From a virus (taxonomy: Duplodnaviria > Caudoviricetes), in IMG/VR virus record IMGVR_UViG_3300024262_000031, positions 1 to 61,276 of that record: a stretch of 61,276 nt of DNA. The stretch is one strand, 5' to 3'. Of the stretch, positions 1-61,276 are shown piece after piece; positions within the stretch are counted from its first letter, which is position 1; the number at the start of each line of letters is the position of its first letter. A program made the position numbers and the translations under genes. Below the pieces are notes generated by a model. It did no database searches. It was not told where the DNA came from and saw only the letters and a program-made list of their open reading frames with translations.

Positions 1-121
1 TCGTTCGATTAGGGTTTGCCGACGGTAGAAATAAATCGGGTTGAATTGCTAGACAATGCTCGTTCCAATAAGGAACCAACTTTGTGTCTTTTGCAAGTTT
101 TTCCAAGTCTAAAACTACCAT
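1..121 (-). CDS. partial hypothetical protein (5' part; runs off the window edge)
   Basis: ATG at 121 on the minus strand; frame MVVLDLEKLAKDTKLVPYWNEHCL... stays open to position 1. Confidence 0.55.
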   Translation of the reverse strand, partial: MVVLDLEKLAKDTKLVPYWNEHCLAIQPDLFLPSANPNRT

Positions 122-194
122 ATCATCTCAAAGTGCTTGTTTTGTTGCGTTTGTTTCGTTTTTATGAGGCTGCTACATCCCGCTCTATAGGATA

Positions 195-219
195 GGGGCT
201 GGGTTTACCCACAGCCCCC
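195..219. terminator. GC-rich hairpin, putative intrinsic terminator
   Basis: GGGGCTG...CAGCCCC stem in the gap between minus-strand genes. Confidence 0.4.
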
Positions 220-277
220 GAAGCAACACTTAGGTGACAGATGTTTCAGCGCACCTGTCCCTCATCCAACAGTGTTC

Positions 278-433
278 TCATTTAAGACTATCACCGAGGT
301 TCATCAACGGCAGAGGAGTCGGTGAGTCACCATTCAAGAAGTAGACCTTCGATGCCGGGTCTTTTGAGATAGCCTTCAAAGCTTCCAGCAATACAATGGA
401 CTTAATTTTCAGTCCCCCAGACTTAATTCGCAT
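278..433 (-). CDS. small hypothetical protein (51 aa, MRIKSGGLKIKSIVLLEALK...)
   Basis: Read manually, below the ORF-track cutoff; GAGGT ribosome-binding site upstream of ATG 433; TGA at 278-280. Confidence 0.55.
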   Translation of the reverse strand: MRIKSGGLKIKSIVLLEALKAISKDPASKVYFLNGDSPTPLPLMNLGDSLK

Positions 434-458
434 CAAAAAACTACCTCGTGAAAAGAGT

Positions 459-489
459 AAAAATGAGGGGCTAGGACACCCTAGCCCCT
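459..489 (-). terminator. Rho-independent terminator
   Basis: Perfect 10-bp stem AGGGGCTAGG/CCTAGCCCCT followed by CATTTTT on the minus strand, just after the stop of 504..1235. Confidence 0.7.
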
Positions 490-503
490 AAAACATTACC
501 TCA

Positions 504-1235
504 TTAGCGAGCCCGTCCGCCCGCTACATCGTCCGCTACACGTTCTATGCTCGAACCTTCACGAGCTAAGAACTTTTCAACCTCTTCCCGAATTGCTTCA
601 TCCGATGGCAGGTTGTCAAATGGGGTCGAACACTTATGCACAACCATCACGTGCCAACCGTACGTCTTCTTCTGAGCATACTTTACCCCAAGGGTACACA
701 TCAGAGGCCCATGTGCCTCGACGAGCTTCCCTGTTCGTTGCGTATACTCCGCAGCCTGTTCGTCAGTAAGTTGTACATACGGGAAAATACTACGTGACGA
801 AATTCGCCCCGACGCATTTCCACAGAACAACTCGTAAAACTTACCACTCGACCGTTCAAAGATAAGGAACGTTGGGCCAAACATACAGCCCGAATCCTTC
901 TCTCCAGCCGCCACTTCAATCCTTTGAAACTCGTCAGAAGCCGCATCATAAACTTCAATTATAGCGTCCCTATCGCTGGTGTCCAATGCCTTTGGACGCC
1001 ACGTGAATGGAATGATATCCACCTCGTCACCGAGGTCCAGAACCTCATCCTCACCCATCGGTACACCATAATGGCCAGCCGGAACACATCCTTTGTCAAT
1101 CATCCGGCCTTTAGTAAACAATTGGATACGTTGCAGGAAGTCTGACCCCTTTGTCAAACTCTCAAACACATCCATTCCTACACCACAACTCGGAAGCTGC
1201 TCACCCTTGTACACTACAATTTCTTCACTACTCAT
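504..1235 (-). CDS. hypothetical phage protein, possibly ssDNA-binding
   Basis: 243-aa ORF in a replication context with an acidic C-terminal region; function inferred from context only. Confidence 0.6.
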   Translation of the reverse strand: MSSEEIVVYKGEQLPSCGVGMDVFESLTKGSDFLQRIQLFTKGRMIDKGCVPAGHYGVPMGEDEVLDLGDEVDIIPFTWRPKALDTSDRDAIIEVYDAASDEFQRIEVAAGEKDSGCMFGPTFLIFERSSGKFYELFCGNASGRISSRSIFPYVQLTDEQAAEYTQRTGKLVEAHGPLMCTLGVKYAQKKTYGWHVMVVHKCSTPFDNLPSDEAIREEVEKFLAREGSSIERVADDVAGGRAR

Positions 1236-1277
1236 TGCGAAATGTCTCCGTGACTCTATTACAAGTCTACACTAAAG

Positions 1278-2222
1278 TTAATCGTTTGTCAAATTGTCAT
1301 TCAAATTTTCCGCATCTTTCAGCCTATCTCGGTCTTTTTTCCTCCTTCTTACGTCTCGGTCCATTCTGTCTTTTTTACCTTGCGCCGATTTCTTTTGATC
1401 CTCTACCCCTTTTGGGTCCATATGTAACACCCATTCGACGGCCCTCCTCCATGCGGCTATTGGGGATAGTTCCTCGACAGCGATATACGTTGCACCAACT
1501 TCACAAAACTCCTTCTCATACGTAACTTCACGTAACGAGCGATAAAAGGGATGAGGTTCAAATTGAAGCTCATAGAAATCTGCCATGCATCCCTGTCGCA
1601 GTGCTTCTCTATATTTCTTGATTGCGTTCCGTGCAATAGGTGAAAAATCCCGGTATGGATAGAGTTGTGCTTGTTGTGTCAATTGTTCTTGCCACTGTTT
1701 AGGTAGCTTTGCTAACAATCGTGCCGATTTTACGGGTATTTCCCCACGATCCAGGCTTTTCTGAAGCTCGGGTCTAAGGCTCCGCAAGGACAACGTATCT
1801 TGTATCCATTCAACATTCTTTCGTAACCTTCCTGCAAGTTCCACAAAAGTCATTTCCACGTTTGCCTTCAGAATTCGATCTAAATGGTCGGCAAACTCAC
1901 AAGGCTTAGTTTCGGGCCGAATCGCGTTGGCCTGAATCTGAGCAAACAACACGTCCGTGTCATCTTCCATATCCTTAATAATACAGGGGATTGTTTCTAA
2001 CCGATGCTGTCTCGCTACGGCATAGCGATAAAGACCATCAATTAACTCATATTTCCCTATCAACTGTTTTGATGGGCGAACACTGATGGAGTTCAAAAAC
2101 CCGTAATCCCGAATCGAGTCACACAGTTCCTTGTAATCTAGTGAACCCCTGTCCACTAGTCTTAACAGGTGCGTCGGCTCAATGATTTCACGTAGCGGGA
2201 TGTTTTGTACTTGGTCGTTCAT
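1278..2222 (-). CDS. ParB/Spo0J-family protein
   Basis: ParB N-domain pattern EL.DSI...G.L..I.VRP...YELIDG.YR...IPCII, then N..R and an HTH-like segment (TFVELAGRLRKNVEWIQDTLSL). Confidence 0.85.
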   Translation of the reverse strand: MNDQVQNIPLREIIEPTHLLRLVDRGSLDYKELCDSIRDYGFLNSISVRPSKQLIGKYELIDGLYRYAVARQHRLETIPCIIKDMEDDTDVLFAQIQANAIRPETKPCEFADHLDRILKANVEMTFVELAGRLRKNVEWIQDTLSLRSLRPELQKSLDRGEIPVKSARLLAKLPKQWQEQLTQQAQLYPYRDFSPIARNAIKKYREALRQGCMADFYELQFEPHPFYRSLREVTYEKEFCEVGATYIAVEELSPIAAWRRAVEWVLHMDPKGVEDQKKSAQGKKDRMDRDVRRRKKDRDRLKDAENLNDNLTND

Positions 2223-2246
2223 GTATCACTCTGAGAAGTGTTCTTT

Positions 2247-2316
2247 CCTCTATCTATTCCTATCGCGATTTTCGCCTCTAACCGATAGAAAATTGCATTT
2301 GGGTACTGGATTCTAG
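2247..2316 (-). promoter_or_regulatory. conserved 70-bp element, copy 1 (upstream of the ParB-like gene)
   Basis: Near-identical to 55571-55640; core TGCAATTTTCTATCG-N17-CGATAGGAATAGATAG. Confidence 0.75.
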
Positions 2317-2352
2317 TAATTCGGCGCGCTGCAGCTACCTCGGTACCAATTT

Positions 2353-2422
2353 CTAGCATCAAGGGATATCCTGCAATTTTCTATCGCTTTGCGCTCATTT
2401 TAGCGATAGGAATAGATAGTGG
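2353..2422 (+). promoter_or_regulatory. conserved 70-bp element, copy 2
   Basis: TGCAATTTTCTATCG-CTTTGCGCTCATTTTAG-CGATAGGAATAGATAG; inverted relative to copy 1. Confidence 0.75.
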
Positions 2423-2437
2423 GGGGCACCAAGACCG

Positions 2438-2625
2438 TTACTGAGTTATCAGTTATTCACGTCTCGCTTTCCACGGTATATATATATTTTAGAGTAGGTC
2501 TTTACTAGATCAACTCACTAATAAGTAATTGATAACTCAGTAATTTCAAAGCGTGAGACCCCTATGAGAGTAGCGTTTGAGCTAGTTATCAGGCAGTTAT
2601 TTGACAAACCGAAAATAACTCGATT
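2438..2625. other. putative replication origin or structured non-coding region
   Basis: 18-bp inverted repeat (2438-2455 / 2526-2543, one mismatch) flanking a TATATATATATTTT run; several AGTTAT/ATAACT hexamers; lies between the ParB-like and primase genes. Confidence 0.45.
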
Positions 2626-2753
2626 TCTAGAATATCCTGATAATAGAATGTAGTCAATTTGATACACAAATTTATTTCCTAGAATCGAGTTCCAAAATGC
2701 AATTTGTGGTCCTCTTTTTCGATAACCAAAAACCAGTGTAGTCAATTTGATTC

Positions 2754-2824
2754 TTAGAATTTAGTACCACTAATGCAATTTTCTATCGGTTTGCGCTCGT
2801 ATCAGCGATAGGAATAAATAGAGA
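2754..2824 (+). promoter_or_regulatory. conserved 70-bp element, copy 3 (upstream of primase)
   Basis: TGCAATTTTCTATCG-GTTTGCGCTCGTATCAG-CGATAGGAATAAATAG; a partial copy (CTAGAATCGAGTTCCAAAATGCAATTT) lies at 2679-2705. Confidence 0.75.
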
Positions 2825-2901
2825 GTAGAAGAAACGTGTTGCGCCGCAGCAAGGCGAACAGTTGATATAGATGTACGAATGAACAGTAGTGAGGAGTCAA
2901 G

Positions 2902-5655
2902 ATGCCAACGTATCCAATAGTAACTACAGCAATCAGAGCTTTTTTGGAGCACACAAAAACTGAGTTCAACGCCGATTTAGTAGAGCGTTATCAGAGAAAC
3001 ATGGAAGCACAGGTTAATATCCATCCGGGGGAGGATGGTGAACGTAGCGACAAAGCTAAGAATACCTATACAAACGGAACACTTGAGTGGTTCAATTTCC
3101 GTGTCCCTAAGAAAGCAATGTCGGAACCAGAACATAATGACTGGCGAATCAAATGGCCATTAGAGCTATATGCCGATGGTATAGGTATGACAGGGTGGAA
3201 TTGGGAGGGGCGGGTATCAATGTGGGCAGCTTATGACTTTGACAGTATTACTGAGCACGCTAAGGGCGTCGGCTTAGACCAAAACAGCTTGATTGAAGTC
3301 CAAGAGCGGGCCGCAAAGATACCGTGGATTCAAGTTCGGAAATCCACAGGCGGTGGTGGTATTCACTTGTATGTTTACTTCAATCCTAATGATTTACCTA
3401 AAACTGAGAATCATACTGAGCACGCAGCGTTGTCTAGGGCGGTCTTAGGATTGATGTCGGGTGAAGCCGGTTTTGATTTTCAATCAAAACTAGATGTATG
3501 CGGTGGTAACATGTGGATTTGGCACCGCAAGATGACCCCAGTTAATGAAGGTCTGAAAATTATCAAAGAGGCTGAGCACGCTTTAACTCATTTACCTTTG
3601 AATTGGCGAGACCATATACCAGTAATTACGCGAAAGCGTGATACCGTATATATGCCAGGGATTGAAGAGAAGGATGAACCCGCTTTTCAAAAACTGTCAA
3701 CGTCTCTAAAGCGTATCCCTCAAGATGAGACTCATAAGGCGTTTGTTCGTTGGATGGTTGAACATGGGCAATACACAGCCGCGTGGGTAGCCGATCATCA
3801 TTGTTTACACGCCCATACATCTGGGGTACGGGATTATGTTACGGCCCTCCGATCAAAAGGGGATAATATACGTGGTTTCTTTGAAACCAATAGTGGTGGT
3901 ACCGATCCCAACCAACCTAATTGTTTCCTGTTTCCTATGCCTGAAGGAGCTTGGAAAATAGTTCGATTTGGTCGTGGAACAAATGAAGCACCTACTTGGC
4001 AGAATGATAAAGAGAATTGGACATGGTGCTTTTTCAATAGAACCCCTGACTTGCAAATGTCTGCATCTGCTTTTGGGGCGTTAGACACTGAAAAGCGAGG
4101 TTACGACTTTACGGATATTGAGTCGGCTGAGAAAGCTATTACACATTTAGGGTCTATGAATGGATTGTCACTTCCACCCGAGTTTGTAGACCGTCCCCAT
4201 GCTACGTTTAGGTCACATAAGGATGGACGATTGATTGCGACTATTCCAAGTAATGATGCTGATAAAGAAGAGGCTATGCGGAAACATGGGTGGGTGAAAG
4301 AACGTGGAAACAAATGGCAACAGATATTCAATGTACAAACCCGAATCAAGGATTCGATAGCCGCTGCTGCCCCGGAACTCAAAGACATGGATGAAAAGAT
4401 TCGTGCTGTCATTGATACTGAGGGTCGAGAGGGCGGTTGGTATGTATTGAATGCACAAAATGTGTGGTCACTTCAACCAAAGGACAACATCAAAGATGTT
4501 TTGATTTCGATGGGTTATAAATCCGATGAAGCGAAAGCTATCGTAGGGGATTGTGTAAATCGAGCCTGGACAAAGATCAACATTCCGTTTGGCGTAGAGT
4601 TCCCAGGGAATCGCCAATGGAACAAGGACGCGGCTCAGTTTCGATATCAACCGACCGACCTTGAACCGACCGGCATTAAGCATCCTCACTGGGATAAGGT
4701 GATGGCCCATTGTGGGCGTGACCTGGATAACATTCTCAAGCACTCTGCTTGGGGTCAACAATACAATGTCAAAACAGGGCGAGATTATTTGACCCTCTGG
4801 ATTTCTTGTATGTTTCGTGACCCTTACGAGCCCTTGCCATACCTGTTCTTTTTTGGCAATCAGAATTGCGGTAAGTCTATCTTCCGCGAAGCTATCGAGT
4901 TATTGTGTACACGAGGCTGTGTACAAGCGGACAACACGCTCGTTAATACCTCGGGGTTCAATGGTGAACTTTACGAAGCCATCCTTGCCTATGTTGAAGA
5001 GGCTGACTTGTCTAAGGGTGGAACACTGGCCTACAATCGTATCAAAGAGTTTGTGACTAACGATAAGCTGTCTATTCATATCAAACGTCAACAGCCTTTC
5101 ATGGCTCCTAACACAACTCACTGGTGTCAGATGGCCAATTCCAGAGACAACTTACCTATCTTTCCTGGGGATACTCGTATCATTGTCATCCATGTGGCAG
5201 ATTTAATGGACGAGATTCCAAAGCGGGTATTGAAAGCTAAGCTTCGAGAAGAGGCCCCTCAGTTTATGCAAACACTTATGCAGTTGGAACTACCACCTGC
5301 TACAGGACGTTTACGACTTCCGATTCTGACGACAGATAGTAAGGAAGCTTCAGAAGAGGCTAGTAAAGACCCATTGATGGTATTCCTTGAAGAGAACTGT
5401 CATTATGTGAAGGGTGAACGCACACTCTTCAAAAAGTTCTACGACATGTTTCACGAATCATTGCACCCCTGGGAAAAAGGACAGTGGTTGAAGCGAAAAG
5501 TAAGCAGTGCCATGCCACGAGAGTTCCCGGTAGGGGCAGGTACAGGTAATCAAAAGTATGTTGGGAATTTGAGTCTCGTAGAAAAAGACGCTAAACCAGA
5601 TGCCAAGCCTCTGGTCGTTCGGAACAAGTATTTAGTCGATGGTGAGGACGAGTAA
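2902..5655 (+). CDS. primase-helicase (prim-pol-like N-terminus, D5/SF3-like P-loop NTPase)
   Basis: AYDFD and STGGGGIHLY motifs typical of prim-pol; Walker A FFGNQNCGKS; Walker B AYVEE; motif C-like QMAN. Confidence 0.85.
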   Translation: MPTYPIVTTAIRAFLEHTKTEFNADLVERYQRNMEAQVNIHPGEDGERSDKAKNTYTNGTLEWFNFRVPKKAMSEPEHNDWRIKWPLELYADGIGMTGWNWEGRVSMWAAYDFDSITEHAKGVGLDQNSLIEVQERAAKIPWIQVRKSTGGGGIHLYVYFNPNDLPKTENHTEHAALSRAVLGLMSGEAGFDFQSKLDVCGGNMWIWHRKMTPVNEGLKIIKEAEHALTHLPLNWRDHIPVITRKRDTVYMPGIEEKDEPAFQKLSTSLKRIPQDETHKAFVRWMVEHGQYTAAWVADHHCLHAHTSGVRDYVTALRSKGDNIRGFFETNSGGTDPNQPNCFLFPMPEGAWKIVRFGRGTNEAPTWQNDKENWTWCFFNRTPDLQMSASAFGALDTEKRGYDFTDIESAEKAITHLGSMNGLSLPPEFVDRPHATFRSHKDGRLIATIPSNDADKEEAMRKHGWVKERGNKWQQIFNVQTRIKDSIAAAAPELKDMDEKIRAVIDTEGREGGWYVLNAQNVWSLQPKDNIKDVLISMGYKSDEAKAIVGDCVNRAWTKINIPFGVEFPGNRQWNKDAAQFRYQPTDLEPTGIKHPHWDKVMAHCGRDLDNILKHSAWGQQYNVKTGRDYLTLWISCMFRDPYEPLPYLFFFGNQNCGKSIFREAIELLCTRGCVQADNTLVNTSGFNGELYEAILAYVEEADLSKGGTLAYNRIKEFVTNDKLSIHIKRQQPFMAPNTTHWCQMANSRDNLPIFPGDTRIIVIHVADLMDEIPKRVLKAKLREEAPQFMQTLMQLELPPATGRLRLPILTTDSKEASEEASKDPLMVFLEENCHYVKGERTLFKKFYDMFHESLHPWEKGQWLKRKVSSAMPREFPVGAGTGNQKYVGNLSLVEKDAKPDAKPLVVRNKYLVDGEDE

Positions 5656-6271
5656 GGCAATGCGGCGTAAACGTAAAATGAATATAACTGGAAAGAAGGA
5701 GTATGTTGTGAGTAACGACACAGATAGCCGTAAATTTACCCCCGAGGACTACTTAGATATAGGTCTGCCACCCAAATCAAAATTTAAGGACTCTGGAACC
5801 CGTTCTGAATTCGGAACAGGTGCCGTTCGAGATGCTCAGGACGGTAAAGGTCGTATGGATTTGATGCCTATACGAGCCTTGTTTGAAGTAGCCAAGGTAT
5901 TTGAGGAGGGTTCTAAAAAATATGCTGCCCACAACTGGCGTAAAGGCATACCACTTTCTCGTTTCATGGACAGTGGTATGCGACACGCTGCAAAATATCT
6001 ACGAGGCGATCGTGATGAACCTCATGATGCAATGGCATGTTGGAATTTTCTCTGTTTGATCGAAACTCGAATGATGATAGAGGAGGGATTGTTGCCAGAA
6101 AGTTTGAATGATTTGATATTCAATCCCTTGGATATAAATGATAATCCTTTGGGTATCCAAGAAACTCACCCCGGGGATGGTTATATTCATTGTGCCACTT
6201 CAAAAGAACAATCCCCATCAACTAATACAAATCAATTAGTTGATGCTGAGACGACAGATGAAGGTTATTAG
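5639..6271 (+). CDS. dATP/dGTP diphosphohydrolase domain protein (DUF5664-like); true start probably 5678 or 5708
   Basis: TGAVRD..GKGRMDL.P...G..KY..HNWRKG......DS.MRH....H.A...WN signature. Confidence 0.8.
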   Translation: MVRTSKAMRRKRKMNITGKKEYVVSNDTDSRKFTPEDYLDIGLPPKSKFKDSGTRSEFGTGAVRDAQDGKGRMDLMPIRALFEVAKVFEEGSKKYAAHNWRKGIPLSRFMDSGMRHAAKYLRGDRDEPHDAMACWNFLCLIETRMMIEEGLLPESLNDLIFNPLDINDNPLGIQETHPGDGYIHCATSKEQSPSTNTNQLVDAETTDEGY

Positions 6272-6272
6272 A

Positions 6273-6494
6273 ATGAACCCGAATGACGATGTACGGAGAT
6301 TCATCGCGGGCGGCTTTGCAGACTTCATGCTGGCCCTAATAGAACAACCCCAGCCGATAGTGGCTGGGGGTGGCTATTCGCGAGACAAGCTCGTTGCTGC
6401 TTTCAACAAGTGGGCAGCCGAGCGTAATTTTAATGTCAAGAACGGCAATCTTCAAGAGTGGAGAAAGGCGTGTAAAATGGGGAAACTAGAATGA
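6273..6494 (+). CDS. hypothetical protein
   Basis: ORF abutting the previous stop and overlapping the next start. Confidence 0.65.
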   Translation: MNPNDDVRRFIAGGFADFMLALIEQPQPIVAGGGYSRDKLVAAFNKWAAERNFNVKNGNLQEWRKACKMGKLE

Positions 6495-7111
6495 CAACTC
6501 AACACAACGGATTTGTTCATATCAACGGTAACATCATGTGTGCTATTGATGTTGAAACCACGGGTCGAGAACCGGGCTACCATGAAATCATCCAGATTGC
6601 CATTTTGCCTCTGGATAGCGATCTAAGGCCCAACGATAAACTACGGCCCTTCTATACTACTATCGCCCCAGAGCACCCTGAGAGGGCCGAGAGAACCGCT
6701 ACAGCCGTCCACAACCTGGACCTCCAGTATCTTATGAAGCATGCGCCTGACAAATGGAAGGTGGCAGACCTCCTGGACGACTGGTTCCAGAAGCTCGACC
6801 TACCATTCAGAAAGAGTATCATCCCGCTGGCCCATAACTATGCCTTTGAGGCAGGGTTCTTGAAAAGTTGGTTGGGGATGGAATCCTTTAATCATTTTTT
6901 TCACCCTCACCCTCGCTGCTCAATGTTGTTAGCCTTGAGCCTCAATGACCGGGCAGCAATGCGTGGTGTAGAGGTCTATTTTCCCTACGTCTCTCTGAAT
7001 CGCCTTTGCAAATGCTTCAAGGTGCGCAATGAAAACGCCCACGATGCTTTAAGCGATGCGCGGGCGGAAGCTGAAATCTATCGGTCACTTTTGATGATGT
7101 ACCTGGACTAG
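6491..7111 (+). CDS. DEDDh 3'-5' exonuclease (DnaQ/RNase T-like)
   Basis: AIDVETTG (ExoI), AHNYAFE (ExoII), AHDALSDA (ExoIII). Confidence 0.9.
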   Translation: MTTQHNGFVHINGNIMCAIDVETTGREPGYHEIIQIAILPLDSDLRPNDKLRPFYTTIAPEHPERAERTATAVHNLDLQYLMKHAPDKWKVADLLDDWFQKLDLPFRKSIIPLAHNYAFEAGFLKSWLGMESFNHFFHPHPRCSMLLALSLNDRAAMRGVEVYFPYVSLNRLCKCFKVRNENAHDALSDARAEAEIYRSLLMMYLD

Positions 7112-7372
7112 GTCCGGGCAGGTATTCCAATTCTCGTATACACAGATTGCTTTCGTCCTACCACAAACGATATGCACGCTTGTCATTCCACATCCACGCT
7201 CGTAAGGGAGTGTTATTCTGTGCGCACATATTGGAAAATCTGGAACAAACTTGAATGCGTCCGCACTTGCGGGATTCGCATTCTTTCTCTTGTACCCCCG
7301 TATATCTAACGGGGGTGTTCCTTTGCGCGGATAATGGATTTCTCCATTTGGCATTATTCGTGGTGTGCTCAT
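7085..7372 (-). CDS. Cys-rich hypothetical protein, last gene of the late operon
   Basis: 95-aa ORF tightly coupled to 7374..8300; converges on the exonuclease gene. Confidence 0.6.
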   Translation of the reverse strand: MSTPRIMPNGEIHYPRKGTPPLDIRGYKRKNANPASADAFKFVPDFPICAHRITLPYERGCGMTSVHIVCGRTKAICVYENWNTCPDLVQVHHQK

Positions 7373-7373
7373 T

Positions 7374-8300
7374 TTAACCTACCGTGCGATTGGATAAGCT
7401 TCCTGTGAGTCTGTTACCCTCAGTGTAATAAGGATTAGGCGCTGGATCGGAACCTGTCCAATGAGTCTCAAAGAAATAACTAGTGATATTGCTACCCGTG
7501 AATATAGAACAAATAGTACCATTAGGTGAACTAACAAGAGTAAGTGAGCCACTAGGCATACCAAAAGTCTTATCGGTATCATAATACCAAGACCAGTGTA
7601 AAAACATTTGTCTCTCTGCCCCAACATAATCCCGTAAATGCCCCCCACCCCCAAAGTTATAGGTTTGATAAAACCGGACGGGTACTGGAAACGTATAGCC
7701 TGTATTAACTGGTATGTAGTTCCAGAGACTAACGTAGCCTGGCCACTTGTTGTAAATTGACCGAGCTAAATTTTGTTGTGAGACAGCAGCAGCATCATAA
7801 TTGGCAGAGTAATAGGCAACATCTGTATTTGTGTTTACGGCAGCGATCCAAGCTGTTCTAGCTGCACTAGCAGCAATACGAGCAGACTCTTCGGCAGCTA
7901 GCGGCCCTAGTGCGTTATAATAACAACCACCCGGAAATTCTATATCAGGACACTCAGAAACACTAAAGATTTTGTCAGTGAGAAATTGATTATCCGGCCC
8001 CACACATTGTTTCCAGGCGTCAGCTTGCATAGTCACGGTGTATAGCTGTTCATGAGCCCAATCAACACTATTGGCAGTATCATAATTCAGAGTGTTGTCT
8101 AAAGTCAAAGCTGCCGCTTTCAAAATTTCAAACTCATTTTTAGCTAATCGAGCAGGACTTGTAAGAAGTGGTACGGTATCCCACATACTACTTGAACAAG
8201 TTGACCCCCAGGCAGCTCCGTAACCACTGTTTCCAATGTCATTTAATCGTTGGGCCAAAAAGTTATAAGTGGCCAAATCTATTTTACGTGTGGGTGGCAT
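7374..8300 (-). CDS. hypothetical protein, probably virion-associated
   Basis: 308-aa ORF, stop/start overlap with the SPFH gene, at the end of the tail module. Confidence 0.7.
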   Translation of the reverse strand: MPPTRKIDLATYNFLAQRLNDIGNSGYGAAWGSTCSSSMWDTVPLLTSPARLAKNEFEILKAAALTLDNTLNYDTANSVDWAHEQLYTVTMQADAWKQCVGPDNQFLTDKIFSVSECPDIEFPGGCYYNALGPLAAEESARIAASAARTAWIAAVNTNTDVAYYSANYDAAAVSQQNLARSIYNKWPGYVSLWNYIPVNTGYTFPVPVRFYQTYNFGGGGHLRDYVGAERQMFLHWSWYYDTDKTFGMPSGSLTLVSSPNGTICSIFTGSNITSYFFETHWTGSDPAPNPYYTEGNRLTGSLSNRTVG

Positions 8301-8857
8301 TATTCACTCTCCACTGATCCAACGTTTGACATACCAAACAACATCCGAACTGTAGTAGAACAGAAGTCTGTGATAGCACAACGATGCACGTACACCCCAA
8401 ATTGACGGAGATTCTTTCTACATAATTCCGTCAGTTCTGCTTCCACCTTGTCTGTGATATCGTCACGGAAGTCGTTGTAGTTCCACTTGCTCACAACCCC
8501 GACTATCGCGGCTTTTGTTATGTCATTCACAGTTGTGTCAACATCCCAGTTACGCTCGCCGATTGCTTGAACAACGTCATTGATTGAGTACACAATCAAT
8601 GATCCTACAGCGACCGCAACACCATCTCGCGTCTCTACCGCTTGTGGCGTCGGTAGATCATGCGTTTGACGGGCCGTGACGATCACTTCTATGTCTGTGG
8701 TAAAAGGCCAATACCAGTGCCATCCAGGCCCCATTTCTCGCGGCCATTTACCAAATCTCCAGCGCACCCCACTATGTGTAGCACGTACGATAATGGGTCT
8801 TGGGACAAAGCTCAAGAGCCCATTGAATATTTCAGACAACCATGCAAAAGCTTCCAT
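8300..8857 (-). CDS. SPFH/Band 7 (prohibitin-like) domain protein
   Basis: GVRWRFGK....PGWHWYWPF, Q...T.DG..V......Y.I.D and L..FGV.V....ITD patterns. Confidence 0.85.
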   Translation of the reverse strand: MEAFAWLSEIFNGLLSFVPRPIIVRATHSGVRWRFGKWPREMGPGWHWYWPFTTDIEVIVTARQTHDLPTPQAVETRDGVAVAVGSLIVYSINDVVQAIGERNWDVDTTVNDITKAAIVGVVSKWNYNDFRDDITDKVEAELTELCRKNLRQFGVYVHRCAITDFCSTTVRMLFGMSNVGSVESE

Positions 8858-8866
8858 ATTTCACCC

Positions 8867-11620
8867 TTATTCATACAAGAAAGCTAATCCAGCACCAAAC
8901 AGATTAAGTCCGATATCGTATTGCATAAAGAAGTCACTATAGTTTGTCCCATCAGTCCATGTGGTAGTACCATTAGCAGCCAAAGACCCATCGGGACTAA
9001 TGCTATGGAAGAATGTTCCCAATGAAGATACTGGACTGCCTTCTATAGCACTATTTGTAATTGTGGTAGTCTGTAGATCAATTGAACTTAATCCAGCGCT
9101 ACCAATAGTTCCAAATTCAAAAGGCTCGCCCGTTGAATAGTCTACTGCCGAAGTAACCCCACTCTCAGGCCCTAACAGATTAGGATCAAGAGTCACAACG
9201 TCAGCTACTTCTGGAGTACCAGGGCTTACATCACCTGTATCAGAGGGTTTAGGATCACCTCTATCCTGATATCGACGTTCACCTATGCCGTAGGGATTCT
9301 GGTTTCCATATTGGACATATCGTACATCAAAATCATCCCCAACCCAACCCCCGGCATCGTCGCCCGGAGATTCATTCTCCACGTCATCGGGGGCGGGAAA
9401 ACGTAGTGTTTCGTCTACGTCAGCAGGATATGCAAAATCGTATGTTGTCATTTGGCCAGCTTTAACGGGACACCAACAATCAAAATCAATGGTTTTGGTA
9501 TCTGAATTATATGAGGCTTGTTCAGCTATCGCAAGGACATTGGCGGACGCTATGTATGGATGACTAAAGGCCAATGTCACTCCATCTAGGGGTTCTACGT
9601 TCAATAGATTGAGTGAGGTACTAAACCTTGCTCGCTTCCAAGTGTTGGAATATCGTATCAACCAAAAAGTTCCACTCTTGATGACGGCGTCTGCAAAATT
9701 GTAGATGTAAAAATCAAATTCCTGACTCTGTTTACCATACTTACTAATGTTGTGGCGTAGTACAATTCGGTTAGGTTCAGATTGAGCCCCGGTCGCTGTC
9801 CACTTGCAATCCATCTCAGTGATTAGACTTTCAGTAGGTGTAAGATCAAGCTCAAATGTTCCTAAGTCAATATCAGACTCGGTAACTGTCCCAGCCGACG
9901 TTGGTACCTCTGGCAAGTATGTCAAATAAAACACGTCATTGATAAGACGAATCGAACAACGGGCCTGCCAGGCTATCTCTCTGAGAACGGTTAGAAGATT
10001 GGTCTTCTTCTGATAAATGAAATGACTCGGGTAGCTAGCAAGTCTAGTTTTAACATGGTTAAAAGATGTAGTATTATAGGTCAACTCTGTATAAGTATCA
10101 ATGAGATACTCCATTATATCTACTGTATTTGGACCTACGGTAGATTCAAATGTAACATAGAGTTCATTTTCCCAACCACCGTCACCTAACATTGCCATGT
10201 TCGTAACGGTTTTAACTATGGTAGCCGAGATTGATCCATAAGTCTCCACAGAGACAGTGTAATAATCTGATGGGAGATCAACCAATTCCCTAACACCACC
10301 CTTGTCACCAGTTTTTCGATAGGCAGATACTTTGAGGACTGTACCAGGGGTGATACTTATGATAAACTGCTGTGGATCAACCGTATAGAGTTGTACTTCC
10401 GATCCTGATTTAGCATAAAAGTAGTCGAGATTGCTTCCACCTATTGAACCGGACGGTGTAAAGACCTGACTAGTAGACCACTTGGTAGTTACACTTTTGT
10501 ACTCACCTATCATATAAGGCCAGTCAAAGTCTTGCCAGGTAACCAGGTCAACTAATTTAGGATGTAAGCCCCAAGTCCATGTCGTAATGACATTTCCATA
10601 TCCATCTCCTATAACGTAAGAGTGAACATCTGGAATAAATGTATCGCTATCCCCGTCAAAATGACCGGGGAATAACGCCTGGTTAATCCTGAGCGTGATA
10701 TTACCTCTAGGAAATTGTTCCCCACCTATAACACGCCATGCCTCTAATTCTGTGGCATGTTGTTCGCCTACAATATTCAAGGCATCAATACGTTGAGATA
10801 AAAACGTATCAGCACGGGCTCGATGGGATTGAGCTTTTCGCAACGCTGCGTCCGCATTTTGATAGGATTGACTCCCTGAACCCACTGCCGCTGTTTCCAG
10901 ATCGTCACCTTCTGACATATAATCGGTGTAAATTCCATCCCATCGTAAACCTTCTGTTACATTATAGTTTTGATTTATTAGGTAATAGAATTGACGAAAA
11001 TCAAGTGCAAAATCCCGGATAGCAACACCAGTCCTTAGAATACCAGTTGTAGCCTGCGTGACTTGTAAACCTTGAACATTGACACACGTTCCAAAACACA
11101 TTGGCCAAGGTTGACCAATAACATCGGATGACAGAAATTCAAATTGACCTTCTTCCGGCGAGAAGCCAACTTCTTTATCTTCGAGTGCTGTAATGATAGA
11201 AAAACTAACTGTCCGGTCTCCTTCTTTCCACGTAATCGGGGAACTTACAACACCTTTGAATAACAAAAAGAGATCACTCCAATCCAAACCCTCAAACCAC
11301 TGATAAACCCAAGCCTCTCGTTTATGGATATCATGGGTGTCCATAATAGTTTTGATCGAGCCATTCGTATCGTCTAGGATAACGTCAAGCTCTTGTGAAT
11401 CAGCACTTGAAGACACATTGATGACAGCATCAAGCTCACCAACATCCAGGATTCTACCAGGTATTGCTTGTGGGGCACCATACCAACCAAGAGGTATATC
11501 CTTGTCCGCGTACCAATAGAGCGTACCACCCGATACCCATCTAACCGCAATGAGATTGATAGGCTCATTACCAAGCTTGTTTGTGATAGCGGCGATGGCA
11601 TTTGCTGATAAATTTCTCAT
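8867..11620 (-). CDS. large tail tip / baseplate hub protein
   Basis: 917 aa downstream of Dit-like genes; hub-like N-terminus and IGQPWPMCFG motif. Confidence 0.7.
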   Translation of the reverse strand: MRNLSANAIAAITNKLGNEPINLIAVRWVSGGTLYWYADKDIPLGWYGAPQAIPGRILDVGELDAVINVSSSADSQELDVILDDTNGSIKTIMDTHDIHKREAWVYQWFEGLDWSDLFLLFKGVVSSPITWKEGDRTVSFSIITALEDKEVGFSPEEGQFEFLSSDVIGQPWPMCFGTCVNVQGLQVTQATTGILRTGVAIRDFALDFRQFYYLINQNYNVTEGLRWDGIYTDYMSEGDDLETAAVGSGSQSYQNADAALRKAQSHRARADTFLSQRIDALNIVGEQHATELEAWRVIGGEQFPRGNITLRINQALFPGHFDGDSDTFIPDVHSYVIGDGYGNVITTWTWGLHPKLVDLVTWQDFDWPYMIGEYKSVTTKWSTSQVFTPSGSIGGSNLDYFYAKSGSEVQLYTVDPQQFIISITPGTVLKVSAYRKTGDKGGVRELVDLPSDYYTVSVETYGSISATIVKTVTNMAMLGDGGWENELYVTFESTVGPNTVDIMEYLIDTYTELTYNTTSFNHVKTRLASYPSHFIYQKKTNLLTVLREIAWQARCSIRLINDVFYLTYLPEVPTSAGTVTESDIDLGTFELDLTPTESLITEMDCKWTATGAQSEPNRIVLRHNISKYGKQSQEFDFYIYNFADAVIKSGTFWLIRYSNTWKRARFSTSLNLLNVEPLDGVTLAFSHPYIASANVLAIAEQASYNSDTKTIDFDCWCPVKAGQMTTYDFAYPADVDETLRFPAPDDVENESPGDDAGGWVGDDFDVRYVQYGNQNPYGIGERRYQDRGDPKPSDTGDVSPGTPEVADVVTLDPNLLGPESGVTSAVDYSTGEPFEFGTIGSAGLSSIDLQTTTITNSAIEGSPVSSLGTFFHSISPDGSLAANGTTTWTDGTNYSDFFMQYDIGLNLFGAGLAFLYE

Positions 11621-11628
11621 GGTTCCCT

Positions 11629-12039
11629 CTATACAATCAACTCGATATAGGCACGGACTGCCTCAAATTCTATGGACAGTGTAATCATTTCACCATTAGG
11701 ATATCTTCGTGATTTCCAAGGCCCTGTAAAGTCGAGTTCTATTGGACTTGTCATAAAATTACCTACCCAAATACGATCTAAATGATCTTGAATCTTGATT
11801 TTGGACGCTGCATATGAACGATAGAATTCCATAATTTCCAAGCCCTTCATCCTGGTGATTTGAAAATTAAACACTAAACGAACACGACCGTCTTTGCTTT
11901 TGACATACGTGTATAATGTTCCATCCATAGACCGTTTTGTTTGAACCTCTGCTCGAAGATTATCACTGTCACCCAACACCGGATTAGGGAGCAACGATGT
12001 TGTTTGAATACTAGGCCATGGTGCGCCAAGATAAAACAT
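11629..12039 (-). CDS. distal tail (Dit-like) minor tail protein
   Basis: KRSMDGTLYTYVK...LVFNF pattern; similar to the C-terminal domain of 12781..14424. Confidence 0.65.
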   Translation of the reverse strand: MFYLGAPWPSIQTTSLLPNPVLGDSDNLRAEVQTKRSMDGTLYTYVKSKDGRVRLVFNFQITRMKGLEIMEFYRSYAASKIKIQDHLDRIWVGNFMTSPIELDFTGPWKSRRYPNGEMITLSIEFEAVRAYIELIV

Positions 12040-12049
12040 GTTATCCCCT

Positions 12050-12778
12050 TTAGAAGGTATACTTGAACAAATCTATGTCTTCTTCAAATCGTTTCGCAAC
12101 CAAATGTTGCGTGTGGATATTGTAGTAAATCTTGTAAGGTTTATGGACTGACTGATTGGTATGGGCTAAGGGTGCTTCAATACCCAAGATGCGTTGGATG
12201 TTAGTCCAGTCCTTGTTGAGCGTTTCAAATTTACCTATATAGTCAGGCAGCCATAATCCCTTGGGGCGTAGCCAGTCTACTAAGCGGTTAGCCTGATAAA
12301 GTCCTCGAATATTGGTAAGCCCGGGTCGCTCATAATTACCACTAACAACTCGATTGATATAAGTATCAAAATCAAGTTCCTTCTTCAATCCAAGCCAGTG
12401 ATACAGCGAGACTAAGCGATCCCATGGGTTGCGAACGAATGCAAACTTAAAAGACTCGTCAACCCATTGCTGTGTTATAAAACCCTTTTGTACTAGCGAG
12501 GGTATATGACTATGATAAAATGTTACGCTTGTAAGATCAAGGCTGAAATCCTTGTGTTCATTTTCAAGGGCTCTGTAACGAGGACCATAAGCATTCGATA
12601 AAGCACGACTGATACTCATTCCTGCAACTTTAGGCATCCAGAGAAAGAGAACTTTCTGCTCCGGTAGCACTGGTGGTACTTTAGGATTTAATGGTGCGGA
12701 TTCGCAATCGGGATATATCTCTAAGGATATCCGTGTGGGTTTCCGTACTTTGGCTATTGTAATATATTGCTTGGGCAT
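12050..12778 (-). CDS. sulfotransferase family 2 protein
   Basis: 5'-PSB-like FLWMPKVAGMSI, 3'-PB FAFVRNPWDRLVSLY, DYIGKFETL..DW, and C-terminal ..ED..LF.Y.F. Confidence 0.85.
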   Translation of the reverse strand: MPKQYITIAKVRKPTRISLEIYPDCESAPLNPKVPPVLPEQKVLFLWMPKVAGMSISRALSNAYGPRYRALENEHKDFSLDLTSVTFYHSHIPSLVQKGFITQQWVDESFKFAFVRNPWDRLVSLYHWLGLKKELDFDTYINRVVSGNYERPGLTNIRGLYQANRLVDWLRPKGLWLPDYIGKFETLNKDWTNIQRILGIEAPLAHTNQSVHKPYKIYYNIHTQHLVAKRFEEDIDLFKYTF

Positions 12779-12780
12779 TG

Positions 12781-14424
12781 TTAGCCCCCACTTGTTAATT
12801 CAAATGACAAAGATGCCGACAGATTACAAGTATCGCGGTTACGAACAATCGGTTCTTCCGTTGATGTAATAACACCTAACCATTCTTGTCCTTCCCAATC
12901 TCGGAGTTTTACTTCTTTCCCTAACGACGTGGTAACAAAGTCTAACAAGTCTTGTCCTTCGATTTCGGTTAAGCCAATAAACTGAAATTCGAGTTGCTTT
13001 ACCTGGGGCCAAATGGGATCAGCATACACTGTGAGGGTGCCACCACGGGTCTCTCGATTGATCCGGTGTGGTGACAAACGCTCTCTATTTCCTAGCTCGG
13101 GACCACGTAGTGTCAGAACCTCGGTAGGTGTCGTCACAGGGTACGAGAGTTCGATGTTATTGTTGGTATAAGCTAGGGTGGGTGGTGTCACTGACGGCGG
13201 CTCAGGGGCATCTGGGTCGGTTGTAGAGCCTACAGAAGGGGCATAGTCACAGAATGTGGTATCCTGAATAAATACAAATCCAAGAGTTGATTTTGCATTG
13301 ATGATATTACTGGCTGCCCGATTATAGACGACGGAAACACTAACCGATTGTCCCAATTCTAAGGTATTACCGGCTGATAACAGGGTTGGACGCGAGCCAA
13401 TAACATGCACAACAGAGGCCGTGGAAGTCATTTCAGTATACACTGAGTTCCAGTACCCACTTACAGCATCATACGAACGGGATTCCCAGCCTGTTAAAAC
13501 ACTCCCTGCTGTCATCCTAAATGACCCGGGTGTGGTAGCTATTTGAATATCAATGGTGTTACCAACTGACCGACTTAGAATCTTTTGAACCGATACACTT
13601 TGATTCACTCCAATTGTATTGCTTGCAAATGGATGTGAGGATGGCCAACCCTCGTGATCAATTCCAATGTCACTTTCTACACTGCGATTAAGTACTTTTT
13701 GAACCGAGACACTTTGCCCCAAAGATAATACGGACGAGACCCCCAGGGTCACATCAACATCGAGAGTTTGTCCAAGACTCAAAGTACTAATGGCAGTTCC
13801 AAAACGAGTACGAGTGGTCGTAACGTCTTGTGACATGGAGAGAGTATTATCCGCATCTTCCATATGCTGGTTGTTTTCGATGCCTTGTCCAAGACTAATA
13901 GTGTTACCGACACTGGGATACCGAACAACACTTACAGAAACCTCTTGCCCGAGGGTTAGGATACTCTCTGCCGTCTCCTGCTTAAAAACAGACTGTCCGA
14001 GTATGAGAGCATTACCAACCGAAAGGTTACGAACAACTGATAATCCAACGTCCTGTATAATCCCAAGAGTATTTCCAGCACTTACAAATAGGGTATGACT
14101 AACTAACGCTTCCTGAGATATAGAAAGCGTATTATCAGCGTCTTCCATGTGCTGGTTTGTGTCTGTACCCTGATTCAGGGGTATTGTATTTCCAGCCGAG
14201 AGACTACGTACGTGAACGACACTAACACTTTGCCCTACGCCTATCGTGTTTCCAGCTACCTCGGGCGTGATTCTTGTAAGATACTCAACACTAAGGTTAT
14301 GAACACGTAATTTACCATTCTGCGCAGCACCAGCCACCATGACAGCTTGACCACCAACTCGAAGCTGGGTAGCCAAACGTCCGATAACTTCAACTTGCTG
14401 ACGAGATAGCCTTACATTGGCCAT
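12781..14424 (-). CDS. tail protein with about 20-aa beta-strand repeats and a C-terminal Dit-like domain
   Basis: Repeats of the SAGNTI.L.Q.VSV type; C-terminus RETRGGTLTVY...LEFQF...DWEGQEW. Confidence 0.75.
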   Translation of the reverse strand: MANVRLSRQQVEVIGRLATQLRVGGQAVMVAGAAQNGKLRVHNLSVEYLTRITPEVAGNTIGVGQSVSVVHVRSLSAGNTIPLNQGTDTNQHMEDADNTLSISQEALVSHTLFVSAGNTLGIIQDVGLSVVRNLSVGNALILGQSVFKQETAESILTLGQEVSVSVVRYPSVGNTISLGQGIENNQHMEDADNTLSMSQDVTTTRTRFGTAISTLSLGQTLDVDVTLGVSSVLSLGQSVSVQKVLNRSVESDIGIDHEGWPSSHPFASNTIGVNQSVSVQKILSRSVGNTIDIQIATTPGSFRMTAGSVLTGWESRSYDAVSGYWNSVYTEMTSTASVVHVIGSRPTLLSAGNTLELGQSVSVSVVYNRAASNIINAKSTLGFVFIQDTTFCDYAPSVGSTTDPDAPEPPSVTPPTLAYTNNNIELSYPVTTPTEVLTLRGPELGNRERLSPHRINRETRGGTLTVYADPIWPQVKQLEFQFIGLTEIEGQDLLDFVTTSLGKEVKLRDWEGQEWLGVITSTEEPIVRNRDTCNLSASLSFELTSGG

Positions 14425-15479
14425 TACTCAACCCCCACGCCAAATTTAGCAGCATTTAATTTGTCAATAGTCCAAGCATTGCTTGTCTCTGGGTCATCTT
14501 CAAAGACAAAACGATAATTACCCCCCAGATTATCACCGAATGTTTCATTAGCGGTAGCTTGTGTACCATTCGAGTCTGCAATCCCTTCCAATGTAAAATA
14601 GCCAACATCGGTGACAGCAGCATGAACATTAAGTTGCACACCAAGTACCGGCCAGGTAGAGGCATCAAGGGCATTTGCAAACGTGAATAAATCTACATCG
14701 TTAGCTGTATCACTTTCTACATAGTTAGCAGTATCAACTGGAATATTATTGACTTGATCGTAGTGATTTGCACCTGTTGAAGTCCAGTCAGTGATGTCAT
14801 CTCCGTCCGGAAGTAACACCCGCACCTTCACAGGTCCGAATGGTTCTTGAACATCACCAGTATTGTCATAGACATAGATATCGTCAATTTTAACATTGGT
14901 GTTAGACCAAGGTGTCCATAGATGGCCATAAGCGTTGTCACTATATGTTGGAACAGACGATGTATCTATGCCAATTTCGGACTCTATTAGTGTACCATCA
15001 AGATACAGTTTCCAATAACCATTAGGTGAGTCTGCGACTTTCCATTTAATTTCAATATAGTACCAAGTATTAGGTGCTATCAGACCTGTTGCAGTGGCTT
15101 TACTCCCACTCGCATAATAGACCGTAAATCCCCCGTCAGTCTTAGTATAAAGACTCATAACCCCACTATAATAATTCACACCCGGATTAAGCGCTCGATA
15201 CAAATAACCATTGGCAGAACGGCTACCCGAGTTCCAAGCAAATCCTACAATCAACTCTGATGAAACGGGGTCATGTGTATGAACGAGTTTATAACTTGTA
15301 CCACTCGATACAAAATCAAAACAAAGACCCTGACCCTCGTAAGCACTGTCACTTAGTTTAGCTGACGTGGCGGCACTAACATTAGACAATTTCTTGAGCA
15401 TAATGTCTTGTAGACTGCTGCCAGTATCTCCATTAGCACCGAAGGTTTCAAAGCCTTCAATTAACAATAAACCCGCCAT
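14424..15479 (-). CDS. LamG/concanavalin A-like virion protein, paralog 3
   Basis: LLIEGFE...NTWYYIEIK...LYLDGT...IDDIYV...LLPDGD...EDDPETSNAWT...FGV. Confidence 0.8.
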   Translation of the reverse strand: MAGLLLIEGFETFGANGDTGSSLQDIMLKKLSNVSAATSAKLSDSAYEGQGLCFDFVSSGTSYKLVHTHDPVSSELIVGFAWNSGSRSANGYLYRALNPGVNYYSGVMSLYTKTDGGFTVYYASGSKATATGLIAPNTWYYIEIKWKVADSPNGYWKLYLDGTLIESEIGIDTSSVPTYSDNAYGHLWTPWSNTNVKIDDIYVYDNTGDVQEPFGPVKVRVLLPDGDDITDWTSTGANHYDQVNNIPVDTANYVESDTANDVDLFTFANALDASTWPVLGVQLNVHAAVTDVGYFTLEGIADSNGTQATANETFGDNLGGNYRFVFEDDPETSNAWTIDKLNAAKFGVGVE

Positions 15480-15494
15480 GTCTAACTCCCTCGA

Positions 15495-16565
15495 TTAGAT
15501 AAATTTGACGCCAAATTGCGCTGCATCTATACCATTGGCATCCCATGCGTTAGAGGTGTCTGGATCAGTTTCGATGATCCGTTGAAATTGTTGCTCGTCC
15601 CCGGTACTCATTGAAGTATTGTTGGCTGTGAAATTAGCACTATCTTCTGTACCATTAGACGAGCATAGAATCGCAACTGTTTCCGACCCCGCTATGTCCA
15701 AGAATGCTCTCGTGTTTACTTGGAGACCAAAAATCTCAACCCATGTACCACTTAAATCTTCAAAGTTATAGAGGTCTTGTTCATTCGTTGTTCCAGATTC
15801 AACGTAGATACTTTCATTGGCAGTCTCTTCATTCACCATTGTGTAATTGTCACCATTGCCACTGGGTGTCCAGTCAGCATCGTCCCCATTGGCGTCTGGT
15901 AACAATCCTTGGACACAGAAGGCACCTAGTACATCGTTGTTTTGGCTACCAGTTAAATCACAGACATACCAATCACTATATCGTTCATAATAGTCTGAGT
16001 TTCTAAGGTAGGCCCTATTAACTGCAAATGTGCTATACTTAGTGTCTATATTTGTGTTAGAGCCAATTTCAACACCATTGACATATACATACCAGTAGCC
16101 AGTGGTATCATGAACCTTCCCTTTAAGTTCGATTAAATTCCAGCTATCGTACCCCTCAAGAACATTGGAAAGAGTGGTGTCAAGAGTCCCGTTCCTAACT
16201 TTGACACGAATATCACGTCCATTCATCTCAAGTTGAATATGTTCATAACTACCATTATTGATTGACATTAGAGGCCGCCATTTGGCAGTATAGTTACGTT
16301 CATAAGCATGGTGCCGATTTCTTACATATGCCCCCATAGCAAGTTCCTCGGGCTCGTCTGGAAGGAGTACAACAAACTGTCCTATACCACTGCCTGGATA
16401 AAATACCTTCTCCCCGCTAAAACGGTTATCATGTGATTCCAATATTCCACTACTTGTACTTGAACTCGCCCACTTGGCGGCAAAAAGAGTCGACCATGTG
16501 GGTGTCGAAGAGGGGCCAGTCCCTACAGCATAGCCATCCCAACCTTCTATTGCACGTAATACCAT
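15495..16565 (-). CDS. LamG/concanavalin A-like virion protein, paralog 2
   Basis: AIEGWD...WNLIELK...YVNGV...DWYVCD...LLPDANGD...ETDPDTSNAW...FGV. Confidence 0.8.
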   Translation of the reverse strand: MVLRAIEGWDGYAVGTGPSSTPTWSTLFAAKWASSSTSSGILESHDNRFSGEKVFYPGSGIGQFVVLLPDEPEELAMGAYVRNRHHAYERNYTAKWRPLMSINNGSYEHIQLEMNGRDIRVKVRNGTLDTTLSNVLEGYDSWNLIELKGKVHDTTGYWYVYVNGVEIGSNTNIDTKYSTFAVNRAYLRNSDYYERYSDWYVCDLTGSQNNDVLGAFCVQGLLPDANGDDADWTPSGNGDNYTMVNEETANESIYVESGTTNEQDLYNFEDLSGTWVEIFGLQVNTRAFLDIAGSETVAILCSSNGTEDSANFTANNTSMSTGDEQQFQRIIETDPDTSNAWDANGIDAAQFGVKFI

Positions 16566-17617
16566 TAGGCTACCTTTCTTATACCGAAAGAAGCTGAATT
16601 TATTCCGTTAGCTGTCCAAGCATTTGCTGTATCGGGATCATTTTCCCAAACGGCATCATCATGTGGCATCGGGTAATCTTTTTCTATACCTAACCCACGA
16701 GTTGCTGAGTAATATGTATTCCCTGACACACAAATGTGTTGCAATGGGCGTGGCATAGACGAGTCCGACCATGCTGAGGCGATGGCTTGCACCCCATGAA
16801 TGGTTGCATTGATTTTGGATAGATTTGGATAGGTCCAGATATCGTCGACATTTGCCCCATTGGCTTCAACATAATCTGTTACTTGCCAGAGATTCGAGCT
16901 ATTCACAAGCTCGTAATGGTTAGCCCCGCTACTAGGTGACCAATTTTGCGATCCATCGTCACCATTAGGTCGCAGTGTTTCAACTTTAATTGGACCTAGA
17001 AAATCATTGTTGTCGCTCCCAGTGTCATCACAAACGTAAATGTCATCAAAAGCAATATTGTTATCAACACCACCCAACATAAAGCTCCCCGGTGTATAGT
17101 CGGCGTGCTGAGTGTCCCTACCGGTAGTTGAATAAACAGCAGTGCCGTCTATATGAACCTCAATAGTCCCCGCTGTATTATGGTGATACATTTTGATTTC
17201 GATATAGTACCATCGGTTTGGTTTGAGAACTTTATTGCAAGCCTCCGGGTCGGGCCAACTAGTTCCACAGGCCATCAAACATCCTTCTATCAAATACAAT
17301 GATATTTGGGCGGAATCAGACGACGCAAAGACGGTAATCAACCCTGTAGTGAAAGGCGCTGTTTTCATAGCAAATCCGACAATCCACGTATCGGATTGTG
17401 AGGCATCAAATCTGGTCAGCCATATCTTGTTGTTTGCATCGGCATCCTGTATTCGTAACCCCAGGCCATGTCCGCCACGACCTGCAATTAAATCCCCATC
17501 TGGTGTACCGTAGATGATCCTTGTACCTTCATGACGACGTTGAAGGTCAGTATCCAGGGAAGTCCCTGTACGCCCTGAGTCACCATAATGGTCAAATCCT
17601 TCGAGTAGTCGAAGCAT
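16565..17617 (-). CDS. LamG/concanavalin A-like virion protein, paralog 1
   Basis: LLEGFD...NRWYYIEIK...HIDGT...FDDIYVCD...LRPNGD...ENDPDTANAWT...FGI. Confidence 0.8.
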   Translation of the reverse strand: MLRLLEGFDHYGDSGRTGTSLDTDLQRRHEGTRIIYGTPDGDLIAGRGGHGLGLRIQDADANNKIWLTRFDASQSDTWIVGFAMKTAPFTTGLITVFASSDSAQISLYLIEGCLMACGTSWPDPEACNKVLKPNRWYYIEIKMYHHNTAGTIEVHIDGTAVYSTTGRDTQHADYTPGSFMLGGVDNNIAFDDIYVCDDTGSDNNDFLGPIKVETLRPNGDDGSQNWSPSSGANHYELVNSSNLWQVTDYVEANGANVDDIWTYPNLSKINATIHGVQAIASAWSDSSMPRPLQHICVSGNTYYSATRGLGIEKDYPMPHDDAVWENDPDTANAWTANGINSASFGIRKVA

Positions 17618-17631
17618 AATTTACTTCCTAT

Positions 17632-17660
17632 TTGACTTTGGGGGTTTTATAGGTTATACT
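17632..17660 (+). promoter_or_regulatory. sigma70-type promoter of the HNH gene
   Basis: TTGACT-N17-TATACT followed by AGGAGG. Confidence 0.75.
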
Positions 17661-17796
17661 TAATATAGGAGGATGTTATGAAAGAACAATGGCGAGATGT
17701 CGTGAATTATGAGGGATTCTATCAGGTTATACTTAATATAAGAGGATGTTATGAAAGAACAATGGCGAGATGTCGTGAATTATGAGAATTTATATC
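17651..17796 (+). repeat. 73-bp imperfect tandem duplication of the -10 box, RBS and HNH 5' end
   Basis: AGGTTATACTTAATAT(A/G)..GGATGTTATGAAAGAACAATGGCGAGATGTCGTGAATTATGAG occurs at 17651 and 17724. Confidence 0.9.
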
Positions 17797-19019
17797 AGGT
17801 ATCGAATCTAGGTAGGGTTAAATCGGTTGATAGGATTATAACGAGTGAAGGACGATCTACACAGACCTTAAAAGGGCGAATGTTGAAAACATTTTTAATG
17901 GGAACCTACGGGCATTTAAGTGTTTCTTTATCTAAACAAGGTAAAATACAGAGACGATATGTTCACCAGCTTGTTGCTGAAGCATTTATTGGACCTCGTC
18001 CTAAAGGTTGTCAAGTTCGACATGGTTCAAAAGGTGTATTGGACAATTGTGTATCTAATCTTTGCTATGGGACCCCTAGTGAAGATGGACTTGATAGACG
18101 AAGGGACGGGACTCATGGTGGAAAAGCTGTTCGGAGGTCGGATGGTGTTGAATTTATAAACTTGAGTGAAGCTGCTGAAGTGACAGGGTGTGGCATTTCT
18201 GGCATCTCGTATGTTTGCAATGGTCATCGGAGATCATGTGGAGGATTTGGTTGGGAGTTTGTTGATAAAAATGAACAAACAGTGAGAGTCACTCAGCGAG
18301 AATCTAAACCTAAGATAACTGGATCAGGGGTTCGTGGTACTCGGGTTAAACGTAATGATGGTGTTATTTTTGATAATCTACGGCAAGCCGCAAAAGCTTC
18401 TAAATGCAATTCTGGAGACATTTGTTCTGTTTGTCGTGGTAAAAGAAAATCGGCTGGCGGTTTTACTTGGGCTTATGAGGAAACATCACTGACTAAACAA
18501 AATGAAGACTGGCGAGCTATTGAAGACTATGACGAGCTATATGAAGTATCAAATCTAGGGCGAGTAAGGTCAGTTGACCGGACTGTAATGACCAAGAATA
18601 ATAGAGTCATGAAATTAAAAGGTCAAATTCTTCAGTCGACATCTGGTCATCCTGATAATCCTTTACAAGTAGGTTTAACAAAGGACAGTGTTGCTAGTAC
18701 ACATACGGTTCATCAACTTGTCGCCACGGCTTTTCTAGGTTCGTGTCCCGATGGTCAACAGATTCGACATGGTTCTAAAGGGCGATTCGATAATTCAGTG
18801 TCTAATTTGTGTTACGGTACCCCCAAAGAAAATAGTCTCGATAAACGTCGTGACGGGACTCACCGTGGTCGAGCAGTTCGATGTATTAGTACAGGGGTTG
18901 AATTTATCAATCTCACGGTAGCCGCTGAAGAAACAGGATGTAATTCTAGTAGTGTTGGGAGAGTCTGTAAAGGAAAACAAAAGACTGCGAATGGCTTAAA
19001 ATTTGAATATCTAGATTAA
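17751..19019 (+). CDS. tandem double NUMOD4-HNH-NUMOD1 homing endonuclease
   Basis: Two copies of WR.....Y.VSNLGRV.S (NUMOD4), VHQLVA.AF.G......RH.....DN.VSNL.YGT (HNH) and NUMOD1-like C..K.K...G..W. Confidence 0.9.
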   Translation: MKEQWRDVVNYENLYQVSNLGRVKSVDRIITSEGRSTQTLKGRMLKTFLMGTYGHLSVSLSKQGKIQRRYVHQLVAEAFIGPRPKGCQVRHGSKGVLDNCVSNLCYGTPSEDGLDRRRDGTHGGKAVRRSDGVEFINLSEAAEVTGCGISGISYVCNGHRRSCGGFGWEFVDKNEQTVRVTQRESKPKITGSGVRGTRVKRNDGVIFDNLRQAAKASKCNSGDICSVCRGKRKSAGGFTWAYEETSLTKQNEDWRAIEDYDELYEVSNLGRVRSVDRTVMTKNNRVMKLKGQILQSTSGHPDNPLQVGLTKDSVASTHTVHQLVATAFLGSCPDGQQIRHGSKGRFDNSVSNLCYGTPKENSLDKRRDGTHRGRAVRCISTGVEFINLTVAAEETGCNSSSVGRVCKGKQKTANGLKFEYLD

Positions 19020-19030
19020 AAGAGTTGGCC

Positions 19031-19053
19031 GGGAAACCCTACGAGGGTTTCCC
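19031..19053. terminator. hairpin between convergent genes, putative bidirectional terminator
   Basis: GGGAAACCCT-ACG-AGGGTTTCCC. Confidence 0.6.
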
Positions 19054-19073
19054 AAACCAACCTGGCGAGGGAA

Positions 19074-19619
19074 TTATGCGGTAACGGTGTACGTTACCTT
19101 GAGTTGGTCGGTATTTGCCACGCTGACGTTCGCTGTGAAGTTGGCTGTCGCCCACAACGTTCCGCCACCAGCATTGGCGCTTTGCACGTCGGCATCGGTG
19201 CCACCACCAACAAGGTGGACACCCCATACGGAGCCACTACCAGTGATATCAAACGTAGCAACTGTCGTGTTGCTAATCTGACCACCACTAGCTGCGTCTT
19301 CTTGCCACTCGGCACGGGCCGTGCTATTTGCACTGTAATCGTAGTCTGCGAATTCATCCCAACCATTTGACCCATCAATCTGGGCGTATACGTCATTAGC
19401 TGACGTGGCTGAAAATGCCGCAGCATCTACAAGACCTAAGTACCAAGTGTCGATTTGCGTGTCGTTGTGGAACATAATGTCCAGCAACGCATTCTTACCC
19501 TCTGTGGTGATTTCGTTGTGGAAATCGTACGTGGCGAGCAACTCGCCCTCACGCCAATGTTCCACCTGAAAGCGACCACCAAGTTCGAGGGCTTCCAAAA
19601 GGGCTTCTCTATTAAACAT
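19074..19619 (-). CDS. conserved tail / tail-fibre-associated structural protein
   Basis: NEITTEG.N.LLD......WYLGL...F.ITG...V.G.......GTLW....D.L.VTYT pattern; immediately after the tape measure. Confidence 0.7.
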   Translation of the reverse strand: MFNREALLEALELGGRFQVEHWREGELLATYDFHNEITTEGKNALLDIMFHNDTQIDTWYLGLVDAAAFSATSANDVYAQIDGSNGWDEFADYDYSANSTARAEWQEDAASGGQISNTTVATFDITGSGSVWGVHLVGGGTDADVQSANAGGGTLWATANFTANVSVANTDQLKVTYTVTA

Positions 19620-19645
19620 GTGAAGTTCTCCATTGTCTACAGGAG

Positions 19646-22600
19646 TTAAAACGATGATGTACCTCGCCGCATCTCACGTTTGATTACGGCGACAACTTGC
19701 CTCCCTTGTTGGTGGGCAGATGATCCTTTACCACTGCCACCGTTTATATTTACGTCACCAACAGTTACGTTAGTAACTGAGCCGCCGTCTTGTCTGAAGA
19801 CTGGTGCCCGTCCACTATTCATTGCCACAAGCTGGGAGAAGAATTGTCTTGTGGACTTGGCATTCATTACGAATTCACCTGGACTCAACATCGCGGGAAT
19901 CGTGTCTGTACCTCGTGCTAAATTTCCTTTTGCTAAATACGATAACTTATTGATTAAACCACCTTTTGCATACCCTTGTATTAGTCCGCCTAGTTGTTTA
20001 CCTGCTGCCTGAGTTAGAACATCGGGAGGCGTGTATTGTTGTTGATTCTGTATTTTCCGGGCCACATCTTCGTAGGCTGTAAGCTGAGCACTCTTCCAAA
20101 TATCAATGGCTTTTAATGAGTCATTGAGCCGATTTTGTTGGATTCCAGCAAGCTCTTGTTCCAAACTCTTTGTACCTTGGATAGCAAGGTCTTCAGCCGC
20201 TCTGAGGGGCAGCATTCTTGCTACAGCGACGGCTCTACCGTCCGCCGAGTATGCTAAGGCTCTTTCGATGCCTAGTAACTTTTGGTCACCACCTAGTTTT
20301 GTATAAGCTTCCGTTTCTTCACGGATTTTTTTACTGTTTACCAACACCTCCCCTGCCGCATCCCTCATGACTCTTAATTTTGCAGCCATGTCATCACTGC
20401 GATCACCTACACCATCTATGGTGTCATCAACAGATTGAATTTGGGTTTCTAATAACTGCCATTCATCATTGGTCAAGTCTGTCCCAGACTTCATTTTACC
20501 AATTAAATCCACGGCGTTCTCAAAAGCTTTTCTGGCAAGGGGTGGCACAACCATTACTGTACCTGCGATGAGTGCTCGTTCACCTCGTGTTCTTGCTGCT
20601 GCTACGGAGACTTCTAACTGTTTGATTTCCATTAAGGTGGTGCGAAGCTCAATAGCATTTTTATTAGCCTCAAGGTACGCATTGCTAAGGTTTTCAACTC
20701 CTCGTGTCGGATCAAATTCTACGCCCATGACCTTAGACATAGCTTTGATCTGAGCTTCAACTACCGGACCCATGTAGTCACTAAAGCCCTTAGCAATCGT
20801 TTCACCCATTTGATTGATAGACGCTTCTGAAATTGTAAGCTCTTTATCAGAGAGCATACCATCAAGTTCTGACGACAACTGGGCCAAACCAAAGAAATCT
20901 TGGTAATCAAATTCTGGCAGTTCTTTTGCAAGATTTCTGATATTGGCAAAGGCACGTGCCCTAGCGGCTGATTGATCTTGCAATTCCTTAGCACTAAGTC
21001 GTTTGTTGGACTTATCAAACTGATTCATGTTCTTGAAGATAATATCGAACTCGCCCTGGAATTCCCTGTTCAATTTCTTGAGGGTTGCGGCACGTTCCTC
21101 GGCTATACGTTGTTTTTCCTGTGCTACAGCTTGAAGTTTCTTTTCCGCAGCTAAACGAGCGTTGGTCAAATTAGTTCCAAGCTTCAAGGCTTGATTGTCA
21201 GCCAAACGGGCTTTTCTCAAGTCCTGGAATTGACTCTTCGAGAGTTCGCCCGCTTTATAAGCTTTTTCCAAAGGCTCTAGTTGGTCCCAAGCTAAGTCCT
21301 TGAGATTACCATAGATGTTCTCGGCTTCACCATACAGAGCTAACGCACGTTCGATATCTTCAGGCTTACCTGTGACAAGGAGGCTCGCCCCTTCGCGGCT
21401 TAATTCCAGGATTCGTCGTTGTTGTGCATGAACTTTATCTTGAGAGTCAAGGAATCTCAGACTACGCTGATACTTGTCGTCCTCACCCTTTCGATTGATG
21501 TCGTAAATCCTGTCCTGGGATTCAGAAATGGCGTCAGCAGCGTCAGTCGCAACATCTTCGTATGCAGATTGATAATCTTTAAGTGCTTCTAGAATAGTAT
21601 TAAACTTGTCTTTAGTGTCAGAAACTTCCCTTCTGTTATTCTCAGCAATAATTACAGCCTGTTTCTGATAGGCGCGTTGAACTGCCGCAATAGTCTTGAG
21701 GGTATCAGAGAGATTTTGTTGATTGATTTTCTTTTGCAACTCAAATTGCTGTTCAAGAGCACCCCTACCGATTGCTTTCTCTAACTCGTATTGTTTATCA
21801 ATATACTCAGCAAGGGCAACGTTCATTGCATGAACTTCGTTAGCAGCACGCTTGAGGTTGTACGTGAATAATGCGACAATTCCAGCAACCACGGCGACTG
21901 GTGCTGCCGCAATAGCCCACATAGCGGCCGACTTGACTGCCGCCCATATAGAAGCGTTGCCAGCCCGTACCATAGCTACTTGAGTCAAAACAACTTCGGC
22001 TCTTAATGTAATCCAGGCAGCGATTTCACTGTATAAGATTTTAAGTTTTGTAGACATTAACGGAATAAGGAAAACCGCCAAAGTTGTACCATAGGTCATG
22101 GTGGCATCATAAACCCAGGTTAAAGATTTTGCAAACTTAATGGCATACAATGTAGTATCCACTAAGGCTCTACCAATATCTTCGACGAGGATATTCTTCA
22201 GCTTGTTAAACTCACGGGCTAGTTCTTCACCAGGTGTATCAAAAACGAGCTTGTATTTCTTTTCAAGGATTTCTGCTGAAGTCTCACCAATCTGTCTTAG
22301 GTTATCAACAAAGGTTTCAGCATCCTGGCTGGCCAAAGTGATAGTACCCAACAAACCACGAACTCGACGAATCAACTTGCCCATTTCACTACTAGATGAA
22401 CCTACTGTCGTTTGCAATTGTGTCAAAGCACCTTGGAAACCGTAGGTAGCGATTATCTGTTCGGCATTTGCAAAACCAAGCTGTTTGAATGCTACCTTTA
22501 GGTTATCAGAGGGCTTTAGTAATGCTTGCATAACACCACGAACCTGGGTCATCGACTCAGCGGTTCGCGTACCCTGAACCGTAATGGTAGCAATGGCTGC

Positions 22601-23710
22601 TAGGGTTTCTTCAAGACTAATACCGAGCGAGTGAGCCAGGGGTCCAATTCGCCCAAACGTGTTGGCCAATTCACTAATACGTGTACGACCTAATTCGACA
22701 GTCTTGAATAACTTGGCCGCAACAGACTCAGATTGATTGGTACTAATATCAAAACTGTTTAGTGCCGCAGTTAGGAGATTTACAGAATCTTCAGTCGAAG
22801 ATACCGCCGCAATAGACAACTTGTTAGCTGTATTAAAAACGTGCAACGATTCACTAGCGTCACCGACCTGATTCGACAATGTCTGATACAAACCTTCAGC
22901 TACATCTAATCGACCCTTTCCAAACTCGTCTGATGTATCCCGAACAATCTTGGCAATGTCCGCGAGACTACCGTAGGCGTCATTAGCAATAGTAGCAACT
23001 TCAGCAATAGACCTTTGAAATTCAATTGATCCTTTGATGGCTTCCTTGAAGGCTTGCTTTAATAGATTCAAACCACGAACAATTAGCTGTGTTGTAACAA
23101 TCCGGAGCATGGTCTTCCACGACACAGCAAAACTCTGGACGGGTGCGGGATTCAGTTCTCTCCGTGTAGCCCTGCCGATAGCTCGCATAGCCGCTGTCAT
23201 GCGGGCTTTCGAGCCATTTATTTGGCTATCTAATTTCTTGACCTTCTCTTTGAATTCATCAACAGTACCACCAGTACGATGGAAGCCAACGACTAATTCA
23301 TTGAGACCCTTTTTGAACGCCTTCTGATTCTGGATAGCGGCCCCAGAAAAGATTTTCTGTGCTGCTGCTCGTAGTTGCTCTAAGGAGGCGGCTGCTTTCT
23401 TAGCTTGAGCGGGATCAACCCCTGCCACGCCTGCCCCTGCTTTCGCACCTGCCGCTGCACGTGGTGCCGCCGCTACAATACCCTTGTAGCCCGATACTCT
23501 TTTTAATTGATCTGCAGCTAGCTTTGCTTCGTCCTTAATTCTCTTCAAAGACGCCACAACTTTACTGGCATTCGTATTAAACCTAGCTGCGGTACCACCA
23601 AACTTGTTCAGTGTGGTATTCAAACTCTTGTACCGATCCATGAGTGTTTTAAGATCACGGAGTGCATCAGCGGCGTCGATAATGAATTCTTGTCGAATTT
23701 GTTCGGCCAT
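19646..23710 (-). CDS. tail tape measure protein (TP901-like)
   Basis: 1354 aa, helical and Ala-rich; TP901-type core; central hydrophobic segments; C-terminal GTDTIPAMLSPGEFVMNA. Confidence 0.92.
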   Translation of the reverse strand: MAEQIRQEFIIDAADALRDLKTLMDRYKSLNTTLNKFGGTAARFNTNASKVVASLKRIKDEAKLAADQLKRVSGYKGIVAAAPRAAAGAKAGAGVAGVDPAQAKKAAASLEQLRAAAQKIFSGAAIQNQKAFKKGLNELVVGFHRTGGTVDEFKEKVKKLDSQINGSKARMTAAMRAIGRATRRELNPAPVQSFAVSWKTMLRIVTTQLIVRGLNLLKQAFKEAIKGSIEFQRSIAEVATIANDAYGSLADIAKIVRDTSDEFGKGRLDVAEGLYQTLSNQVGDASESLHVFNTANKLSIAAVSSTEDSVNLLTAALNSFDISTNQSESVAAKLFKTVELGRTRISELANTFGRIGPLAHSLGISLEETLAAIATITVQGTRTAESMTQVRGVMQALLKPSDNLKVAFKQLGFANAEQIIATYGFQGALTQLQTTVGSSSSEMGKLIRRVRGLLGTITLASQDAETFVDNLRQIGETSAEILEKKYKLVFDTPGEELAREFNKLKNILVEDIGRALVDTTLYAIKFAKSLTWVYDATMTYGTTLAVFLIPLMSTKLKILYSEIAAWITLRAEVVLTQVAMVRAGNASIWAAVKSAAMWAIAAAPVAVVAGIVALFTYNLKRAANEVHAMNVALAEYIDKQYELEKAIGRGALEQQFELQKKINQQNLSDTLKTIAAVQRAYQKQAVIIAENNRREVSDTKDKFNTILEALKDYQSAYEDVATDAADAISESQDRIYDINRKGEDDKYQRSLRFLDSQDKVHAQQRRILELSREGASLLVTGKPEDIERALALYGEAENIYGNLKDLAWDQLEPLEKAYKAGELSKSQFQDLRKARLADNQALKLGTNLTNARLAAEKKLQAVAQEKQRIAEERAATLKKLNREFQGEFDIIFKNMNQFDKSNKRLSAKELQDQSAARARAFANIRNLAKELPEFDYQDFFGLAQLSSELDGMLSDKELTISEASINQMGETIAKGFSDYMGPVVEAQIKAMSKVMGVEFDPTRGVENLSNAYLEANKNAIELRTTLMEIKQLEVSVAAARTRGERALIAGTVMVVPPLARKAFENAVDLIGKMKSGTDLTNDEWQLLETQIQSVDDTIDGVGDRSDDMAAKLRVMRDAAGEVLVNSKKIREETEAYTKLGGDQKLLGIERALAYSADGRAVAVARMLPLRAAEDLAIQGTKSLEQELAGIQQNRLNDSLKAIDIWKSAQLTAYEDVARKIQNQQQYTPPDVLTQAAGKQLGGLIQGYAKGGLINKLSYLAKGNLARGTDTIPAMLSPGEFVMNAKSTRQFFSQLVAMNSGRAPVFRQDGGSVTNVTVGDVNINGGSGKGSSAHQQGRQVVAVIKREMRRGTSSF

Positions 23711-24235
23711 TTATGTCACCGTCTTTACTTTGATACTTTGTACAAGGAGGGGGCTGGGAAGTGGGTCCATACCGTCGATAGCGTGCTCAACGGCTCGTGT
23801 TCCAGCCTTTTGGAATCCATAGGGTCCAGGATTTTTGAGCTGAGAGAATAGCGCCCTATCAGGGTCCGTATTTGCGTTGTGATATTCGTTATAGACAAGG
23901 TGTGGTAGATCAGTAGAATAGAAGAATCGTCCCACACCCTTATCAATTTCAATACCACCGTCACTAAATCGTTTCCCGTATGCTATTCCCGTAGCGTTAC
24001 CTTTTGAAATAGGGATTGTCGAGTGAATCTCATTAGCTAAATGCAAAAATGAAGCCGCAGAGGCACCCGACCAAACACGATAAGCACCAGTTTGTCCTGC
24101 AATAAGATCAACGGCCGTGGCCAACAGATAGCGTGCAGCTAACCTTGAAAGTTGTTGGTGAAGCCATGACTCAAAGAGTTGGACATAGGCGCTCTTGTTA
24201 AACTGGGCCATTTCTATTGTCAGTTTTAATCTCAT
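23711..24235 (-). CDS. hypothetical tail/neck protein
   Basis: 174-aa ORF abutting the tape measure start; VWSGA.AAS motif reminiscent of neck or tail-completion proteins. Confidence 0.6.
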   Translation of the reverse strand: MRLKLTIEMAQFNKSAYVQLFESWLHQQLSRLAARYLLATAVDLIAGQTGAYRVWSGASAASFLHLANEIHSTIPISKGNATGIAYGKRFSDGGIEIDKGVGRFFYSTDLPHLVYNEYHNANTDPDRALFSQLKNPGPYGFQKAGTRAVEHAIDGMDPLPSPLLVQSIKVKTVT

Positions 24236-24248
24236 CGGTCAGCGTCCC

Positions 24249-24509
24249 TTAACGTTTACGGCCCGTACTTGGCATCCGTGCCCCAACACCTGCTAGAGCT
24301 TCCTTTTCCTTACGTTCATCCTCGTCACATGTTTGATGGCAACCGATAGCTAAAGCTTGTTGCCAAACACCCATGTCATCCCAGCTAGGCTTGCAACCTG
24401 GTGGTAAAATGCCAAATCGTTGGCAAGTTTGCCAGATTACATACTCTCCGGTTCGGTAGCTGGGCCAGAGGATTCGCTTGCTGCTTGACGCTGACCACGT
24501 AGAAAAACC
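24249..24509 (-). CDS. -1 frameshift extension of the tail assembly chaperone (GT-like)
   Basis: GGTTTTT at 24509-24503; the -1 frame is open to TAA at 24249 (STWSASSSKRILWPSYRTGEYVIWQTCQRFGILPPG...W..MGVWQQALAIG...). Confidence 0.7.
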   Translation of the reverse strand, partial: GFSTWSASSSKRILWPSYRTGEYVIWQTCQRFGILPPGCKPSWDDMGVWQQALAIGCHQTCDEDERKEKEALAGVGARMPSTGRKR

Positions 24510-24937
24510 TGGCGTGCTGCCTCAAGCTTACTTTCATCCAGGGCATTTGCTTCCATGACAACTTGGATAATCCTGTTGATTTCCACAGTCGCTAGTCCAG
24601 CGTTCCTAAAATCGTCTGTCCAATTTTCAAGTGTACCTGGATCATCTGGGTCTACTGTGTCCCATTCGATATTGCTAGGCTCCAAAGACTTGACGACGAT
24701 GAACGCTAGGCGATTCTCATTGTAGTTGGCCATTTGTTGCTTAAAACCTGGATCATCCGTGTTGGGTTCGACCCCACCCTTTTTTCGGACGGTAGGCGGC
24801 TTGGGTTCTGGACACATCTCTTCAAAAGTATCCATATCCAACACTGCACGTGCTTTGATGATAATATCGTCTTCTTCTCGTGGAAGTACAAGCAGTACTT
24901 CATTCGGACCATTGATCTCAATTCCACCGATCTTCAT
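24437..24937 (-). CDS. tail assembly chaperone (G-like)
   Basis: Between major tail and tape measure; GAGG RBS upstream of ATG 24937 (MKIGG...). Confidence 0.75.
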   Translation of the reverse strand: MKIGGIEINGPNEVLLVLPREEDDIIIKARAVLDMDTFEEMCPEPKPPTVRKKGGVEPNTDDPGFKQQMANYNENRLAFIVVKSLEPSNIEWDTVDPDDPGTLENWTDDFRNAGLATVEINRIIQVVMEANALDESKLEAARQVFLRGQRQAASESSGPATEPESM

Positions 24938-24962
24938 TGTATAGTTCCTCGCCAAAAGGATT

Positions 24963-24995
24963 AAAAGGTAGGGGTTAGGGAAGTCCTAACCCCTT
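24963..24995 (-). terminator. intrinsic terminator after the major tail gene
   Basis: AGGGGTTAGG/CCTAACCCCT stem followed by ACCTTTT on the minus strand. Confidence 0.7.
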
Positions 24996-25007
24996 TACAG
25001 AATCACA

Positions 25008-25745
25008 TTATGAATAACGACTGACAGTAGCTTCAACGGAATTACATCGACCGGAGGTCGAGATAGTCGCATCACCAAGGTCAAATTCCAAGGACTCGTA
25101 ACGGTAGTCCGGCAGAATCGTCATTTCATTCTGTTCTGAACCACATGACAACACGTGGTCAATAACAATGTCAACAGCATAGGGCTCACAAAGGTCGTCA
25201 GATGACGACACCCATTCTGAAGCATCACCTTGTCGTTTCAGAGCATCCACAACTGTGATATCTTCAGCAGTTCCGCTTGTTACATGCTCATACACAAAGT
25301 CAATGGACACGTCCATTGGTTGCTGGTCGCCTTCTCGTACTGTGTCGAGGTCACCACGGTCCAACAGGTACTCATATTCCTTCGCTTCGGTGTAGGTAAC
25401 GTTTCCTTCACCAATCTTAACCTCAATCCGTTGAGGTAGGAAGGTAAGTGTATCCGCGTTGGCTGGCGTAGGTGTACCCCAAGCAGGCGAGAACGCAATG
25501 TTGGTCGTCGGACCTGCACCCGTGGGGGTACGGGCAGTGACGGTGTACTCGGTATCTTGGTTAGCAGTACTAACCGTAAACCGAGCACCAACGGGCACCA
25601 AATCCGTGTCATCAGTGTTCAACACTGGACTGCTGATATCTACATCAGTATCGTTCGCACCGGGGGTTGCCTCATTTAATGTGGCAGTCCCAGAGAGTCC
25701 GTCCTGAATATAAATCAGCGCGTCACGGAGTTCAATTCGGGCCAT
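25008..25745 (-). CDS. major tail (tube) protein
   Basis: Acidic, Thr-rich 245 aa starting MARIELRDA; position between tail terminator and chaperone; followed by a terminator. Confidence 0.75.
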   Translation of the reverse strand: MARIELRDALIYIQDGLSGTATLNEATPGANDTDVDISSPVLNTDDTDLVPVGARFTVSTANQDTEYTVTARTPTGAGPTTNIAFSPAWGTPTPANADTLTFLPQRIEVKIGEGNVTYTEAKEYEYLLDRGDLDTVREGDQQPMDVSIDFVYEHVTSGTAEDITVVDALKRQGDASEWVSSSDDLCEPYAVDIVIDHVLSCGSEQNEMTILPDYRYESLEFDLGDATISTSGRCNSVEATVSRYS

Positions 25746-25749
25746 AGTT

Positions 25750-26256
25750 TTAGCCTCCAGTTGGATAATTAAGGTACAACTCAAATTTACCATCCACTGC
25801 GGATTGTCTGATACGCTCAGTGGCACCAATCTGTCCGAAGTGGATTAACTTAATGCTCTCATTTTTTCCTCGCATCTCGGAGAGACAACCCAAGAGCGTT
25901 TGATCGTCTACACCTCCCGTATCCGGACCGAATCTGTAAATGGGGATCGGCAATTCCATCGCTTCAAGAAACGCACCGCCCCAATTAAAGAGCTTAAACG
26001 TATTCTCCCCTTGTCCTTCCATGTAGTCCGTCATCAGGATGTTAATGTTAATCCAAAGTCTCCAATACTTACTACTAAGTTCTCGAATGTAAGGTCCATT
26101 TACTCGTAATTCACATCTATCTACTTCCATCTTCTCAGGTTCACGTTCATCAATACCTTCTACTAGAATAGGTAAATTCAGTCCGTCTGCTACGTTCTTA
26201 AAGTGTACGGCTAGTGAGGAGAATATCCATCGTGGCCAATTAGGGTTCGCAGCCAT
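25750..26256 (-). CDS. tail terminator-like protein
   Basis: 168 aa directly upstream of the major tail gene (synteny). Confidence 0.6.
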   Translation of the reverse strand: MAANPNWPRWIFSSLAVHFKNVADGLNLPILVEGIDEREPEKMEVDRCELRVNGPYIRELSSKYWRLWININILMTDYMEGQGENTFKLFNWGGAFLEAMELPIPIYRFGPDTGGVDDQTLLGCLSEMRGKNESIKLIHFGQIGATERIRQSAVDGKFELYLNYPTGG

Positions 26257-26666
26257 TATTCACCCTCCTCAGTCATGATCCAATCGTGAGCTTCAGACAA
26301 GCAACACGGTGGTCCATAGGCTAGTTGCTTCCGATATAAATCCCCGTTAAGTCGCATTTCAAATCGCACCTCAAAAGCTGGATGCTGGTACGGCATTTGA
26401 AACGTTACAATACTCATGCAAGTCATCATGGTAGGTGGGAAGTATGCTAAGAATGGTTCCCAACCTAAAGTTTGATCCTCTGCTGACATAAAGGGAAAAT
26501 CTGGTGCTACTAGAATCCCATCCTCGGGGACTGTGGTATGTGTACGCAACCCTTGTGCGTAGAGGCCAAAGTTGCTCCAAATATACTTCTCCAGTACGAT
26601 AGCCTGTGGACTAAGGTAGACTATTCTAGCACTAGCGATTGCAAGTTGTGTGGGTACATCAACCAT
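26256..26666 (-). CDS. hypothetical protein, paralog of the N-domain of 26666..27715
   Basis: Shared YAQ.L.TH.TVPEDG...AP....DQT..WE...P.TM...RLNG...R.Q...GP. Confidence 0.75.
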   Translation of the reverse strand: MVDVPTQLAIASARIVYLSPQAIVLEKYIWSNFGLYAQGLRTHTTVPEDGILVAPDFPFMSAEDQTLGWEPFLAYFPPTMMTCMSIVTFQMPYQHPAFEVRFEMRLNGDLYRKQLAYGPPCCLSEAHDWIMTEEGE

Positions 26667-27715
26667 TATCCAGGCTCCCGTCCGTTACCGTCATTGTACA
26701 AATAGTTTAGTTCGGTTCGAGTAAGTAACTTATCAAACAGACACCATTGGTCTAAACGTACTATGGGGTCAACCCTTGTTTTCATAGCTCCAAACTTTAT
26801 TTTATTGATTGAGTCTTCAACAAAATCAACAGTAATTTCTTCAGTACAGTCACCATTGTTAAAGGAACCACCGATAGCCCCGTTCGCTGAGTCATAATAG
26901 TATTCTAAGAACATCCATGTATCCGGAACGGCATCTACAGGGGTAAAATCAGATACTTCTTTGTTAAAGAGCTTGAATTTGAATTTTGGACTACGGGCAT
27001 CCCATTCTATCTTACCCTTCTCACGCCCGTCTTCAAAGAGTTGCATAATCTTTTGGTTTTTATCACCGGAGACCGTTGTATCAAAATAGACCCAACCACA
27101 AAGTGTGAAGTCAGCATTTGATGAAAACAGATCGGTATTGAGACCAAAATACTCTTTATTGGCTGGATAAAATACAGCCGCATTTCCTACAACAGCGTTT
27201 GCCGTATACGGTACTGTGTTGTATTCTGTCAAGTGGTTAGTTCCTATTGAATCATAACGGGTACCACTGGTCTCATTCATCGTCCAACAAGCTAGAGCCG
27301 CTATTTCTAAAGTATCCAGAGCATCGCCATCCCATGCAAACCAATCTCGATCCCTACCTAATGGCCCCTGGTCGTCTTGGCGTCTCCAAATGACGCCGTT
27401 CAAACGAACGTCAAAAGTTGCTACCCAACCCCATGCGTTGGCGGTTTGATATACATCTAAGGCCAATGCACACGCCATAGTGGCTGGAAGAGTTACTAAG
27501 TCTTCCCAATCCTCGGTTTGGTCCGTGGGCGAATCAGCGAGATTCTCCGGGGCTGTGCCATTGCCATCTTCGGGAACCGTATCATGTGTCGAGAGGGCTT
27601 GTGCATACTTCCCATTGGCTACCAGATAGTCGGCTTCTAGGTCGAGAATATCCTGCCAGTATGTGGCAATATCCACGTCTACAGCGGCTAGTGTAGTTTC
27701 TATATTAACAGCCAT
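26666..27715 (-). CDS. virion protein with C-terminal LamG-like domain
   Basis: W.MNETSGTRYDS.G.N.L...FTLCGWV...DTWMF...LDQW.LF.K.L...E...LYN.GNG. Confidence 0.8.
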   Translation of the reverse strand: MAVNIETTLAAVDVDIATYWQDILDLEADYLVANGKYAQALSTHDTVPEDGNGTAPENLADSPTDQTEDWEDLVTLPATMACALALDVYQTANAWGWVATFDVRLNGVIWRRQDDQGPLGRDRDWFAWDGDALDTLEIAALACWTMNETSGTRYDSIGTNHLTEYNTVPYTANAVVGNAAVFYPANKEYFGLNTDLFSSNADFTLCGWVYFDTTVSGDKNQKIMQLFEDGREKGKIEWDARSPKFKFKLFNKEVSDFTPVDAVPDTWMFLEYYYDSANGAIGGSFNNGDCTEEITVDFVEDSINKIKFGAMKTRVDPIVRLDQWCLFDKLLTRTELNYLYNDGNGREPG

Positions 27716-27739
27716 GTTTTACTCACAAAGGAAAGGTGG

Positions 27740-27789
27740 TACTTGTCTACCGTTACCACTGTTATACTTGTCTACCGTTACCACTGTTA
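27740..27789. repeat. perfect 25-bp tandem duplication at the 3' end of the 1742-aa gene
   Basis: TACTTGTCTACCGTTACCACTGTTA occurs twice in tandem. Confidence 0.9.
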
Positions 27790-30700
27790 TACATGTATGT
27801 GATTTCGTCATCAGTCAGAATATGCTTCCAGAAATGCACGGCGTCAACAACGCCACCCAGAGGCTTTTTAAGTTCAGCATCGCCACTGATTGTGAAATCG
27901 GCAGCACCCGTATGGATGCCCTTGGTATAAGCTAATGTGGCGAAGGTTCCATTATTTACACTGACACCAAGTTCTTGGTTTGTATCGTCGTAGTATACAC
28001 AGAAGAAATACCATGTATTAGCCGATAGGGCTACCCCATGAGTTAGTTCTGTTTTCTTGCTACCATCTTTTGAGACATTCCACTTTAGGTGACCATCTTT
28101 TTTAGCCCGTAACAGATACTCACGCTCACTAGACCCTTCGTCCCATTTTCCAAAGAACCGATATTCTTTATCCCAATTGTTTACCTTAATCCAACCAGTA
28201 AACATGAAGTCAATATTTCCAGTTTGAAGAGTCGCATCATTAGCAGCTATCAATTGTTCATTGTTAGCTAACACGAAGTTAGCCGCGTTACTGACCTTAC
28301 CAGTCGTGTAACCCACGGTGTTCCAGTCGATAAGGTCATTGTTACCCCAAGAGTCATACCGTACACCGCTTGTCTCGTCTAGGTGCCAAGCTGAAATCAG
28401 ATTGGCAGCTAAGATGCACACACTATGGTCGACACCAACGGTGCTGCTCGCATTTGCATAAATTATCTTCGTGACACCGACACTATGATTTATCTCAATG
28501 GTGCTGTTAGCCGACCGTTGGAACACAGCCGAGTATTCAGCGTCATGGTCCAAGGTTAAGGTTGAGCTACCATCTCGATTAAAAATAGCCGAGTAGCTCG
28601 CATCCTGAGCCAAAGCTAAAGTGTTGTCGGCAGCACGATTGTACGTACCCTGAAGCCCAACTTCATGGTCGATTCCAATATCAGAGTCAGTATCACGGTC
28701 GCGGAACACTGACAAGGCTACGTCCTGGTCGAGAGCCAAAACACTATTGGCCGACCTATCACGGAACACTGAAAGTGTTAATTCATGGTCAATACCAATG
28801 TCTGAGTCAGGATTCTGGAAGGCAAGACGTTGATGTGCTACACTGTGATCGACACCAATATCACTATCAAGCCCCCGTGTCATGACCTTTTGATTCGAGA
28901 CTGTTTGATCCAGGCTCAGTGCTGAGTCACCGCTTCGAGGTCGTACCATCGAAATACTGACCTCTTGACCCATATCCAAATTACTGTCACCATCACGTCC
29001 GTACACAGGGCCGCCGTCGGCTATCTGTACAAGCTCGATTGAATCTTCTAACGAACGATTGAAGATACTACCGCTTGAAATCACATCCGAAGTTATCGTC
29101 AAGTCGGATTGAGCACCTCGCCCATGCGCGTGCTGCAATACAACATCTTGAGTGACACCAATGTCCGATTGGACCCCACGGTTCCAAACGCTACCAGCCG
29201 CACTTGCGTCGTGCGAGATGCTCAAATCACTTTGAGCACCACGATAGAACGTTCCTTGGTAACTCGCCGTGTGGTCCATAGTTAATGCTGAGCTTGCCCC
29301 AAGCTCTCTAACTACAGATAATCCAACATCTTGACTCAAGGTCAAATCAGATTGCGCCCCTAACTCGCGAATAACTGACAGCCCCACATCTTGAGAGATG
29401 GCGAGGGTATTTGAGGCTGTCCTATTGAGTACTTTCTGTACCTCAGCGTCTTGTGTAATCGTAAGGTCTGATTGGGCACCCTTGTTGAACACATGGACAA
29501 CTGAGGCTTCCTGGTCCATTGACAGGGTGGATTGTGCCGACTGGCTTGAGATGTGCGACACAGTCACACTATCAGCTATACCGATATCTGATGAGGCAGA
29601 CCGCATCGCCACGTGAGAGGCATGGACTGTGTGGTCTAACGCAAGTGTCGAACTAGCTGTACGACTAAACACTGCCGAGTAAGCAGCCTCGTGGTACATC
29701 ATTATTTGACTACTTACGGCCAGTTCCCGGGTTACTGACAACCCGACTATTTGAGTCAGACTCAGAGTCGATTCAGCGTCTCGACTCATGGCCTTTTGGG
29801 CTACAGCATCATCTGTGAGGCTCAGAGTCGACTCAGCGTCTCGACTCATGGCCTTTTGGGCCTCAGCATCGTGGCTAAGACTCAGAGTTGACTCAGCGTC
29901 TCGACTCAGGGCCTTTTGGGCTACAGCATCATCTGTGAGACTTAGAGTCGAGTCAGCGTCTCGATACATGGTCTTTTGGGCTACAGCATCATTTGTAAGG
30001 CTCAGAGTTGACTCAGCGTCTCGACTCATGGTCTTTTGGGCTACAGCATCGTTGCTAAGACTCAGAGTTGACTCTGAGCCTCGATACATGGTCTTTTGTA
30101 CACTAACCTCTTGGTCCAATGTCAGTGTATTGCCAATGCTCTGCCCACGGTAGACTAGGACGCTCGCTGTGTGCCCCAAAGAGAGCGAGTTGCCCGCACC
30201 CCGGTTCAGAATGGCTTGTACGTCTACTTGCTGCGTAAGGGCCAATGTCGAGCCCTCAAGCGTGTTATTATCGGGACCACGATTCCAGATGCTACCAGCC
30301 GCACTCACATCCTGACTCAAGCTCAAGGCTGAATCCGTACTACGTGAACGATGCACAGACAACTGTGCTGTTTGGTCAAGTGTTAAACTGTTACCCTCTA
30401 AGGTACTATTGTCCGGGCCACGATTCCAAATGCTACCCTCAAGGCTAACACTTTGACTGCATGTCAAGTAGCTCATACCGCTACCTTCCATACCGGCTTG
30501 ATAGTTGCATTGATGCCCAAGGTCAATAATTGATTGTGCTGACGCAAATCGAATTCGCTGTACAGTAGCATCGTGGTCCAAAGTTAGATCATTCTGGGCA
30601 TCACGTGGACGAATAACCTGCACCCCAGCGACATGGTCAAGATCAAGCTCAGAGGCCGAACCATCGCTTTGGGCGAGAGTCTTAGCTACATCCTGGTCAA

Positions 30701-32990
30701 GAATAATGTCGGTTTGTGGGCCACGGTTGAAAATACTGCCCGAGCTAATCACATCTTGAGACATAACGAGATCGTTATGTGGATTACGATTCCAAATACT
30801 ACCTTCTTTATTCAGGTCTTGATCTAAGGTAAGTGTGTTGCCTTCTAGGGTTGCATTGTCAGGTCCACGATTCCAAATGCTACCCTCTGTATTGACCATT
30901 TGGTCAATTATTAACTGACTACTTGCGGCCAGTTCACGGATTACTGACAACTCGACTGCTTGAGTCAGGCTGAGAGTGGATTCAGCATCCCGGTACATAA
31001 CTTTTTGTACGCTAACATCTTGATCCAATATCAGAGTATTACCCACACTCTGTCCACGGTAGACCAATACGCTCGCTGTGTGCCCCAGAGAGAGCGTGTT
31101 GCCTGCACCCCGGTTCAGAATGGCTTGTACGTCTACTTGCTGCGTAAGAGCCAATGTCGAGCCCTCAAGCGTGTTATTATCGGGACCACGATTCCAGATG
31201 CTACCAGCCGGGCTGGCATCCTGACTCAAGCTCAAGGCTGAATCAGCCCCCCGTGAACGATACACAGACAACTGTGCTGTTTGGTCCAGTGTTAGGCTAT
31301 TACCCTCTAAAGTATTATTGTCAGGACCGCGATTCCAAATGCTACCCTCAAGGCTAACACTTTGACTGCATACCAGGTAGCTCATACCGCTACCATCCGT
31401 ACCGACTTGATAGTTGCATTGATGCCCGAGGTTAAGGTCAGATTGAGCCATTGCATACCGTACTCGCTGCACGCTAGCATCATGGTCCAAGCTGAGGACA
31501 TTCTGGGCACTACGTGGCCGAATAACCTGCACCCCAGCGGCATGGTCAAGATCAAGTTCGGAACCAGACCCGTCGCTTTGGGCGAGAGTCTTAGCTACGT
31601 CTTGGTCCATAGCAATGTCGGATTGTGGGCCACGGTTAAAAATACTGCCAGAACTAATCACATCTTGAGACATGACTAAATCGTCGCTAGGCCCTCGGTT
31701 CCAAATGCTACCTTCAGGGCTAGCCGTCTGGTCTAATGTGAGTGTGTTACCCTCAAACGTGGCATTATCAGGGTTGCGATACCAAATACTACCGTCTTTA
31801 CGTACCTCGTGGCCCACAGCAATGGCTGATTCAGCATCTCGATTCCAAATACTTCCTTCCGTACTAACTAACTGATCCATACTCAAGTCGGAATTAGCAC
31901 TTCGATTAAATATTGCTGAATAGCTAACATTCTGGTCCAACCCTAAATCGGATTGGGCAGGTGTTCCAAAAGCTGTCCCTGCCGTACTAACCTCTTGTCC
32001 AAGAATAAGAGTGTTTTCTGCTGATCTGTTATAAATACTTCCTGCTGCACTAGCTGAATGATTCAAGTTAAGTGTATTTTCTGGTGTTCGATTCCAAACG
32101 CCAGATACATCTACCTGATGTTGTAGATTAAGTGTTGATTTAGCACTTCGATTGAAAATACTACCAGCGGCACTCACTGAGTGTTGAATGTTAATGTCGT
32201 TTGTTTCATGGCCGAAGGTTCGATTGATAACTTTTACAATCTCGACACCAACACCCAATGTATTGAATACCAAGTCCGTCGAAATAGCTGAGCGATAAAG
32301 AATCTTTTGAGCGGTAGCTGACTGGTCTAGAATTAAGTCGTTTTGTGCTGCGTAAATTTGAGAGACCCCGAGAGACGCAGACTGGGCCAGACTCAATGTA
32401 TTCTCAGCAGACCGATACATAACCTTTTGAACGGCTACGTCATGGTCTAATGGAATGTTATGTTCGGGATGGTGGGTTGACCATGGAACTACCTCGGCAT
32501 AACTATCTAGGTTACAAAGTATGTTGCTGGCATTTTCATGGAAAATACGTTCGGCATGTTGGCCAACTATAACTCTACCTACAATAATCCAGCCCGCACC
32601 GTGATCCAGTTTTTCGATACTCTTGATTTCAAAGCGTTGGTTATTATAGACAATCCAATCGTCCATATTAAATTCAAAATCATTAGGTAGATGACGGCCC
32701 TCTATAGCAAAGGTCTTAACACCGGAGTCGAATGTGCCACCATACACCATTGTTTTGTTCGCAGAAATCTGTGATATAGATTGTAAGACTTCACGAGCAA
32801 GTTTGGTGGGGGTAACCACTGCCGTCAGTTCATAACTGATTTTATCAATGGTTTTTACACCCGTGGTATAATCAGTTTCAGCGTCTATCAGTTGATATAC
32901 AACTATACTAGCACCGTATTGGTTTCGCAAACCATACAGCACTTGACGGACTAGCCGTACATATCGACGTTGAACAAGATTAAGACTCAT
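27762..32990 (-). CDS. head-closure-like N-domain fused to long beta-repeat shaft and C-terminal LamG domain (neck fibre?)
   Basis: First ~145 aa resemble head-closure proteins (D..TG.K......DD.IVY.N..FEIK); ~20-aa repeats R.A.S.L.L.Q/H; C-terminal AWHLDETSG LamG-like domain. Confidence 0.75.
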   Translation of the reverse strand: MSLNLVQRRYVRLVRQVLYGLRNQYGASIVVYQLIDAETDYTTGVKTIDKISYELTAVVTPTKLAREVLQSISQISANKTMVYGGTFDSGVKTFAIEGRHLPNDFEFNMDDWIVYNNQRFEIKSIEKLDHGAGWIIVGRVIVGQHAERIFHENASNILCNLDSYAEVVPWSTHHPEHNIPLDHDVAVQKVMYRSAENTLSLAQSASLGVSQIYAAQNDLILDQSATAQKILYRSAISTDLVFNTLGVGVEIVKVINRTFGHETNDINIQHSVSAAGSIFNRSAKSTLNLQHQVDVSGVWNRTPENTLNLNHSASAAGSIYNRSAENTLILGQEVSTAGTAFGTPAQSDLGLDQNVSYSAIFNRSANSDLSMDQLVSTEGSIWNRDAESAIAVGHEVRKDGSIWYRNPDNATFEGNTLTLDQTASPEGSIWNRGPSDDLVMSQDVISSGSIFNRGPQSDIAMDQDVAKTLAQSDGSGSELDLDHAAGVQVIRPRSAQNVLSLDHDASVQRVRYAMAQSDLNLGHQCNYQVGTDGSGMSYLVCSQSVSLEGSIWNRGPDNNTLEGNSLTLDQTAQLSVYRSRGADSALSLSQDASPAGSIWNRGPDNNTLEGSTLALTQQVDVQAILNRGAGNTLSLGHTASVLVYRGQSVGNTLILDQDVSVQKVMYRDAESTLSLTQAVELSVIRELAASSQLIIDQMVNTEGSIWNRGPDNATLEGNTLTLDQDLNKEGSIWNRNPHNDLVMSQDVISSGSIFNRGPQTDIILDQDVAKTLAQSDGSASELDLDHVAGVQVIRPRDAQNDLTLDHDATVQRIRFASAQSIIDLGHQCNYQAGMEGSGMSYLTCSQSVSLEGSIWNRGPDNSTLEGNSLTLDQTAQLSVHRSRSTDSALSLSQDVSAAGSIWNRGPDNNTLEGSTLALTQQVDVQAILNRGAGNSLSLGHTASVLVYRGQSIGNTLTLDQEVSVQKTMYRGSESTLSLSNDAVAQKTMSRDAESTLSLTNDAVAQKTMYRDADSTLSLTDDAVAQKALSRDAESTLSLSHDAEAQKAMSRDAESTLSLTDDAVAQKAMSRDAESTLSLTQIVGLSVTRELAVSSQIMMYHEAAYSAVFSRTASSTLALDHTVHASHVAMRSASSDIGIADSVTVSHISSQSAQSTLSMDQEASVVHVFNKGAQSDLTITQDAEVQKVLNRTASNTLAISQDVGLSVIRELGAQSDLTLSQDVGLSVVRELGASSALTMDHTASYQGTFYRGAQSDLSISHDASAAGSVWNRGVQSDIGVTQDVVLQHAHGRGAQSDLTITSDVISSGSIFNRSLEDSIELVQIADGGPVYGRDGDSNLDMGQEVSISMVRPRSGDSALSLDQTVSNQKVMTRGLDSDIGVDHSVAHQRLAFQNPDSDIGIDHELTLSVFRDRSANSVLALDQDVALSVFRDRDTDSDIGIDHEVGLQGTYNRAADNTLALAQDASYSAIFNRDGSSTLTLDHDAEYSAVFQRSANSTIEINHSVGVTKIIYANASSTVGVDHSVCILAANLISAWHLDETSGVRYDSWGNNDLIDWNTVGYTTGKVSNAANFVLANNEQLIAANDATLQTGNIDFMFTGWIKVNNWDKEYRFFGKWDEGSSEREYLLRAKKDGHLKWNVSKDGSKKTELTHGVALSANTWYFFCVYYDDTNQELGVSVNNGTFATLAYTKGIHTGAADFTISGDAELKKPLGGVVDAVHFWKHILTDDEITYMYNSGNGRQV
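29760..30120. repeat. about six copies of a 60-bp tandem repeat (AQKAMSRDAESTLSLTDDAV)
   Basis: Consecutive 60-nt lines align almost exactly (CTCAGAGT.GA.TCAGCGTCTCGA...CTTTTGGGCTACAGCATC). Confidence 0.9.
30100..31790. repeat. internal duplication of about 0.78 kb with a 909-bp offset inside the 1742-aa gene
   Basis: GCCAATGTCGAGCCCTCAAGCGTGTTATTATCGGGACCAC occurs at 30241 and 31150; the protein repeats GSGMSYL.CSQSVSLEGSIWNRGPDN. Confidence 0.85.
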
Positions 32991-33011
32991 TGTGTACCCA
33001 GCTTCTTTTGG

Positions 33012-33323
33012 TTACTTAGATTGTGTGGGTTGTGTAGGACAATCATCAAGCTCAGGACAACGATCACATACTTTAGCCATGACAGCGGCGACCCATTTCA
33101 TACAGTCAGCACTATGGGTTAAAGCAATAGTTGATTTTTCTACTAAATCCGCTAGGGTTTCTTTTTGGTATTCTTCTAATGAAGTAATCCTATCACTGAG
33201 TTTGTCTTCTCGTTTCCAGTCTCGCCAGATGAAGAAGAGAACTACTCCGATCAATGGCCCATACTGTGAGAGCAGACTAGACCAAATTAACGGATCTATT
33301 TGCGACATAAGTAAAGCATCCAT
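33012..33323 (-). CDS. holin-like protein (single N-terminal TM plus coiled coil, BhlA/UviB-like architecture)
   Basis: LLSQYGPLIGVVLFFIWRDWKRE..L; AAGGAA RBS upstream of ATG 33323. Confidence 0.55.
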   Translation of the reverse strand: MDALLMSQIDPLIWSSLLSQYGPLIGVVLFFIWRDWKREDKLSDRITSLEEYQKETLADLVEKSTIALTHSADCMKWVAAVMAKVCDRCPELDDCPTQPTQSK

Positions 33324-33345
33324 GTGGAATTCCTTCCGCGAGATT

Positions 33346-33378
33346 AAAAAAGGTGCCCGGCCCGAAGGCCGGGACACC
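33346..33378 (-). terminator. intrinsic terminator after the major capsid gene
   Basis: GGTGTCCCGGCC-TTCG-GGCCGGGCACC-TTTTTT on the minus strand (cUUCGg loop). Confidence 0.9.
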
Positions 33379-33396
33379 GTAATCATCTAACTTGGA

Positions 33397-34803
33397 TTAA
33401 CCAAGCAGGACCGAGCCGAGGCGCACGTCCAAAGTCTTCACGCCGCACAGAATGTCGAGAGTGACAACAGTACCTTGCGCATACACATCGTATTGCATCG
33501 TAACACGCATGGCCACATCGTTGTACACACCAACCTGCGACCGCACACCGAGAGCACCGGCTGGCAGAGCCAGGGGGCGACTTACGAGAGCGATAGCATC
33601 GCGGTGGAAGCAAAGGTTCATAGAGCCACCCGGACCTGGGAAAACGTCAGAACTGTCAGCGACGGTGTCTTCCAAAGGTCGATCCAGCCAAACCTCTCGG
33701 TCGCCAGCCGCATCGAATGACTCGATAACGGTATAAATCTTACCAGCGATCTTCAAGATTTGACCAACTCGCGGATGCTTGCCAGTAGTAAAGCTGTCAA
33801 GATTGATGCCCTTGGCCCAACCAGCAGCGTAACCGCCACCGAAGTCAATGGCACATTTCTTGTAAACGGTGATGGGATCATTAGCTGATACCGCATACTT
33901 CAGAGGCGCATCCAGAGCGATAAAGTCAGTATCGCTCGCGTTGGCTGCGGCCACTGTCAGCACAGTTGGCTGACCGTCACTTGAGATGACACAGTACTCG
34001 CCGACAAAAGCGACGTAGTCCGGATCAAGATCAACTGCGATGTTAGCACTGTAACCAGCAGCGTAACCTACAGTCGTTTCACCGGGGGCTGTGTCAAGAT
34101 TCACCGGGTCCAGACCAGTAACGTTCTGATCCATCCAGGTGTCGAAACCAAGAACCCGACCCAAAGCCGCTTCACGAAGGGCACGGCCACTGTCGCCACG
34201 CTCGTTGGCCTTCAAGAACATCTCTGTCTTGAGCATAGCCGTCTCAGCAGACGGAGCCAATACGCAGTTACGGTTTTCTGGGAACGCAAGGTTCTCATTC
34301 ATGGTCTCACGAGCCTCAAGCAAGTAATCCTTGGCGTTCAAGGCACTCAGGGCGCTAAGACGACCAACACGGTTGGCCAAGAATTGTGGAACCTGACCCA
34401 AAATGGCACGGTCGATACCGCGAGCGATACCTTGCATACCTGGGAGCAGATAAATGTCCACGAGTTCCTGGAATGACTTACTCGCTTCACCGTCCTTGAT
34501 GGTAAACGAGATATACATGTGCTGATCCAGGGGAACTTGCACATTGGTAGACTGTGCATCTTGTAGCACAATGGCGTCAGCATCAGTCTTACGCTTGGTA
34601 CTGAACGTACCAGGTCGACGAGTGTTCACTACGTCGCCGTAGTTGGCAACCTCGGGCGAAAAGTCACGGTGGACTAGCCCAGCCATTACCATATTTTCTT
34701 CAAGAATGTGCAGACCTTCCATCGCCCACAGTTCCGGGAAAAACGCAGAGTTTTCGTTGTCAAACAACGCAACCTCTGCCTGACAAAGATAAAGACTATT
34801 CAT
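33397..34803 (-). CDS. major capsid protein (P22 coat-like, with an insertion domain)
   Basis: PELWA.E.L..LE...V...LV.RDF.......GD.V....P; FHRDAIALVSRPL; D.L.GVK.L; AGGAG RBS; strong terminator. Confidence 0.9.
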   Translation of the reverse strand: MNSLYLCQAEVALFDNENSAFFPELWAMEGLHILEENMVMAGLVHRDFSPEVANYGDVVNTRRPGTFSTKRKTDADAIVLQDAQSTNVQVPLDQHMYISFTIKDGEASKSFQELVDIYLLPGMQGIARGIDRAILGQVPQFLANRVGRLSALSALNAKDYLLEARETMNENLAFPENRNCVLAPSAETAMLKTEMFLKANERGDSGRALREAALGRVLGFDTWMDQNVTGLDPVNLDTAPGETTVGYAAGYSANIAVDLDPDYVAFVGEYCVISSDGQPTVLTVAAANASDTDFIALDAPLKYAVSANDPITVYKKCAIDFGGGYAAGWAKGINLDSFTTGKHPRVGQILKIAGKIYTVIESFDAAGDREVWLDRPLEDTVADSSDVFPGPGGSMNLCFHRDAIALVSRPLALPAGALGVRSQVGVYNDVAMRVTMQYDVYAQGTVVTLDILCGVKTLDVRLGSVLLG

Positions 34804-34862
34804 CTTAAATCTCCTTTGGAGAAGTTTACAAAAAAAAGTTATGGTTAAAACGAACCCCCACT

Positions 34863-35774
34863 TTAGCGATCAGATCGTAAGCCTAGAAGACCGGGGTTTT
34901 CTTTTCTAAGTTTCATATATTGCTCTGGGGAGAGCTTTTTCACATCAATACGACCTGCGGAACCCGGTGTAACGCCTCCGGTAGCGGAACCCGCACCGAT
35001 GCCACTCACGACATTGGATTTGAAGAGGTTCCCATACTGTTCGGGTATCTCCTTCATCCTCTTTACGGCTTCATCTGGGGTTCGTTGTGTCATGACTGGT
35101 TCTCCCGCTTCATTTACGTCCGGAAAATCCAGCATGGGAATTAAGTGTCCAGTCGGCTGTCCATCTGGCCCCTTAGCTTCAACCATCTTCGTCATGGGAC
35201 GCAGAAGTGCAACGACTTGTAGCGCGTTGAAAGCATCGCCAACGGTGGCAGCGTCAATCAATGCACGGTCAGTAACGGAAGTCTTATACTTGCTCTCCCA
35301 TTCGACCGCAGCGGTCTTGTAGGTCTCAAGCTCGCCTGTCAAGGCAGTTTCCATTTGTTGCTTCTCGTGCGCAAGCTGTTGTTCCTTGGTACGGAATCGC
35401 TTCTGAATATCGGACAATTCGCCCTCTAACCGCTCTCGTTGATCGGTAGACAGTGATTGATTCTCCAGCAACGTTTTGTATTCCGTTTCCAATTCACGAT
35501 ATTTTAGCTCTTGCGTCTTTCGGTCCTTGGCTAATCTCTCTTGAACGATACGGTTCAAGTCTTCCTGTGAAAATACCTTGCCACCTGTACCAGGGCTATT
35601 ACCAGCCGCACCAGCGTGGATTGGGATAGACCCCTTTCCAGCATCACCAGCGTCACCAGCCCCAGCGTCACCAGCACCAGCATCGCCAGCATCGCCAGCA
35701 TCACCGGCATCGCCAGCATCGCCATCGTTTTCGTACAGTCCAAGCCACGCAGTTGTGAGATAAAGATCGAACAT
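34863..35774 (-). CDS. capsid scaffolding protein
   Basis: FSQEDLNRIVQERLAK motif, coiled coil, acidic GDA repeats, C-terminal LSPEQYMKLRK; directly upstream of capsid. Confidence 0.85.
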   Translation of the reverse strand: MFDLYLTTAWLGLYENDGDAGDAGDAGDAGDAGAGDAGAGDAGDAGKGSIPIHAGAAGNSPGTGGKVFSQEDLNRIVQERLAKDRKTQELKYRELETEYKTLLENQSLSTDQRERLEGELSDIQKRFRTKEQQLAHEKQQMETALTGELETYKTAAVEWESKYKTSVTDRALIDAATVGDAFNALQVVALLRPMTKMVEAKGPDGQPTGHLIPMLDFPDVNEAGEPVMTQRTPDEAVKRMKEIPEQYGNLFKSNVVSGIGAGSATGGVTPGSAGRIDVKKLSPEQYMKLRKENPGLLGLRSDR

Positions 35775-35844
35775 TTGGATTTCTCCTAAAAAACCCCGCT
35801 ATTGACACCATGGTCCACCTTCGCGGTAAAAGGTAGTGGTTAAA

Positions 35845-36369
35845 TTATGATACCCTACTGAGCTTAATCTTGTCACCATCCCGTAAGAACGGCTTCAAAT
35901 ATCTCCATGCCGTAGCACTCGGAATACCATGAAGCAAATGTTCAATGGGTTGTTGACTGCGGTTGTAGGTTGTCCGCACAGATGCAACACCTTGGCTAAC
36001 TACTGATAGTTGTTCAAGTTCTGCATCGGGGTCGACTCCATCCAGTAATGCGTGAGCACATTCGTAACAAGCAACCTCGATGGTCACTGGTGCTACTGTG
36101 TCCGCGCCACGCGGGAACTCAAGCGTCTGCTCAGTTTCCGCTTCCCTGATTTCTTCATCCGTGGCATCGGGGTCATCTTCCAACAACTCCCACACGCTAT
36201 GCACATTACCTTTATAGTTCAAAGCGTCAATACACTGAGTTGCACGTAGTAATGCCTTGGGACGATCCGCTGCACTAGACTCAAACCAAGCTTCTTCGTG
36301 AAGTCTATTCTCGAAGTATTCATTTGCTTCGCAAAGCGTACCGTAGTACATATCTTCTGTAATCGCCAT
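35845..36369 (-). CDS. head-tail adaptor (DnaT-like family)
   Basis: Y.TL.EA.EYF...AL.RAT..ID...YKG...Q.LEFPR...A.YE.A...YLKP.L pattern. Confidence 0.8.
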   Translation of the reverse strand: MAITEDMYYGTLCEANEYFENRLHEEAWFESSAADRPKALLRATQCIDALNYKGNVHSVWELLEDDPDATDEEIREAETEQTLEFPRGADTVAPVTIEVACYECAHALLDGVDPDAELEQLSVVSQGVASVRTTYNRSQQPIEHLLHGIPSATAWRYLKPFLRDGDKIKLSRVS

Positions 36370-36379
36370 GCTTTACTCC

Positions 36380-39300
36380 TTATCGGCGGCGGAAACCGCG
36401 AACATGTCTGTTAGTCATTCGAGTCCAAGGAAAACAATGGATAGACAGTGAATGAATAGAACTCACTGCTTCGCCCGGTAAAGCTCCAAAATCCCAATTA
36501 TAGTTTACGCCTAAGTCCGTATTACCCGGGGCAGTGGCGTCGATTGTCGTACCTGCGTTAGCATTGCTATATCTAACGCTTACGTCAAAGGCCAAAGCAC
36601 TAGCACCCTGTACGTCTAAAGTCCAAGTATTAGTTGCATTAAAGGTTACATTAGAAACGTAAAAATCATTTCCTACGATTATGTCAGCGGCGTTCATCGC
36701 ATCGGCATCCGATACAACACTAAATCCCGTGCTGTTTGCTGAGTTGATGGTAAAATCACCGATTGTTTGTAGCGTCTGTCCGTTAAAGTCTATCTCACCG
36801 GCTGTGCCTAAGAAAGAGTCCGTGACCATGTTTCCAGTGAGAATCGCTGTACCAGATGCTTTGTCAACAATCACGTCTTCAACATCACCGGCACTGAAAT
36901 TAAGCTCTTGAGTACCCGTACCATCCAGTGTGATAGATGAGCCAGCCGCACCTTTGGTGTAAACTTTTGGACCAGCACCCAACAACTGGAAATCACCACT
37001 GATATTCCAATTGGTGTCAGCCCCGGCTCGTGTAATCGCAGCGGTCCCGGAAGACGAACCTGACATTCTAACGATGCCCGTGACATTGACTGTCGGATTA
37101 TTAGTTCCCATGTCTATGGTCACATCACCAGTACTGTCAGCATTGACAATAAGGTAGCCACCAAAAGTATATGTCCCAGCGGCAAATTCTAATGTTCGAG
37201 TACTGTTTGAATGATAATAAGTATTGGGATAAATCCCATCATCAAAGGGATTAACTGTGTCCAAGTACCTAAGAAACAAAGTACCCGTCCCAGTAATCTG
37301 ACCATCGTTAGTTGGGATACCATAGCCACTGGCTGGTTGATAGCAATAAATACGACCCCCTGTAGCAATAACAATTTCGCCGCCAGACTCCACGATTATG
37401 TCATTGGAACCCGATATCTTGATGTAATGTCCTGTATCAGTGGTAGTAAATGTTCCGCCGTTAGTGACCTTTAACCAACCACCCACTACCCCCGTATTTA
37501 TAAAGAGAATGTCAGATGATTCGGGATGTGTATAGGTGCCAGAAATTGTCAATCTGTAAAAGGCATTGATATCGCCCGAACAATAGGTCTCAATGTTTCC
37601 TGATCCAGTTAATTGGATTTCACCACTTTCGGCTAGGAATGAACCAGACGCAGTCGCGGCAACCGTATCCCAATCACCACCTACATCCCAGGTACCTGTA
37701 CCGGCTCGGCAGGTAGTGCCACTGTTCATGCGGAAGAAATCATTGATCGTAACATTCCAATCGTCGGCATCAAATATACCACCGTCGATCAAGAGACTTT
37801 GACAATCAATGTCACTATTTAAGTCCATAGTGCCACTGGAATCAATTTCAATGGCATCCAAAGTTCCAACGACCCGACTCGTATCAATATACGTAGCACC
37901 TGTAAAGGTTATGAGTCCCGTACCTTTGAACCAATTTACTACATTTGCACCATTAGTTGCTGAACTTCTAAAATAACTACCTATGGTGATATCAGGGTTA
38001 TAGGTATTGTTATAGATATAGATTTGATGACCCGTATCAACTGATCCACTGTAACAGTGGAGATAACCTGTGTAGGTATGCGACCCTGCACCGAAGGTGA
38101 TATAACAATGACCGACATAAGGAGCCTCAATATGTAAATTACTACTATAAACTCCAGCGGGCCACACAGCCGCCGTTGTGGACCAATTACGAAGGTATAT
38201 ATCACCGACTGAAATGGACCCTGAAGTATAGCTAACTAGACCACCGCCAACGCGACTATAATAGAATACAATAAAGGTTCCTGTGATTGAGCTACTTGGC
38301 CCCGTTGTCATTTGACAATTACCATAAATCCAAAAGCCGGCAGCTATATCAAAGGTGCCATTGATGACACAGGTTCCATCCTTAACTACCAACGCAGCCG
38401 AAATATTGGTGATAGTCGCGCCAGTTGAAACTTCAAAATGGTATGGACCATAACCAGTAGTATTACCCTTAATGGTCTTCCCAGTGCCAGTCATAACAAG
38501 CTTACCGCTATCCTGATGAAAGTTCGAGGGTGTTGCAAGGCTAATGTCTACGTTACCATTACACGTCCAAGTACCTTCACCCATATAGACTATGCCATCA
38601 GTCAGCGTAAGATTACCCGTACCAGTGATGGTTACGTCGCTGGTGTCAGCATCAAAGGTTCCACTTGAGAGCGTAAAGCTTTCAGGTTTAATAATAGTCG
38701 CATCGGTATCCAGTGTCCACGTTCCACTTCCATTAAACACTACATCTTCGATATCATTAGTGTACGTGTCCAGAGTATGTGACCCTGACCCAGCAAACGT
38801 GAGTGTACCAGAACCCTTGTTCCAAACTATACTGTGATGAAGGAAATTAACATTGTTCCCATCGGTACAATTGAAATTCCAGTTGATAGCTGATGCGCCG
38901 TTGTTGCTGACGGTAATTATCCCGCCAGTTGTAGGTGCCACATTAAACTCGCCTGTGAGGGTAAAGGCTGGAATATTAGTGGTGTTATCAACCAAAAGTG
39001 AATAGTTAGCTGGATCATTCTCACTAGAAAATCTTAAAGAATGAAAATTGTAAGCACCTGTTAATGGTTGCCAAGTACTATTCTCTGATTGAGCCCAAAT
39101 CTTGACTTCACCGTTTGTATAATTACCAGGTGGAATCAATACACCGACTTGAGGATCGTAGAAAACTGTGGAAGCTATACTAAAGGTATATGCACCAACT
39201 AAGGTCAAACCTTTACCCACACCCATACTCAAGAAACGCAGAGTTCCCGTACCAGTAACCGTACCGTTGTTGATTGTCATATTACCGTCGCCACTATTAC

Positions 39301-41980
39301 AACGGAATGCCAGAGTGTCTACGGTTAAAGTACCCGTCACTAACGTTTCGTACTGAACATCAATGGAAGTATCAGTGCTGGAATGGACGTACGTTGAACC
39401 AGATACAGTAAGATTTGTAAGAATTTGGGAGATAGCTCCTAAGAGATATTTATTTGTGCCCGTCATATCGAAGAGAGTTAGACTATTCAAATCCCATGTT
39501 ATTACATCTTTGTAATCAAAATTCCCAGCAATCGTCCAGGTTCCGCCTACACCAAGACCAGCCTTGGTGTCTACTTCGTCCATGTCGAGAATCACATCAC
39601 CGGCAACATCAACGTCTATCCCATTGGTCCAGAGGCCACCATCTGTCCCCGTAAGAGACTTACAGTCCAGATGTGCCACGGGGGAACTTGTACATACAAC
39701 CCCTGTCCCTGAACCACTATTGTCCAAAACAACATTACCAATGCCATGAGCCCATTCATAAGTTTGGTTTGCTGTCCCTACAAATTCTAATGTCTCACTC
39801 CCTACCGTCCAATCTATCTGTGATGAATCGACGCCACCACTATAGGTAGCACTGCCAGCAATATTAAACGTAGGATTATTGGTCATGTCTACATGGAGAA
39901 TTCCAGTACTATCCTGATACAAATCAAGGATAGTGATATTAAAAGTTCCACCATCTGGTTTCACATAACAACCGGTCGTGCCCTCACTCCGAATTTGAAC
40001 GTGTGATCCACCATAAGTTCCAGGTGCCCATAGACTTCCTGACTGACATTGCATGAAAACAGTATGATAGGCCGCCCACGTCCCAGCATTGGTTATGACA
40101 CCATACCCCGAGGTAGTTTCGTATAGCCAAATACCATCTCCACTACTAGACGTAAGGACTCCAGTTGAGCGAACATGGACATTTACGGGACCAATACACC
40201 TGATAGTGTGGCCATTAAAACTCAATGTCCCGTAGAGATCAAGACCAGAAGTAATATCAAGAGTAGGTCCACCAGCTAATGTGACTGTTACACCAGTGTT
40301 GACAGTCAGTGCTCCAATATCGACTTCAGATGTGTAAGTAAAGGTCGAGCTTGCTGTCATTACAAATCTAGTGCTGCCAGTAGACGAGGCACCAGCTATG
40401 TTAGTCGTGCCACCTAAAGTCCAGGTACCAGAACCCGTTGTTAAAGTATCCGGGCCTTTAACGACACCACCGCCGGTAACAGTTACATCGTAACCATTAG
40501 CATTCCAGGTTCCATTTGTCAATGTCAGTGTACGACAGTAGAAGTGACCACTTAGAGTCACACCGTTGGCAGTCTTATTCAGAACTACAGGATCAACTGT
40601 AGCGTACGCCATACAGTTAGTCGTATTGGTCGTACTTTGTAGGTTAATGACGGACGCGGAACTCTGTGTCCAACCTGCGCCACTCTGGACACGGAATAAA
40701 TTGTCAATGTAGGCGTCATATTCGTTGAGGTCAAAGATACCATCAATAATGTCTAAGCCATTACAATATAAATCCCCGTACTGTAGAATACTCCCTGACC
40801 CTGTTTTTTGGACCCGAATGATATTGAAAACGGGATCAGCAATATTTCGAGCATCGAGATATCTACCAGCCTCAGCACCTGTGAAGTAGATAATTTCGGT
40901 ACCACTATTCCAATAGAATCCCCCAGAACCACGAATATACGAAGTAACAAACGATGCCCCGATCCTCCAATAATTACCAGTACTCTGAGTCACAGTCATA
41001 TTAGCAGTAGTACTAGCCTCCATTATTATTTGGAGATGGCCACCTATATCAACATTACAACTACTTCCACCTGCCCTTATATTTAAGCTACCACTCGCAT
41101 TAGCATTCGATTGCTTACAAATCACAGTCCCACTGATGTGACAATATTGATTCGGAAACGTAAACTGCCCATCCGTTGTAGCTGGACCCCAGACCTGAAA
41201 AGCAGCATCGTAGCCATTCGTGGTACTCATTGCCCACACACCAACACCAAGTGATATGCTAGGATAAAAGTTGTATACTGTACCCCCAATCAGGTTCGCA
41301 GTGGCAGCCATAGATGCTACACCACCTACTCCCGGGGAGTACCATGCAACGTAGCTAGTGGATACGTCTAGGGTAGCGCCAGACTCAAGATATATCTTGG
41401 ACTGCCTTACTGCCCCGATGTTCCAAGCTACCATCGTCGTAGGAACAGTCAACGTTTTATTCGTTTTGACAGTGAGATCGTGGTGCCACCGCACCGTTGT
41501 TGTATTAGCTGTAACTGTGCCGTTAATCTCTAAGTCATAGAAATAAGTTGCTCCTGATTGGCCAGTCTGAAGCCCCTTACCAGTACCAGTCATTATAATT
41601 TTACTACTACCTGGAAGCCATGTGCCAAGAACCAAATTGCATTGAAGATTGCCCCCAATACTCCATGTTGATGTAGTCCCCAGTTTAATCGAACCAGCAG
41701 CCGCGCATCCAAAGATGCAGTCCCCTGTGATTGTATGGACATAGGTGCTCAGATTATCGGTTCTAAGTTCACCAGCAAAATCATTGTACATACTTAATGA
41801 AGCTATAGATACATTAGCAGTGATGGTACAGTTCTCACTGCCAGACGATGCCTTGAAGATAGCCGTATCACCGGTTGTGGGATACGCAGCAACGGGCGCA
41901 CCACCGTCACTTAACGACCATGCGTCGGTAGTATCATTCCAAATTCTAACACCAGGTGCTACCCAATAATATGTTGCCAT
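36380..41980 (-). CDS. giant beta-strand/beta-helix repeat virion protein (head fibre or spike candidate)
   Basis: 1866 aa, Gly/Thr/Ser-rich; MATYYWV...W...P...D.A.F N-terminus; recurring GT....G.W...G...MTGTGK units; located in the head module. Confidence 0.75.
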   Translation of the reverse strand: MATYYWVAPGVRIWNDTTDAWSLSDGGAPVAAYPTTGDTAIFKASSGSENCTITANVSIASLSMYNDFAGELRTDNLSTYVHTITGDCIFGCAAAGSIKLGTTSTWSIGGNLQCNLVLGTWLPGSSKIIMTGTGKGLQTGQSGATYFYDLEINGTVTANTTTVRWHHDLTVKTNKTLTVPTTMVAWNIGAVRQSKIYLESGATLDVSTSYVAWYSPGVGGVASMAATANLIGGTVYNFYPSISLGVGVWAMSTTNGYDAAFQVWGPATTDGQFTFPNQYCHISGTVICKQSNANASGSLNIRAGGSSCNVDIGGHLQIIMEASTTANMTVTQSTGNYWRIGASFVTSYIRGSGGFYWNSGTEIIYFTGAEAGRYLDARNIADPVFNIIRVQKTGSGSILQYGDLYCNGLDIIDGIFDLNEYDAYIDNLFRVQSGAGWTQSSASVINLQSTTNTTNCMAYATVDPVVLNKTANGVTLSGHFYCRTLTLTNGTWNANGYDVTVTGGGVVKGPDTLTTGSGTWTLGGTTNIAGASSTGSTRFVMTASSTFTYTSEVDIGALTVNTGVTVTLAGGPTLDITSGLDLYGTLSFNGHTIRCIGPVNVHVRSTGVLTSSSGDGIWLYETTSGYGVITNAGTWAAYHTVFMQCQSGSLWAPGTYGGSHVQIRSEGTTGCYVKPDGGTFNITILDLYQDSTGILHVDMTNNPTFNIAGSATYSGGVDSSQIDWTVGSETLEFVGTANQTYEWAHGIGNVVLDNSGSGTGVVCTSSPVAHLDCKSLTGTDGGLWTNGIDVDVAGDVILDMDEVDTKAGLGVGGTWTIAGNFDYKDVITWDLNSLTLFDMTGTNKYLLGAISQILTNLTVSGSTYVHSSTDTSIDVQYETLVTGTLTVDTLAFRCNSGDGNMTINNGTVTGTGTLRFLSMGVGKGLTLVGAYTFSIASTVFYDPQVGVLIPPGNYTNGEVKIWAQSENSTWQPLTGAYNFHSLRFSSENDPANYSLLVDNTTNIPAFTLTGEFNVAPTTGGIITVSNNGASAINWNFNCTDGNNVNFLHHSIVWNKGSGTLTFAGSGSHTLDTYTNDIEDVVFNGSGTWTLDTDATIIKPESFTLSSGTFDADTSDVTITGTGNLTLTDGIVYMGEGTWTCNGNVDISLATPSNFHQDSGKLVMTGTGKTIKGNTTGYGPYHFEVSTGATITNISAALVVKDGTCVINGTFDIAAGFWIYGNCQMTTGPSSSITGTFIVFYYSRVGGGLVSYTSGSISVGDIYLRNWSTTAAVWPAGVYSSNLHIEAPYVGHCYITFGAGSHTYTGYLHCYSGSVDTGHQIYIYNNTYNPDITIGSYFRSSATNGANVVNWFKGTGLITFTGATYIDTSRVVGTLDAIEIDSSGTMDLNSDIDCQSLLIDGGIFDADDWNVTINDFFRMNSGTTCRAGTGTWDVGGDWDTVAATASGSFLAESGEIQLTGSGNIETYCSGDINAFYRLTISGTYTHPESSDILFINTGVVGGWLKVTNGGTFTTTDTGHYIKISGSNDIIVESGGEIVIATGGRIYCYQPASGYGIPTNDGQITGTGTLFLRYLDTVNPFDDGIYPNTYYHSNSTRTLEFAAGTYTFGGYLIVNADSTGDVTIDMGTNNPTVNVTGIVRMSGSSSGTAAITRAGADTNWNISGDFQLLGAGPKVYTKGAAGSSITLDGTGTQELNFSAGDVEDVIVDKASGTAILTGNMVTDSFLGTAGEIDFNGQTLQTIGDFTINSANSTGFSVVSDADAMNAADIIVGNDFYVSNVTFNATNTWTLDVQGASALAFDVSVRYSNANAGTTIDATAPGNTDLGVNYNWDFGALPGEAVSSIHSLSIHCFPWTRMTNRHVRGFRRR

Positions 41981-42021
41981 CTAAACTTGCTCCATCAAAA
42001 CGAATGTTCGTTAATAAGAGA

Positions 42022-42051
42022 CCGATAGTCGGGATTCGTCCCGACTATCGG
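42022..42051. terminator. hairpin, putative intrinsic terminator
   Basis: Perfect 13-bp stem CCGATAGTCGGGA/TCCCGACTATCGG. Confidence 0.7.
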
Positions 42052-42063
42052 GTTAAAAACGTG

Positions 42064-42384
42064 TTATGCAGTTTCTTGCAAGATAAATCGACCCTCAATT
42101 GTCGCGTGAACTTCAAAACCAGCGGGGATATCGTTCGCAGTTGGAACGCTACCACTAACCACTAATTCACAAGTATCAACACCCGTGACACCCTCAATGG
42201 CAGTTTCCATGGTAGCCAGGTCATCTTCGTCATAGCCATTAGCCAATCGGACGATACCGAACGCCACTTCCAGTCCAGCAGTTAAGGGGCCGACCTGTTG
42301 CCGTTGGGGACGGTAAAATTTGTCCCAGTAACGTTCCTTCATGTCGGAATCGCTAGTCTCGGTAATTCTTAGGCATTCGGCCAT
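42064..42384 (-). CDS. hypothetical protein
   Basis: 106-aa ORF with GAGGAG RBS. Confidence 0.7.
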   Translation of the reverse strand: MAECLRITETSDSDMKERYWDKFYRPQRQQVGPLTAGLEVAFGIVRLANGYDEDDLATMETAIEGVTGVDTCELVVSGSVPTANDIPAGFEVHATIEGRFILQETA

Positions 42385-42398
42385 ATTAAAAGCTCCTC

Positions 42399-42713
42399 TT
42401 AATCAGTTGAGTAATAAGCTACATTGAGTTCGGCACTGGCAATTTCTTCGATAAACTCGATTGCATCGACATCGCCAGTATACCAAAATTCTTCACCCGC
42501 TGAAATCCTCATCCCTGCGGACGAGGTAGGTGAAGTTCCGTCGTCACGCCAACGGACATTTTGAGTCACTGCTTGAATGAGGGCCATTGTTGCCCCGGCG
42601 GGGACTGTAAGACCTGTCGCCGTGCTGGGTGCGATCTTTTCGTACCCTTTTGGCGTCAGAGGTGCATCTTGAATTTGGATGACACCGCCTTTCACCCTTG
42701 TGGGAATACTCAT
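42399..42713 (-). CDS. small beta-sandwich protein, possible capsid decoration
   Basis: ALIQA..QNVRWRDDGT.PT.S.GM.I..G pattern typical of small phage virion proteins. Confidence 0.65.
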   Translation of the reverse strand: MSIPTRVKGGVIQIQDAPLTPKGYEKIAPSTATGLTVPAGATMALIQAVTQNVRWRDDGTSPTSSAGMRISAGEEFWYTGDVDAIEFIEEIASAELNVAYYSTD

Positions 42714-42780
42714 GACCCTGAACTCCGGTTATTTGTACCAGGCTAACTACAAAGAGTTAGCCTGGGATGTTAGGTTTGCC

Positions 42781-43656
42781 TTATACCGCGATAATGATAT
42801 AATTTTGAGTGGCGGCTAATGAGTCAACATACAACATATTAGCATTCTCGATTGGCAATACCAAAGTTTCACCGGCGTCCAGTGGATATCCATTGGCGCT
42901 ATTGAAGGCGTCAACTGTCGCGCCTCCGACCCAAATTGGGTTGTCAGTATCATTGTCATCGCGTGAGCGAATCATAATAAACTTGTCAGCCGCAGCAGCC
43001 GCTACTTGAGCAGAAGCATTAGCTCCACCTGTATTCGCTGTAGCCATAGATACAGAAGGCTCAGTCATCTTGATAGCTTCAATGTTAGCTACCTCAGCGA
43101 CATTCGCCACTTCAGCCACGTTTGCTACGTTTGTTACGCTAGCCACTACAGCTACGTTAGCAACTTCAGCTACGTTAGCAACTTCAGCTACGTTCGCTAC
43201 GTTTACAACGTTTGCTACGCTAGTTACGCTAGCCACTACGGCAACGTTAGCAACTTCGGCTACGTTAGCTACGTTAGTTACGCTAGTTACGCTAGCCACT
43301 ACAGCTACGTTAGCAACTTCAGCTACGTTAGCAACTTCAGCTACGTTAGCAACTTCAGCGACGTTAGCGACGTTAGCAACATTAGTTACGCTAGCCACTA
43401 CGGCAACGTTTGCTACGTTAGCTACTTCAGCTACGTTAGCAATGTTCGCAACTTCCGTTACGCTAGCAACGACAGCTACATTAGCTACGTTAGCGACTTC
43501 AGCTACGTTCGCAACTTCGGCCACGTTAGCGACCTCTTGAACGTTCGCTACTTCTTGAATGTTGAGTACTTCGTTTACCTGTGCGATGAAGTCGATATTA
43601 CCAACCTCAACGATAGTTTCGATAGTACCTTCAACAACATTTACGGGAATAGCCAT
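42781..43656 (-). CDS. V-A-x tripeptide-repeat protein with C-terminal beta-sandwich
   Basis: About 155 aa of VAN/VAE/VAV/VAS/VTN repeats; C-terminal IWVGG..V...NGYPL.AGE.L.L; AGGAG RBS. Confidence 0.8.
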   Translation of the reverse strand: MAIPVNVVEGTIETIVEVGNIDFIAQVNEVLNIQEVANVQEVANVAEVANVAEVANVANVAVVASVTEVANIANVAEVANVANVAVVASVTNVANVANVAEVANVAEVANVAEVANVAVVASVTSVTNVANVAEVANVAVVASVTSVANVVNVANVAEVANVAEVANVAVVASVTNVANVAEVANVAEVANIEAIKMTEPSVSMATANTGGANASAQVAAAAADKFIMIRSRDDNDTDNPIWVGGATVDAFNSANGYPLDAGETLVLPIENANMLYVDSLAATQNYIIIAV

Positions 43657-43668
43657 ATGACATTACTC

Positions 43669-45525
43669 CTAATTTTGTTGGTTGTCGCGGCCTTCGCCAC
43701 GAACAGGTTTCTTGATAGATTCACGCATGGTCACATCCCGGCTCTCTTCTTTTTCTTCTTTACCTTCCGTAGCCGGATCGGAAGATACGTCGGTGAGACC
43801 TCGGGCTCCAGCCCGATCCTTATTACCCTCGCTACTCTCAGTTTCCTCGTCTCCTGATTGCGCTTCCTTTATACGCGATATACGCTCCATGTGGTCCTTC
43901 CTAGCTTGGAGGTATTCATTATCACTAAAGCCTAGAGCAATTGAGGCCGTTTGCTCACCAACTAACCCCGCCTCGCGCGACTTGATAATTACTTCAGGGT
44001 CGCTAGTGGTATAGTTTGCCGTCTCAACTTCCTTGTAGATTCGGTCTAAAGTATCCACTGAAACCTTCCCTGATAGCAGTGTAGATACAATAGTCTTCGC
44101 AAGCTCACGTTTAACTGTACCGCCAGGTACCGTGTACATAAGCTCAGCGACTTTGGTTGCCTCTTCAATACGATTTTTGTCAGTCTTCAAACTGTACCTA
44201 TCGGGATACTTGATTGTCGGGACCAAACGTTTTCGAGAAACACGTTCCTCGTACGCGGACCAAAATTCACCAATTCGACGCTCAGCACCTTCTAGGATGA
44301 GACCAATAAATGACAACCCAGCTTCCAAGCCTTGGTTATCCATTTCCTTGGACTCGGGTGATACACGCTTTCCAACTTTATTTTGTACAGCAAGCTGTAC
44401 TAGTTTACGTATATCGTCCTCAAGTTTTTCTTGCAGCTTAATAGAGGCTTCTAATGGTTCAGGTGACGGATGGATAAAGGACGGGGCTTCCATTTTCATG
44501 TCGTAAGCACGACCTTGGGTAGCACCCACTGTGATTTCTTTATCATGTGCGCCTTGCCCACCAGAAGTAGCCGTTCCATCGGGATTAGCTGCGTGTTTGA
44601 GGTGGTCTCCAACGGCACGCAAGTCTTGTTGTTCAATGTAAAAGGGATAATTCGCTTTCAACGCATACGCTACATCACTTGAGCCTAAATTCAATAAAGC
44701 GATTTGGTGTCTACATACATCCTTCAGTAAACTGTCACCTATATCCAACAACACAAACGGAATTTGAGTGAGTTCGAGTTCGATTGGTGCGTCCGTAGCT
44801 GGCATACCAGTGTACCTATCGACAGGGAGTCCTTTTGTGTCAAAGAATTGTACGTTTACTTTTCCAGTATCTTGATTGATCCACACCAGCCTGAAACGTT
44901 CGTAGGTGCCATCTGGGATACTAATCTGATATCCACCAGGTTGTTTGAACGTCGCACATCTATCCCGTAATAAAATGGCTTGAAATTCTTCTGGTCTACT
45001 GGGGTCAGAACAGGTCCATGAAAGAATGTCTTCTACTGGATATCTGTATAAATATGGTCGCATTTCGACTGTATCCGCAAGACTAGCTTGGCCACCGAAA
45101 CTTGGGGTAGTGACTGGCATATCAATATAACAACCGACCCGCCCCATTACTAGCAATTCTGTTAGGATATCAACACCCATGAACTTGTCCATACTGGACC
45201 CCTTCATGTCGATGCCGCCTTGTAATCCTTGAATAGCGTACTTATACGACTTAGAACCACCTTTACGAACGGCGTCGTTCAGGCGTTGAAAAATAGAGTT
45301 ACGCACATCGTTTACAGCAGCCTTAGCAAAGGCGGGTATGGGAGTAATAGATTTTCGTGAGTTGAAATCATCGTCACTCTCACGTGTCGTGAACTTTCGC
45401 AAATAGCTATTTACGAAGTACTCACCAGACTCGTACGTGTCTCTCCATAGTTGCCAATATCCCAAGTCCTTAATATAGACTGGGTGTCTAGCAGCAACTA
45501 AATTATGAAAGGTTGGACTCGCCAT
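43669..45525 (-). CDS. portal protein
   Basis: 618 aa after terL; HP.Y......W...RD...G..Y...YL......E...F..R and L..IPFV patterns. Confidence 0.85.
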   Translation of the reverse strand: MASPTFHNLVAARHPVYIKDLGYWQLWRDTYESGEYFVNSYLRKFTTRESDDDFNSRKSITPIPAFAKAAVNDVRNSIFQRLNDAVRKGGSKSYKYAIQGLQGGIDMKGSSMDKFMGVDILTELLVMGRVGCYIDMPVTTPSFGGQASLADTVEMRPYLYRYPVEDILSWTCSDPSRPEEFQAILLRDRCATFKQPGGYQISIPDGTYERFRLVWINQDTGKVNVQFFDTKGLPVDRYTGMPATDAPIELELTQIPFVLLDIGDSLLKDVCRHQIALLNLGSSDVAYALKANYPFYIEQQDLRAVGDHLKHAANPDGTATSGGQGAHDKEITVGATQGRAYDMKMEAPSFIHPSPEPLEASIKLQEKLEDDIRKLVQLAVQNKVGKRVSPESKEMDNQGLEAGLSFIGLILEGAERRIGEFWSAYEERVSRKRLVPTIKYPDRYSLKTDKNRIEEATKVAELMYTVPGGTVKRELAKTIVSTLLSGKVSVDTLDRIYKEVETANYTTSDPEVIIKSREAGLVGEQTASIALGFSDNEYLQARKDHMERISRIKEAQSGDEETESSEGNKDRAGARGLTDVSSDPATEGKEEKEESRDVTMRESIKKPVRGEGRDNQQN

Positions 45526-45536
45526 TATGACCTCTG

Positions 45537-45863
45537 TTATTTGGCATTTGCTTGGAAGAATTCACGGTCCCAAAGAAATGATCGCTTGGGGTATCTACCA
45601 AGTGTTAGTACCTTGATGACAATACGAAGTGGTAGACGAATAGACAGTTGAATTAACCGGCCGAAATATCGGTACGCGGCTTGTCTTCGTTGGATTCGAG
45701 CTTGCACACGCGGGCGTCTTCGCCACGCCTGCCAAAATTCTGTCAAAAGCGGGAAATCCCACCCAAATGTGATTACAGCGATCAAATGCTTGAGAAACGT
45801 AAGGATCGGACGATTCCGTCTCCACCACCCACGTCTTGCAAGTTGTCTTTCTGATATATCCAT
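45537..45863 (-). CDS. highly cationic amphipathic protein
   Basis: GGAG RBS before ATG 45863; Arg/Trp-rich with two hydrophobic segments ending ITFG and LTLG. Confidence 0.65.
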   Translation of the reverse strand: MDISERQLARRGWWRRNRPILTFLKHLIAVITFGWDFPLLTEFWQAWRRRPRVQARIQRRQAAYRYFGRLIQLSIRLPLRIVIKVLTLGRYPKRSFLWDREFFQANAK

Positions 45864-45883
45864 AGAATTTACTCCAATTTTAC

Positions 45884-45912
45884 TTGACATTGTGAAATTT
45901 GTGTGTTATACT
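45884..45912 (+). promoter_or_regulatory. sigma70-type promoter of the HNH gene
   Basis: TTGACA-N17-TATACT followed by AGGAGG. Confidence 0.8.
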
Positions 45913-45931
45913 TAATATAGGAGGTAAACGA

Positions 45932-46444
45932 ATGAAAGAACAGTGGCGAGACGTAGTCGGATATTCGGGATATTATCAGGTCTCGAATCTTGGTCGAGTT
46001 AGATCAGTTGATCGAGTTATAAAACATCAGTATTCTGGTACACTAAGGCTAAAAGGACAAGAACTTCAACAATGTCTTAGAGGTAGTTATCTTGCAGTGG
46101 GCTTATGTAGGGGTGGAATTACACGAACTATTCGCGTTCATCAGCTTGTAGCGACTGCATGGATAAAACCTAACTCCAGTGGTCAAAAAGTTAGACATGG
46201 TGTTAATGGTAAACTAGATAACTCGGTTACTAATCTTTCCTACGGCTCATTGAGTGATAATCAACTCGATAGGCGTCGAGATGGGACACACCGAGGGAAA
46301 CCTGTACGGCGGAGTGATGGGGTTGAATTTATTAACATGCAAGTAGCGGCTGAAGAATCAAATTGTCGTGCTAATAGTATCTGTAGTGTTTGTAAAGGTA
46401 AACATAAAACTACAGGTGGTTATGGTTGGGAATACATTTTATAG
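45932..46444 (+). CDS. NUMOD4-HNH-NUMOD1 homing endonuclease
   Basis: MKEQWRDVVGY..YQVSNLGRVRS, VHQLVA, RH...DNSV.NL; stop overlaps the terL stop. Confidence 0.9.
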   Translation: MKEQWRDVVGYSGYYQVSNLGRVRSVDRVIKHQYSGTLRLKGQELQQCLRGSYLAVGLCRGGITRTIRVHQLVATAWIKPNSSGQKVRHGVNGKLDNSVTNLSYGSLSDNQLDRRRDGTHRGKPVRRSDGVEFINMQVAAEESNCRANSICSVCKGKHKTTGGYGWEYIL

Positions 46445-48106
46445 GAAAGCTTTGATATCTTTGTTCGTTACATAACTAGCTGCTAAGGGGAGAGCTATCT
46501 CAGAATAGCAACGGGCGTGAGCGTAATGATCAGCACCTGTTTCAACGTATTTGGCCACTGGGTTACCCAGTTCATCTCTTTCATACGTTCTTACTATGTT
46601 TTTCAATTGCTCTCGGTACTCCCGACCAATGTCACGAGGTAACATAATTCGTTTGGAACGAAATCGTCCCAAAGCCGCGTCTAACCAATTGGTTCGATCT
46701 ACAGTAGCTATTGAGGCTCCTAGATCATCCTCTTGTATCGAAATCTCTTTCCCTGTCTGTCCGCGTCTGTAACGACATAAAGACACATAACCGCGAAACC
46801 GTCGTGCAAACCGTCGAGCGTCATTGATTTGGGGTTCAGCATCTATCACACAGTGCATGATTTGCCACGTTCTCATAAGCTCGTCGAGTCGCTCAAACTC
46901 GTCACCAGCTATTTTACCCACCCAAAGAACTTTAGCGGTGGCTGCAACATTCAAATCATGTGACATTGTATCAAAGAAATATTCAGTTATTTCTACGTTA
47001 TGCCACAGACCTTGGTCTACCCCCATTACAATTAAACGGTCACTTCCTGTAGGTCTCTGCTCTTCTGAAATATAGTTAGCTAAACATTCATCAAGCATAT
47101 CGTCCGTGATTTGTCCACCTTCTGGGATGTAAGGAATGCCAAGTTTAGAGTTATTAAATTCAACGTTGGCTGCTTCATCTCCTAACCCCCGATGGTAAGC
47201 TTCAACTAATTCGCCGGGATTCACTGTCCGTGAATACATTTGATTCACGTGAAAACTTCTGTGATCCTTACCAGATTCTTCATTTGTGACGTGCCAGTTT
47301 GCCGTGTCTAACCAATCAGCTTTGGTTTCGTGGTCTAGTTTATGTCCACACTCTTTACATTTGAGATAAGAGTCTGCACATCGGGGATCATTTACATCTT
47401 CGCCAAAAATCTCGATACAGTCTGGCCAAGTAAGCTCAGTCCATTTGTTACAGTGCGGGCATTGAAATACCCACTCTTCCATTGTTCCCTTAACGTATAA
47501 TTTGTGTATGCCATATTTTGGAAGGGTCGGTGTGCTGATTGCAAAAATACTTTTGTCCATGTGCCCTGATAGACGTTCCATTGCCCGCCAAATAACTGCT
47601 TGATCCATCTCATCTAATTCGTCGAGAATTAGATATGACACTGGGATGGATTTTAGATTACTGTCGCCACGCGAACCACGAATATACAGTGGTATGGCTC
47701 CCGCTTGTTTCAAACTGATGGTATTAGTATCTGTAAACAATCCAGCAATATACGGTGAGTTCAGACAAGCACCACTGAATCGAGTTTTTGAGAAGTCGGA
47801 TGCATTACCTGCGGTGGGTAAAACGTATAAAACAGCCTTCTTCAACACATCTATTGTGAAAAAGGCTCGATTGATAGCTATCTCGGTTACGCCTAGCTGG
47901 GCTCCCTTCATCACTACATTGGTAGAAGCTTGTGAGTCAGATATCTCTCGACACCAAGGATGATTTGCAAAACTGAATGGTCCTGGAAAGTCTGTTTCTT
48001 CGCCCATGACGCGTCGATAGTTTGCCCACTTTGAACAAGTCGTGATGGTTCTGCTTCGCAAACCTTCTGCAATCGACTGGCGTAATTCGTTTATCAATTC
48101 ATTCAT
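46439..48106 (-). CDS. terL: terminase large subunit (lambda GpA-like)
   Basis: VMKGAQLGVTE (Walker A), LILDELDEM (Walker B), ISTPT, CPHC...CKECG zinc motif, MGVDQG nuclease motif, DHYAHA. Confidence 0.93.
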   Translation of the reverse strand: MNELINELRQSIAEGLRSRTITTCSKWANYRRVMGEETDFPGPFSFANHPWCREISDSQASTNVVMKGAQLGVTEIAINRAFFTIDVLKKAVLYVLPTAGNASDFSKTRFSGACLNSPYIAGLFTDTNTISLKQAGAIPLYIRGSRGDSNLKSIPVSYLILDELDEMDQAVIWRAMERLSGHMDKSIFAISTPTLPKYGIHKLYVKGTMEEWVFQCPHCNKWTELTWPDCIEIFGEDVNDPRCADSYLKCKECGHKLDHETKADWLDTANWHVTNEESGKDHRSFHVNQMYSRTVNPGELVEAYHRGLGDEAANVEFNNSKLGIPYIPEGGQITDDMLDECLANYISEEQRPTGSDRLIVMGVDQGLWHNVEITEYFFDTMSHDLNVAATAKVLWVGKIAGDEFERLDELMRTWQIMHCVIDAEPQINDARRFARRFRGYVSLCRYRRGQTGKEISIQEDDLGASIATVDRTNWLDAALGRFRSKRIMLPRDIGREYREQLKNIVRTYERDELGNPVAKYVETGADHYAHARCYSEIALPLAASYVTNKDIKAFL

Positions 48107-48123
48107 CCAGTTAGTTAAATACA

Positions 48124-48218
48124 GAGATCGCTCAAGTGTTCGTAATTGGTCCTTAACGGCCTAGTTCAGTGGTCAGGCGGTTAATGATTCTCCGGGCGTT
48201 CACATCCTGAGCGATCTC
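48124..48218. other. long interrupted hairpin upstream of terL
   Basis: GAGATCGCTCA/TGAGCGATCTC outer stem; inner TTAAC.GCCT/AGGC.GTTAA stem. Confidence 0.6.
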
Positions 48219-48268
48219 GTTTATCTTTCTACAAGCGTGCTTCGTTCAATGGTCATACGGCCTCAGTC

Positions 48269-48958
48269 TTAGTCTTTGGCCTCCACGTCCGGCTTCGGAG
48301 CCGGTTCAGGGGCCGGTTTAGGTTCAGGTGTCAGTGCCGGTTTTGGATCAGGGTCCGGTTTCCGACGCCGATAAGGTGCAGGGGCCGGTTTAGGGGCCGG
48401 TTTCGGTTCAGGTGTCAGTGCCGGTTTAGGGGCCGGTGGTGCCGGTTTAGGGGCCGGTGGTGCCGGTTTAGGGGCCGGTGGTGCCGGTTTAGGGGCCGGT
48501 GGTGCCGGTTTAGGGGCTGGTGGTGCCGGTTTCGGGGCCAGTGGGGCTGTGCTCTGCTTTGGTTCCACGTGATTTGAAACTCGTGCCGCAATTACCTTCC
48601 CACCGTTTGGCGAAGGTGTTCCCTCTTCATGAACAGAGTCTAAACCTGCTTTAGGAATTGGTTTCTGAGGGCTATAGGGTGGTGAATGGTCCACAATAGA
48701 GGCTGGCTTAGTCTCTACCCTGCGGAAATTTTCAGGTCGGTGACGCTCGGCGTCATACTCGACCCAGTCTTCTTCAAAAGCACGGCTCAACAGAAGTCTA
48801 CTGTTGTGATCGTAAGCATGAAAAGTAATCAAGTCGGGTTTACCTTGCAAATCAATCTCAGCCCGGGGGAGCATTTCAATGCGGTTGGCTCCCTTTGGCT
48901 CATAAATATGCAAACAAATCTTGGCAGTCCCAGGTGGGCATACAGGAAGTCGAAACAT
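48269..48958 (-). CDS. protein with Pro/Lys-rich C-terminal tail (APPAPKP repeats)
   Basis: 21-bp tandem repeats at about 48418-48540. Confidence 0.75.
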   Translation of the reverse strand: MFRLPVCPPGTAKICLHIYEPKGANRIEMLPRAEIDLQGKPDLITFHAYDHNSRLLLSRAFEEDWVEYDAERHRPENFRRVETKPASIVDHSPPYSPQKPIPKAGLDSVHEEGTPSPNGGKVIAARVSNHVEPKQSTAPLAPKPAPPAPKPAPPAPKPAPPAPKPAPPAPKPAPPAPKPALTPEPKPAPKPAPAPYRRRKPDPDPKPALTPEPKPAPEPAPKPDVEAKD

Positions 48959-49500
48959 TAGCTATCCCTCCGATGTCGTTTTTGTTTGGGAATGGGCGGC
49001 TGGTCCAAGAACATAAGCACGGTAAGCAAAAGTCTGAGAATCGTGGGCCAGTTTTCTTTGAACCAAACAAGAACGGCCTGCCAGATAGTTGTCCAATCCA
49101 CATTGGATAGTTCAGCCTTTGGCATCTCGGCTCGAACCTTAGTCTCAAATGCTTGCCATGCGTCATACGGCTGACCGTCGCGCATTCGTACAGGTTTTTT
49201 AATCAAATCTACAATCATCCGATGCTCGGCGGTTGTAATATCACCGTGCCTACGAGCACGTCTAGCGGCCAGTCGAGTCAAAAATTTGAAGTCACGACCC
49301 ATCCGCGTTGGATGATCTTGATACTGGAGGGCGTACTGAAGAAATTCTTCGTCCCCCTCACCTTCCAGTAGAATCTCTTCATCCGTTTGAACTCCCACTT
49401 CCACTTCTGGGACGACTTCATCCTCTATGAGATGCCCACCTCTGGAGTATGGGGTGGATGGAAGTTCGTGTTCGTGTTCGTGTTCACTCATAGTTACCAT
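48958..49500 (-). CDS. hypothetical protein with C-terminal amphipathic/TM segment
   Basis: DWTTIWQAVLVWFKENWPTILRLLLTVLMFL followed by a basic tail. Confidence 0.7.
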   Translation of the reverse strand: MVTMSEHEHEHELPSTPYSRGGHLIEDEVVPEVEVGVQTDEEILLEGEGDEEFLQYALQYQDHPTRMGRDFKFLTRLAARRARRHGDITTAEHRMIVDLIKKPVRMRDGQPYDAWQAFETKVRAEMPKAELSNVDWTTIWQAVLVWFKENWPTILRLLLTVLMFLDQPPIPKQKRHRRDS

Positions 49501-50204
49501 AGCCTATAACTGGGACCGCTTACAAAATCATAGTTTGGACGGTCGGGGTTTGGATTAGGTGTGGGTGGTAGTGGTAGTGGTAGGTCCGGTTGAGGCTTCT
49601 TTAAGTATTTCAAAATCTCAGACCTCGTAGTGGACCCAAAACGTTGAATCATTTCTCCGCCCTCAAAAATCATTATCGTTGGGTACGAAGAAACATTGTA
49701 TTGGTTGACGAGGGTGGTATTATATTTGTTGTGGGCTACATGAATTTCATATCCTTCAGCTTCTAAAGCTTCTATGATGGGATACATGCTTTTGCAAGGT
49801 TGACACCCATCCATAGTGAAGAAAATCAAGTATTCCGACGACGTATTCGGGATCGAAACCTTTTTCGCCCATCTTCGGGGGAATCTTGGTCCTGCTCCTT
49901 TGATATCCTCTTCCGTCTTCGTCTTCGATATTGGCTCTCTGGCCCAGTCGAGTCCGTCTCGTCCCAAGTCTCCCGTGGAGTTGAGTCCGTCGTATTCCTG
50001 GAGTCGAGCGGCGGTGCGCCTGAATGATCCAAGTAAGCGTCCCCTATCTCGGAAACCTTCGTCACTGTCTCTGGTACGTTGATCTTCTGACCGGACTTTA
50101 TACTTCTCCAGAGACCCCAGAGAAATCCAATCACTTTCCGCATGAGCTTGAACATAAGTCGGTCCCATTACTAAAAGTAGGACAATTGTTGCTAGTAATC
50201 GCAT
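49494..50204 (-). CDS. exported thioredoxin-fold protein
   Basis: N-terminal signal peptide; FTMDGCQPCK (CxxC) and cis-Pro motif YNVSSYPT. Confidence 0.85.
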   Translation of the reverse strand: MRLLATIVLLLVMGPTYVQAHAESDWISLGSLEKYKVRSEDQRTRDSDEGFRDRGRLLGSFRRTAARLQEYDGLNSTGDLGRDGLDWAREPISKTKTEEDIKGAGPRFPRRWAKKVSIPNTSSEYLIFFTMDGCQPCKSMYPIIEALEAEGYEIHVAHNKYNTTLVNQYNVSSYPTIMIFEGGEMIQRFGSTTRSEILKYLKKPQPDLPLPLPPTPNPNPDRPNYDFVSGPSYRLW

Positions 50205-50225
50205 TTGTTTCCCCTCGTGCCCCTG

Positions 50226-52262
50226 TTACCAAAAGCGGTAATCTATATCAAGCCGTGGGTACCCAATGTAGGCACTCATAGCTATACTGTCACCTTGTCT
50301 TAAACCACGGTCAATAACGCTAGCATCTGCCCAAAAAGAACCTTCAGGTTGATCGTGTCGTTTTGGGCCATATGTCCAATTAGAATTACCAGCCCAAACT
50401 GCTCTACCATTTCGTCGCACATAAATAACTTGATTCGGGACTGTGACACAAAATACCTCGCCTCGATAAGGTAGTAATATTGGCTTATAGGCTATATGTT
50501 GCTCTAAAGCTTTTACTTTAATTCCAACTCGGTATTCAATGTGTCGAGTAATTCCGCCTGTTCCATTATCGCGTCCACGTCGATCTGTGTACGAAATATC
50601 TCCAGCAAGTCCACAATGTAACAACAGACGTTGAAAATCATCAGCTAATCGTTTAGACGATGTGTAATAAGTCCTCTTGATACCCGTTAAGCCGGGACTA
50701 ATTGATCCATCACCTAGCATCAAAGCATCATACAATATTCTCAATTGGCGAGCCGAACATTCCCATACATAATCAGGAATATATTTTTCATGGGCTTTAC
50801 CAAAAGATTTTAACTCAGCTAATAAATCTCTACTAGTTTGATTTAGAAAGTGAGTATCATAGTTACAAAACTTAAAAGGTAATTGTTCTATGCAAGCTTG
50901 AATAATAGCATAGTTTTCTTTGTTTGTTTGACAAACTCCAACCCCTCTTTTGATACCATTTTTTACAACATCTCTAACACCAGGGGTATATGATTGATTT
51001 TCAGTGGTATAACCCTCTGACAAAAAGTAGCCAAGAAATTCTAACCACAAGTCCATTGGAATTTCAGCATCCCCTATTTGATGAGTTTCTTTGTCAGGTC
51101 GTGAATTATTTGCATCCTTTTTCATTTTAATAGTTTGAATGCACTCATCGGCCCGTGTTAAAAACCAATCATCCGTTTTTGCTGTTTTAGCAACATATAA
51201 ATTATGGTTAGGTGTAATAGCTAAATCAATATCTCTGGATTTATGATGCCATAGATAATCGTTATAAGGATAACGATGATAGCAAGTTGGCGCTTGATAC
51301 TCAAGTTCATGTGTTTCTTGATTCAAAGTAGCTACTTTCTCAGACTCATTTAAGTCTTTGAAAAGCTTCCAACCCTCATTAGTAAGAATCTCGGTTTGCT
51401 CGTCATAGCATCCCCAACTGTTAATAATAAGTCCGCCCGGACGTTTATATTGGTCGTCTATCCCGGCAATAAGCATACAATGCATCCATGGGCGTCGTCC
51501 AGGAGTCAAGAATCCATCTCTATCTCGCCCACCCCGAGTCTTGAAGCCCACGCTGCTACACATCGCAACGGGGTGACCGTTTGCTATCGAATCACGGCAT
51601 TCATCCCATGATCGGCATAGCGAGACAGTCTTCACCGGGTGTAACCGGCACAAAGGTTCTAGGGGGTCGGGAACTCCCGTTCGTCCCAGTGTGCGAGCCA
51701 CCTGGCCTGAATATTCAGTGTAGTCGTATTTACCACCGAGATACCGTTTACGATGTAATACGCCCCACTTATTGATGAATTCTCCAGCCCAAGTCCCCAT
51801 TGAGCCATCGCCTCGGATTGTACCACCACCGGCTTCTATTCGACTCCCCGCGTAGAGAATCTCAGTAGCAACTTTGGCAACCCAACGCTCAGTTTTACCG
51901 GGCATGAGCATCTGAACGGCTGATAAAAGGTCTATACCGAGACCAAAACCATGCGAGACGCAATCACCAATTTCTTGTAGATGAGGAACCAACGGATTCT
52001 GGGTTACTTCCTCGAAGTACTTCCAGAGTAAGGTAACTTTACCCTTTCCAGACTCTCGAATCTCTTGATTTTGTTGCGAGAGGAATGGTTTCTGGTGGCT
52101 CTGGACCCATGTAGTCCTGGATATTTCATCATTAACCCAGCCAGCCTGTAACGGAAGGCGCGAATCGTCTCTGGCTTGTACCCATGGGGGTGTCCAGAGT
52201 CCACTACCAGCCGCTAACCCAGCTACACTGAGTCCCTGTTTTAAGAAGTCACGCCTTCGCAT
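50226..52262 (-). CDS. Tat-exported papain-family (C1-like) cysteine peptidase with an intein
   Basis: MRRRDFLK Tat signal; Q..GDCV catalytic Cys; HCMLIAG His; INSWG...W Asn motif; GSFW. Confidence 0.85.
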   Translation of the reverse strand: MRRRDFLKQGLSVAGLAAGSGLWTPPWVQARDDSRLPLQAGWVNDEISRTTWVQSHQKPFLSQQNQEIRESGKGKVTLLWKYFEEVTQNPLVPHLQEIGDCVSHGFGLGIDLLSAVQMLMPGKTERWVAKVATEILYAGSRIEAGGGTIRGDGSMGTWAGEFINKWGVLHRKRYLGGKYDYTEYSGQVARTLGRTGVPDPLEPLCRLHPVKTVSLCRSWDECRDSIANGHPVAMCSSVGFKTRGGRDRDGFLTPGRRPWMHCMLIAGIDDQYKRPGGLIINSWGCYDEQTEILTNEGWKLFKDLNESEKVATLNQETHELEYQAPTCYHRYPYNDYLWHHKSRDIDLAITPNHNLYVAKTAKTDDWFLTRADECIQTIKMKKDANNSRPDKETHQIGDAEIPMDLWLEFLGYFLSEGYTTENQSYTPGVRDVVKNGIKRGVGVCQTNKENYAIIQACIEQLPFKFCNYDTHFLNQTSRDLLAELKSFGKAHEKYIPDYVWECSARQLRILYDALMLGDGSISPGLTGIKRTYYTSSKRLADDFQRLLLHCGLAGDISYTDRRGRDNGTGGITRHIEYRVGIKVKALEQHIAYKPILLPYRGEVFCVTVPNQVIYVRRNGRAVWAGNSNWTYGPKRHDQPEGSFWADASVIDRGLRQGDSIAMSAYIGYPRLDIDYRFW
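50385..51410 (-). mobile_element. intein with LAGLIDADG endonuclease (342 aa)
   Basis: Starts CYDEQTEILT; block B ITPNH; LGYFLSEG and ALMLGDGS; ends VFCVTVPN..IYVRRNGRAVWAGN, followed by Ser+1. Confidence 0.92.
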
Positions 52263-52276
52263 ACAGTCCTCACTTT

Positions 52277-53128
52277 CTACCGGGCTGCAAAATATCTCAG
52301 ACCCTTAGCTATTTCTTTCCACGCCTCAGAGTGTTGGTCTGGACTTACCAGCTTACCATCATCGGCTCTAGCTTCTAACTCAGCTTGAAGGCCACGCAAA
52401 AATGGAATCCAAACTTGCAGCCTGTCCCCCAACGCCCCTTTATTTGCATCGGTTGTAGACTGAATAATATCATACGCAGTGGTCAAGACGCCAGCGTCTA
52501 TTTGAGACGCCACACTTTCAAAACCATTGGCCAACTGACGTGCCTCAGCACTTCGAGTTGGGGATTGTATTTGTCCGCACCATCCGTTGACTTGCTTAGC
52601 AAGTTCGGAAGTCAGGACACTGGGTCCGGGTAGTGGTGGTGTGATAGGATCGGGAGGTTCAACGGGGCCGGGTGGTGCAATGCCTAAGACGCGCACAACG
52701 TGACGTTTAACGTCAACGGTGTCAGCAGCAGCACCGGCGATAATGAACATGAATTCCCCAGGTACGCCAGAACTAAAGACCGCTCGTCGCCCGTCGTCAA
52801 TGACTAAGAAGTCCTCTGTTTCTGGAACAACCAACCACTTGAACGTTACCGCTGTGGATTCAGATACATCCAAAACTACCAGCTTACCAAGTTTGACTTC
52901 CTTCGGGGCTGAAACAACTACTACAGCTTCTCCACCCGCTTGAATGTCTGTTAAGCCTTGATAAACTGCTGTCTTTGGTACTAGCTCTTGGCCATAAAGT
53001 TGCGACCCTACGTTCCCTGGCAGGCTTATATAGCTGCCAACACTGAAAAAACCAACCACTGCAATTACAATTACAATGAAGCTAGCAATTCCCGTGAGTA
53101 ACCACTTTCTTTTTCTGTTAAAATTCAT
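52277..53128 (-). CDS. membrane-anchored protein (TM, Ig/PKD-like domain, Pro linker, helical domain)
   Basis: KRKWLLTGIASFIVIVIAVVGFF TM; beta-rich domain; PPGPVEPPDPITPPLPGP linker. Confidence 0.75.
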   Translation of the reverse strand: MNFNRKRKWLLTGIASFIVIVIAVVGFFSVGSYISLPGNVGSQLYGQELVPKTAVYQGLTDIQAGGEAVVVVSAPKEVKLGKLVVLDVSESTAVTFKWLVVPETEDFLVIDDGRRAVFSSGVPGEFMFIIAGAAADTVDVKRHVVRVLGIAPPGPVEPPDPITPPLPGPSVLTSELAKQVNGWCGQIQSPTRSAEARQLANGFESVASQIDAGVLTTAYDIIQSTTDANKGALGDRLQVWIPFLRGLQAELEARADDGKLVSPDQHSEAWKEIAKGLRYFAAR

Positions 53129-53154
53129 CTTTTCCCCCGCAAGATATTCTAGCC

Positions 53155-53328
53155 TTACAGTACTAAGTACTTATAGGCTTCAATCGGCCACGCAAAACAA
53201 TATACGATTTCATTGAGTGTTAGATTTCCATCATAGCTCATGGCATGCCCGGCTAGTACCAATACGACTGCCCCGCCAAGCCAAAATCCCGACCCAAAAA
53301 TAAGCCCCCGCGTCAATAGCTTCAACAT
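53155..53328 (-). CDS. small membrane protein
   Basis: 57 aa, hydrophobic; GAGGGG RBS. Confidence 0.6.
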   Translation of the reverse strand: MLKLLTRGLIFGSGFWLGGAVVLVLAGHAMSYDGNLTLNEIVYCFAWPIEAYKYLVL

Positions 53329-53365
53329 TGTATTTCCCCTCATCCACCCCTAAAATACCCATGTG

Positions 53366-53396
53366 GCGGACGGTCTGGGGCAAGACCGCCCGCCAG
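53366..53396. terminator. GC-rich hairpin, putative terminator or processing site
   Basis: GGCGGACGGTCT...AGACCGCCCGCC. Confidence 0.5.
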
Positions 53397-53417
53397 CCTA
53401 CATAGCCCTTCCAGGGC

Positions 53418-53585
53418 TTATTCGCTCTCCGGTTGCTCTGGTTGCTCCAGTTGCTCCAGTTGCTCCAGTTGCTCCGGGGGTCCAAGAGGCTTTCGCCTTT
53501 TTCGTCCCGAGCCTCTTTTGAACTTAATTTTCTGTCGTCTAGGCGGTTTAGGCTGCTCAGGCGATTCGGGTTTTTGCTCATCCAT
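53418..53585 (-). CDS. small disordered protein (55 aa, MDEQKPESPEQPKPPRRQKIKFKRG...EQLEQLEQLEQPEQPESE)
   Basis: Read manually; AAGGGA RBS; 9-bp repeats GAGCAACTG; ends before the hairpin. Confidence 0.6.
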   Translation of the reverse strand: MDEQKPESPEQPKPPRRQKIKFKRGSGRKRRKPLGPPEQLEQLEQLEQPEQPESE

Positions 53586-53608
53586 TATAGTTAGTCCCTT
53601 TACTGGGG

Positions 53609-53785
53609 TTATCGTCGGGGTTTCTTGGGTTGACCAGTCGGATTCCAGATTTCTGGACCAGCCGGTTTCTTTACAGTTTCACCGGGTGACTTAACAACAT
53701 CGCTACCAGGTCCAGGTGACTTTGCACCGACTGGCGGATACTGAGATTTGTCGCCCGCAGGCAGATTTCCAAATGTTTTTGTCAT
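53609..53785 (-). CDS. small Pro/Gly/Lys-rich protein (58 aa, MTKTFGNLPAGDKSQYPP...)
   Basis: Read manually; starts 5 nt after the previous stop. Confidence 0.55.
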   Translation of the reverse strand: MTKTFGNLPAGDKSQYPPVGAKSPGPGSDVVKSPGETVKKPAGPEIWNPTGQPKKPRR

Positions 53786-53790
53786 AGTTG

Positions 53791-54021
53791 TTACCCAATC
53801 TTCTTCCAGGTAGCAAACCGCAGTATGGTGTTGACTAAACCTTGGGCTGCGATTAACCCAGCGATGAGTGTCGCATTGTCTGCAATTAGGTCATGTCCAG
53901 CGACGTAGCCGATAATACCGGCAACAAGCGTGAGGCCATTAACCCAAATTATCTTTGATTGCCAAAAGGGCTTTGCTTCCACAGGGGTATCAGCCTTGGG
54001 AGCAAGATCATAATCAGCCAT
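53791..54021 (-). CDS. holin-like two-TM protein
   Basis: KPFWQSKIIWVN.L...A and G.VN.ILRF.T pattern, 76 aa; AGGAGG RBS. Confidence 0.7.
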   Translation of the reverse strand: MADYDLAPKADTPVEAKPFWQSKIIWVNGLTLVAGIIGYVAGHDLIADNATLIAGLIAAQGLVNTILRFATWKKIG

Positions 54022-54043
54022 ATTTATACCCTCCTAATGAGGT

Positions 54044-54739
54044 TTACGTGAAATCGTAAGTGTCAATTGCTGCGGGACCAACCTCGTCACCAATCGGGTA
54101 ACGTAGATTCGGGGTTCTCATCCATCCCTGTGGTCCGTAGCGAGTTACTTTTGAGGTTCCGTGCCAGTACAGATTTCCGAAAGGAGTCACCAAGTAATCA
54201 TTGGGTTTGTTACCATCTGGGACTTCCTTGCCGTCGTAGTATACATGACCTTCGTGGTGGTATTTATCTCTCGGTGGCACAAGATGCTCAACATAGTATT
54301 TCCAGGCACCGTCTTCAAAGGTGCGGGAAATATCTATTCCGTAGACGGCCTTTGTAGATATAAGCTCGTCCGGAATTGTCAGTTCTTTACCAACGGGGCC
54401 GCTAACAGCCGCGAATTGCCAGCCCGCATCACCTTGCCAAAAACACTTGCCCCAAGGGGTAGTATAGAAGTCATTGATATCTTTAGCTATCAGACAACTA
54501 TTCTTGTAGCAAAGTACGCCCATGCTGTCTTTATAAACAGACCAATGCCAACCGTCCTTCTCCATTGGTATGGGTGAGGCATCAGTTGGCACAGGTATAG
54601 ACACGTCAACAGTGGGTTGATTTGGTTGGGCGGGATTTTCGACGACGCTACTACCGTCAGTCAGTTGTAGATTCACTGACAGAAGAATAGCGATAGAAAA
54701 TGTAATGACCAGCAGAAATACGTCTTTAAGCCTGTTCAT
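54044..54739 (-). CDS. exported or TM-anchored protein with two internal repeats
   Basis: N-terminal hydrophobic helix; repeats DG.W...ND...TP(W/F)G...W.G...GW....P.G.E. Confidence 0.7.
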   Translation of the reverse strand: MNRLKDVFLLVITFSIAILLSVNLQLTDGSSVVENPAQPNQPTVDVSIPVPTDASPIPMEKDGWHWSVYKDSMGVLCYKNSCLIAKDINDFYTTPWGKCFWQGDAGWQFAAVSGPVGKELTIPDELISTKAVYGIDISRTFEDGAWKYYVEHLVPPRDKYHHEGHVYYDGKEVPDGNKPNDYLVTPFGNLYWHGTSKVTRYGPQGWMRTPNLRYPIGDEVGPAAIDTYDFT

Positions 54740-54968
54740 TGTTTCCGTCTTTTATGGTTCGGAGTAGGTGTTGTTCAATTTTAGCTTTTAACATGTTGAC
54801 TGTTCCAAGACAAGCAAAGGGCTCGCCACGAAACAGATAAGATACGTTCTCGCGTTTAAGTTCTGAGCCTTTATCAAGCAAGCCTATCATTGCGAATACA
54901 TCAAATCGTTTTTTAAGAGCATCTAAAAGCTCTTTGGTTGGAACAATGTCTAATTCTTCAGGATTCAT
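54726..54968 (-). CDS. hypothetical protein
   Basis: 80-aa ORF coupled to both neighbours. Confidence 0.65.
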   Translation of the reverse strand: MNPEELDIVPTKELLDALKKRFDVFAMIGLLDKGSELKRENVSYLFRGEPFACLGTVNMLKAKIEQHLLRTIKDGNNEQA

Positions 54969-54969
54969 A

Positions 54970-55512
54970 CTAATCGTCGCCTTGATCTTTCCCAGCCGTA
55001 AGGATGGCTGAGACTATTCGGTCACTGATCTTGTCAATTATGATATCACTGTCGTCGATATCTTCTAGTTCTTCTATGATAATCTCTATAATCTCGCGGC
55101 CCAGGGCCACTATAGAAGACTTAGAGAGTAACGTACCGAGATTACGTTCTACCAGATTACAAGCTTTAACCAGGCGTTCTACTGTGAGAAGAAGAGAATT
55201 AAGCGTGCCACAAGCAGCGAGTAATTCGCCATCACCTGCAATCATATTGAATCGACTCTCGATTAACATTCTAGCGAATGCAATCTCTTCCCGAAGCGAC
55301 TTGACATCCTCGTGGTCACTTAGGGTAGCGAGACGGCCAGAATAGCGCGCATCAGTCAGCAAATAGTGACGCATTTTAGCAGCCTCAACGCGACCCTCAG
55401 CACGATAGTCATGCCCTGCACAATACAGGGAGCCTTCGACTCGCTCTTGGGTACATTGAGCCTTGTCACTTACATGCTGGCAGCGTTTGTCGGGGTCTGC
55501 TATTCGTGGCAT
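54970..55512 (-). CDS. probable terminase small subunit
   Basis: First gene of the late operon; C-x8-C-x10-C-x2-H N-terminus and SLREEIAFAR helix as in HGGxSTG-type terS-like proteins. Confidence 0.55.
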   Translation of the reverse strand: MPRIADPDKRCQHVSDKAQCTQERVEGSLYCAGHDYRAEGRVEAAKMRHYLLTDARYSGRLATLSDHEDVKSLREEIAFARMLIESRFNMIAGDGELLAACGTLNSLLLTVERLVKACNLVERNLGTLLSKSSIVALGREIIEIIIEELEDIDDSDIIIDKISDRIVSAILTAGKDQGDD

Positions 55513-55570
55513 GGCGTTACTGGGGGTTAGGTGTTAGTCCTATAGAGGGGTTAGTATTATCCCTTTTTCC

Positions 55571-55640
55571 CCTCTATCTATTCCTATCGCTAAAATTAGC
55601 GCAAACCGATAGAAAATTGCATTTGGGAACTAGATTCTAG
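55571..55640 (-). promoter_or_regulatory. conserved 70-bp element, copy 4 (head of the late operon)
   Basis: CTAGAATCTAGTTCCCAAATGCAATTTTCTATCG-N17-CGATAGGAATAGATAGAGG on the minus strand, 58 nt upstream of ATG 55512. Confidence 0.8.
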
Positions 55641-55763
55641 AAAATAATTACCATCAGCCCTAGTAAGTGTATATTTGTACACCATATCAACTCGCGAAAA
55701 CTAGAAAATTATCGCCCCAAAGTGATAATTTTCTAAAAATGGAGGGATTTTGTGCTAAAAGAC

Positions 55764-55792
55764 TTGACATAGCTGCCCCTTTCTGCTATACT
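55764..55792 (+). promoter_or_regulatory. sigma70-type promoter
   Basis: TTGACA-N17-TATACT. Confidence 0.8.
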
Positions 55793-55880
55793 TACAATAG
55801 GACAAGTGACTCTAATGAACACTGGATTCAGTGTGACGCGGTGCCAATCTGGCAGCTTTCTGAAAATAACCCTCAAACCC

Positions 55881-55909
55881 TTGACTTTTGTTTGCAGGTA
55901 GACTATACT
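55881..55909 (+). promoter_or_regulatory. sigma70-type promoter
   Basis: TTGACT-N17-TATACT, 21 nt before ATG 55931. Confidence 0.75.
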
Positions 55910-55930
55910 TGTAATATAGAGCCAGTGAAC

Positions 55931-56419
55931 ATGAATCGCATTCAAGCCTTCGGACAAACATACAGGTCGATTAAATCTCTCGCTCGTGATCCGCGATGCG
56001 TTGTGGACTATTATACGCTCTGGCGACGGATTCGATTTTATGGTTGGGACATAACCGAGGCGGCTACGACCATGGAAGATGAATCCTGGTATGTTGTATG
56101 GGGAGAGAAATTTCCAACACTGAATGACTTGTTAGCTGATTCACGGTGTATGGTTGGAAACCATAGGACGTTAAGCAAACGGATTAAACGTGGTGTCCCG
56201 ATTCAAGATGCAGTTTTAGAACGACCGACCGCAGACTTGAAATTTGAGGTTTGGGGAGAACAATTTGCCAACCTAACAGAGGTTAGTCGCGATTCACGGT
56301 GTGTACCACAATACAAGACGCTAATGTATCGTCTACAAGCTGGCACCCCACTAGAAATAGCTGTGCAAGACAAACAGGTCTTTTTGGACTGGCGGCGAGG
56401 GGATTTATGCGAACATTAG
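55931..56419 (+). CDS. protein with three tandem HTH/NUMOD-like DNA-binding repeats
   Basis: Three copies of (A/V)(F/W)G..(Y/F).....D.RC....TL..R...G.....A; the upstream extension in the ORF track overlaps two promoters. Confidence 0.7.
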
Positions 56420-57696
56420 TTATTGTGGGCGCCTCTGGCGACCTTACACGTAGGAAACTGATTCCTGCGTTGTACAATCTCTGGCTCAGCAAGTCTCTCA
56501 AGGATTTTCGTATCATTGGGACAGCAATTCATGAATTCACCGACGAAGAGTGGGTAGCACACCTCGCGGACGGGCAAGATACCGGTGGTAAGTGGCAGCA
56601 GTTCTCCGAGTTGCTCTCATACGCCCCTGGTGACGCCCTGAAGGGCGAGTTGCCAGAGGGAGACATATACTACCTTGCACTACCGCCCGACTTGTTTGGC
56701 CCCGTAGCGGCCCGTATCAAGCATCCCTGCAAGCTGATAGTCGAAAAGCCATTTGGGACGGACCTGGGAACGGCTCAAGACTTGAACGAGATGCTACATG
56801 AGTGTTTTGACGAGGACGATATTTACCGAATAGACCATTACTTAGGCAAAGAGCCCGTTCAGAACCTACTGGTCTTTCGTTTCGCAAATGCTCTCTTTGA
56901 GCCCGTTTGGAATCGAAACTTCATAGACCACGTCCAGATTACGGCTGCGGAGACACTCGGAGTGGGTGCTAGGGGACAATTTTATGAACAAGCTGGCGTG
57001 CTCCGAGATGTTGTACAAAACCACCTCCTACAACTATTGGCCCTCGTGGCTATGGAGGCCCCGGCCGGGTTAAACGACATTTGTGGTGAGAAGCTAAAGG
57101 TTCTGCGGACAGTTCCGACTCTTTGGGAATCGGATTGTAAGAATACCCTGCAAGCTCAGTATGACTCTTATCGTGATACGCCAGGTGTATCCGCTAACTC
57201 ACAGACAGCCACCTTTTGTTGTGTTAAGTTAACGGTTAACAACTGGCGGTGGACTGGCGTGCCCTTTTATCTTAGGGCTGGGAAGATGCTGGCTGACAAG
57301 ACGACTCGAATCGTGATTCAGTTCAAGTCGATACCCCATCAGGTGTTCGGAACTGCTACACCTAACAGATTAGTTATCAAAATTGATCCAGAAGAAAGTA
57401 TCCGGTTACATTTTACAGCCAAGGTACCCGGGTGGGGCGCTGTTGCTGAGAAAAATCTACTGTTTCAGTATAACGAAGACCTTCCCAATGCCTATCAGAC
57501 TCTCTTACGGGACATTTTTGACGGGACTCAGAGCCTTTTTACTCGTGCAGACGAGGTTGAGGAATGTTGGCGGATAATTGACCCGATTCAGCAGTATTGG
57601 GACGACGCGGCCCCGCTGTACCGCTACGAGCCAGGAACATGGGGACCGGCGGCTGCGGATGAATGGCTAGCCAAGGAAGGGAGATGCTGGTGGTAA
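56407..57696 (+). CDS. zwf: glucose-6-phosphate 1-dehydrogenase
   Basis: [65 protein letters not shown]. Confidence 0.97.
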
Positions 57697-58202
57697 CGGA
57701 AAGATGGCGAAAGGTTATAGGTTATGAGGAATCCTATGAAGTTTCTAGTCTTGGTAAAGTGAGGTCAGTGGATAGGATTCTACCACACTCGCGGTATGGT
57801 ACTTGGAAATTGAATGGGCGAATTTTACACACTATATTATCTGGTGGATATCTTGCAGTAAATTTATCGAAAGAAGGAACTTCACGATATATCCGGATTC
57901 ATCGGCTTGTAGCGGCTGCATGGATTGGACCGTGTCCAGAGGGTCAACAGGTTAGACATGGTCCTAACGGTAAGCTAGATAATTCCATTTCTAACCTTTG
58001 CTATGGTACGCCTAGTGAAGATGGTCTTGATAAGCGTAGGGATGGAACGCATATTGGCAAAGCTGTGCGTCGTAGTGATGGTGTCGAATTTATCAGTATG
58101 ACCGTCGCTGCTGAAGAAACAGGTTGTGGGCGTGTGTGTGTATCTGGGCTGTTTGTAACGGGCGTCAAAAAACAGCCGGTGGTTATGGCTGGGAATACGT
58201 AA
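57684..58202 (+). CDS. NUMOD4-HNH endonuclease with a frameshifted C-terminus
   Basis: Close paralog of 45932..46444; the NUMOD1 tail [16 protein letters not shown] is in another frame after (GT)5 at 58132-58141. Confidence 0.85.
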
Positions 58203-58214
58203 CGGAGAAATCGA

Positions 58215-59156
58215 ATGTGTGATATTTTAGTAGCCGGTGGCGCGGGCTTTTTGGGTTCGCATTTGTGTCGTCGTTTGGTCGCTGAGGGCAACCGAGTCAC
58301 GTGCATCGACAATCTTCAGACTGGTCGCAAAGAGAATGTGGCTGACCTTATTGGCACGCCAGCTTTTCGCTTCTTTAGAGCGGACGTGAAGGACATGGCA
58401 CGGTTGCGACGTTTGAATGACGGCTATGATAAAATTTTCAATTTGGCGTGCCCAGCTTCACCCCCAGCATATCAAAAAGACCCTATCAACACGATGCTGA
58501 CCAACGTTGTTGGGACCGAGAATCTGCTTCACATAGCTGCCATCTCGAAAGCGAGATTCTTGCAAGCCTCAACAAGCGAAGTGTACGGATGCCCAGAAAA
58601 GCACCCACAGAACGAAGAATATCGGGGCAATGTCAATCCGGTCGGTGTGCGGAGTTGCTACGACGAGGGCAAACGGGCTGCTGAGACGCTGTGTATGGAT
58701 TATCGACGCAAACATGGCACAGATGCGAAGATTGTACGTATTTTCAATTGCTATGGCCCCGGGATGCGTCCTGATGATGGCCGGGTAGTCTCGAACTTTA
58801 TTATGCAAGCCCTCAAAGACGAACCCATCACTCTGTACGGCGACGGAATGCAGACCCGTTCCTTCTGCTACGTTGACGATATGATTGATGGCCTCATTAA
58901 GATGATGAACTCAAGTCTGGCGGGACCGGTGAATCTTGGTAATCCCAATGAGTTTGATATGCACCATCTCGCCGGTATAATTTGTGGTCTCATAACTAGT
59001 ACCTCACGGTATGTCTATGAAGACTTGCCAGAAGATGACCCCAGGGTACGCTGCCCAGATATTACACTAGCTCGTACTCTCTTAGGTTGGGAGCCCCGGG
59101 TCGAACTTCGTGAGGGCCTAAAGAAAACGATAGCTTATTTCAAAGGACTGATGTAA
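58215..59156 (+). CDS. UDP-glucuronate decarboxylase (UDP-xylose synthase; extended SDR)
   Basis: [63 protein letters not shown]. Confidence 0.92.
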
Positions 59157-59434
59157 TGTATTTTTACGTAGACTTTCATGCGGACGGAGGACAAGCGTGT
59201 GTACCCGGTCGTCGTCGTTTCGATGACCTTGAGGAAGCTGAAGAATTTTCGCTCTTAATGTCAGCAGAACCGGGTCATATTTGTAAGAATGATGTACGAT
59301 TCTTTGAGAGTGAACGTCGCCTAAATGAATACGGAACGATTGCTTTGAATCCGACGTTCCCACCCAGTGGTAGCCAAGCACATTTTAACGACTGCTTAAA
59401 TTTTACGACTAATGAACCCGAAGCTGTGGAATAA
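59156..59434 (+). CDS. hypothetical protein
   Basis: TAATG stop/start coupling with the previous gene. Confidence 0.6.
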   Translation: MYFYVDFHADGGQACVPGRRRFDDLEEAEEFSLLMSAEPGHICKNDVRFFESERRLNEYGTIALNPTFPPSGSQAHFNDCLNFTTNEPEAVE

Positions 59435-59879
59435 TATCCGATTTTGCAAACAACGGGACTGTTTTTCATGCGGTCCTATGGCCCTGCTAAATGCGGACAA
59501 GTTTTTCGGTAGGGATATTACCTATCGGCACCTTCCAGCTTACCAAAAGATGGTACACTGTGCGCCGAAGCATGGTACATACACAAGCGACATGTCAAAC
59601 GTCTTAGGGCGGGCGAGTCGTAGGTCTTGGAAAACAACGAAGAAATTTCTACACGGACATTGCTTGATTATTCAAACCGGAGATGGTAAGCGTGGCCGCA
59701 AGGGACACTACTCACTGATTTGTATGGATCGACAGGGGGACTACTTTCTAGTGAATCATTACAAGGCCGCTTACGCTGCGGTAGCAGTGAGTTGGCAAAA
59801 GGTATACTGGCTTTGGCGAAAAGCCCACAGGGTTTGGTATGTAAACGAACCCATTTTGGAGACGAACGATGAAGCTTAG
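59412..59879 (+). CDS. C39-like cysteine peptidase
   Basis: Q....SCGP.AL.N, GT...M, GHY, and LVN arrangement of a papain-like triad. Confidence 0.65.
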   Translation: MNPKLWNNIRFCKQRDCFSCGPMALLNADKFFGRDITYRHLPAYQKMVHCAPKHGTYTSDMSNVLGRASRRSWKTTKKFLHGHCLIIQTGDGKRGRKGHYSLICMDRQGDYFLVNHYKAAYAAVAVSWQKVYWLWRKAHRVWYVNEPILETNDEA

Positions 59880-60210
59880 AGAAAGAGATTTATGGTGCGT
59901 GGAAATCGGCTTGCCGGGGACAATCAAGAACCCCGCACGTGGCATCAATTGGATCAGCTATTTTGATGTGGCACCTACCAAGGAAATCATATTGGAGGCA
60001 CTCAAAGCCTTAGTCAACTATTACTATTATGACGGGAGTGGTCCCGATGCCGTAGAGAGCGAAGACGGCTTCTATACCCGCTTGCTTGAGACAGTTGCAT
60101 TCTGGGATGAGACTAAGGAGACGAGAGCGAGTATCACAGTGGCGGGTACAAGTATCGGGATAATCAGCATTACAAAGCCCAGCCCGTACTATGAGGTCAC
60201 CAATGATTAG
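59869..60210 (+). CDS. hypothetical protein
   Basis: GGAG RBS; overlaps both neighbours. Confidence 0.65.
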   Translation: MKLRERDLWCVEIGLPGTIKNPARGINWISYFDVAPTKEIILEALKALVNYYYYDGSGPDAVESEDGFYTRLLETVAFWDETKETRASITVAGTSIGIISITKPSPYYEVTND

Positions 60211-60454
60211 ATACACCGTGGTAATAGAATGTCCCGACATGATTCAAGACAAATTTGCGATTGGTTGTACTATCGGACGGCTAATTGACAACAATAATTG
60301 GCAAGTCCTTAAAACGTACCGGGACGGTAAAGTTACGATTACAGTGCTTGGATTTTCAAATTGGGAGGGGGCTAAGAAAGCCTGCGACTTGATGGATGAA
60401 GAGGGTATCGCGGGGTTGACAGTCTATAGCGAAGAGGTCATAAAAAGTCTATGA
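60203..60454 (+). CDS. hypothetical protein
   Basis: GAGG RBS before ATG 60203. Confidence 0.6.
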   Translation: MIRYTVVIECPDMIQDKFAIGCTIGRLIDNNNWQVLKTYRDGKVTITVLGFSNWEGAKKACDLMDEEGIAGLTVYSEEVIKSL

Positions 60455-60861
60455 AGTCCTTACCTATACTCACTGAAGCTCAAGTGCGGAAGTTTTTGGC
60501 AAGGGTCCAAAGTGGCCGTCCTCAAGATTGTTGGGAATGGCAAGGTCGTACCTCTCCGAAGGGTTACGGACGATTTAGTATCAAAAACAACGAGTGCCTA
60601 GCTCATCGTGTAGCCTTCTTCCTGCATAACGAAGTTGATCCTCAAGATAGCATCGTTAGACAAACGTGTAAGAATAAAAAGTGTTGCAATCCCTCCCACC
60701 TTCGACTCGATGAGGCAACTAAATTAGGCCCCTTGCAAATTCGATACATTCGAGGACAGGCAGCTAAGGGAGTGTCATCACGAACTTTAGCGAAGCAGTA
60801 TAGTGTGGCGAAATCAACAATTCAGAATATCATAACCAACGCGACTTGGAAGAACGTTTAG
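60451..60861 (+). CDS. degenerate zinc-binding HNH endonuclease with C-terminal HTH
   Basis: DCWEWQG...GYG...AHRVAF...CCNPSHL; HTH SSRTLAKQYSVAKSTIQNI; the usual His is replaced (VRQTC). Confidence 0.75.
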   Translation: MKSLPILTEAQVRKFLARVQSGRPQDCWEWQGRTSPKGYGRFSIKNNECLAHRVAFFLHNEVDPQDSIVRQTCKNKKCCNPSHLRLDEATKLGPLQIRYIRGQAAKGVSSRTLAKQYSVAKSTIQNIITNATWKNV

Positions 60862-60945
60862 GGGAGGTGGCCGAGTCTGGCTTATGGCCCTGGTTTTGAA
60901 AACCAGTGTGGGCAACCACCGGGGGTTCAAATCCCTCCCTCCCCG
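60861..60945 (+). tRNA. tRNA-Ser(TGA)
   Basis: Acceptor GGGGAGG/CCTCCCC with G discriminator; anticodon stem CTGGT/ACCAG with loop TTTGAAA; long variable arm; GGGGG-TTCAAAT-CCCTC T-arm; CCA not encoded. Confidence 0.93.
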
Positions 60946-60965
60946 CTCGACTAGAAAGGTAAGAC

Positions 60966-61187
60966 ATGAGTGAAACTGGCGAATTTGAACTGGCGAGGAT
61001 TGCAAAGATAATTGCCACCTTACGAGAACGATTGATAATTGACGGCGGTGAACCTCAGTACAAGGATTGCTGTGACTACTCGGATCAGCTTGTTGTAGAT
61101 GGCGAACCCAAGTTTGATGACCTAAGCCGTCTGGAGTGGATGCTTAGGACTGCTGCACTAAAACGAAACAATTGCAACAAAACATAG
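60966..61187 (+). CDS. hypothetical protein
   Basis: AAGGT RBS; 73 aa. Confidence 0.6.
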   Translation: MSETGEFELARIAKIIATLRERLIIDGGEPQYKDCCDYSDQLVVDGEPKFDDLSRLEWMLRTAALKRNNCNKT

Positions 61188-61190
61188 GGT

Positions 61191-61276
61191 ATGTGGAAGA
61201 CAACTGGCGAAATTGCTAAAGAGTATGGTGTTTCAAGAACAACAATTTTGAGATGGGTTAGACATGGTGAGTTTAC
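61191..61276 (+). CDS. partial helix-turn-helix (excisionase/MerR-like) protein
   Basis: MWKTTGEIAKEYGVSRTTILRWVRHGEF..., running off the window edge. Confidence 0.7.
   Translation, partial: MWKTTGEIAKEYGVSRTTILRWVRHGEF

Follow-up and report, generated by a model that had tools for sequence, protein, structure and literature searches.

A modular and probably removable N-terminal leader shared by the coat and scaffolding proteins of P22-type phages

The coat and scaffolding proteins encoded in a 61,276-nucleotide stretch of tailed-phage DNA (the window, about 58% of a genome) both begin with a 14-residue hydrophobic leader that ends in an aromatic residue. In related phages the leader is conserved in design and variable in sequence; within one phage it matches between the two proteins, and in some relatives the same leader is also found on the tail-tube protein. 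We interpret it as a modular assembly leader that is probably removable, and we infer its cleavage from the exactness of its boundary and from its transfer between unrelated proteins.

Results

Coat and scaffold genes

The head genes of the window that are considered here are the following.

33397..34803, minus strand: major capsid (coat) protein, P22 type, 468 aa, matching PF11651 and phrog_283
34762..34803, minus strand: coat leader, residues 1-14, hydrophobic with Phe at its end, then Asp-Asn-Glu-Asn
34811..34814, minus strand: ribosome-binding site GGAG of the coat gene, 7 nt upstream of the ATG, read from the sequence
34863..35774, minus strand: scaffolding protein, 303 aa, matching phrog_206 and phrog_2303
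35733..35774, minus strand: scaffold leader, residues 1-14, hydrophobic with Tyr at its end, then Glu-Asn-Asp-Gly
35634..35732, minus strand: acidic Asp/Ala/Gly low-complexity stretch directly after the scaffold leader, about residues 15-47
35783..35787, minus strand: ribosome-binding site AGGAG of the scaffold gene, read from the sequence

The coat protein is a member of the P22-like coat family, since it passes the Pfam gathering score for PF11651 (P22_CoatProtein; E 6e-29, 101.5 bits, cut-off 24); it also matches phrog_283 (E 2.4e-51). The scaffold matches two PHROGs, phrog_206 (head scaffolding, E 5.6e-10) and phrog_2303 (E 2.1e-5). There are 1023 coat homologues at E <= 0.001, 2454 coat cluster representatives and 219 scaffold homologues. 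Relatives have these genes in the order portal, adaptor, scaffold, coat; wherever a related locus shows both scaffold and coat, the scaffold gene is immediately upstream.

Both ATGs have a GGAG ribosome site 7-8 nt upstream, and the next in-frame Met of the coat falls within the conserved N-arm; the leaders are therefore translated. The two 14-residue N-termini are identical at 6 positions; each ends in Phe or Tyr at position 14, and the next three residues are acidic, Asn and acidic. Both reading frames are thus as the initial annotation had described them, and the shared leader that it had noticed is confirmed. It had also placed the N...PE.W start of the coat directly after the leader; this holds, since it is there that leaderless relatives begin.

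All window frames of at least 80 aa were scanned with a regular expression for an aromatic-acidic junction 5-25 codons after an ATG. Five sites were found, and only those of coat and scaffold have a hydrophobic leader at a real gene start (a fraction of 0.71 hydrophobic residues each). The other three are two alternative ATGs within a 917-aa ORF near position 10190 and one internal Met of G6PD. In the AF2 model of the coat (pTM 0.75), residues 1-17 have pLDDT below 50 and the N-arm helix starts at residue 23, so that the leader is predicted to be disordered and hence accessible.

The leader across the family

We listed 120 coat homologues and left out five that are N-terminally truncated gene calls. 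A leader is present in all of the remaining 115, and its junction column in a MAFFT alignment holds Tyr in 59 and Phe in 56. The residue before the aromatic is Cys in 85, Leu in 26, Ser in 2 and Ala in 2; the residue after it is Ala in 74, Asp in 17, Val in 14, Glu in 9 and Ser in 1. The leader is 8 to 17 residues long in 114 of the 115 coats.

For the scaffold, a loose regular expression finds the junction in 112 of 120 homologues among the matches listed, with Phe (72), Tyr (39) or Trp (1) as the aromatic and Asp (73), Glu (38) or Ser (1) after it. On reading, the eight misses are two truncated calls, five slightly different junctions and one His. Scaffold homologues keep a common layout, in which the leader is followed by an acidic or Ala-rich linker and then by a coiled coil. 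Both proteins carry the leader family-wide. The junction is also a physical divide: mean hydropathy falls from +1.18 before it to -0.88 after it in the coat (n=113) and from +1.03 to -1.17 in the scaffold (n=109), and net charge goes from about 0 to about -3.

A lipobox was considered as a reading of the Cys before the aromatic and was rejected, since many homologues have Leu, Ser, Ala or Val in place of Cys and the leader lacks a basic N-region.

The leader-bearing P22-type branch is uncultured and comprises hundreds to thousands of sequences, many of them Planctomycetota prophages. The phage database holds no cultured member of the clade: its best matches share less than 32% identity with the window coat and less than 29% with another leader-bearing coat.

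Matching within each phage and the boundary of the module

The leader body varies widely between phages and matches within one phage. Across 49 unique scaffold/coat pairs, the mean identity is 3.98 over nine leader positions, and per-position identity is 0.31-0.71 in matched pairs versus 0.08-0.26 in mismatched ones; none of 20000 shuffles reaches the observed match. At the three positions past the junction, matched pairs (0.27, 0.33, 0.18) are about the same as mismatched ones (0.20, 0.28, 0.21), so that the matching ends exactly at the aromatic residue. A single host genome (G001) carries two prophage types with different leaders, each matched inside its own scaffold/coat pair.

Such matching, including the difference between the two prophage types in one host, would suit an uncleaved assembly motif, i.e. 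a leader that stays on and acts by binding. The leaders could pair with each other as matching strands, or all of them could fit one pocket of a co-evolving phage protein, and either arrangement would give each phage a private scaffold-coat recognition code. We regard an uncleaved motif as unlikely, albeit the most serious of the rivals to a removable leader, and the distribution of leaderless forms and of tagged tail tubes described below weighs against it.

In a survey of 150 coat cluster representatives at 34-59% identity, 97 have a leader that ends in an aromatic residue, 27 have another N-extension and 11 are truncated or unanchored. The other 15 are leaderless, with the initiator Met at the position of the aromatic residue. 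Several cultured, distant coats also start at the junction, namely those of Gordonia phage VanLee, Microcystis phage MaAM05, Vibrio phage SSP002, Dinoroseobacter phage R5C, Pseudanabaena phage Pan1, Clostridium phage phiCP39-O and Aeribacillus phage AP45. In the one case where a leaderless coat is seen together with its scaffold (L098), the scaffold is leaderless too. The natural boundary of the module falls right after Phe/Tyr 14, where co-variation ends and leaderless homologues start.

The tail tube as a third carrier

The leader also occurs on a third protein, whose orthologue in the window lacks it.

25008..25745, minus strand: tail-tube protein, leaderless here (starts Met-Ala-Arg-Ile); start and ribosome site read from the sequence, protein assigned by fold search

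The AF2 model of this protein has a pLDDT of 80.7, and Foldseek ranks siphophage tail-tube chains first (E 2e-4 to 1e-3; TM scores low, 0.32-0.40). In nine related loci the orthologue bears the coat/scaffold leader of its own phage. Among 32 unique tube proteins, 22 start Met-Ala, and the 10 with an extension have it joined at that Ala. In two loci (L030 and L106) the tube and coat leaders are identical at 27 and 28 of 30 nt, which implies a recent copy; in two others (L039 and L137) they have diverged synonymously and share 17 and 20 of 30 nt. A tag pasted onto the exact N-terminus of an unrelated protein would be easiest to tolerate if it were removed again. For an uncleaved motif, the tail tube is a difficulty: the tube is not in the procapsid, and pairing inside the head leaves its leader unexplained. 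Moreover, in all three proteins, close homologues with and without the leader alternate, and the boundary is exact; a structural element that has a fixed binding site would not usually behave in this way.

The leader is selected at the protein level. Only 103 of 206 identical leader residues in 30 scaffold/coat pairs use the same codon, and close pairs of coat leaders differ by 135 synonymous and 147 non-synonymous codon changes. Gene conversion does occur, as in L030 and L106; as the sole cause of the matching, recent gene conversion is rejected because half of the identical residues differ in codon. The codon data also bear on an expression device, in which shared first codons or a shared nascent peptide would boost translation of the three most abundant virion proteins. 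Coat, scaffold and tube are indeed the proteins needed in highest copy; we nevertheless consider such a device very improbable, because with only half of the identical residues sharing a codon the DNA or RNA is not what is conserved. A translation enhancer would also not be expected to have an invariant aromatic residue at an exact module boundary, and the variable leader length counts against it as well.

Phage-encoded candidates for a protease

If the leader is cut, the enzyme might be encoded by the phage. The initial annotation saw no prohead protease in the head module, and we likewise find none in the 51 window ORFs by Pfam, nor in the 25 head, tail and accessory ORFs that were also compared with PHROGs. 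A prohead protease of the S77, S78, S49 or ClpP type would usually be encoded between portal and coat. The 51 ORFs contain no other peptidase family in Pfam except a sub-threshold C39_2 match in a Tat-exported protein. No peptidase family is found at E <= 0.001 in the 84 ORFs of a 68-kb relative bounded by terminal repeats (CheckV 74% complete), which has leaders on coat, scaffold and tube. For an uncleaved motif, this lack of a protease in the window and in the terminal-repeat-bounded relative is a point in favor.

One small ORF, which the initial annotation had named as a speculative candidate, is plausibly a cysteine peptidase.

59412..59879, plus strand: putative small C39-like papain-fold cysteine peptidase, 155 aa, with invariant Gln, Cys, His and Asn; no Pfam hit

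We consider it quite improbable that a phage papain-like peptidase cuts the leader, be it this protein or the exported one at 50226-52262. The 155-aa protein has no signal peptide by eye, its Gln, Cys, His and Asn are invariant in 10 homologues, and it scores 0.95 for the C39 family in Atlas features, with a structural TM of 0.63; C39 enzymes are bacteriocin leader peptidases. One homologue (P0402) and one leader-bearing scaffold (P0163) are both on contigs of length 24874. However, a profile of the family (used in place of PF13529, which misses the window's own ORF) finds it in only one of 24 related records, so that it is not the general enzyme for the leader. The family is absent from a 100%-complete record and from a terminal-repeat-bounded record, both of which bear leaders; a search with the single sequence finds it in one of five viral records and in none of five host genomes, and the PF13529 hits in host genomes do not adjoin the prophages. 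The other protein, of 678 aa, has a twin-arginine signal and is probably exported.

Bacteriocin and other RiPP systems with C39 peptidases are similar in that several precursors per genome share a leader, and here a C39-like gene is present in the window. They differ in that the present leaders have no Gly-Gly end (the junction is Cys or Leu, then Phe or Tyr), the peptidase is not co-conserved and the substrates are large structural proteins.

Prp, L27 and the likely hosts

The likely hosts are Planctomycetota, as 18 of 24 genome loci are in their assemblies, many of them embedded in contigs of 0.3-6.6 Mb; for the window phage itself such a host is probable, to judge by these relatives. In staphylococcal phage 80alpha, the host cysteine protease Prp cuts between Phe and Ala and takes 13-14 residues off coat and scaffold, the scaffold leader is required for assembly and its cleavage is not, and a second staphylococcal phage has the motif on its major tail protein (PMC5744158). 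That a leader can be needed without being cut is a further argument for an uncleaved motif.

The present leader resembles that of 80alpha in its length and its presence on both coat and scaffold, in a junction after an aromatic residue and usually before Ala (the commonest coat junction, 74 of 115, is like the Phe|Ala site of Prp), in the lack of a phage prohead protease, and in the occurrence of the tag on a tail protein as well, the major tail protein there (PMC5744158) and the tail tube here.

A true 80alpha mechanism, with a leader that mimics a host L27 extension and is cut by Prp, is nevertheless hardly credible here, and for Planctomycetota hosts it is already contradicted. Prp (PF04327) does not exceed the cut-off in any of the five prophage-bearing Planctomycetota genomes, nor does it in any member of a sample of 101 genomes of the phylum; the Bacillus, Thermotoga and Lactococcus control genomes are positive, and there is none in the window. 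In all five host genomes L27 begins directly at its conserved core, so that the N-terminal extension in which the initial annotation proposed to look for the motif is lacking. The leader is also unrelated in sequence to that of 80alpha and differs from phage to phage, matching within each, rather than copying one host motif. One point for Prp is the Firmicute phage AP45, which has a related coat: its scaffold leader, which we take to be a Prp motif, ends in Phe-Phe and is followed by Ala and an acidic Gly-rich linker. The AP45 scaffold has the same layout as those of the leader-bearing clade, and may be seen as a bridge case.

The initial annotation had proposed a signal analogous to that of 80alpha and distinct in sequence. 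It is indeed a real, selected signal, built like that of 80alpha and of different sequence; the Prp-like host route finds no support. Cleavage is proven for 80alpha (PMC5744158), whereas here it is inferred.

Two low-power searches of the five host genomes yielded no host protein whose N-terminus resembles the leader. One used a degenerate DNA pattern (Cys, Phe/Tyr, Ala/Asp/Glu, Asn, Asp) and had nine hits; the only ones that begin an ORF are three prophage coats. The other, with a 14-position leader profile, returned 17 matches at E <= 10, of which eight are prophage scaffolds or coats that were used to build it; the remainder are one short remnant beside an apparent tRNA gene and other weak hits, including an ordinary secretion signal.

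Discussion

The best explanation, which we favor with modest confidence, is one propeptide-like leader on the bulk self-assembling virion proteins that is cut after the aromatic residue and gates assembly. The leader is a neutral, hydrophobic, strand-prone stretch ending in an invariant Phe or Tyr, attached always to coat and scaffold and in some relatives to the tail tube too. The protein body starts right past it, with the residue that leaderless homologues have at position 2. An endopeptidase would cut after the aromatic residue and so remove the tag, and removal would restore the canonical N-terminus. Before removal, the tag might keep the protein chaperoned or assembly-incompetent; alternatively, it might hand all tagged proteins to one common factor. 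The cutting enzyme could be a broad-specificity host enzyme or an unrecognised phage protein, and would not be Prp. The mature coat probably begins at the residue after the aromatic; a papain-like enzyme would take the aromatic as P2 and cut one residue further on. Autoproteolysis is judged unlikely because three unrelated folds carry the same junction.

One conserved host enzyme alone would not explain why leaders match within each phage. A broader view, which we hold more tentatively than that of a cut leader, is that the leader is a phage-private assembly code outside the known prohead-protease and Prp pathways, read by an unrecognised factor. A short, fast-evolving tag would stay the same on all the proteins of one phage that bear it (coat, scaffold and sometimes tail tube) and would spread between genes via small gene conversions. 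Its reader, either a phage protein or a novel leader peptidase or chaperone in the cytoplasm of Planctomycetota and other hosts, would act as a gate on self-assembly of the most abundant virion proteins.

The maturation of tailed-phage heads is generally ascribed to a phage prohead protease, to no protease (P22), or to host Prp in one Firmicute case. Phage T4 is an example of the first: its capsid-targeting sequence, a short N-terminal tag on several head proteins, is removed at maturation (by gp21). The present leader is likewise a short N-terminal tag common to several proteins; it differs in that the window and the terminal-repeat-bounded relative show no prohead protease family, and in that the tag also occurs on the tail tube, a protein that is not packed into heads. 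With P22 the present phages share the PF11651 coat, the separate scaffold gene directly upstream and the absence of a protease gene, whereas P22 and the cultured relatives checked have no such leader. On a leader shared by coat and scaffold, the 80alpha work is the only literature that our searches found.

In a large uncultured P22-type branch, the bulk structural proteins thus bear a leader that matches none of the three known modes of maturation. If the leader is cut, hosts that lack Prp must possess an as yet unrecognised leader peptidase; an uncut leader would make the matched tags a new means of coupling scaffold, coat and tube. Either outcome bears on how the assembly of abundant self-polymerising proteins is controlled. 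At a practical level, gene callers and structure pipelines should expect N-terminal extensions of this kind.

A leader on the coat and scaffold proteins

The window is a phage contig (IMG/VR virus record; estimated completeness 58%) whose structural module runs on the minus strand in the order terminase, portal, cargo, adaptor, scaffold, coat, membrane protein, neck, tube and tape measure.

Structural genes of the window
46439-48106, minus, gpA-type large terminase
43669-45525, minus, portal
Portal-adaptor interval, minus, several cargo genes, including that of a 1866-aa protein
35845-36369, minus, Ad1-like adaptor
34863-35774, minus, scaffold
33397-34803, minus, P22-type coat
After the small membrane protein and before the tail-tube gene, minus, neck genes
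25008-25745, minus, tail-tube protein
19646-23710, minus, tape measure

The coat and scaffold proteins begin with 14-residue leaders that have six identical positions; the last leader residue is Phe or Tyr, and an acidic residue, Asn and another acidic residue come next. Each gene has GGAG 7-8 nt upstream of its ATG. The shared leader described in the initial annotation is confirmed, and in a regex scan of all window frames no further gene began with a hydrophobic leader running into a junction of this kind. There were 1023 coat homologues at E <= 0.001, and the 120 listed matches that were examined comprise 115 with the N-terminal region and 5 truncated calls. Among these 115 listed matches, the aligned junction column holds Tyr (59) or Phe (56), preceded by Cys (85) or Leu (26) and followed by Ala (74), Asp (17), Val (14) or Glu (9), and the leader is mostly 13-14 residues long. 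For the scaffold (219 homologues at E <= 0.001), a loose junction regex matched 112 of the 120 listed. Hydropathy falls across the junction from about +1.1 to about -1, and net charge from about 0 to about -3; coat residues 1-17 are disordered in the AF2 model.

When 150 representatives of 50%-identity clusters were sorted by coat N-terminus, 97 had an aromatic-ended leader, 27 had another kind of N-extension, 15 were leaderless and 11 were truncated or unanchored. Leaderless coats begin Met-Ala-Asn, their Met taking the place of the aromatic residue, and the coats of the cultured distant relatives examined start at this point as well; the sole leaderless coat seen with its scaffold (locus L098) accompanies a leaderless scaffold. 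The leader is an add-on module with an exact boundary, and because leaderless coats start at the aromatic position, a cut after that residue would leave the same N-terminus as Met removal does in leaderless homologues.

Matching of leaders within a phage

Across 25 loci from IMG/VR and 24 from genomes, the scaffold is encoded directly upstream of the coat and has a leader resembling that of its own coat. A wider set, fetched using two leaderless representatives, has leader bodies wholly unlike the window's, yet scaffold and coat of one phage again match. We aligned 49 unique scaffold/coat pairs at the aromatic residue, without gaps, and compared them over 9 leader positions. Matched pairs have 3.98 of the 9 positions in common, with per-position identities of 0.31-0.71 versus 0.08-0.26 for mismatched pairs, and the observed match sum was reached in 0 of 20000 shuffles, which take no account of phage kinship. 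Against that blindness to kinship can be set host genome G001, which carries two prophage types with different leaders, each matched inside its own pair. About five junctions were misplaced by the regex and retained, a bias against the result, and the three positions past the junction show no excess identity in matched pairs. Identical leader residues use the same codon at 103 of 206 sites (30 pairs); the matching is maintained at the protein level, and the leader is under selection.

The tail tube as a third carrier

When each locus was scanned for extra copies, the phage's own coat leader turned up on the tail-tube orthologue in nine loci. Among 32 unique tube proteins, 22 begin Met-Ala-(Arg/Lys/Gln)-Ile; in the other 10, an N-extension is attached at the Ala of such Met-Ala starts. 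The window's tube protein is leaderless; its AF2 model (pLDDT 80.7) has siphophage tail-tube chains (T1, P74-26 and others) as top structural matches, at E values of 2e-4 to 1e-3 and low TM scores of 0.32-0.40, and synteny is consistent with this identity. Tube and coat leader DNA is nearly identical in loci L030 (27/30 nt) and L106 (28/30 nt) and has diverged synonymously in L039 and L137, so that the leader is mobile, being copied between genes and then retained. Its presence on the tail tube counts against mere pairing of scaffold and coat leaders within the procapsid and is more in keeping with a tag on which a shared factor acts.

Proposed removal of the leader and candidate proteases

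We infer that the leader is removed by proteolysis, given its exact boundary, the invariant aromatic residue at the junction, its gain and loss on three unrelated proteins, and the parallels with Staphylococcus phage 80alpha and with the scaffold leader of Aeribacillus phage AP45. The main rival to removal is an uncleaved binding motif. A single conserved host enzyme fails to explain the matching within phages.

Planctomycetota-labelled assemblies hold 18 of the 24 genome loci, many of them within contigs of 0.3-6.6 Mb and therefore prophages; the prophage is rare, since the coat was found in 1 of 101 randomly sampled genomes of the phylum, the index genome. The initial annotation had proposed a signal analogous to the one cut by host Prp in 80alpha but distinct in sequence, cleaved by a host or a phage protease. 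No Prp (PF04327) scored over the cut-off in the 5 prophage-bearing genomes or the 101 Planctomycetota genomes, the Bacillus, Thermotoga and Lactococcus controls being positive, and L27 begins at the conserved core in all 5 host genomes. It follows that these hosts do not offer the 80alpha mechanism as set out in PMC5744158. This disfavours a Prp-like route for the window phage, whose host is inferred from its relatives only.

The cultured AP45 (L079), a Firmicute phage, has an annotated scaffold (2733-3470) whose N-terminal leader ends in Phe-Phe before an Ala; an acidic Gly-rich linker comes next. Its related coat is leaderless, so that the phage seems to have a Prp-type leader confined to the scaffold. 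At locus L083 (genome G002, contig C1, near 1294292), a short open frame begins with a scaffold-type leader and junction and then reads into an apparent tRNA gene; it may be what is left of a prophage at an integration site.

The 51 window ORFs scanned contain no peptidase family, save a sub-threshold C39_2 match in a 678-aa ORF (50226-52262), and none was found in the 84 ORFs of a 68-kb relative with terminal repeats, whose coat, scaffold and tube all bear leaders and whose replication genes are shared with the window. The initial annotation had also put forward the following ORF as a speculative protease candidate.

Starting at 59412, C39-like ORF (Atlas score 0.95; TM 0.63; invariant Gln, Cys, His and Asn)

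It is plausibly a papain-fold C39-like enzyme. Of 24 related records, just 1 was matched by a profile of its family, which counts against its being the general leader protease.

Other genes

The 678-aa protein (minus strand) has a twin-arginine (Tat) signal, a papain-like peptidase core (weak PF13529 match) and, following a conserved Ser-Trp-Gly, an inserted LAGLIDADG intein, and its gene adjoins a thioredoxin-domain gene (49494-50204). Homologues of both lie upstream of the terminase in L030, as does a thioredoxin-domain ORF in L027.

The 1866-aa protein (36380-41980, minus), between portal and adaptor, has no family match and is present in the closest relative (L001) only, other relatives having different cargo or nothing there. 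The gene immediately following that of the coat (33012-33386, minus) encodes a small protein that has a single membrane helix and a tail rich in Cys. It keeps this position in 32 loci of the first set and in 6 loci of the second; a membrane protein within a head module is unusual. In a 1742-aa protein (27762-32990, minus), the first ~165 residues match what in relatives is a separate neck-type protein and are fused to a very long degenerate-repeat array and a C-terminal laminin-G-like domain. Three tandem paralogues of ~350 aa each (14424-17617, minus), one with a weak laminin-G match, are probably proteins of the distal tail or of receptor binding; prophage relatives have single genes related to them downstream of the tape measure. 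Auxiliary metabolic genes encode a glucose-6-phosphate dehydrogenase and an NAD-dependent sugar epimerase/dehydratase (56299-57696 and 58215-59156, both plus), with an HNH/NUMOD4 homing endonuclease between them.

Follow-up and report, generated by a model that had tools for sequence, protein, structure and literature searches.

A papain-fold protease, thioredoxin and membrane-anchored partner encoded next to terL: a candidate envelope-breaching module of phages with Planctomycetota-like hosts

Between a terS-like gene and terL, the phage DNA analyzed here (the window, 61,276 nucleotides, a contig of about half a genome) carries a module of five genes. On sequence comparisons, its conserved core consists of a holin-like protein, a membrane-anchored protein with PKD/Ig-like and helical domains (TM-PKD), a papain-fold (C1) protease, a thioredoxin, and a small C-terminally hydrophobic protein. 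We tentatively propose that this core is an envelope-breaching egress module of a clade of Planctomycetota phages of ~100 to 180 kb, which would reduce and cleave a protein-rich, disulfide-linked wall.

An ORF listing identified 11 co-oriented minus-strand ORFs filling positions 48269-54968 between the terS-like gene and terL, in agreement with the count of about 11 genes given in an earlier note on this DNA. The operon and its boundaries are as follows.

54970..55512, minus strand: terS-like gene, 180 aa, first gene of the minus-strand late operon
54726..54968, minus strand: 80-aa ORF, variable filler; no family matches, no relatives in 80 loci
54044..54739, minus strand: 231-aa ORF, variable filler with an N-terminal hydrophobic anchor or signal (residues 6-24, KD 2.27); no family match (Pfam, PHROGs), no relative in 80 loci
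53791..54021, minus strand: holin-like small membrane protein, 76 aa, conserved
53609..53785, minus strand: Pro/Lys-rich ORF, 58 aa, variable (19% Pro, 14% Lys); no relatives in 80 loci
53231..53585, minus strand: repeat-bearing ORF(s), frame ambiguous; no relatives in 80 loci
53155..53343, minus strand: single-TM ORF, 62 aa, variable (hydrophobic segment 13-31, KD 1.99); no relatives in 80 loci
52277..53128, minus strand: membrane-anchored TM-PKD/Ig-helical partner, 283 aa (AF2 model and fold matches)
50226..52262, minus strand: papain-fold protease ORF, 678 aa including an intein
51411..52262, minus strand: protease N-extein, aa 1-284, with Tat signal, pro-region-like segment, catalytic Gln/Cys/His and NSWG
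50385..51410, minus strand: intein, aa 285-626 (342 aa), with a LAGLIDADG homing-endonuclease domain
50226..50384, minus strand: protease C-extein, aa 627-678 and stop codon, ending in DYRFW
49494..50204, minus strand: thioredoxin-fold protein, 236 aa, with signal-like N terminus and CQPC, ending in SYRLW
48958..49500, minus strand: conserved small protein, 180 aa, with basic helical N-domain and hydrophobic C terminus
48269..48958, minus strand: Pro/Lys-rich repeat protein, 229 aa, variable (25% Pro); no relatives detected in 80 loci
46439..48106, minus strand: terL, large terminase, downstream boundary (GpA_ATPase 3.9e-31; phrog_675 7.3e-93)

The product of 54970-55512, whose gene adjoins the divergent intergenic region 55513-55666, gave no match in Pfam, PHROG or NCBIfam; it is a terS candidate only by its position and by its conservation, 20 of the 80 viral loci having a relative of it upstream of the module. 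In the repeat region, frames of 116 aa (53231-53581) and 55 aa (53418-53585) are both open, and a 9-bp tandem repeat (5.4 copies) occupies 53427-53475. A 21-bp repeat (6 copies, 48418-48544) lies in the gene of the 229-aa Pro/Lys-rich protein.

The 11 genes had previously been described as one cassette; this does not hold, since six of them are without relatives in the 80 loci and five are conserved. The three genes expected to stay together across phage contigs did so: the thioredoxin gene lies downstream of the protease gene in 67/80 viral loci, and the TM-PKD (TM-Ig) gene is directly upstream in 55/80. The small C-terminally hydrophobic protein is encoded between thioredoxin and terL in 55 loci as well, and 26 carry a member of the holin-like family. 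A variable island separates the first operon gene from the module; in the relative G006 its content is different. All but one of the five core products are predicted to be membrane bound or exported. Two genome contexts, unrelated to each other, harbor the module. In the second phage group its neighbors are genes for RNR, dUTPase and PhoH instead of late genes, and signal-less proteases occur there within a parallel cassette that encodes small TM proteins. Auxiliary genes, including those for G6PD, sugar-nucleotide enzymes and a sulfotransferase, are common in these phages.

The structural model of the window protease (AF2, pLDDT 91) shows a true papain (C1) fold with an intact catalytic Gln-Cys-His-Asn set. 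The model matched xylellain (3OIS; Foldseek E 3e-10; VIA Z 22.8, rmsd 3.1 over 245 residues) and procathepsins (VIA Z 19-21). In these alignments zymogens are matched from model residues ~1-30 on, and mature enzymes from ~60-75 onward only. Across 55 aligned protease sequences Gln98 and Cys103 never vary, and conservation of His263 and of Asn283-Ser-Trp-Gly is at least 90%; in 48 aligned rows comprising the intein-less reference P0001 and genome copies, Cys and His are each retained in 47 and Asn and Gln in 43. In sequence searches, PF00112 (Pfam Peptidase_C1) did not match at E 0.01, the sole weak Pfam match was to Peptidase_C39_2 (17.8 bits versus a cut-off of 24), and a search against PDB sequences reached E of about 0.13 at best, to cathepsins. 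In a related atlas cluster, PF00112 is present on 44% of the members. The family defined here is large, with 1249 representatives at 50% identity, and is without a Pfam model.

The N terminus of the protease, MRRRDFLK, scored 17.9 bits with the Tat model TIGR01409 (cut-off 16.7), and P0001 scored 18.4 bits. With S/T-R-R-x-F-L-K followed by a hydrophobic stretch as the Tat criterion, 47 of the 80 viral proteases carry the RRxFL motif, and these 47 group together in a single clade (support 100/100). The papain fold, the conserved catalytic residues and the above-cut-off Tat score uphold the proposal of a Tat-signal papain-family protease.

Directly after the NSWG motif, the protease is interrupted by a 342-aa LAGLIDADG intein (LAGLIDADG_3, Pfam, 3.7e-7), for which Hint-type matches to PHROG and NCBIfam models that contain inteins were also obtained. 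The insertion is clean, with extein alignments to P0001 that run from end to end: the N-extein is 87% identical to it and the C-extein aligns to its residues 287-338. The element has the features of a class 1 intein, namely, Cys at position 1 (Cys285), a C-terminal Asn (Asn626), a +1 nucleophile (Ser627) and precise insertion. The penultimate His is absent, Gly standing in its place (...WAGN); some active inteins lack this His. Inteins of the protease family occupy all three catalytic sites, a pattern that argues for strong selection on the enzyme in these phages. The family represents a new class of host protein for inteins, its insertions falling at all three catalytic sites.

The thioredoxin was identified by PF00085 (40 bits versus a cut-off of 23.5, E 4.3e-10) and phrog_22 (2.6e-11). 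It has the motif CQPC and a hydrophobic N-terminal segment (residues 3-21), and CxxC is found in 67 of 68 family members. The description of this protein as periplasmic stands in part: the window protein has a signal-like N terminus, but 22 of the 68 relatives are short and without a signal, so that "periplasmic" fails for part of the family. A reductant in the periplasm would also depend on a source of electrons, and no donor was identified. Protease and thioredoxin have a C-terminal tag in common, Y-x-hydrophobic-W (DYRFW and SYRLW, respectively), an unexplained feature of two co-encoded proteins brought out by this work.

The 283-aa partner is laid out as a TM helix, a disordered linker, a PKD/Ig-like sandwich, a Pro-rich linker and a four-helix bundle, with domain boundaries resolved in the AF2 model (pLDDT 84.6). 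A chagasin-type (I42) Ig-fold inhibitor of C1 peptidases was weighed as a candidate identity; fold searches returned generic PKD/Ig domains (Foldseek E 2e-4; VIA Z about 10), and chagasin was not among the matches listed. The 76-aa protein has two hydrophobic segments (24-42, KD 1.78; 52-70, KD 1.57) and matched the "holin" phrog_34682 weakly (E 1.4e-3). Since holin PHROGs matched 2 of 24 family members (best 2e-5), support for its identity as a holin is weak. The small protein is longer in the window (180 aa) than in relatives (about 100 aa), its C-terminal segment 152-170 is only weakly hydrophobic there (KD 1.21), and it gave no Pfam, PHROG, NCBIfam or atlas lead.

No peptidoglycan-hydrolase family was found among 60 window ORFs with Pfam and PHROGs, and none of 12 cassette proteins matched a lysozyme, amidase, transglycosylase, M15, M23, CHAP or NlpC/P60 family (Pfam, PHROGs, NCBIfam). 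As the contig is about half a genome, the absence of an endolysin from the window alone says little. The earlier note had held that a canonical endolysin/spanin set elsewhere in the genome would speak against a protease-based system; Pfam revealed no canonical peptidoglycan-hydrolase family in four complete or near-complete relatives, covering 109 ORFs of G006, 81 of 87 eligible ORFs of G010, 63 of 68 eligible ORFs of G007, and, of the 197 ORFs called in G011, the 127 of 110 to 900 aa. PHROGs likewise revealed none in 90 of the 109 G006 ORFs, and six-frame searches with PF00959, PF01510, PF01464 and PF13539 each gave matches in 0 of 5 complete genomes. These screens covered ORFs from 100-110 aa upward, with an upper bound of 900 aa in G011, and detect described lysin families only.

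Three independent lines pointed to a Planctomycetota-like host, as had been surmised. Genome copies of the protease belong to Planctomycetota in 42 of 54 loci, all five organism-named G6PD relatives among the best 120 are Planctomycetota, and DUF1571 and DUF1501 are present in complete relatives. The genome copies sit in ordinary cellular contexts, mostly as a non-prophage TM-PKD/protease pair (TM-PKD directly upstream of the protease in 33/54 loci); the phage-like ORFs within ~8 kb are the protease alone, sometimes with TM-PKD. Their location mostly outside prophages argues that the ancestral role was not lysis; because TM-PKD and protease also exist as a cellular pair, the module is not lysis specific by descent. 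The planctomycete wall is described as "dominated by proteins," with Cys-rich YTV proteins, in an account that also mentions detection of peptidoglycan components (PMC12673574). Given these components, the protease alone may not suffice for lysis.

The fold, catalytic residues, signals, intein, synteny, host signal and lack of known lysin families are the observations on which we build the proposed route of egress. The protease precursor would fold and splice out its intein in the cytoplasm, and the Tat pathway would export the folded enzyme; in the second phage group, a signal-less protease would be released via holin lesions instead. The protease may be associated with the membrane-anchored PKD/helical partner in a zymogen-like form. 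Late in infection, protease and CxxC thioredoxin would reduce and cleave a Cys-rich, disulfide-linked protein wall, the protease thereby replacing a peptidoglycan endolysin. Substrate, timing, redox role and partner contacts are what we infer in this scheme. The phage genes may descend from, or share ancestry with, the cellular Planctomycetota TM-PKD/protease pair, which could be the host's own wall-remodeling enzyme. Endolysin families are known to mix signal-bearing and signal-less forms, and the same mix in the protease family was counted in favor of egress. Counted against it were the position of the second-group module beside RNR, dUTPase and PhoH, the short signal-less thioredoxins, and the weak holin support. 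C1-family enzymes are, to our knowledge, not known as murein hydrolases. A bolder version, which we hold to be doubtful, is that Planctomycetota phages lyse without any peptidoglycan endolysin, using a reduce-and-cleave protease and thioredoxin that are placed by the TM-PKD partner and were taken from the host wall-remodeling pair, with the short, signal-less thioredoxins co-exported with the Tat protease via the Y-x-hydrophobic-W tag.

The exported protease could also remodel the envelope without lysis, by trimming host surface proteins (receptor, crateriform-structure proteins, pili) to block superinfection or prevent trapping of progeny on debris, with the thioredoxin and TM-PKD protein tuning or localizing it. 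We think this unlikely: export by Tat before lysis, cellular homologues in non-lytic contexts, a second-group module among early or metabolic genes, and the common use of PKD domains as substrate- or surface-binding modules would all fit, but it accounts neither for the missing known lysins in four (near-)complete genomes nor for signal-less proteases amid small TM proteins or the holin-like neighbor. Somewhat less probable again is a new family of true endolysins that cuts planctomycete peptidoglycan stems or cross-links, the thioredoxin only keeping the catalytic Cys reduced. CHAP and NlpC/P60 are members of the same clan as the protease, and the papain-like clan is described as including peptidoglycan peptidases and phage lysins (PMC10318531). 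The reported planctomycete peptidoglycan components, the failure of our screens to detect another lysin, and the existence of both signal-bearing and signal-less protease forms point the same way. However, the closest structures are C1 proteinases with a pro-region-like N terminus rather than CHAP or NlpC/P60, PF05257 and PF00877 did not match at E 0.01 (Pfam), and no cell-wall-binding domain was recognized.

It seems improbable that the module is unrelated to the wall, serving nutrient release, protein turnover or processing of exported phage or host proteins, and lies near terL by accident of a variable insertion hot spot. The variable island upstream of it, with six window ORFs lacking relatives and a different content in G006, and the many auxiliary genes of these phages are compatible with such an origin. 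This would leave unexplained a core order kept in at least 55 of 80 loci and paralleled in the second phage group, the intein insertions at the three catalytic sites, which suggest a gene the phage cannot lose, and the predicted membrane or exported location of most core products.

Among known systems, C1 peptidases (xylellain, Lpg2622, procathepsins B/L/K) share the fold (Z 22.8 and 19-21), the Gln-Cys-His-Asn set and the "NSWG" motif, and their zymogen pro-regions align with the N terminus of the phage protease, which differs in its Tat signal, inteins, TM-PKD and thioredoxin partners, and a score below the Pfam Peptidase_C1 threshold (E 0.01). Cwp84 (Z 17.4 to our model, VIA) is likewise a bacterial C1-fold protease acting on a cell-surface S-layer protein; as described, it is a Gram-positive S-layer maturation enzyme with cell-wall-binding repeats, neither phage borne nor provided with a thioredoxin partner or a lytic role. 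Signal-peptide/SAR endolysins are exported ahead of the trigger for lysis and kept in an inactive state, and P1 Lyz has a disulfide-caged catalytic Cys under thiol/disulfide control. The proposed pre-lysis export and thiol chemistry, and signal-bearing and signal-less forms in one family, resemble these systems, which are Sec-exported muramidases, unlike a Tat-signal C1 protease with a separate thioredoxin gene. Mycobacteriophage LysB, an esterase for a non-murein envelope layer, is a precedent for phage enzymes matched to unusual host envelopes. It works beside the canonical endolysin LysA, whereas no canonical endolysin was found in the window or in the four (near-)complete relatives screened. 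PeiW and PeiP are virus-encoded cysteine peptidases reported to lyse methanogen hosts with a non-murein wall (PMC4592898, PMC2989375), an activity only proposed for the phage protease. By description, they are a separate family that cuts a defined pseudomurein isopeptide bond rather than wall proteins, without Tat signal, thioredoxin or PKD partner.

The protease family gave no match in the GenBank phage collection, and no cultured planctomycete phage is known to carry it. Should the module prove lytic, bacterial hosts would have their first example of a phage lysin that is protease based and redox assisted; the module would also hint at the enzymes with which planctomycetes remodel their own Cys-rich protein wall, and could provide tools for opening and genetically manipulating cells that are hard to lyse. 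The bolder version, with reduce-and-cleave lysis and co-export through the Y-x-hydrophobic-W tag, would, if true, add a new phage lysis enzyme class and a new kind of Tat co-export signal. Independently of function, the analysis defines a large protease family, an intein host class and a shared C-terminal tag.

The record of 61,276 bp represents the entire assembly, and no exact terminal repeat was found in it. A long minus-strand operon heads leftwards from a divergent intergenic region near 55.6 kb and is arranged as follows:

54970-55512, minus strand: 'terS-like' gene, first gene of the operon
48269-54968, minus strand: eleven ORFs between the 'terS-like' gene and terL, including those for a holin-like protein (53791-54021), a TM-PKD protein (52277-53128), a papain-fold protease (50226-52262), a thioredoxin (49494-50204) and a small C-terminally hydrophobic protein (48958-49500)
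46439-48106, minus strand: terL (GpA_ATPase, 3.9e-31)
45899-46444, plus strand: HNH/NUMOD4 homing-endonuclease gene between portal and terL, which are neighbours in relatives
further along from terL, beyond this endonuclease gene: portal, P22-type coat and scaffold, tape measure and tail genes

The 'terS-like' gene matched no family in Pfam, PHROGs or NCBIfam, and its label reflects position only. The terL product shares at most 27% identity with those of Thermus phages among the GenBank phages. Scans for promoters (18 sites versus 15.5 expected) and terminators (8 versus 9.6 expected) gave numbers not above chance. The eleven ORFs agree with their description in the earlier note, namely hydrophobic segments, found in the 231-, 76-, 62- and 283-aa proteins and at the N terminus of the thioredoxin, a Pro/Lys-rich repeat protein (229 aa, 25% Pro, with a 21-bp repeat in six copies), and a thioredoxin with a CQPC motif.

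The proposal that these eleven genes form a single cassette gave way to a different picture when we counted their relatives, by BLAST and with iterated profiles, in the 80 viral loci retained for study. A thioredoxin gene lies downstream of the protease gene in 67 of the 80 loci, the TM-PKD gene lies immediately upstream in 55, and a C-terminally hydrophobic protein of approximately 100 aa is encoded between thioredoxin and terL, also in 55. The genes for terL and portal are present in 56 and 51 loci, respectively, the holin-like gene in 26 and the 'terS-like' gene in 20. As none of the 80 loci contains a relative of the window ORFs of 80, 231, 58, 116, 62 and 229 aa, the stretch consists of a conserved core and a variable island. 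In the complete relative G006, other cargo separates the first operon gene from the protease module (L135:16901 to L136:4872), including two DUF6923/tachylectin-like repeat proteins, which also identifies the site as a variable island. The protease of a second phage group lacks a signal, and the cassette reads small proteins with one or two TM segments, an N-anchored or lipoprotein-like protein, protease, thioredoxin bearing a signal or TM segment, a protein of approximately 95 aa, and a protein that has a TM segment at its C terminus. It adjoins glycosyltransferase, RNR, dUTPase and PhoH genes rather than the terminase gene.

We then analyzed the proteins of the core, whose main features are these:

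protease, aa 1-284 of 678: N-extein
protease, Cys285 to Asn626 (342 aa; window 50385-51410): intein with a LAGLIDADG domain (3.7e-7)
protease, aa 627-678: C-extein, first residue Ser
protease C terminus, 50229-50243: tag DYRFW
thioredoxin C terminus, 49497-49511: tag SYRLW
TM-PKD, residues 6-27: TM helix, followed by a disordered linker
TM-PKD, residues 70-148: PKD/Ig-like sandwich, followed by a Pro-rich linker
TM-PKD, residues 175-282: four-helix bundle

The exteins match the intein-less relative P0001 (338 aa) end to end with 87% identity, and the insertion is thus clean, directly after the NSWG motif. The N terminus of the protease, MRRRDFLK, scores above the cut-off of a curated Tat-signal model (17.9 versus 16.7 bits). 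Across 55 aligned relatives, Gln98 and Cys103 (P0001 numbering) do not vary, and conservation is 90% or higher for His263 and Asn283-Ser-Trp-Gly. An AF2 model of P0001 (pLDDT 91) resembles xylellain (Foldseek E 3e-10; VIA Z 22.8, rmsd 3.1 over 245 residues), procathepsins (Z 19-21) and Cwp84 (Z 17.4). Alignments with zymogen structures begin in the first ~30 residues of the model, those with mature enzymes only at ~60-75, which suggests that the N-terminal segment of the modeled protein is pro-region-like. The protein did not match PF00112, and the best profile hit reached only E 0.13 (cathepsin K); by sequence, the family is barely recognizable. A weak match to Peptidase_C39_2 (E 5e-3, under the cut-off) was set aside in favor of the C1 fold. 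A prohead-protease role was rejected because of the Tat signal, the P22-type coat and scaffold of the window phage, and the separate Clp-type protease of G011, a near-complete member of the second group.

The 283-aa TM-PKD protein was modeled with a pLDDT of 84.6, and structural neighbours were found for its sandwich only, i.e., PKD domains of collagenase and AAVR (Foldseek E 2e-4, VIA Z ~10). As a chagasin-like inhibitor it gained no backing from fold searches, which returned generic PKD/Ig domains only and took in the helical bundle only together with other parts of the protein. No fusion of TM-PKD or thioredoxin with the protease occurs among 266 family proteins examined. The window thioredoxin matches PF00085 with 40 bits, and 67 of the 68 members of its family have a CxxC motif. 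The family comprises a long form with signals or anchors and a short form of 86-107 aa starting directly at the fold. For the 180-aa C-terminally hydrophobic protein, a protein atlas gave a top score of 0.80 and no lead.

Protease and thioredoxin have in common a C-terminal tag, Y-x-hydrophobic-aromatic. Of 80 proteases, 45 carry it, each encoded in a locus that also has the small C-terminally hydrophobic protein; among the thioredoxins, it is found on 18 of 22 short forms but just 7 of 46 long forms. In the 80 loci, no other module family bears it, and among ORFs of at least 60 aa its strict form is restricted to these two proteins. The tag matched no known signal.

Of 1330 candidates from a word-indexed search, 275 were protease relatives (E 1e-3 or better), most of them 326-352 aa long and without a Pfam domain; an exhaustive search returned 1249 representatives at E 1e-3, with 172 at E 1e-30 or better. 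On viral contigs, 557 of 599 pattern matches were protease relatives; no record in the GenBank phage collection matched the protease. None of the papers found on planctomycete phage endolysins or Tat papain-like phage proteins treats this family, and a papain-superfamily survey (PMC10318531) does not mention Planctomycetes, thioredoxin, intein or xylellain. Relative to P0001, long members are interrupted at three sites: ~103, at the catalytic Cys; 263-265, at the catalytic His; and 286, after Asn-Ser-Trp-Gly, the site occupied in the window. Two inteins are present in each of three proteins (P0139, P0141 and P0165). The family proteins P0121-P0265 and window 50385-51410 mark the family as an intein hot spot, and an exported Tat substrate is an unusual host for an intein. 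When 104 proteases were placed in a careful maximum-likelihood tree, the phage forms with a Tat signal made up a single clade (46 rows, support 100/100) within signal-less viral forms.

Relatives of the protease are also encoded in cellular genomes. Contigs sampled at one genome per species yielded 54 such loci, 42 of which are Planctomycetota according to record labels, mostly Gemmataceae and Pirellulales. In 33 of the 54, the protease gene is immediately preceded by the TM-PKD gene. The thioredoxin, small C-terminally hydrophobic protein, holin-like and 'terS-like' genes occur only on L081, a contig that resembles a phage, and none of the loci has terL, portal or coat genes. At almost every one of these loci, the overlap with the phage gene pool within ~8 kb is limited to the protease, in some cases together with TM-PKD. 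The contexts sampled were cellular, with, for example, DUF1501/PSD1/PSCyt genes on the Limnoglobus roseus chromosome and glycosyltransferase genes in Mucilaginibacter. The genome copies retain the catalytic Cys and His (47 of 48 aligned rows) and nearly all lack the tag (present in 1 of 54). Six TM-PKD/protease pairs are on MAG contigs labelled Bacteroidales, Alcaligenaceae, Saccharibacteria or Sphingorhabdus (L093, L096, L097, L098, L109 and L122); all but L109, which is not among the rows listed, nest inside the Gemmataceae clade of the tree. These six are probably mis-binned planctomycete contigs. The data point to a Planctomycetota host for the phage, to which two further lines are added by the window G6PD, whose organism-named relatives within the best 120 matches are all Planctomycetota (5 of 5, 47-49% identity), and by the planctomycete-typical DUF1571 (8e-73) and DUF1501 encoded by complete relatives.

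Completeness is rated at 39-62% for relatives of 48-67 kb and at 100% for those of 104-178 kb; the window, whose genes are collinear with three complete relatives, is about half a genome. We therefore screened complete relatives for lysins. Pfam searches covered 109 ORFs of at least 100 aa without window homologues in G006, 81 of 87 eligible ORFs in G010 and 63 of 68 in G007 (those omitted being at most 113 aa), and, in G011 (98% complete), 127 ORFs of 110-900 aa among 197 called. No lysozyme, amidase, transglycosylase, M15, M23, CHAP or NlpC/P60 domain was detected in these four at E 1e-3. PHROGs gave no lysis family at E 1e-5 for 90 of the 109 G006 ORFs, six-frame searches with PF00959, PF01510, PF01464 and PF13539 were each negative in five complete genomes and positive in control genomes, and no peptidoglycan-hydrolase family was found among 60 window ORFs. 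The screen addresses known families and covers short ORFs, very long G011 ORFs and ORFs at piece borders incompletely. Within these bounds, a canonical endolysin was found neither in the window, in keeping with the earlier note, nor in the four relatives. One candidate at 5639-6271 (phrog_2252 and phrog_5033, both 'endolysin; inhibits RNA polymerase') was dismissed, its matches stemming from a dGTP diphosphohydrolase domain.

What might the module do? The planctomycete wall seemed protein-dominated, and cysteine-rich YTV proteins are present; peptidoglycan components have since been found in planctomycetes (both according to a recent review, PMC12673574). The best fit to the data, though we put it at slightly under an even chance, is a putative egress module that would reduce and cleave a host protein wall, because the C1 protease is conserved, intein-targeted, and exported or holin-adjacent, because a thioredoxin and a membrane partner are tightly linked to it, and because no other lysin was found in phages of a Planctomycetota host. 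The main weaknesses of the egress proposal are the cellular, non-lytic ancestry of the TM-PKD/protease pair, the presence of peptidoglycan in the hosts, a neighbourhood in the second phage group that does not consist of late genes, thioredoxins without a signal, and weak support for a holin (2 of 24 family members). That the module remodels the cell surface or destroys a receptor is rather unlikely, and a somewhat smaller chance still goes to the protease being a new peptidoglycan endopeptidase. A role unrelated to the wall we consider improbable.

The window also encodes the following:

17751-19019, 57663-58202 and 60451-60861, plus strand: further free-standing HNH/NUMOD4 genes
56299-57696: G6PD (1.9e-102)
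58215-59156: NAD-dependent sugar-nucleotide epimerase/dehydratase
12050-12778: sulfotransferase
8300-8857: SPFH/Band-7 protein
36380-41980: giant virion-region ORF, 1866 aa, no family match
27762-32990: giant virion-region ORF, 1742 aa, C-terminal Laminin_G_3 domain only
14424-17617: three tandem paralogues of ~350 aa, phrog_2448 (unknown function), weak concanavalin-like lectin signals
60861-60946, plus strand: tRNA-Ser(UGA), the sole tRNA gene

With four homing-endonuclease genes, one of them a tandem double HNH, and an intein, this genome is rich in selfish elements. A 155-aa ORF (59412-59879, plus strand) has an N-terminal Cys motif that looks C39-peptidase-like by eye, without support from Pfam, PHROG or NCBIfam. 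The four relatives G006, G010, G007 and G011 also encode Ro60/TROVE, RNA ligase, peptide-chain-release-factor-like, SET-domain, Lipase_3, Trypsin_2 and Peptidase_M28 genes, and in G011, sugar-nucleotide and glycosyltransferase genes form a large block.
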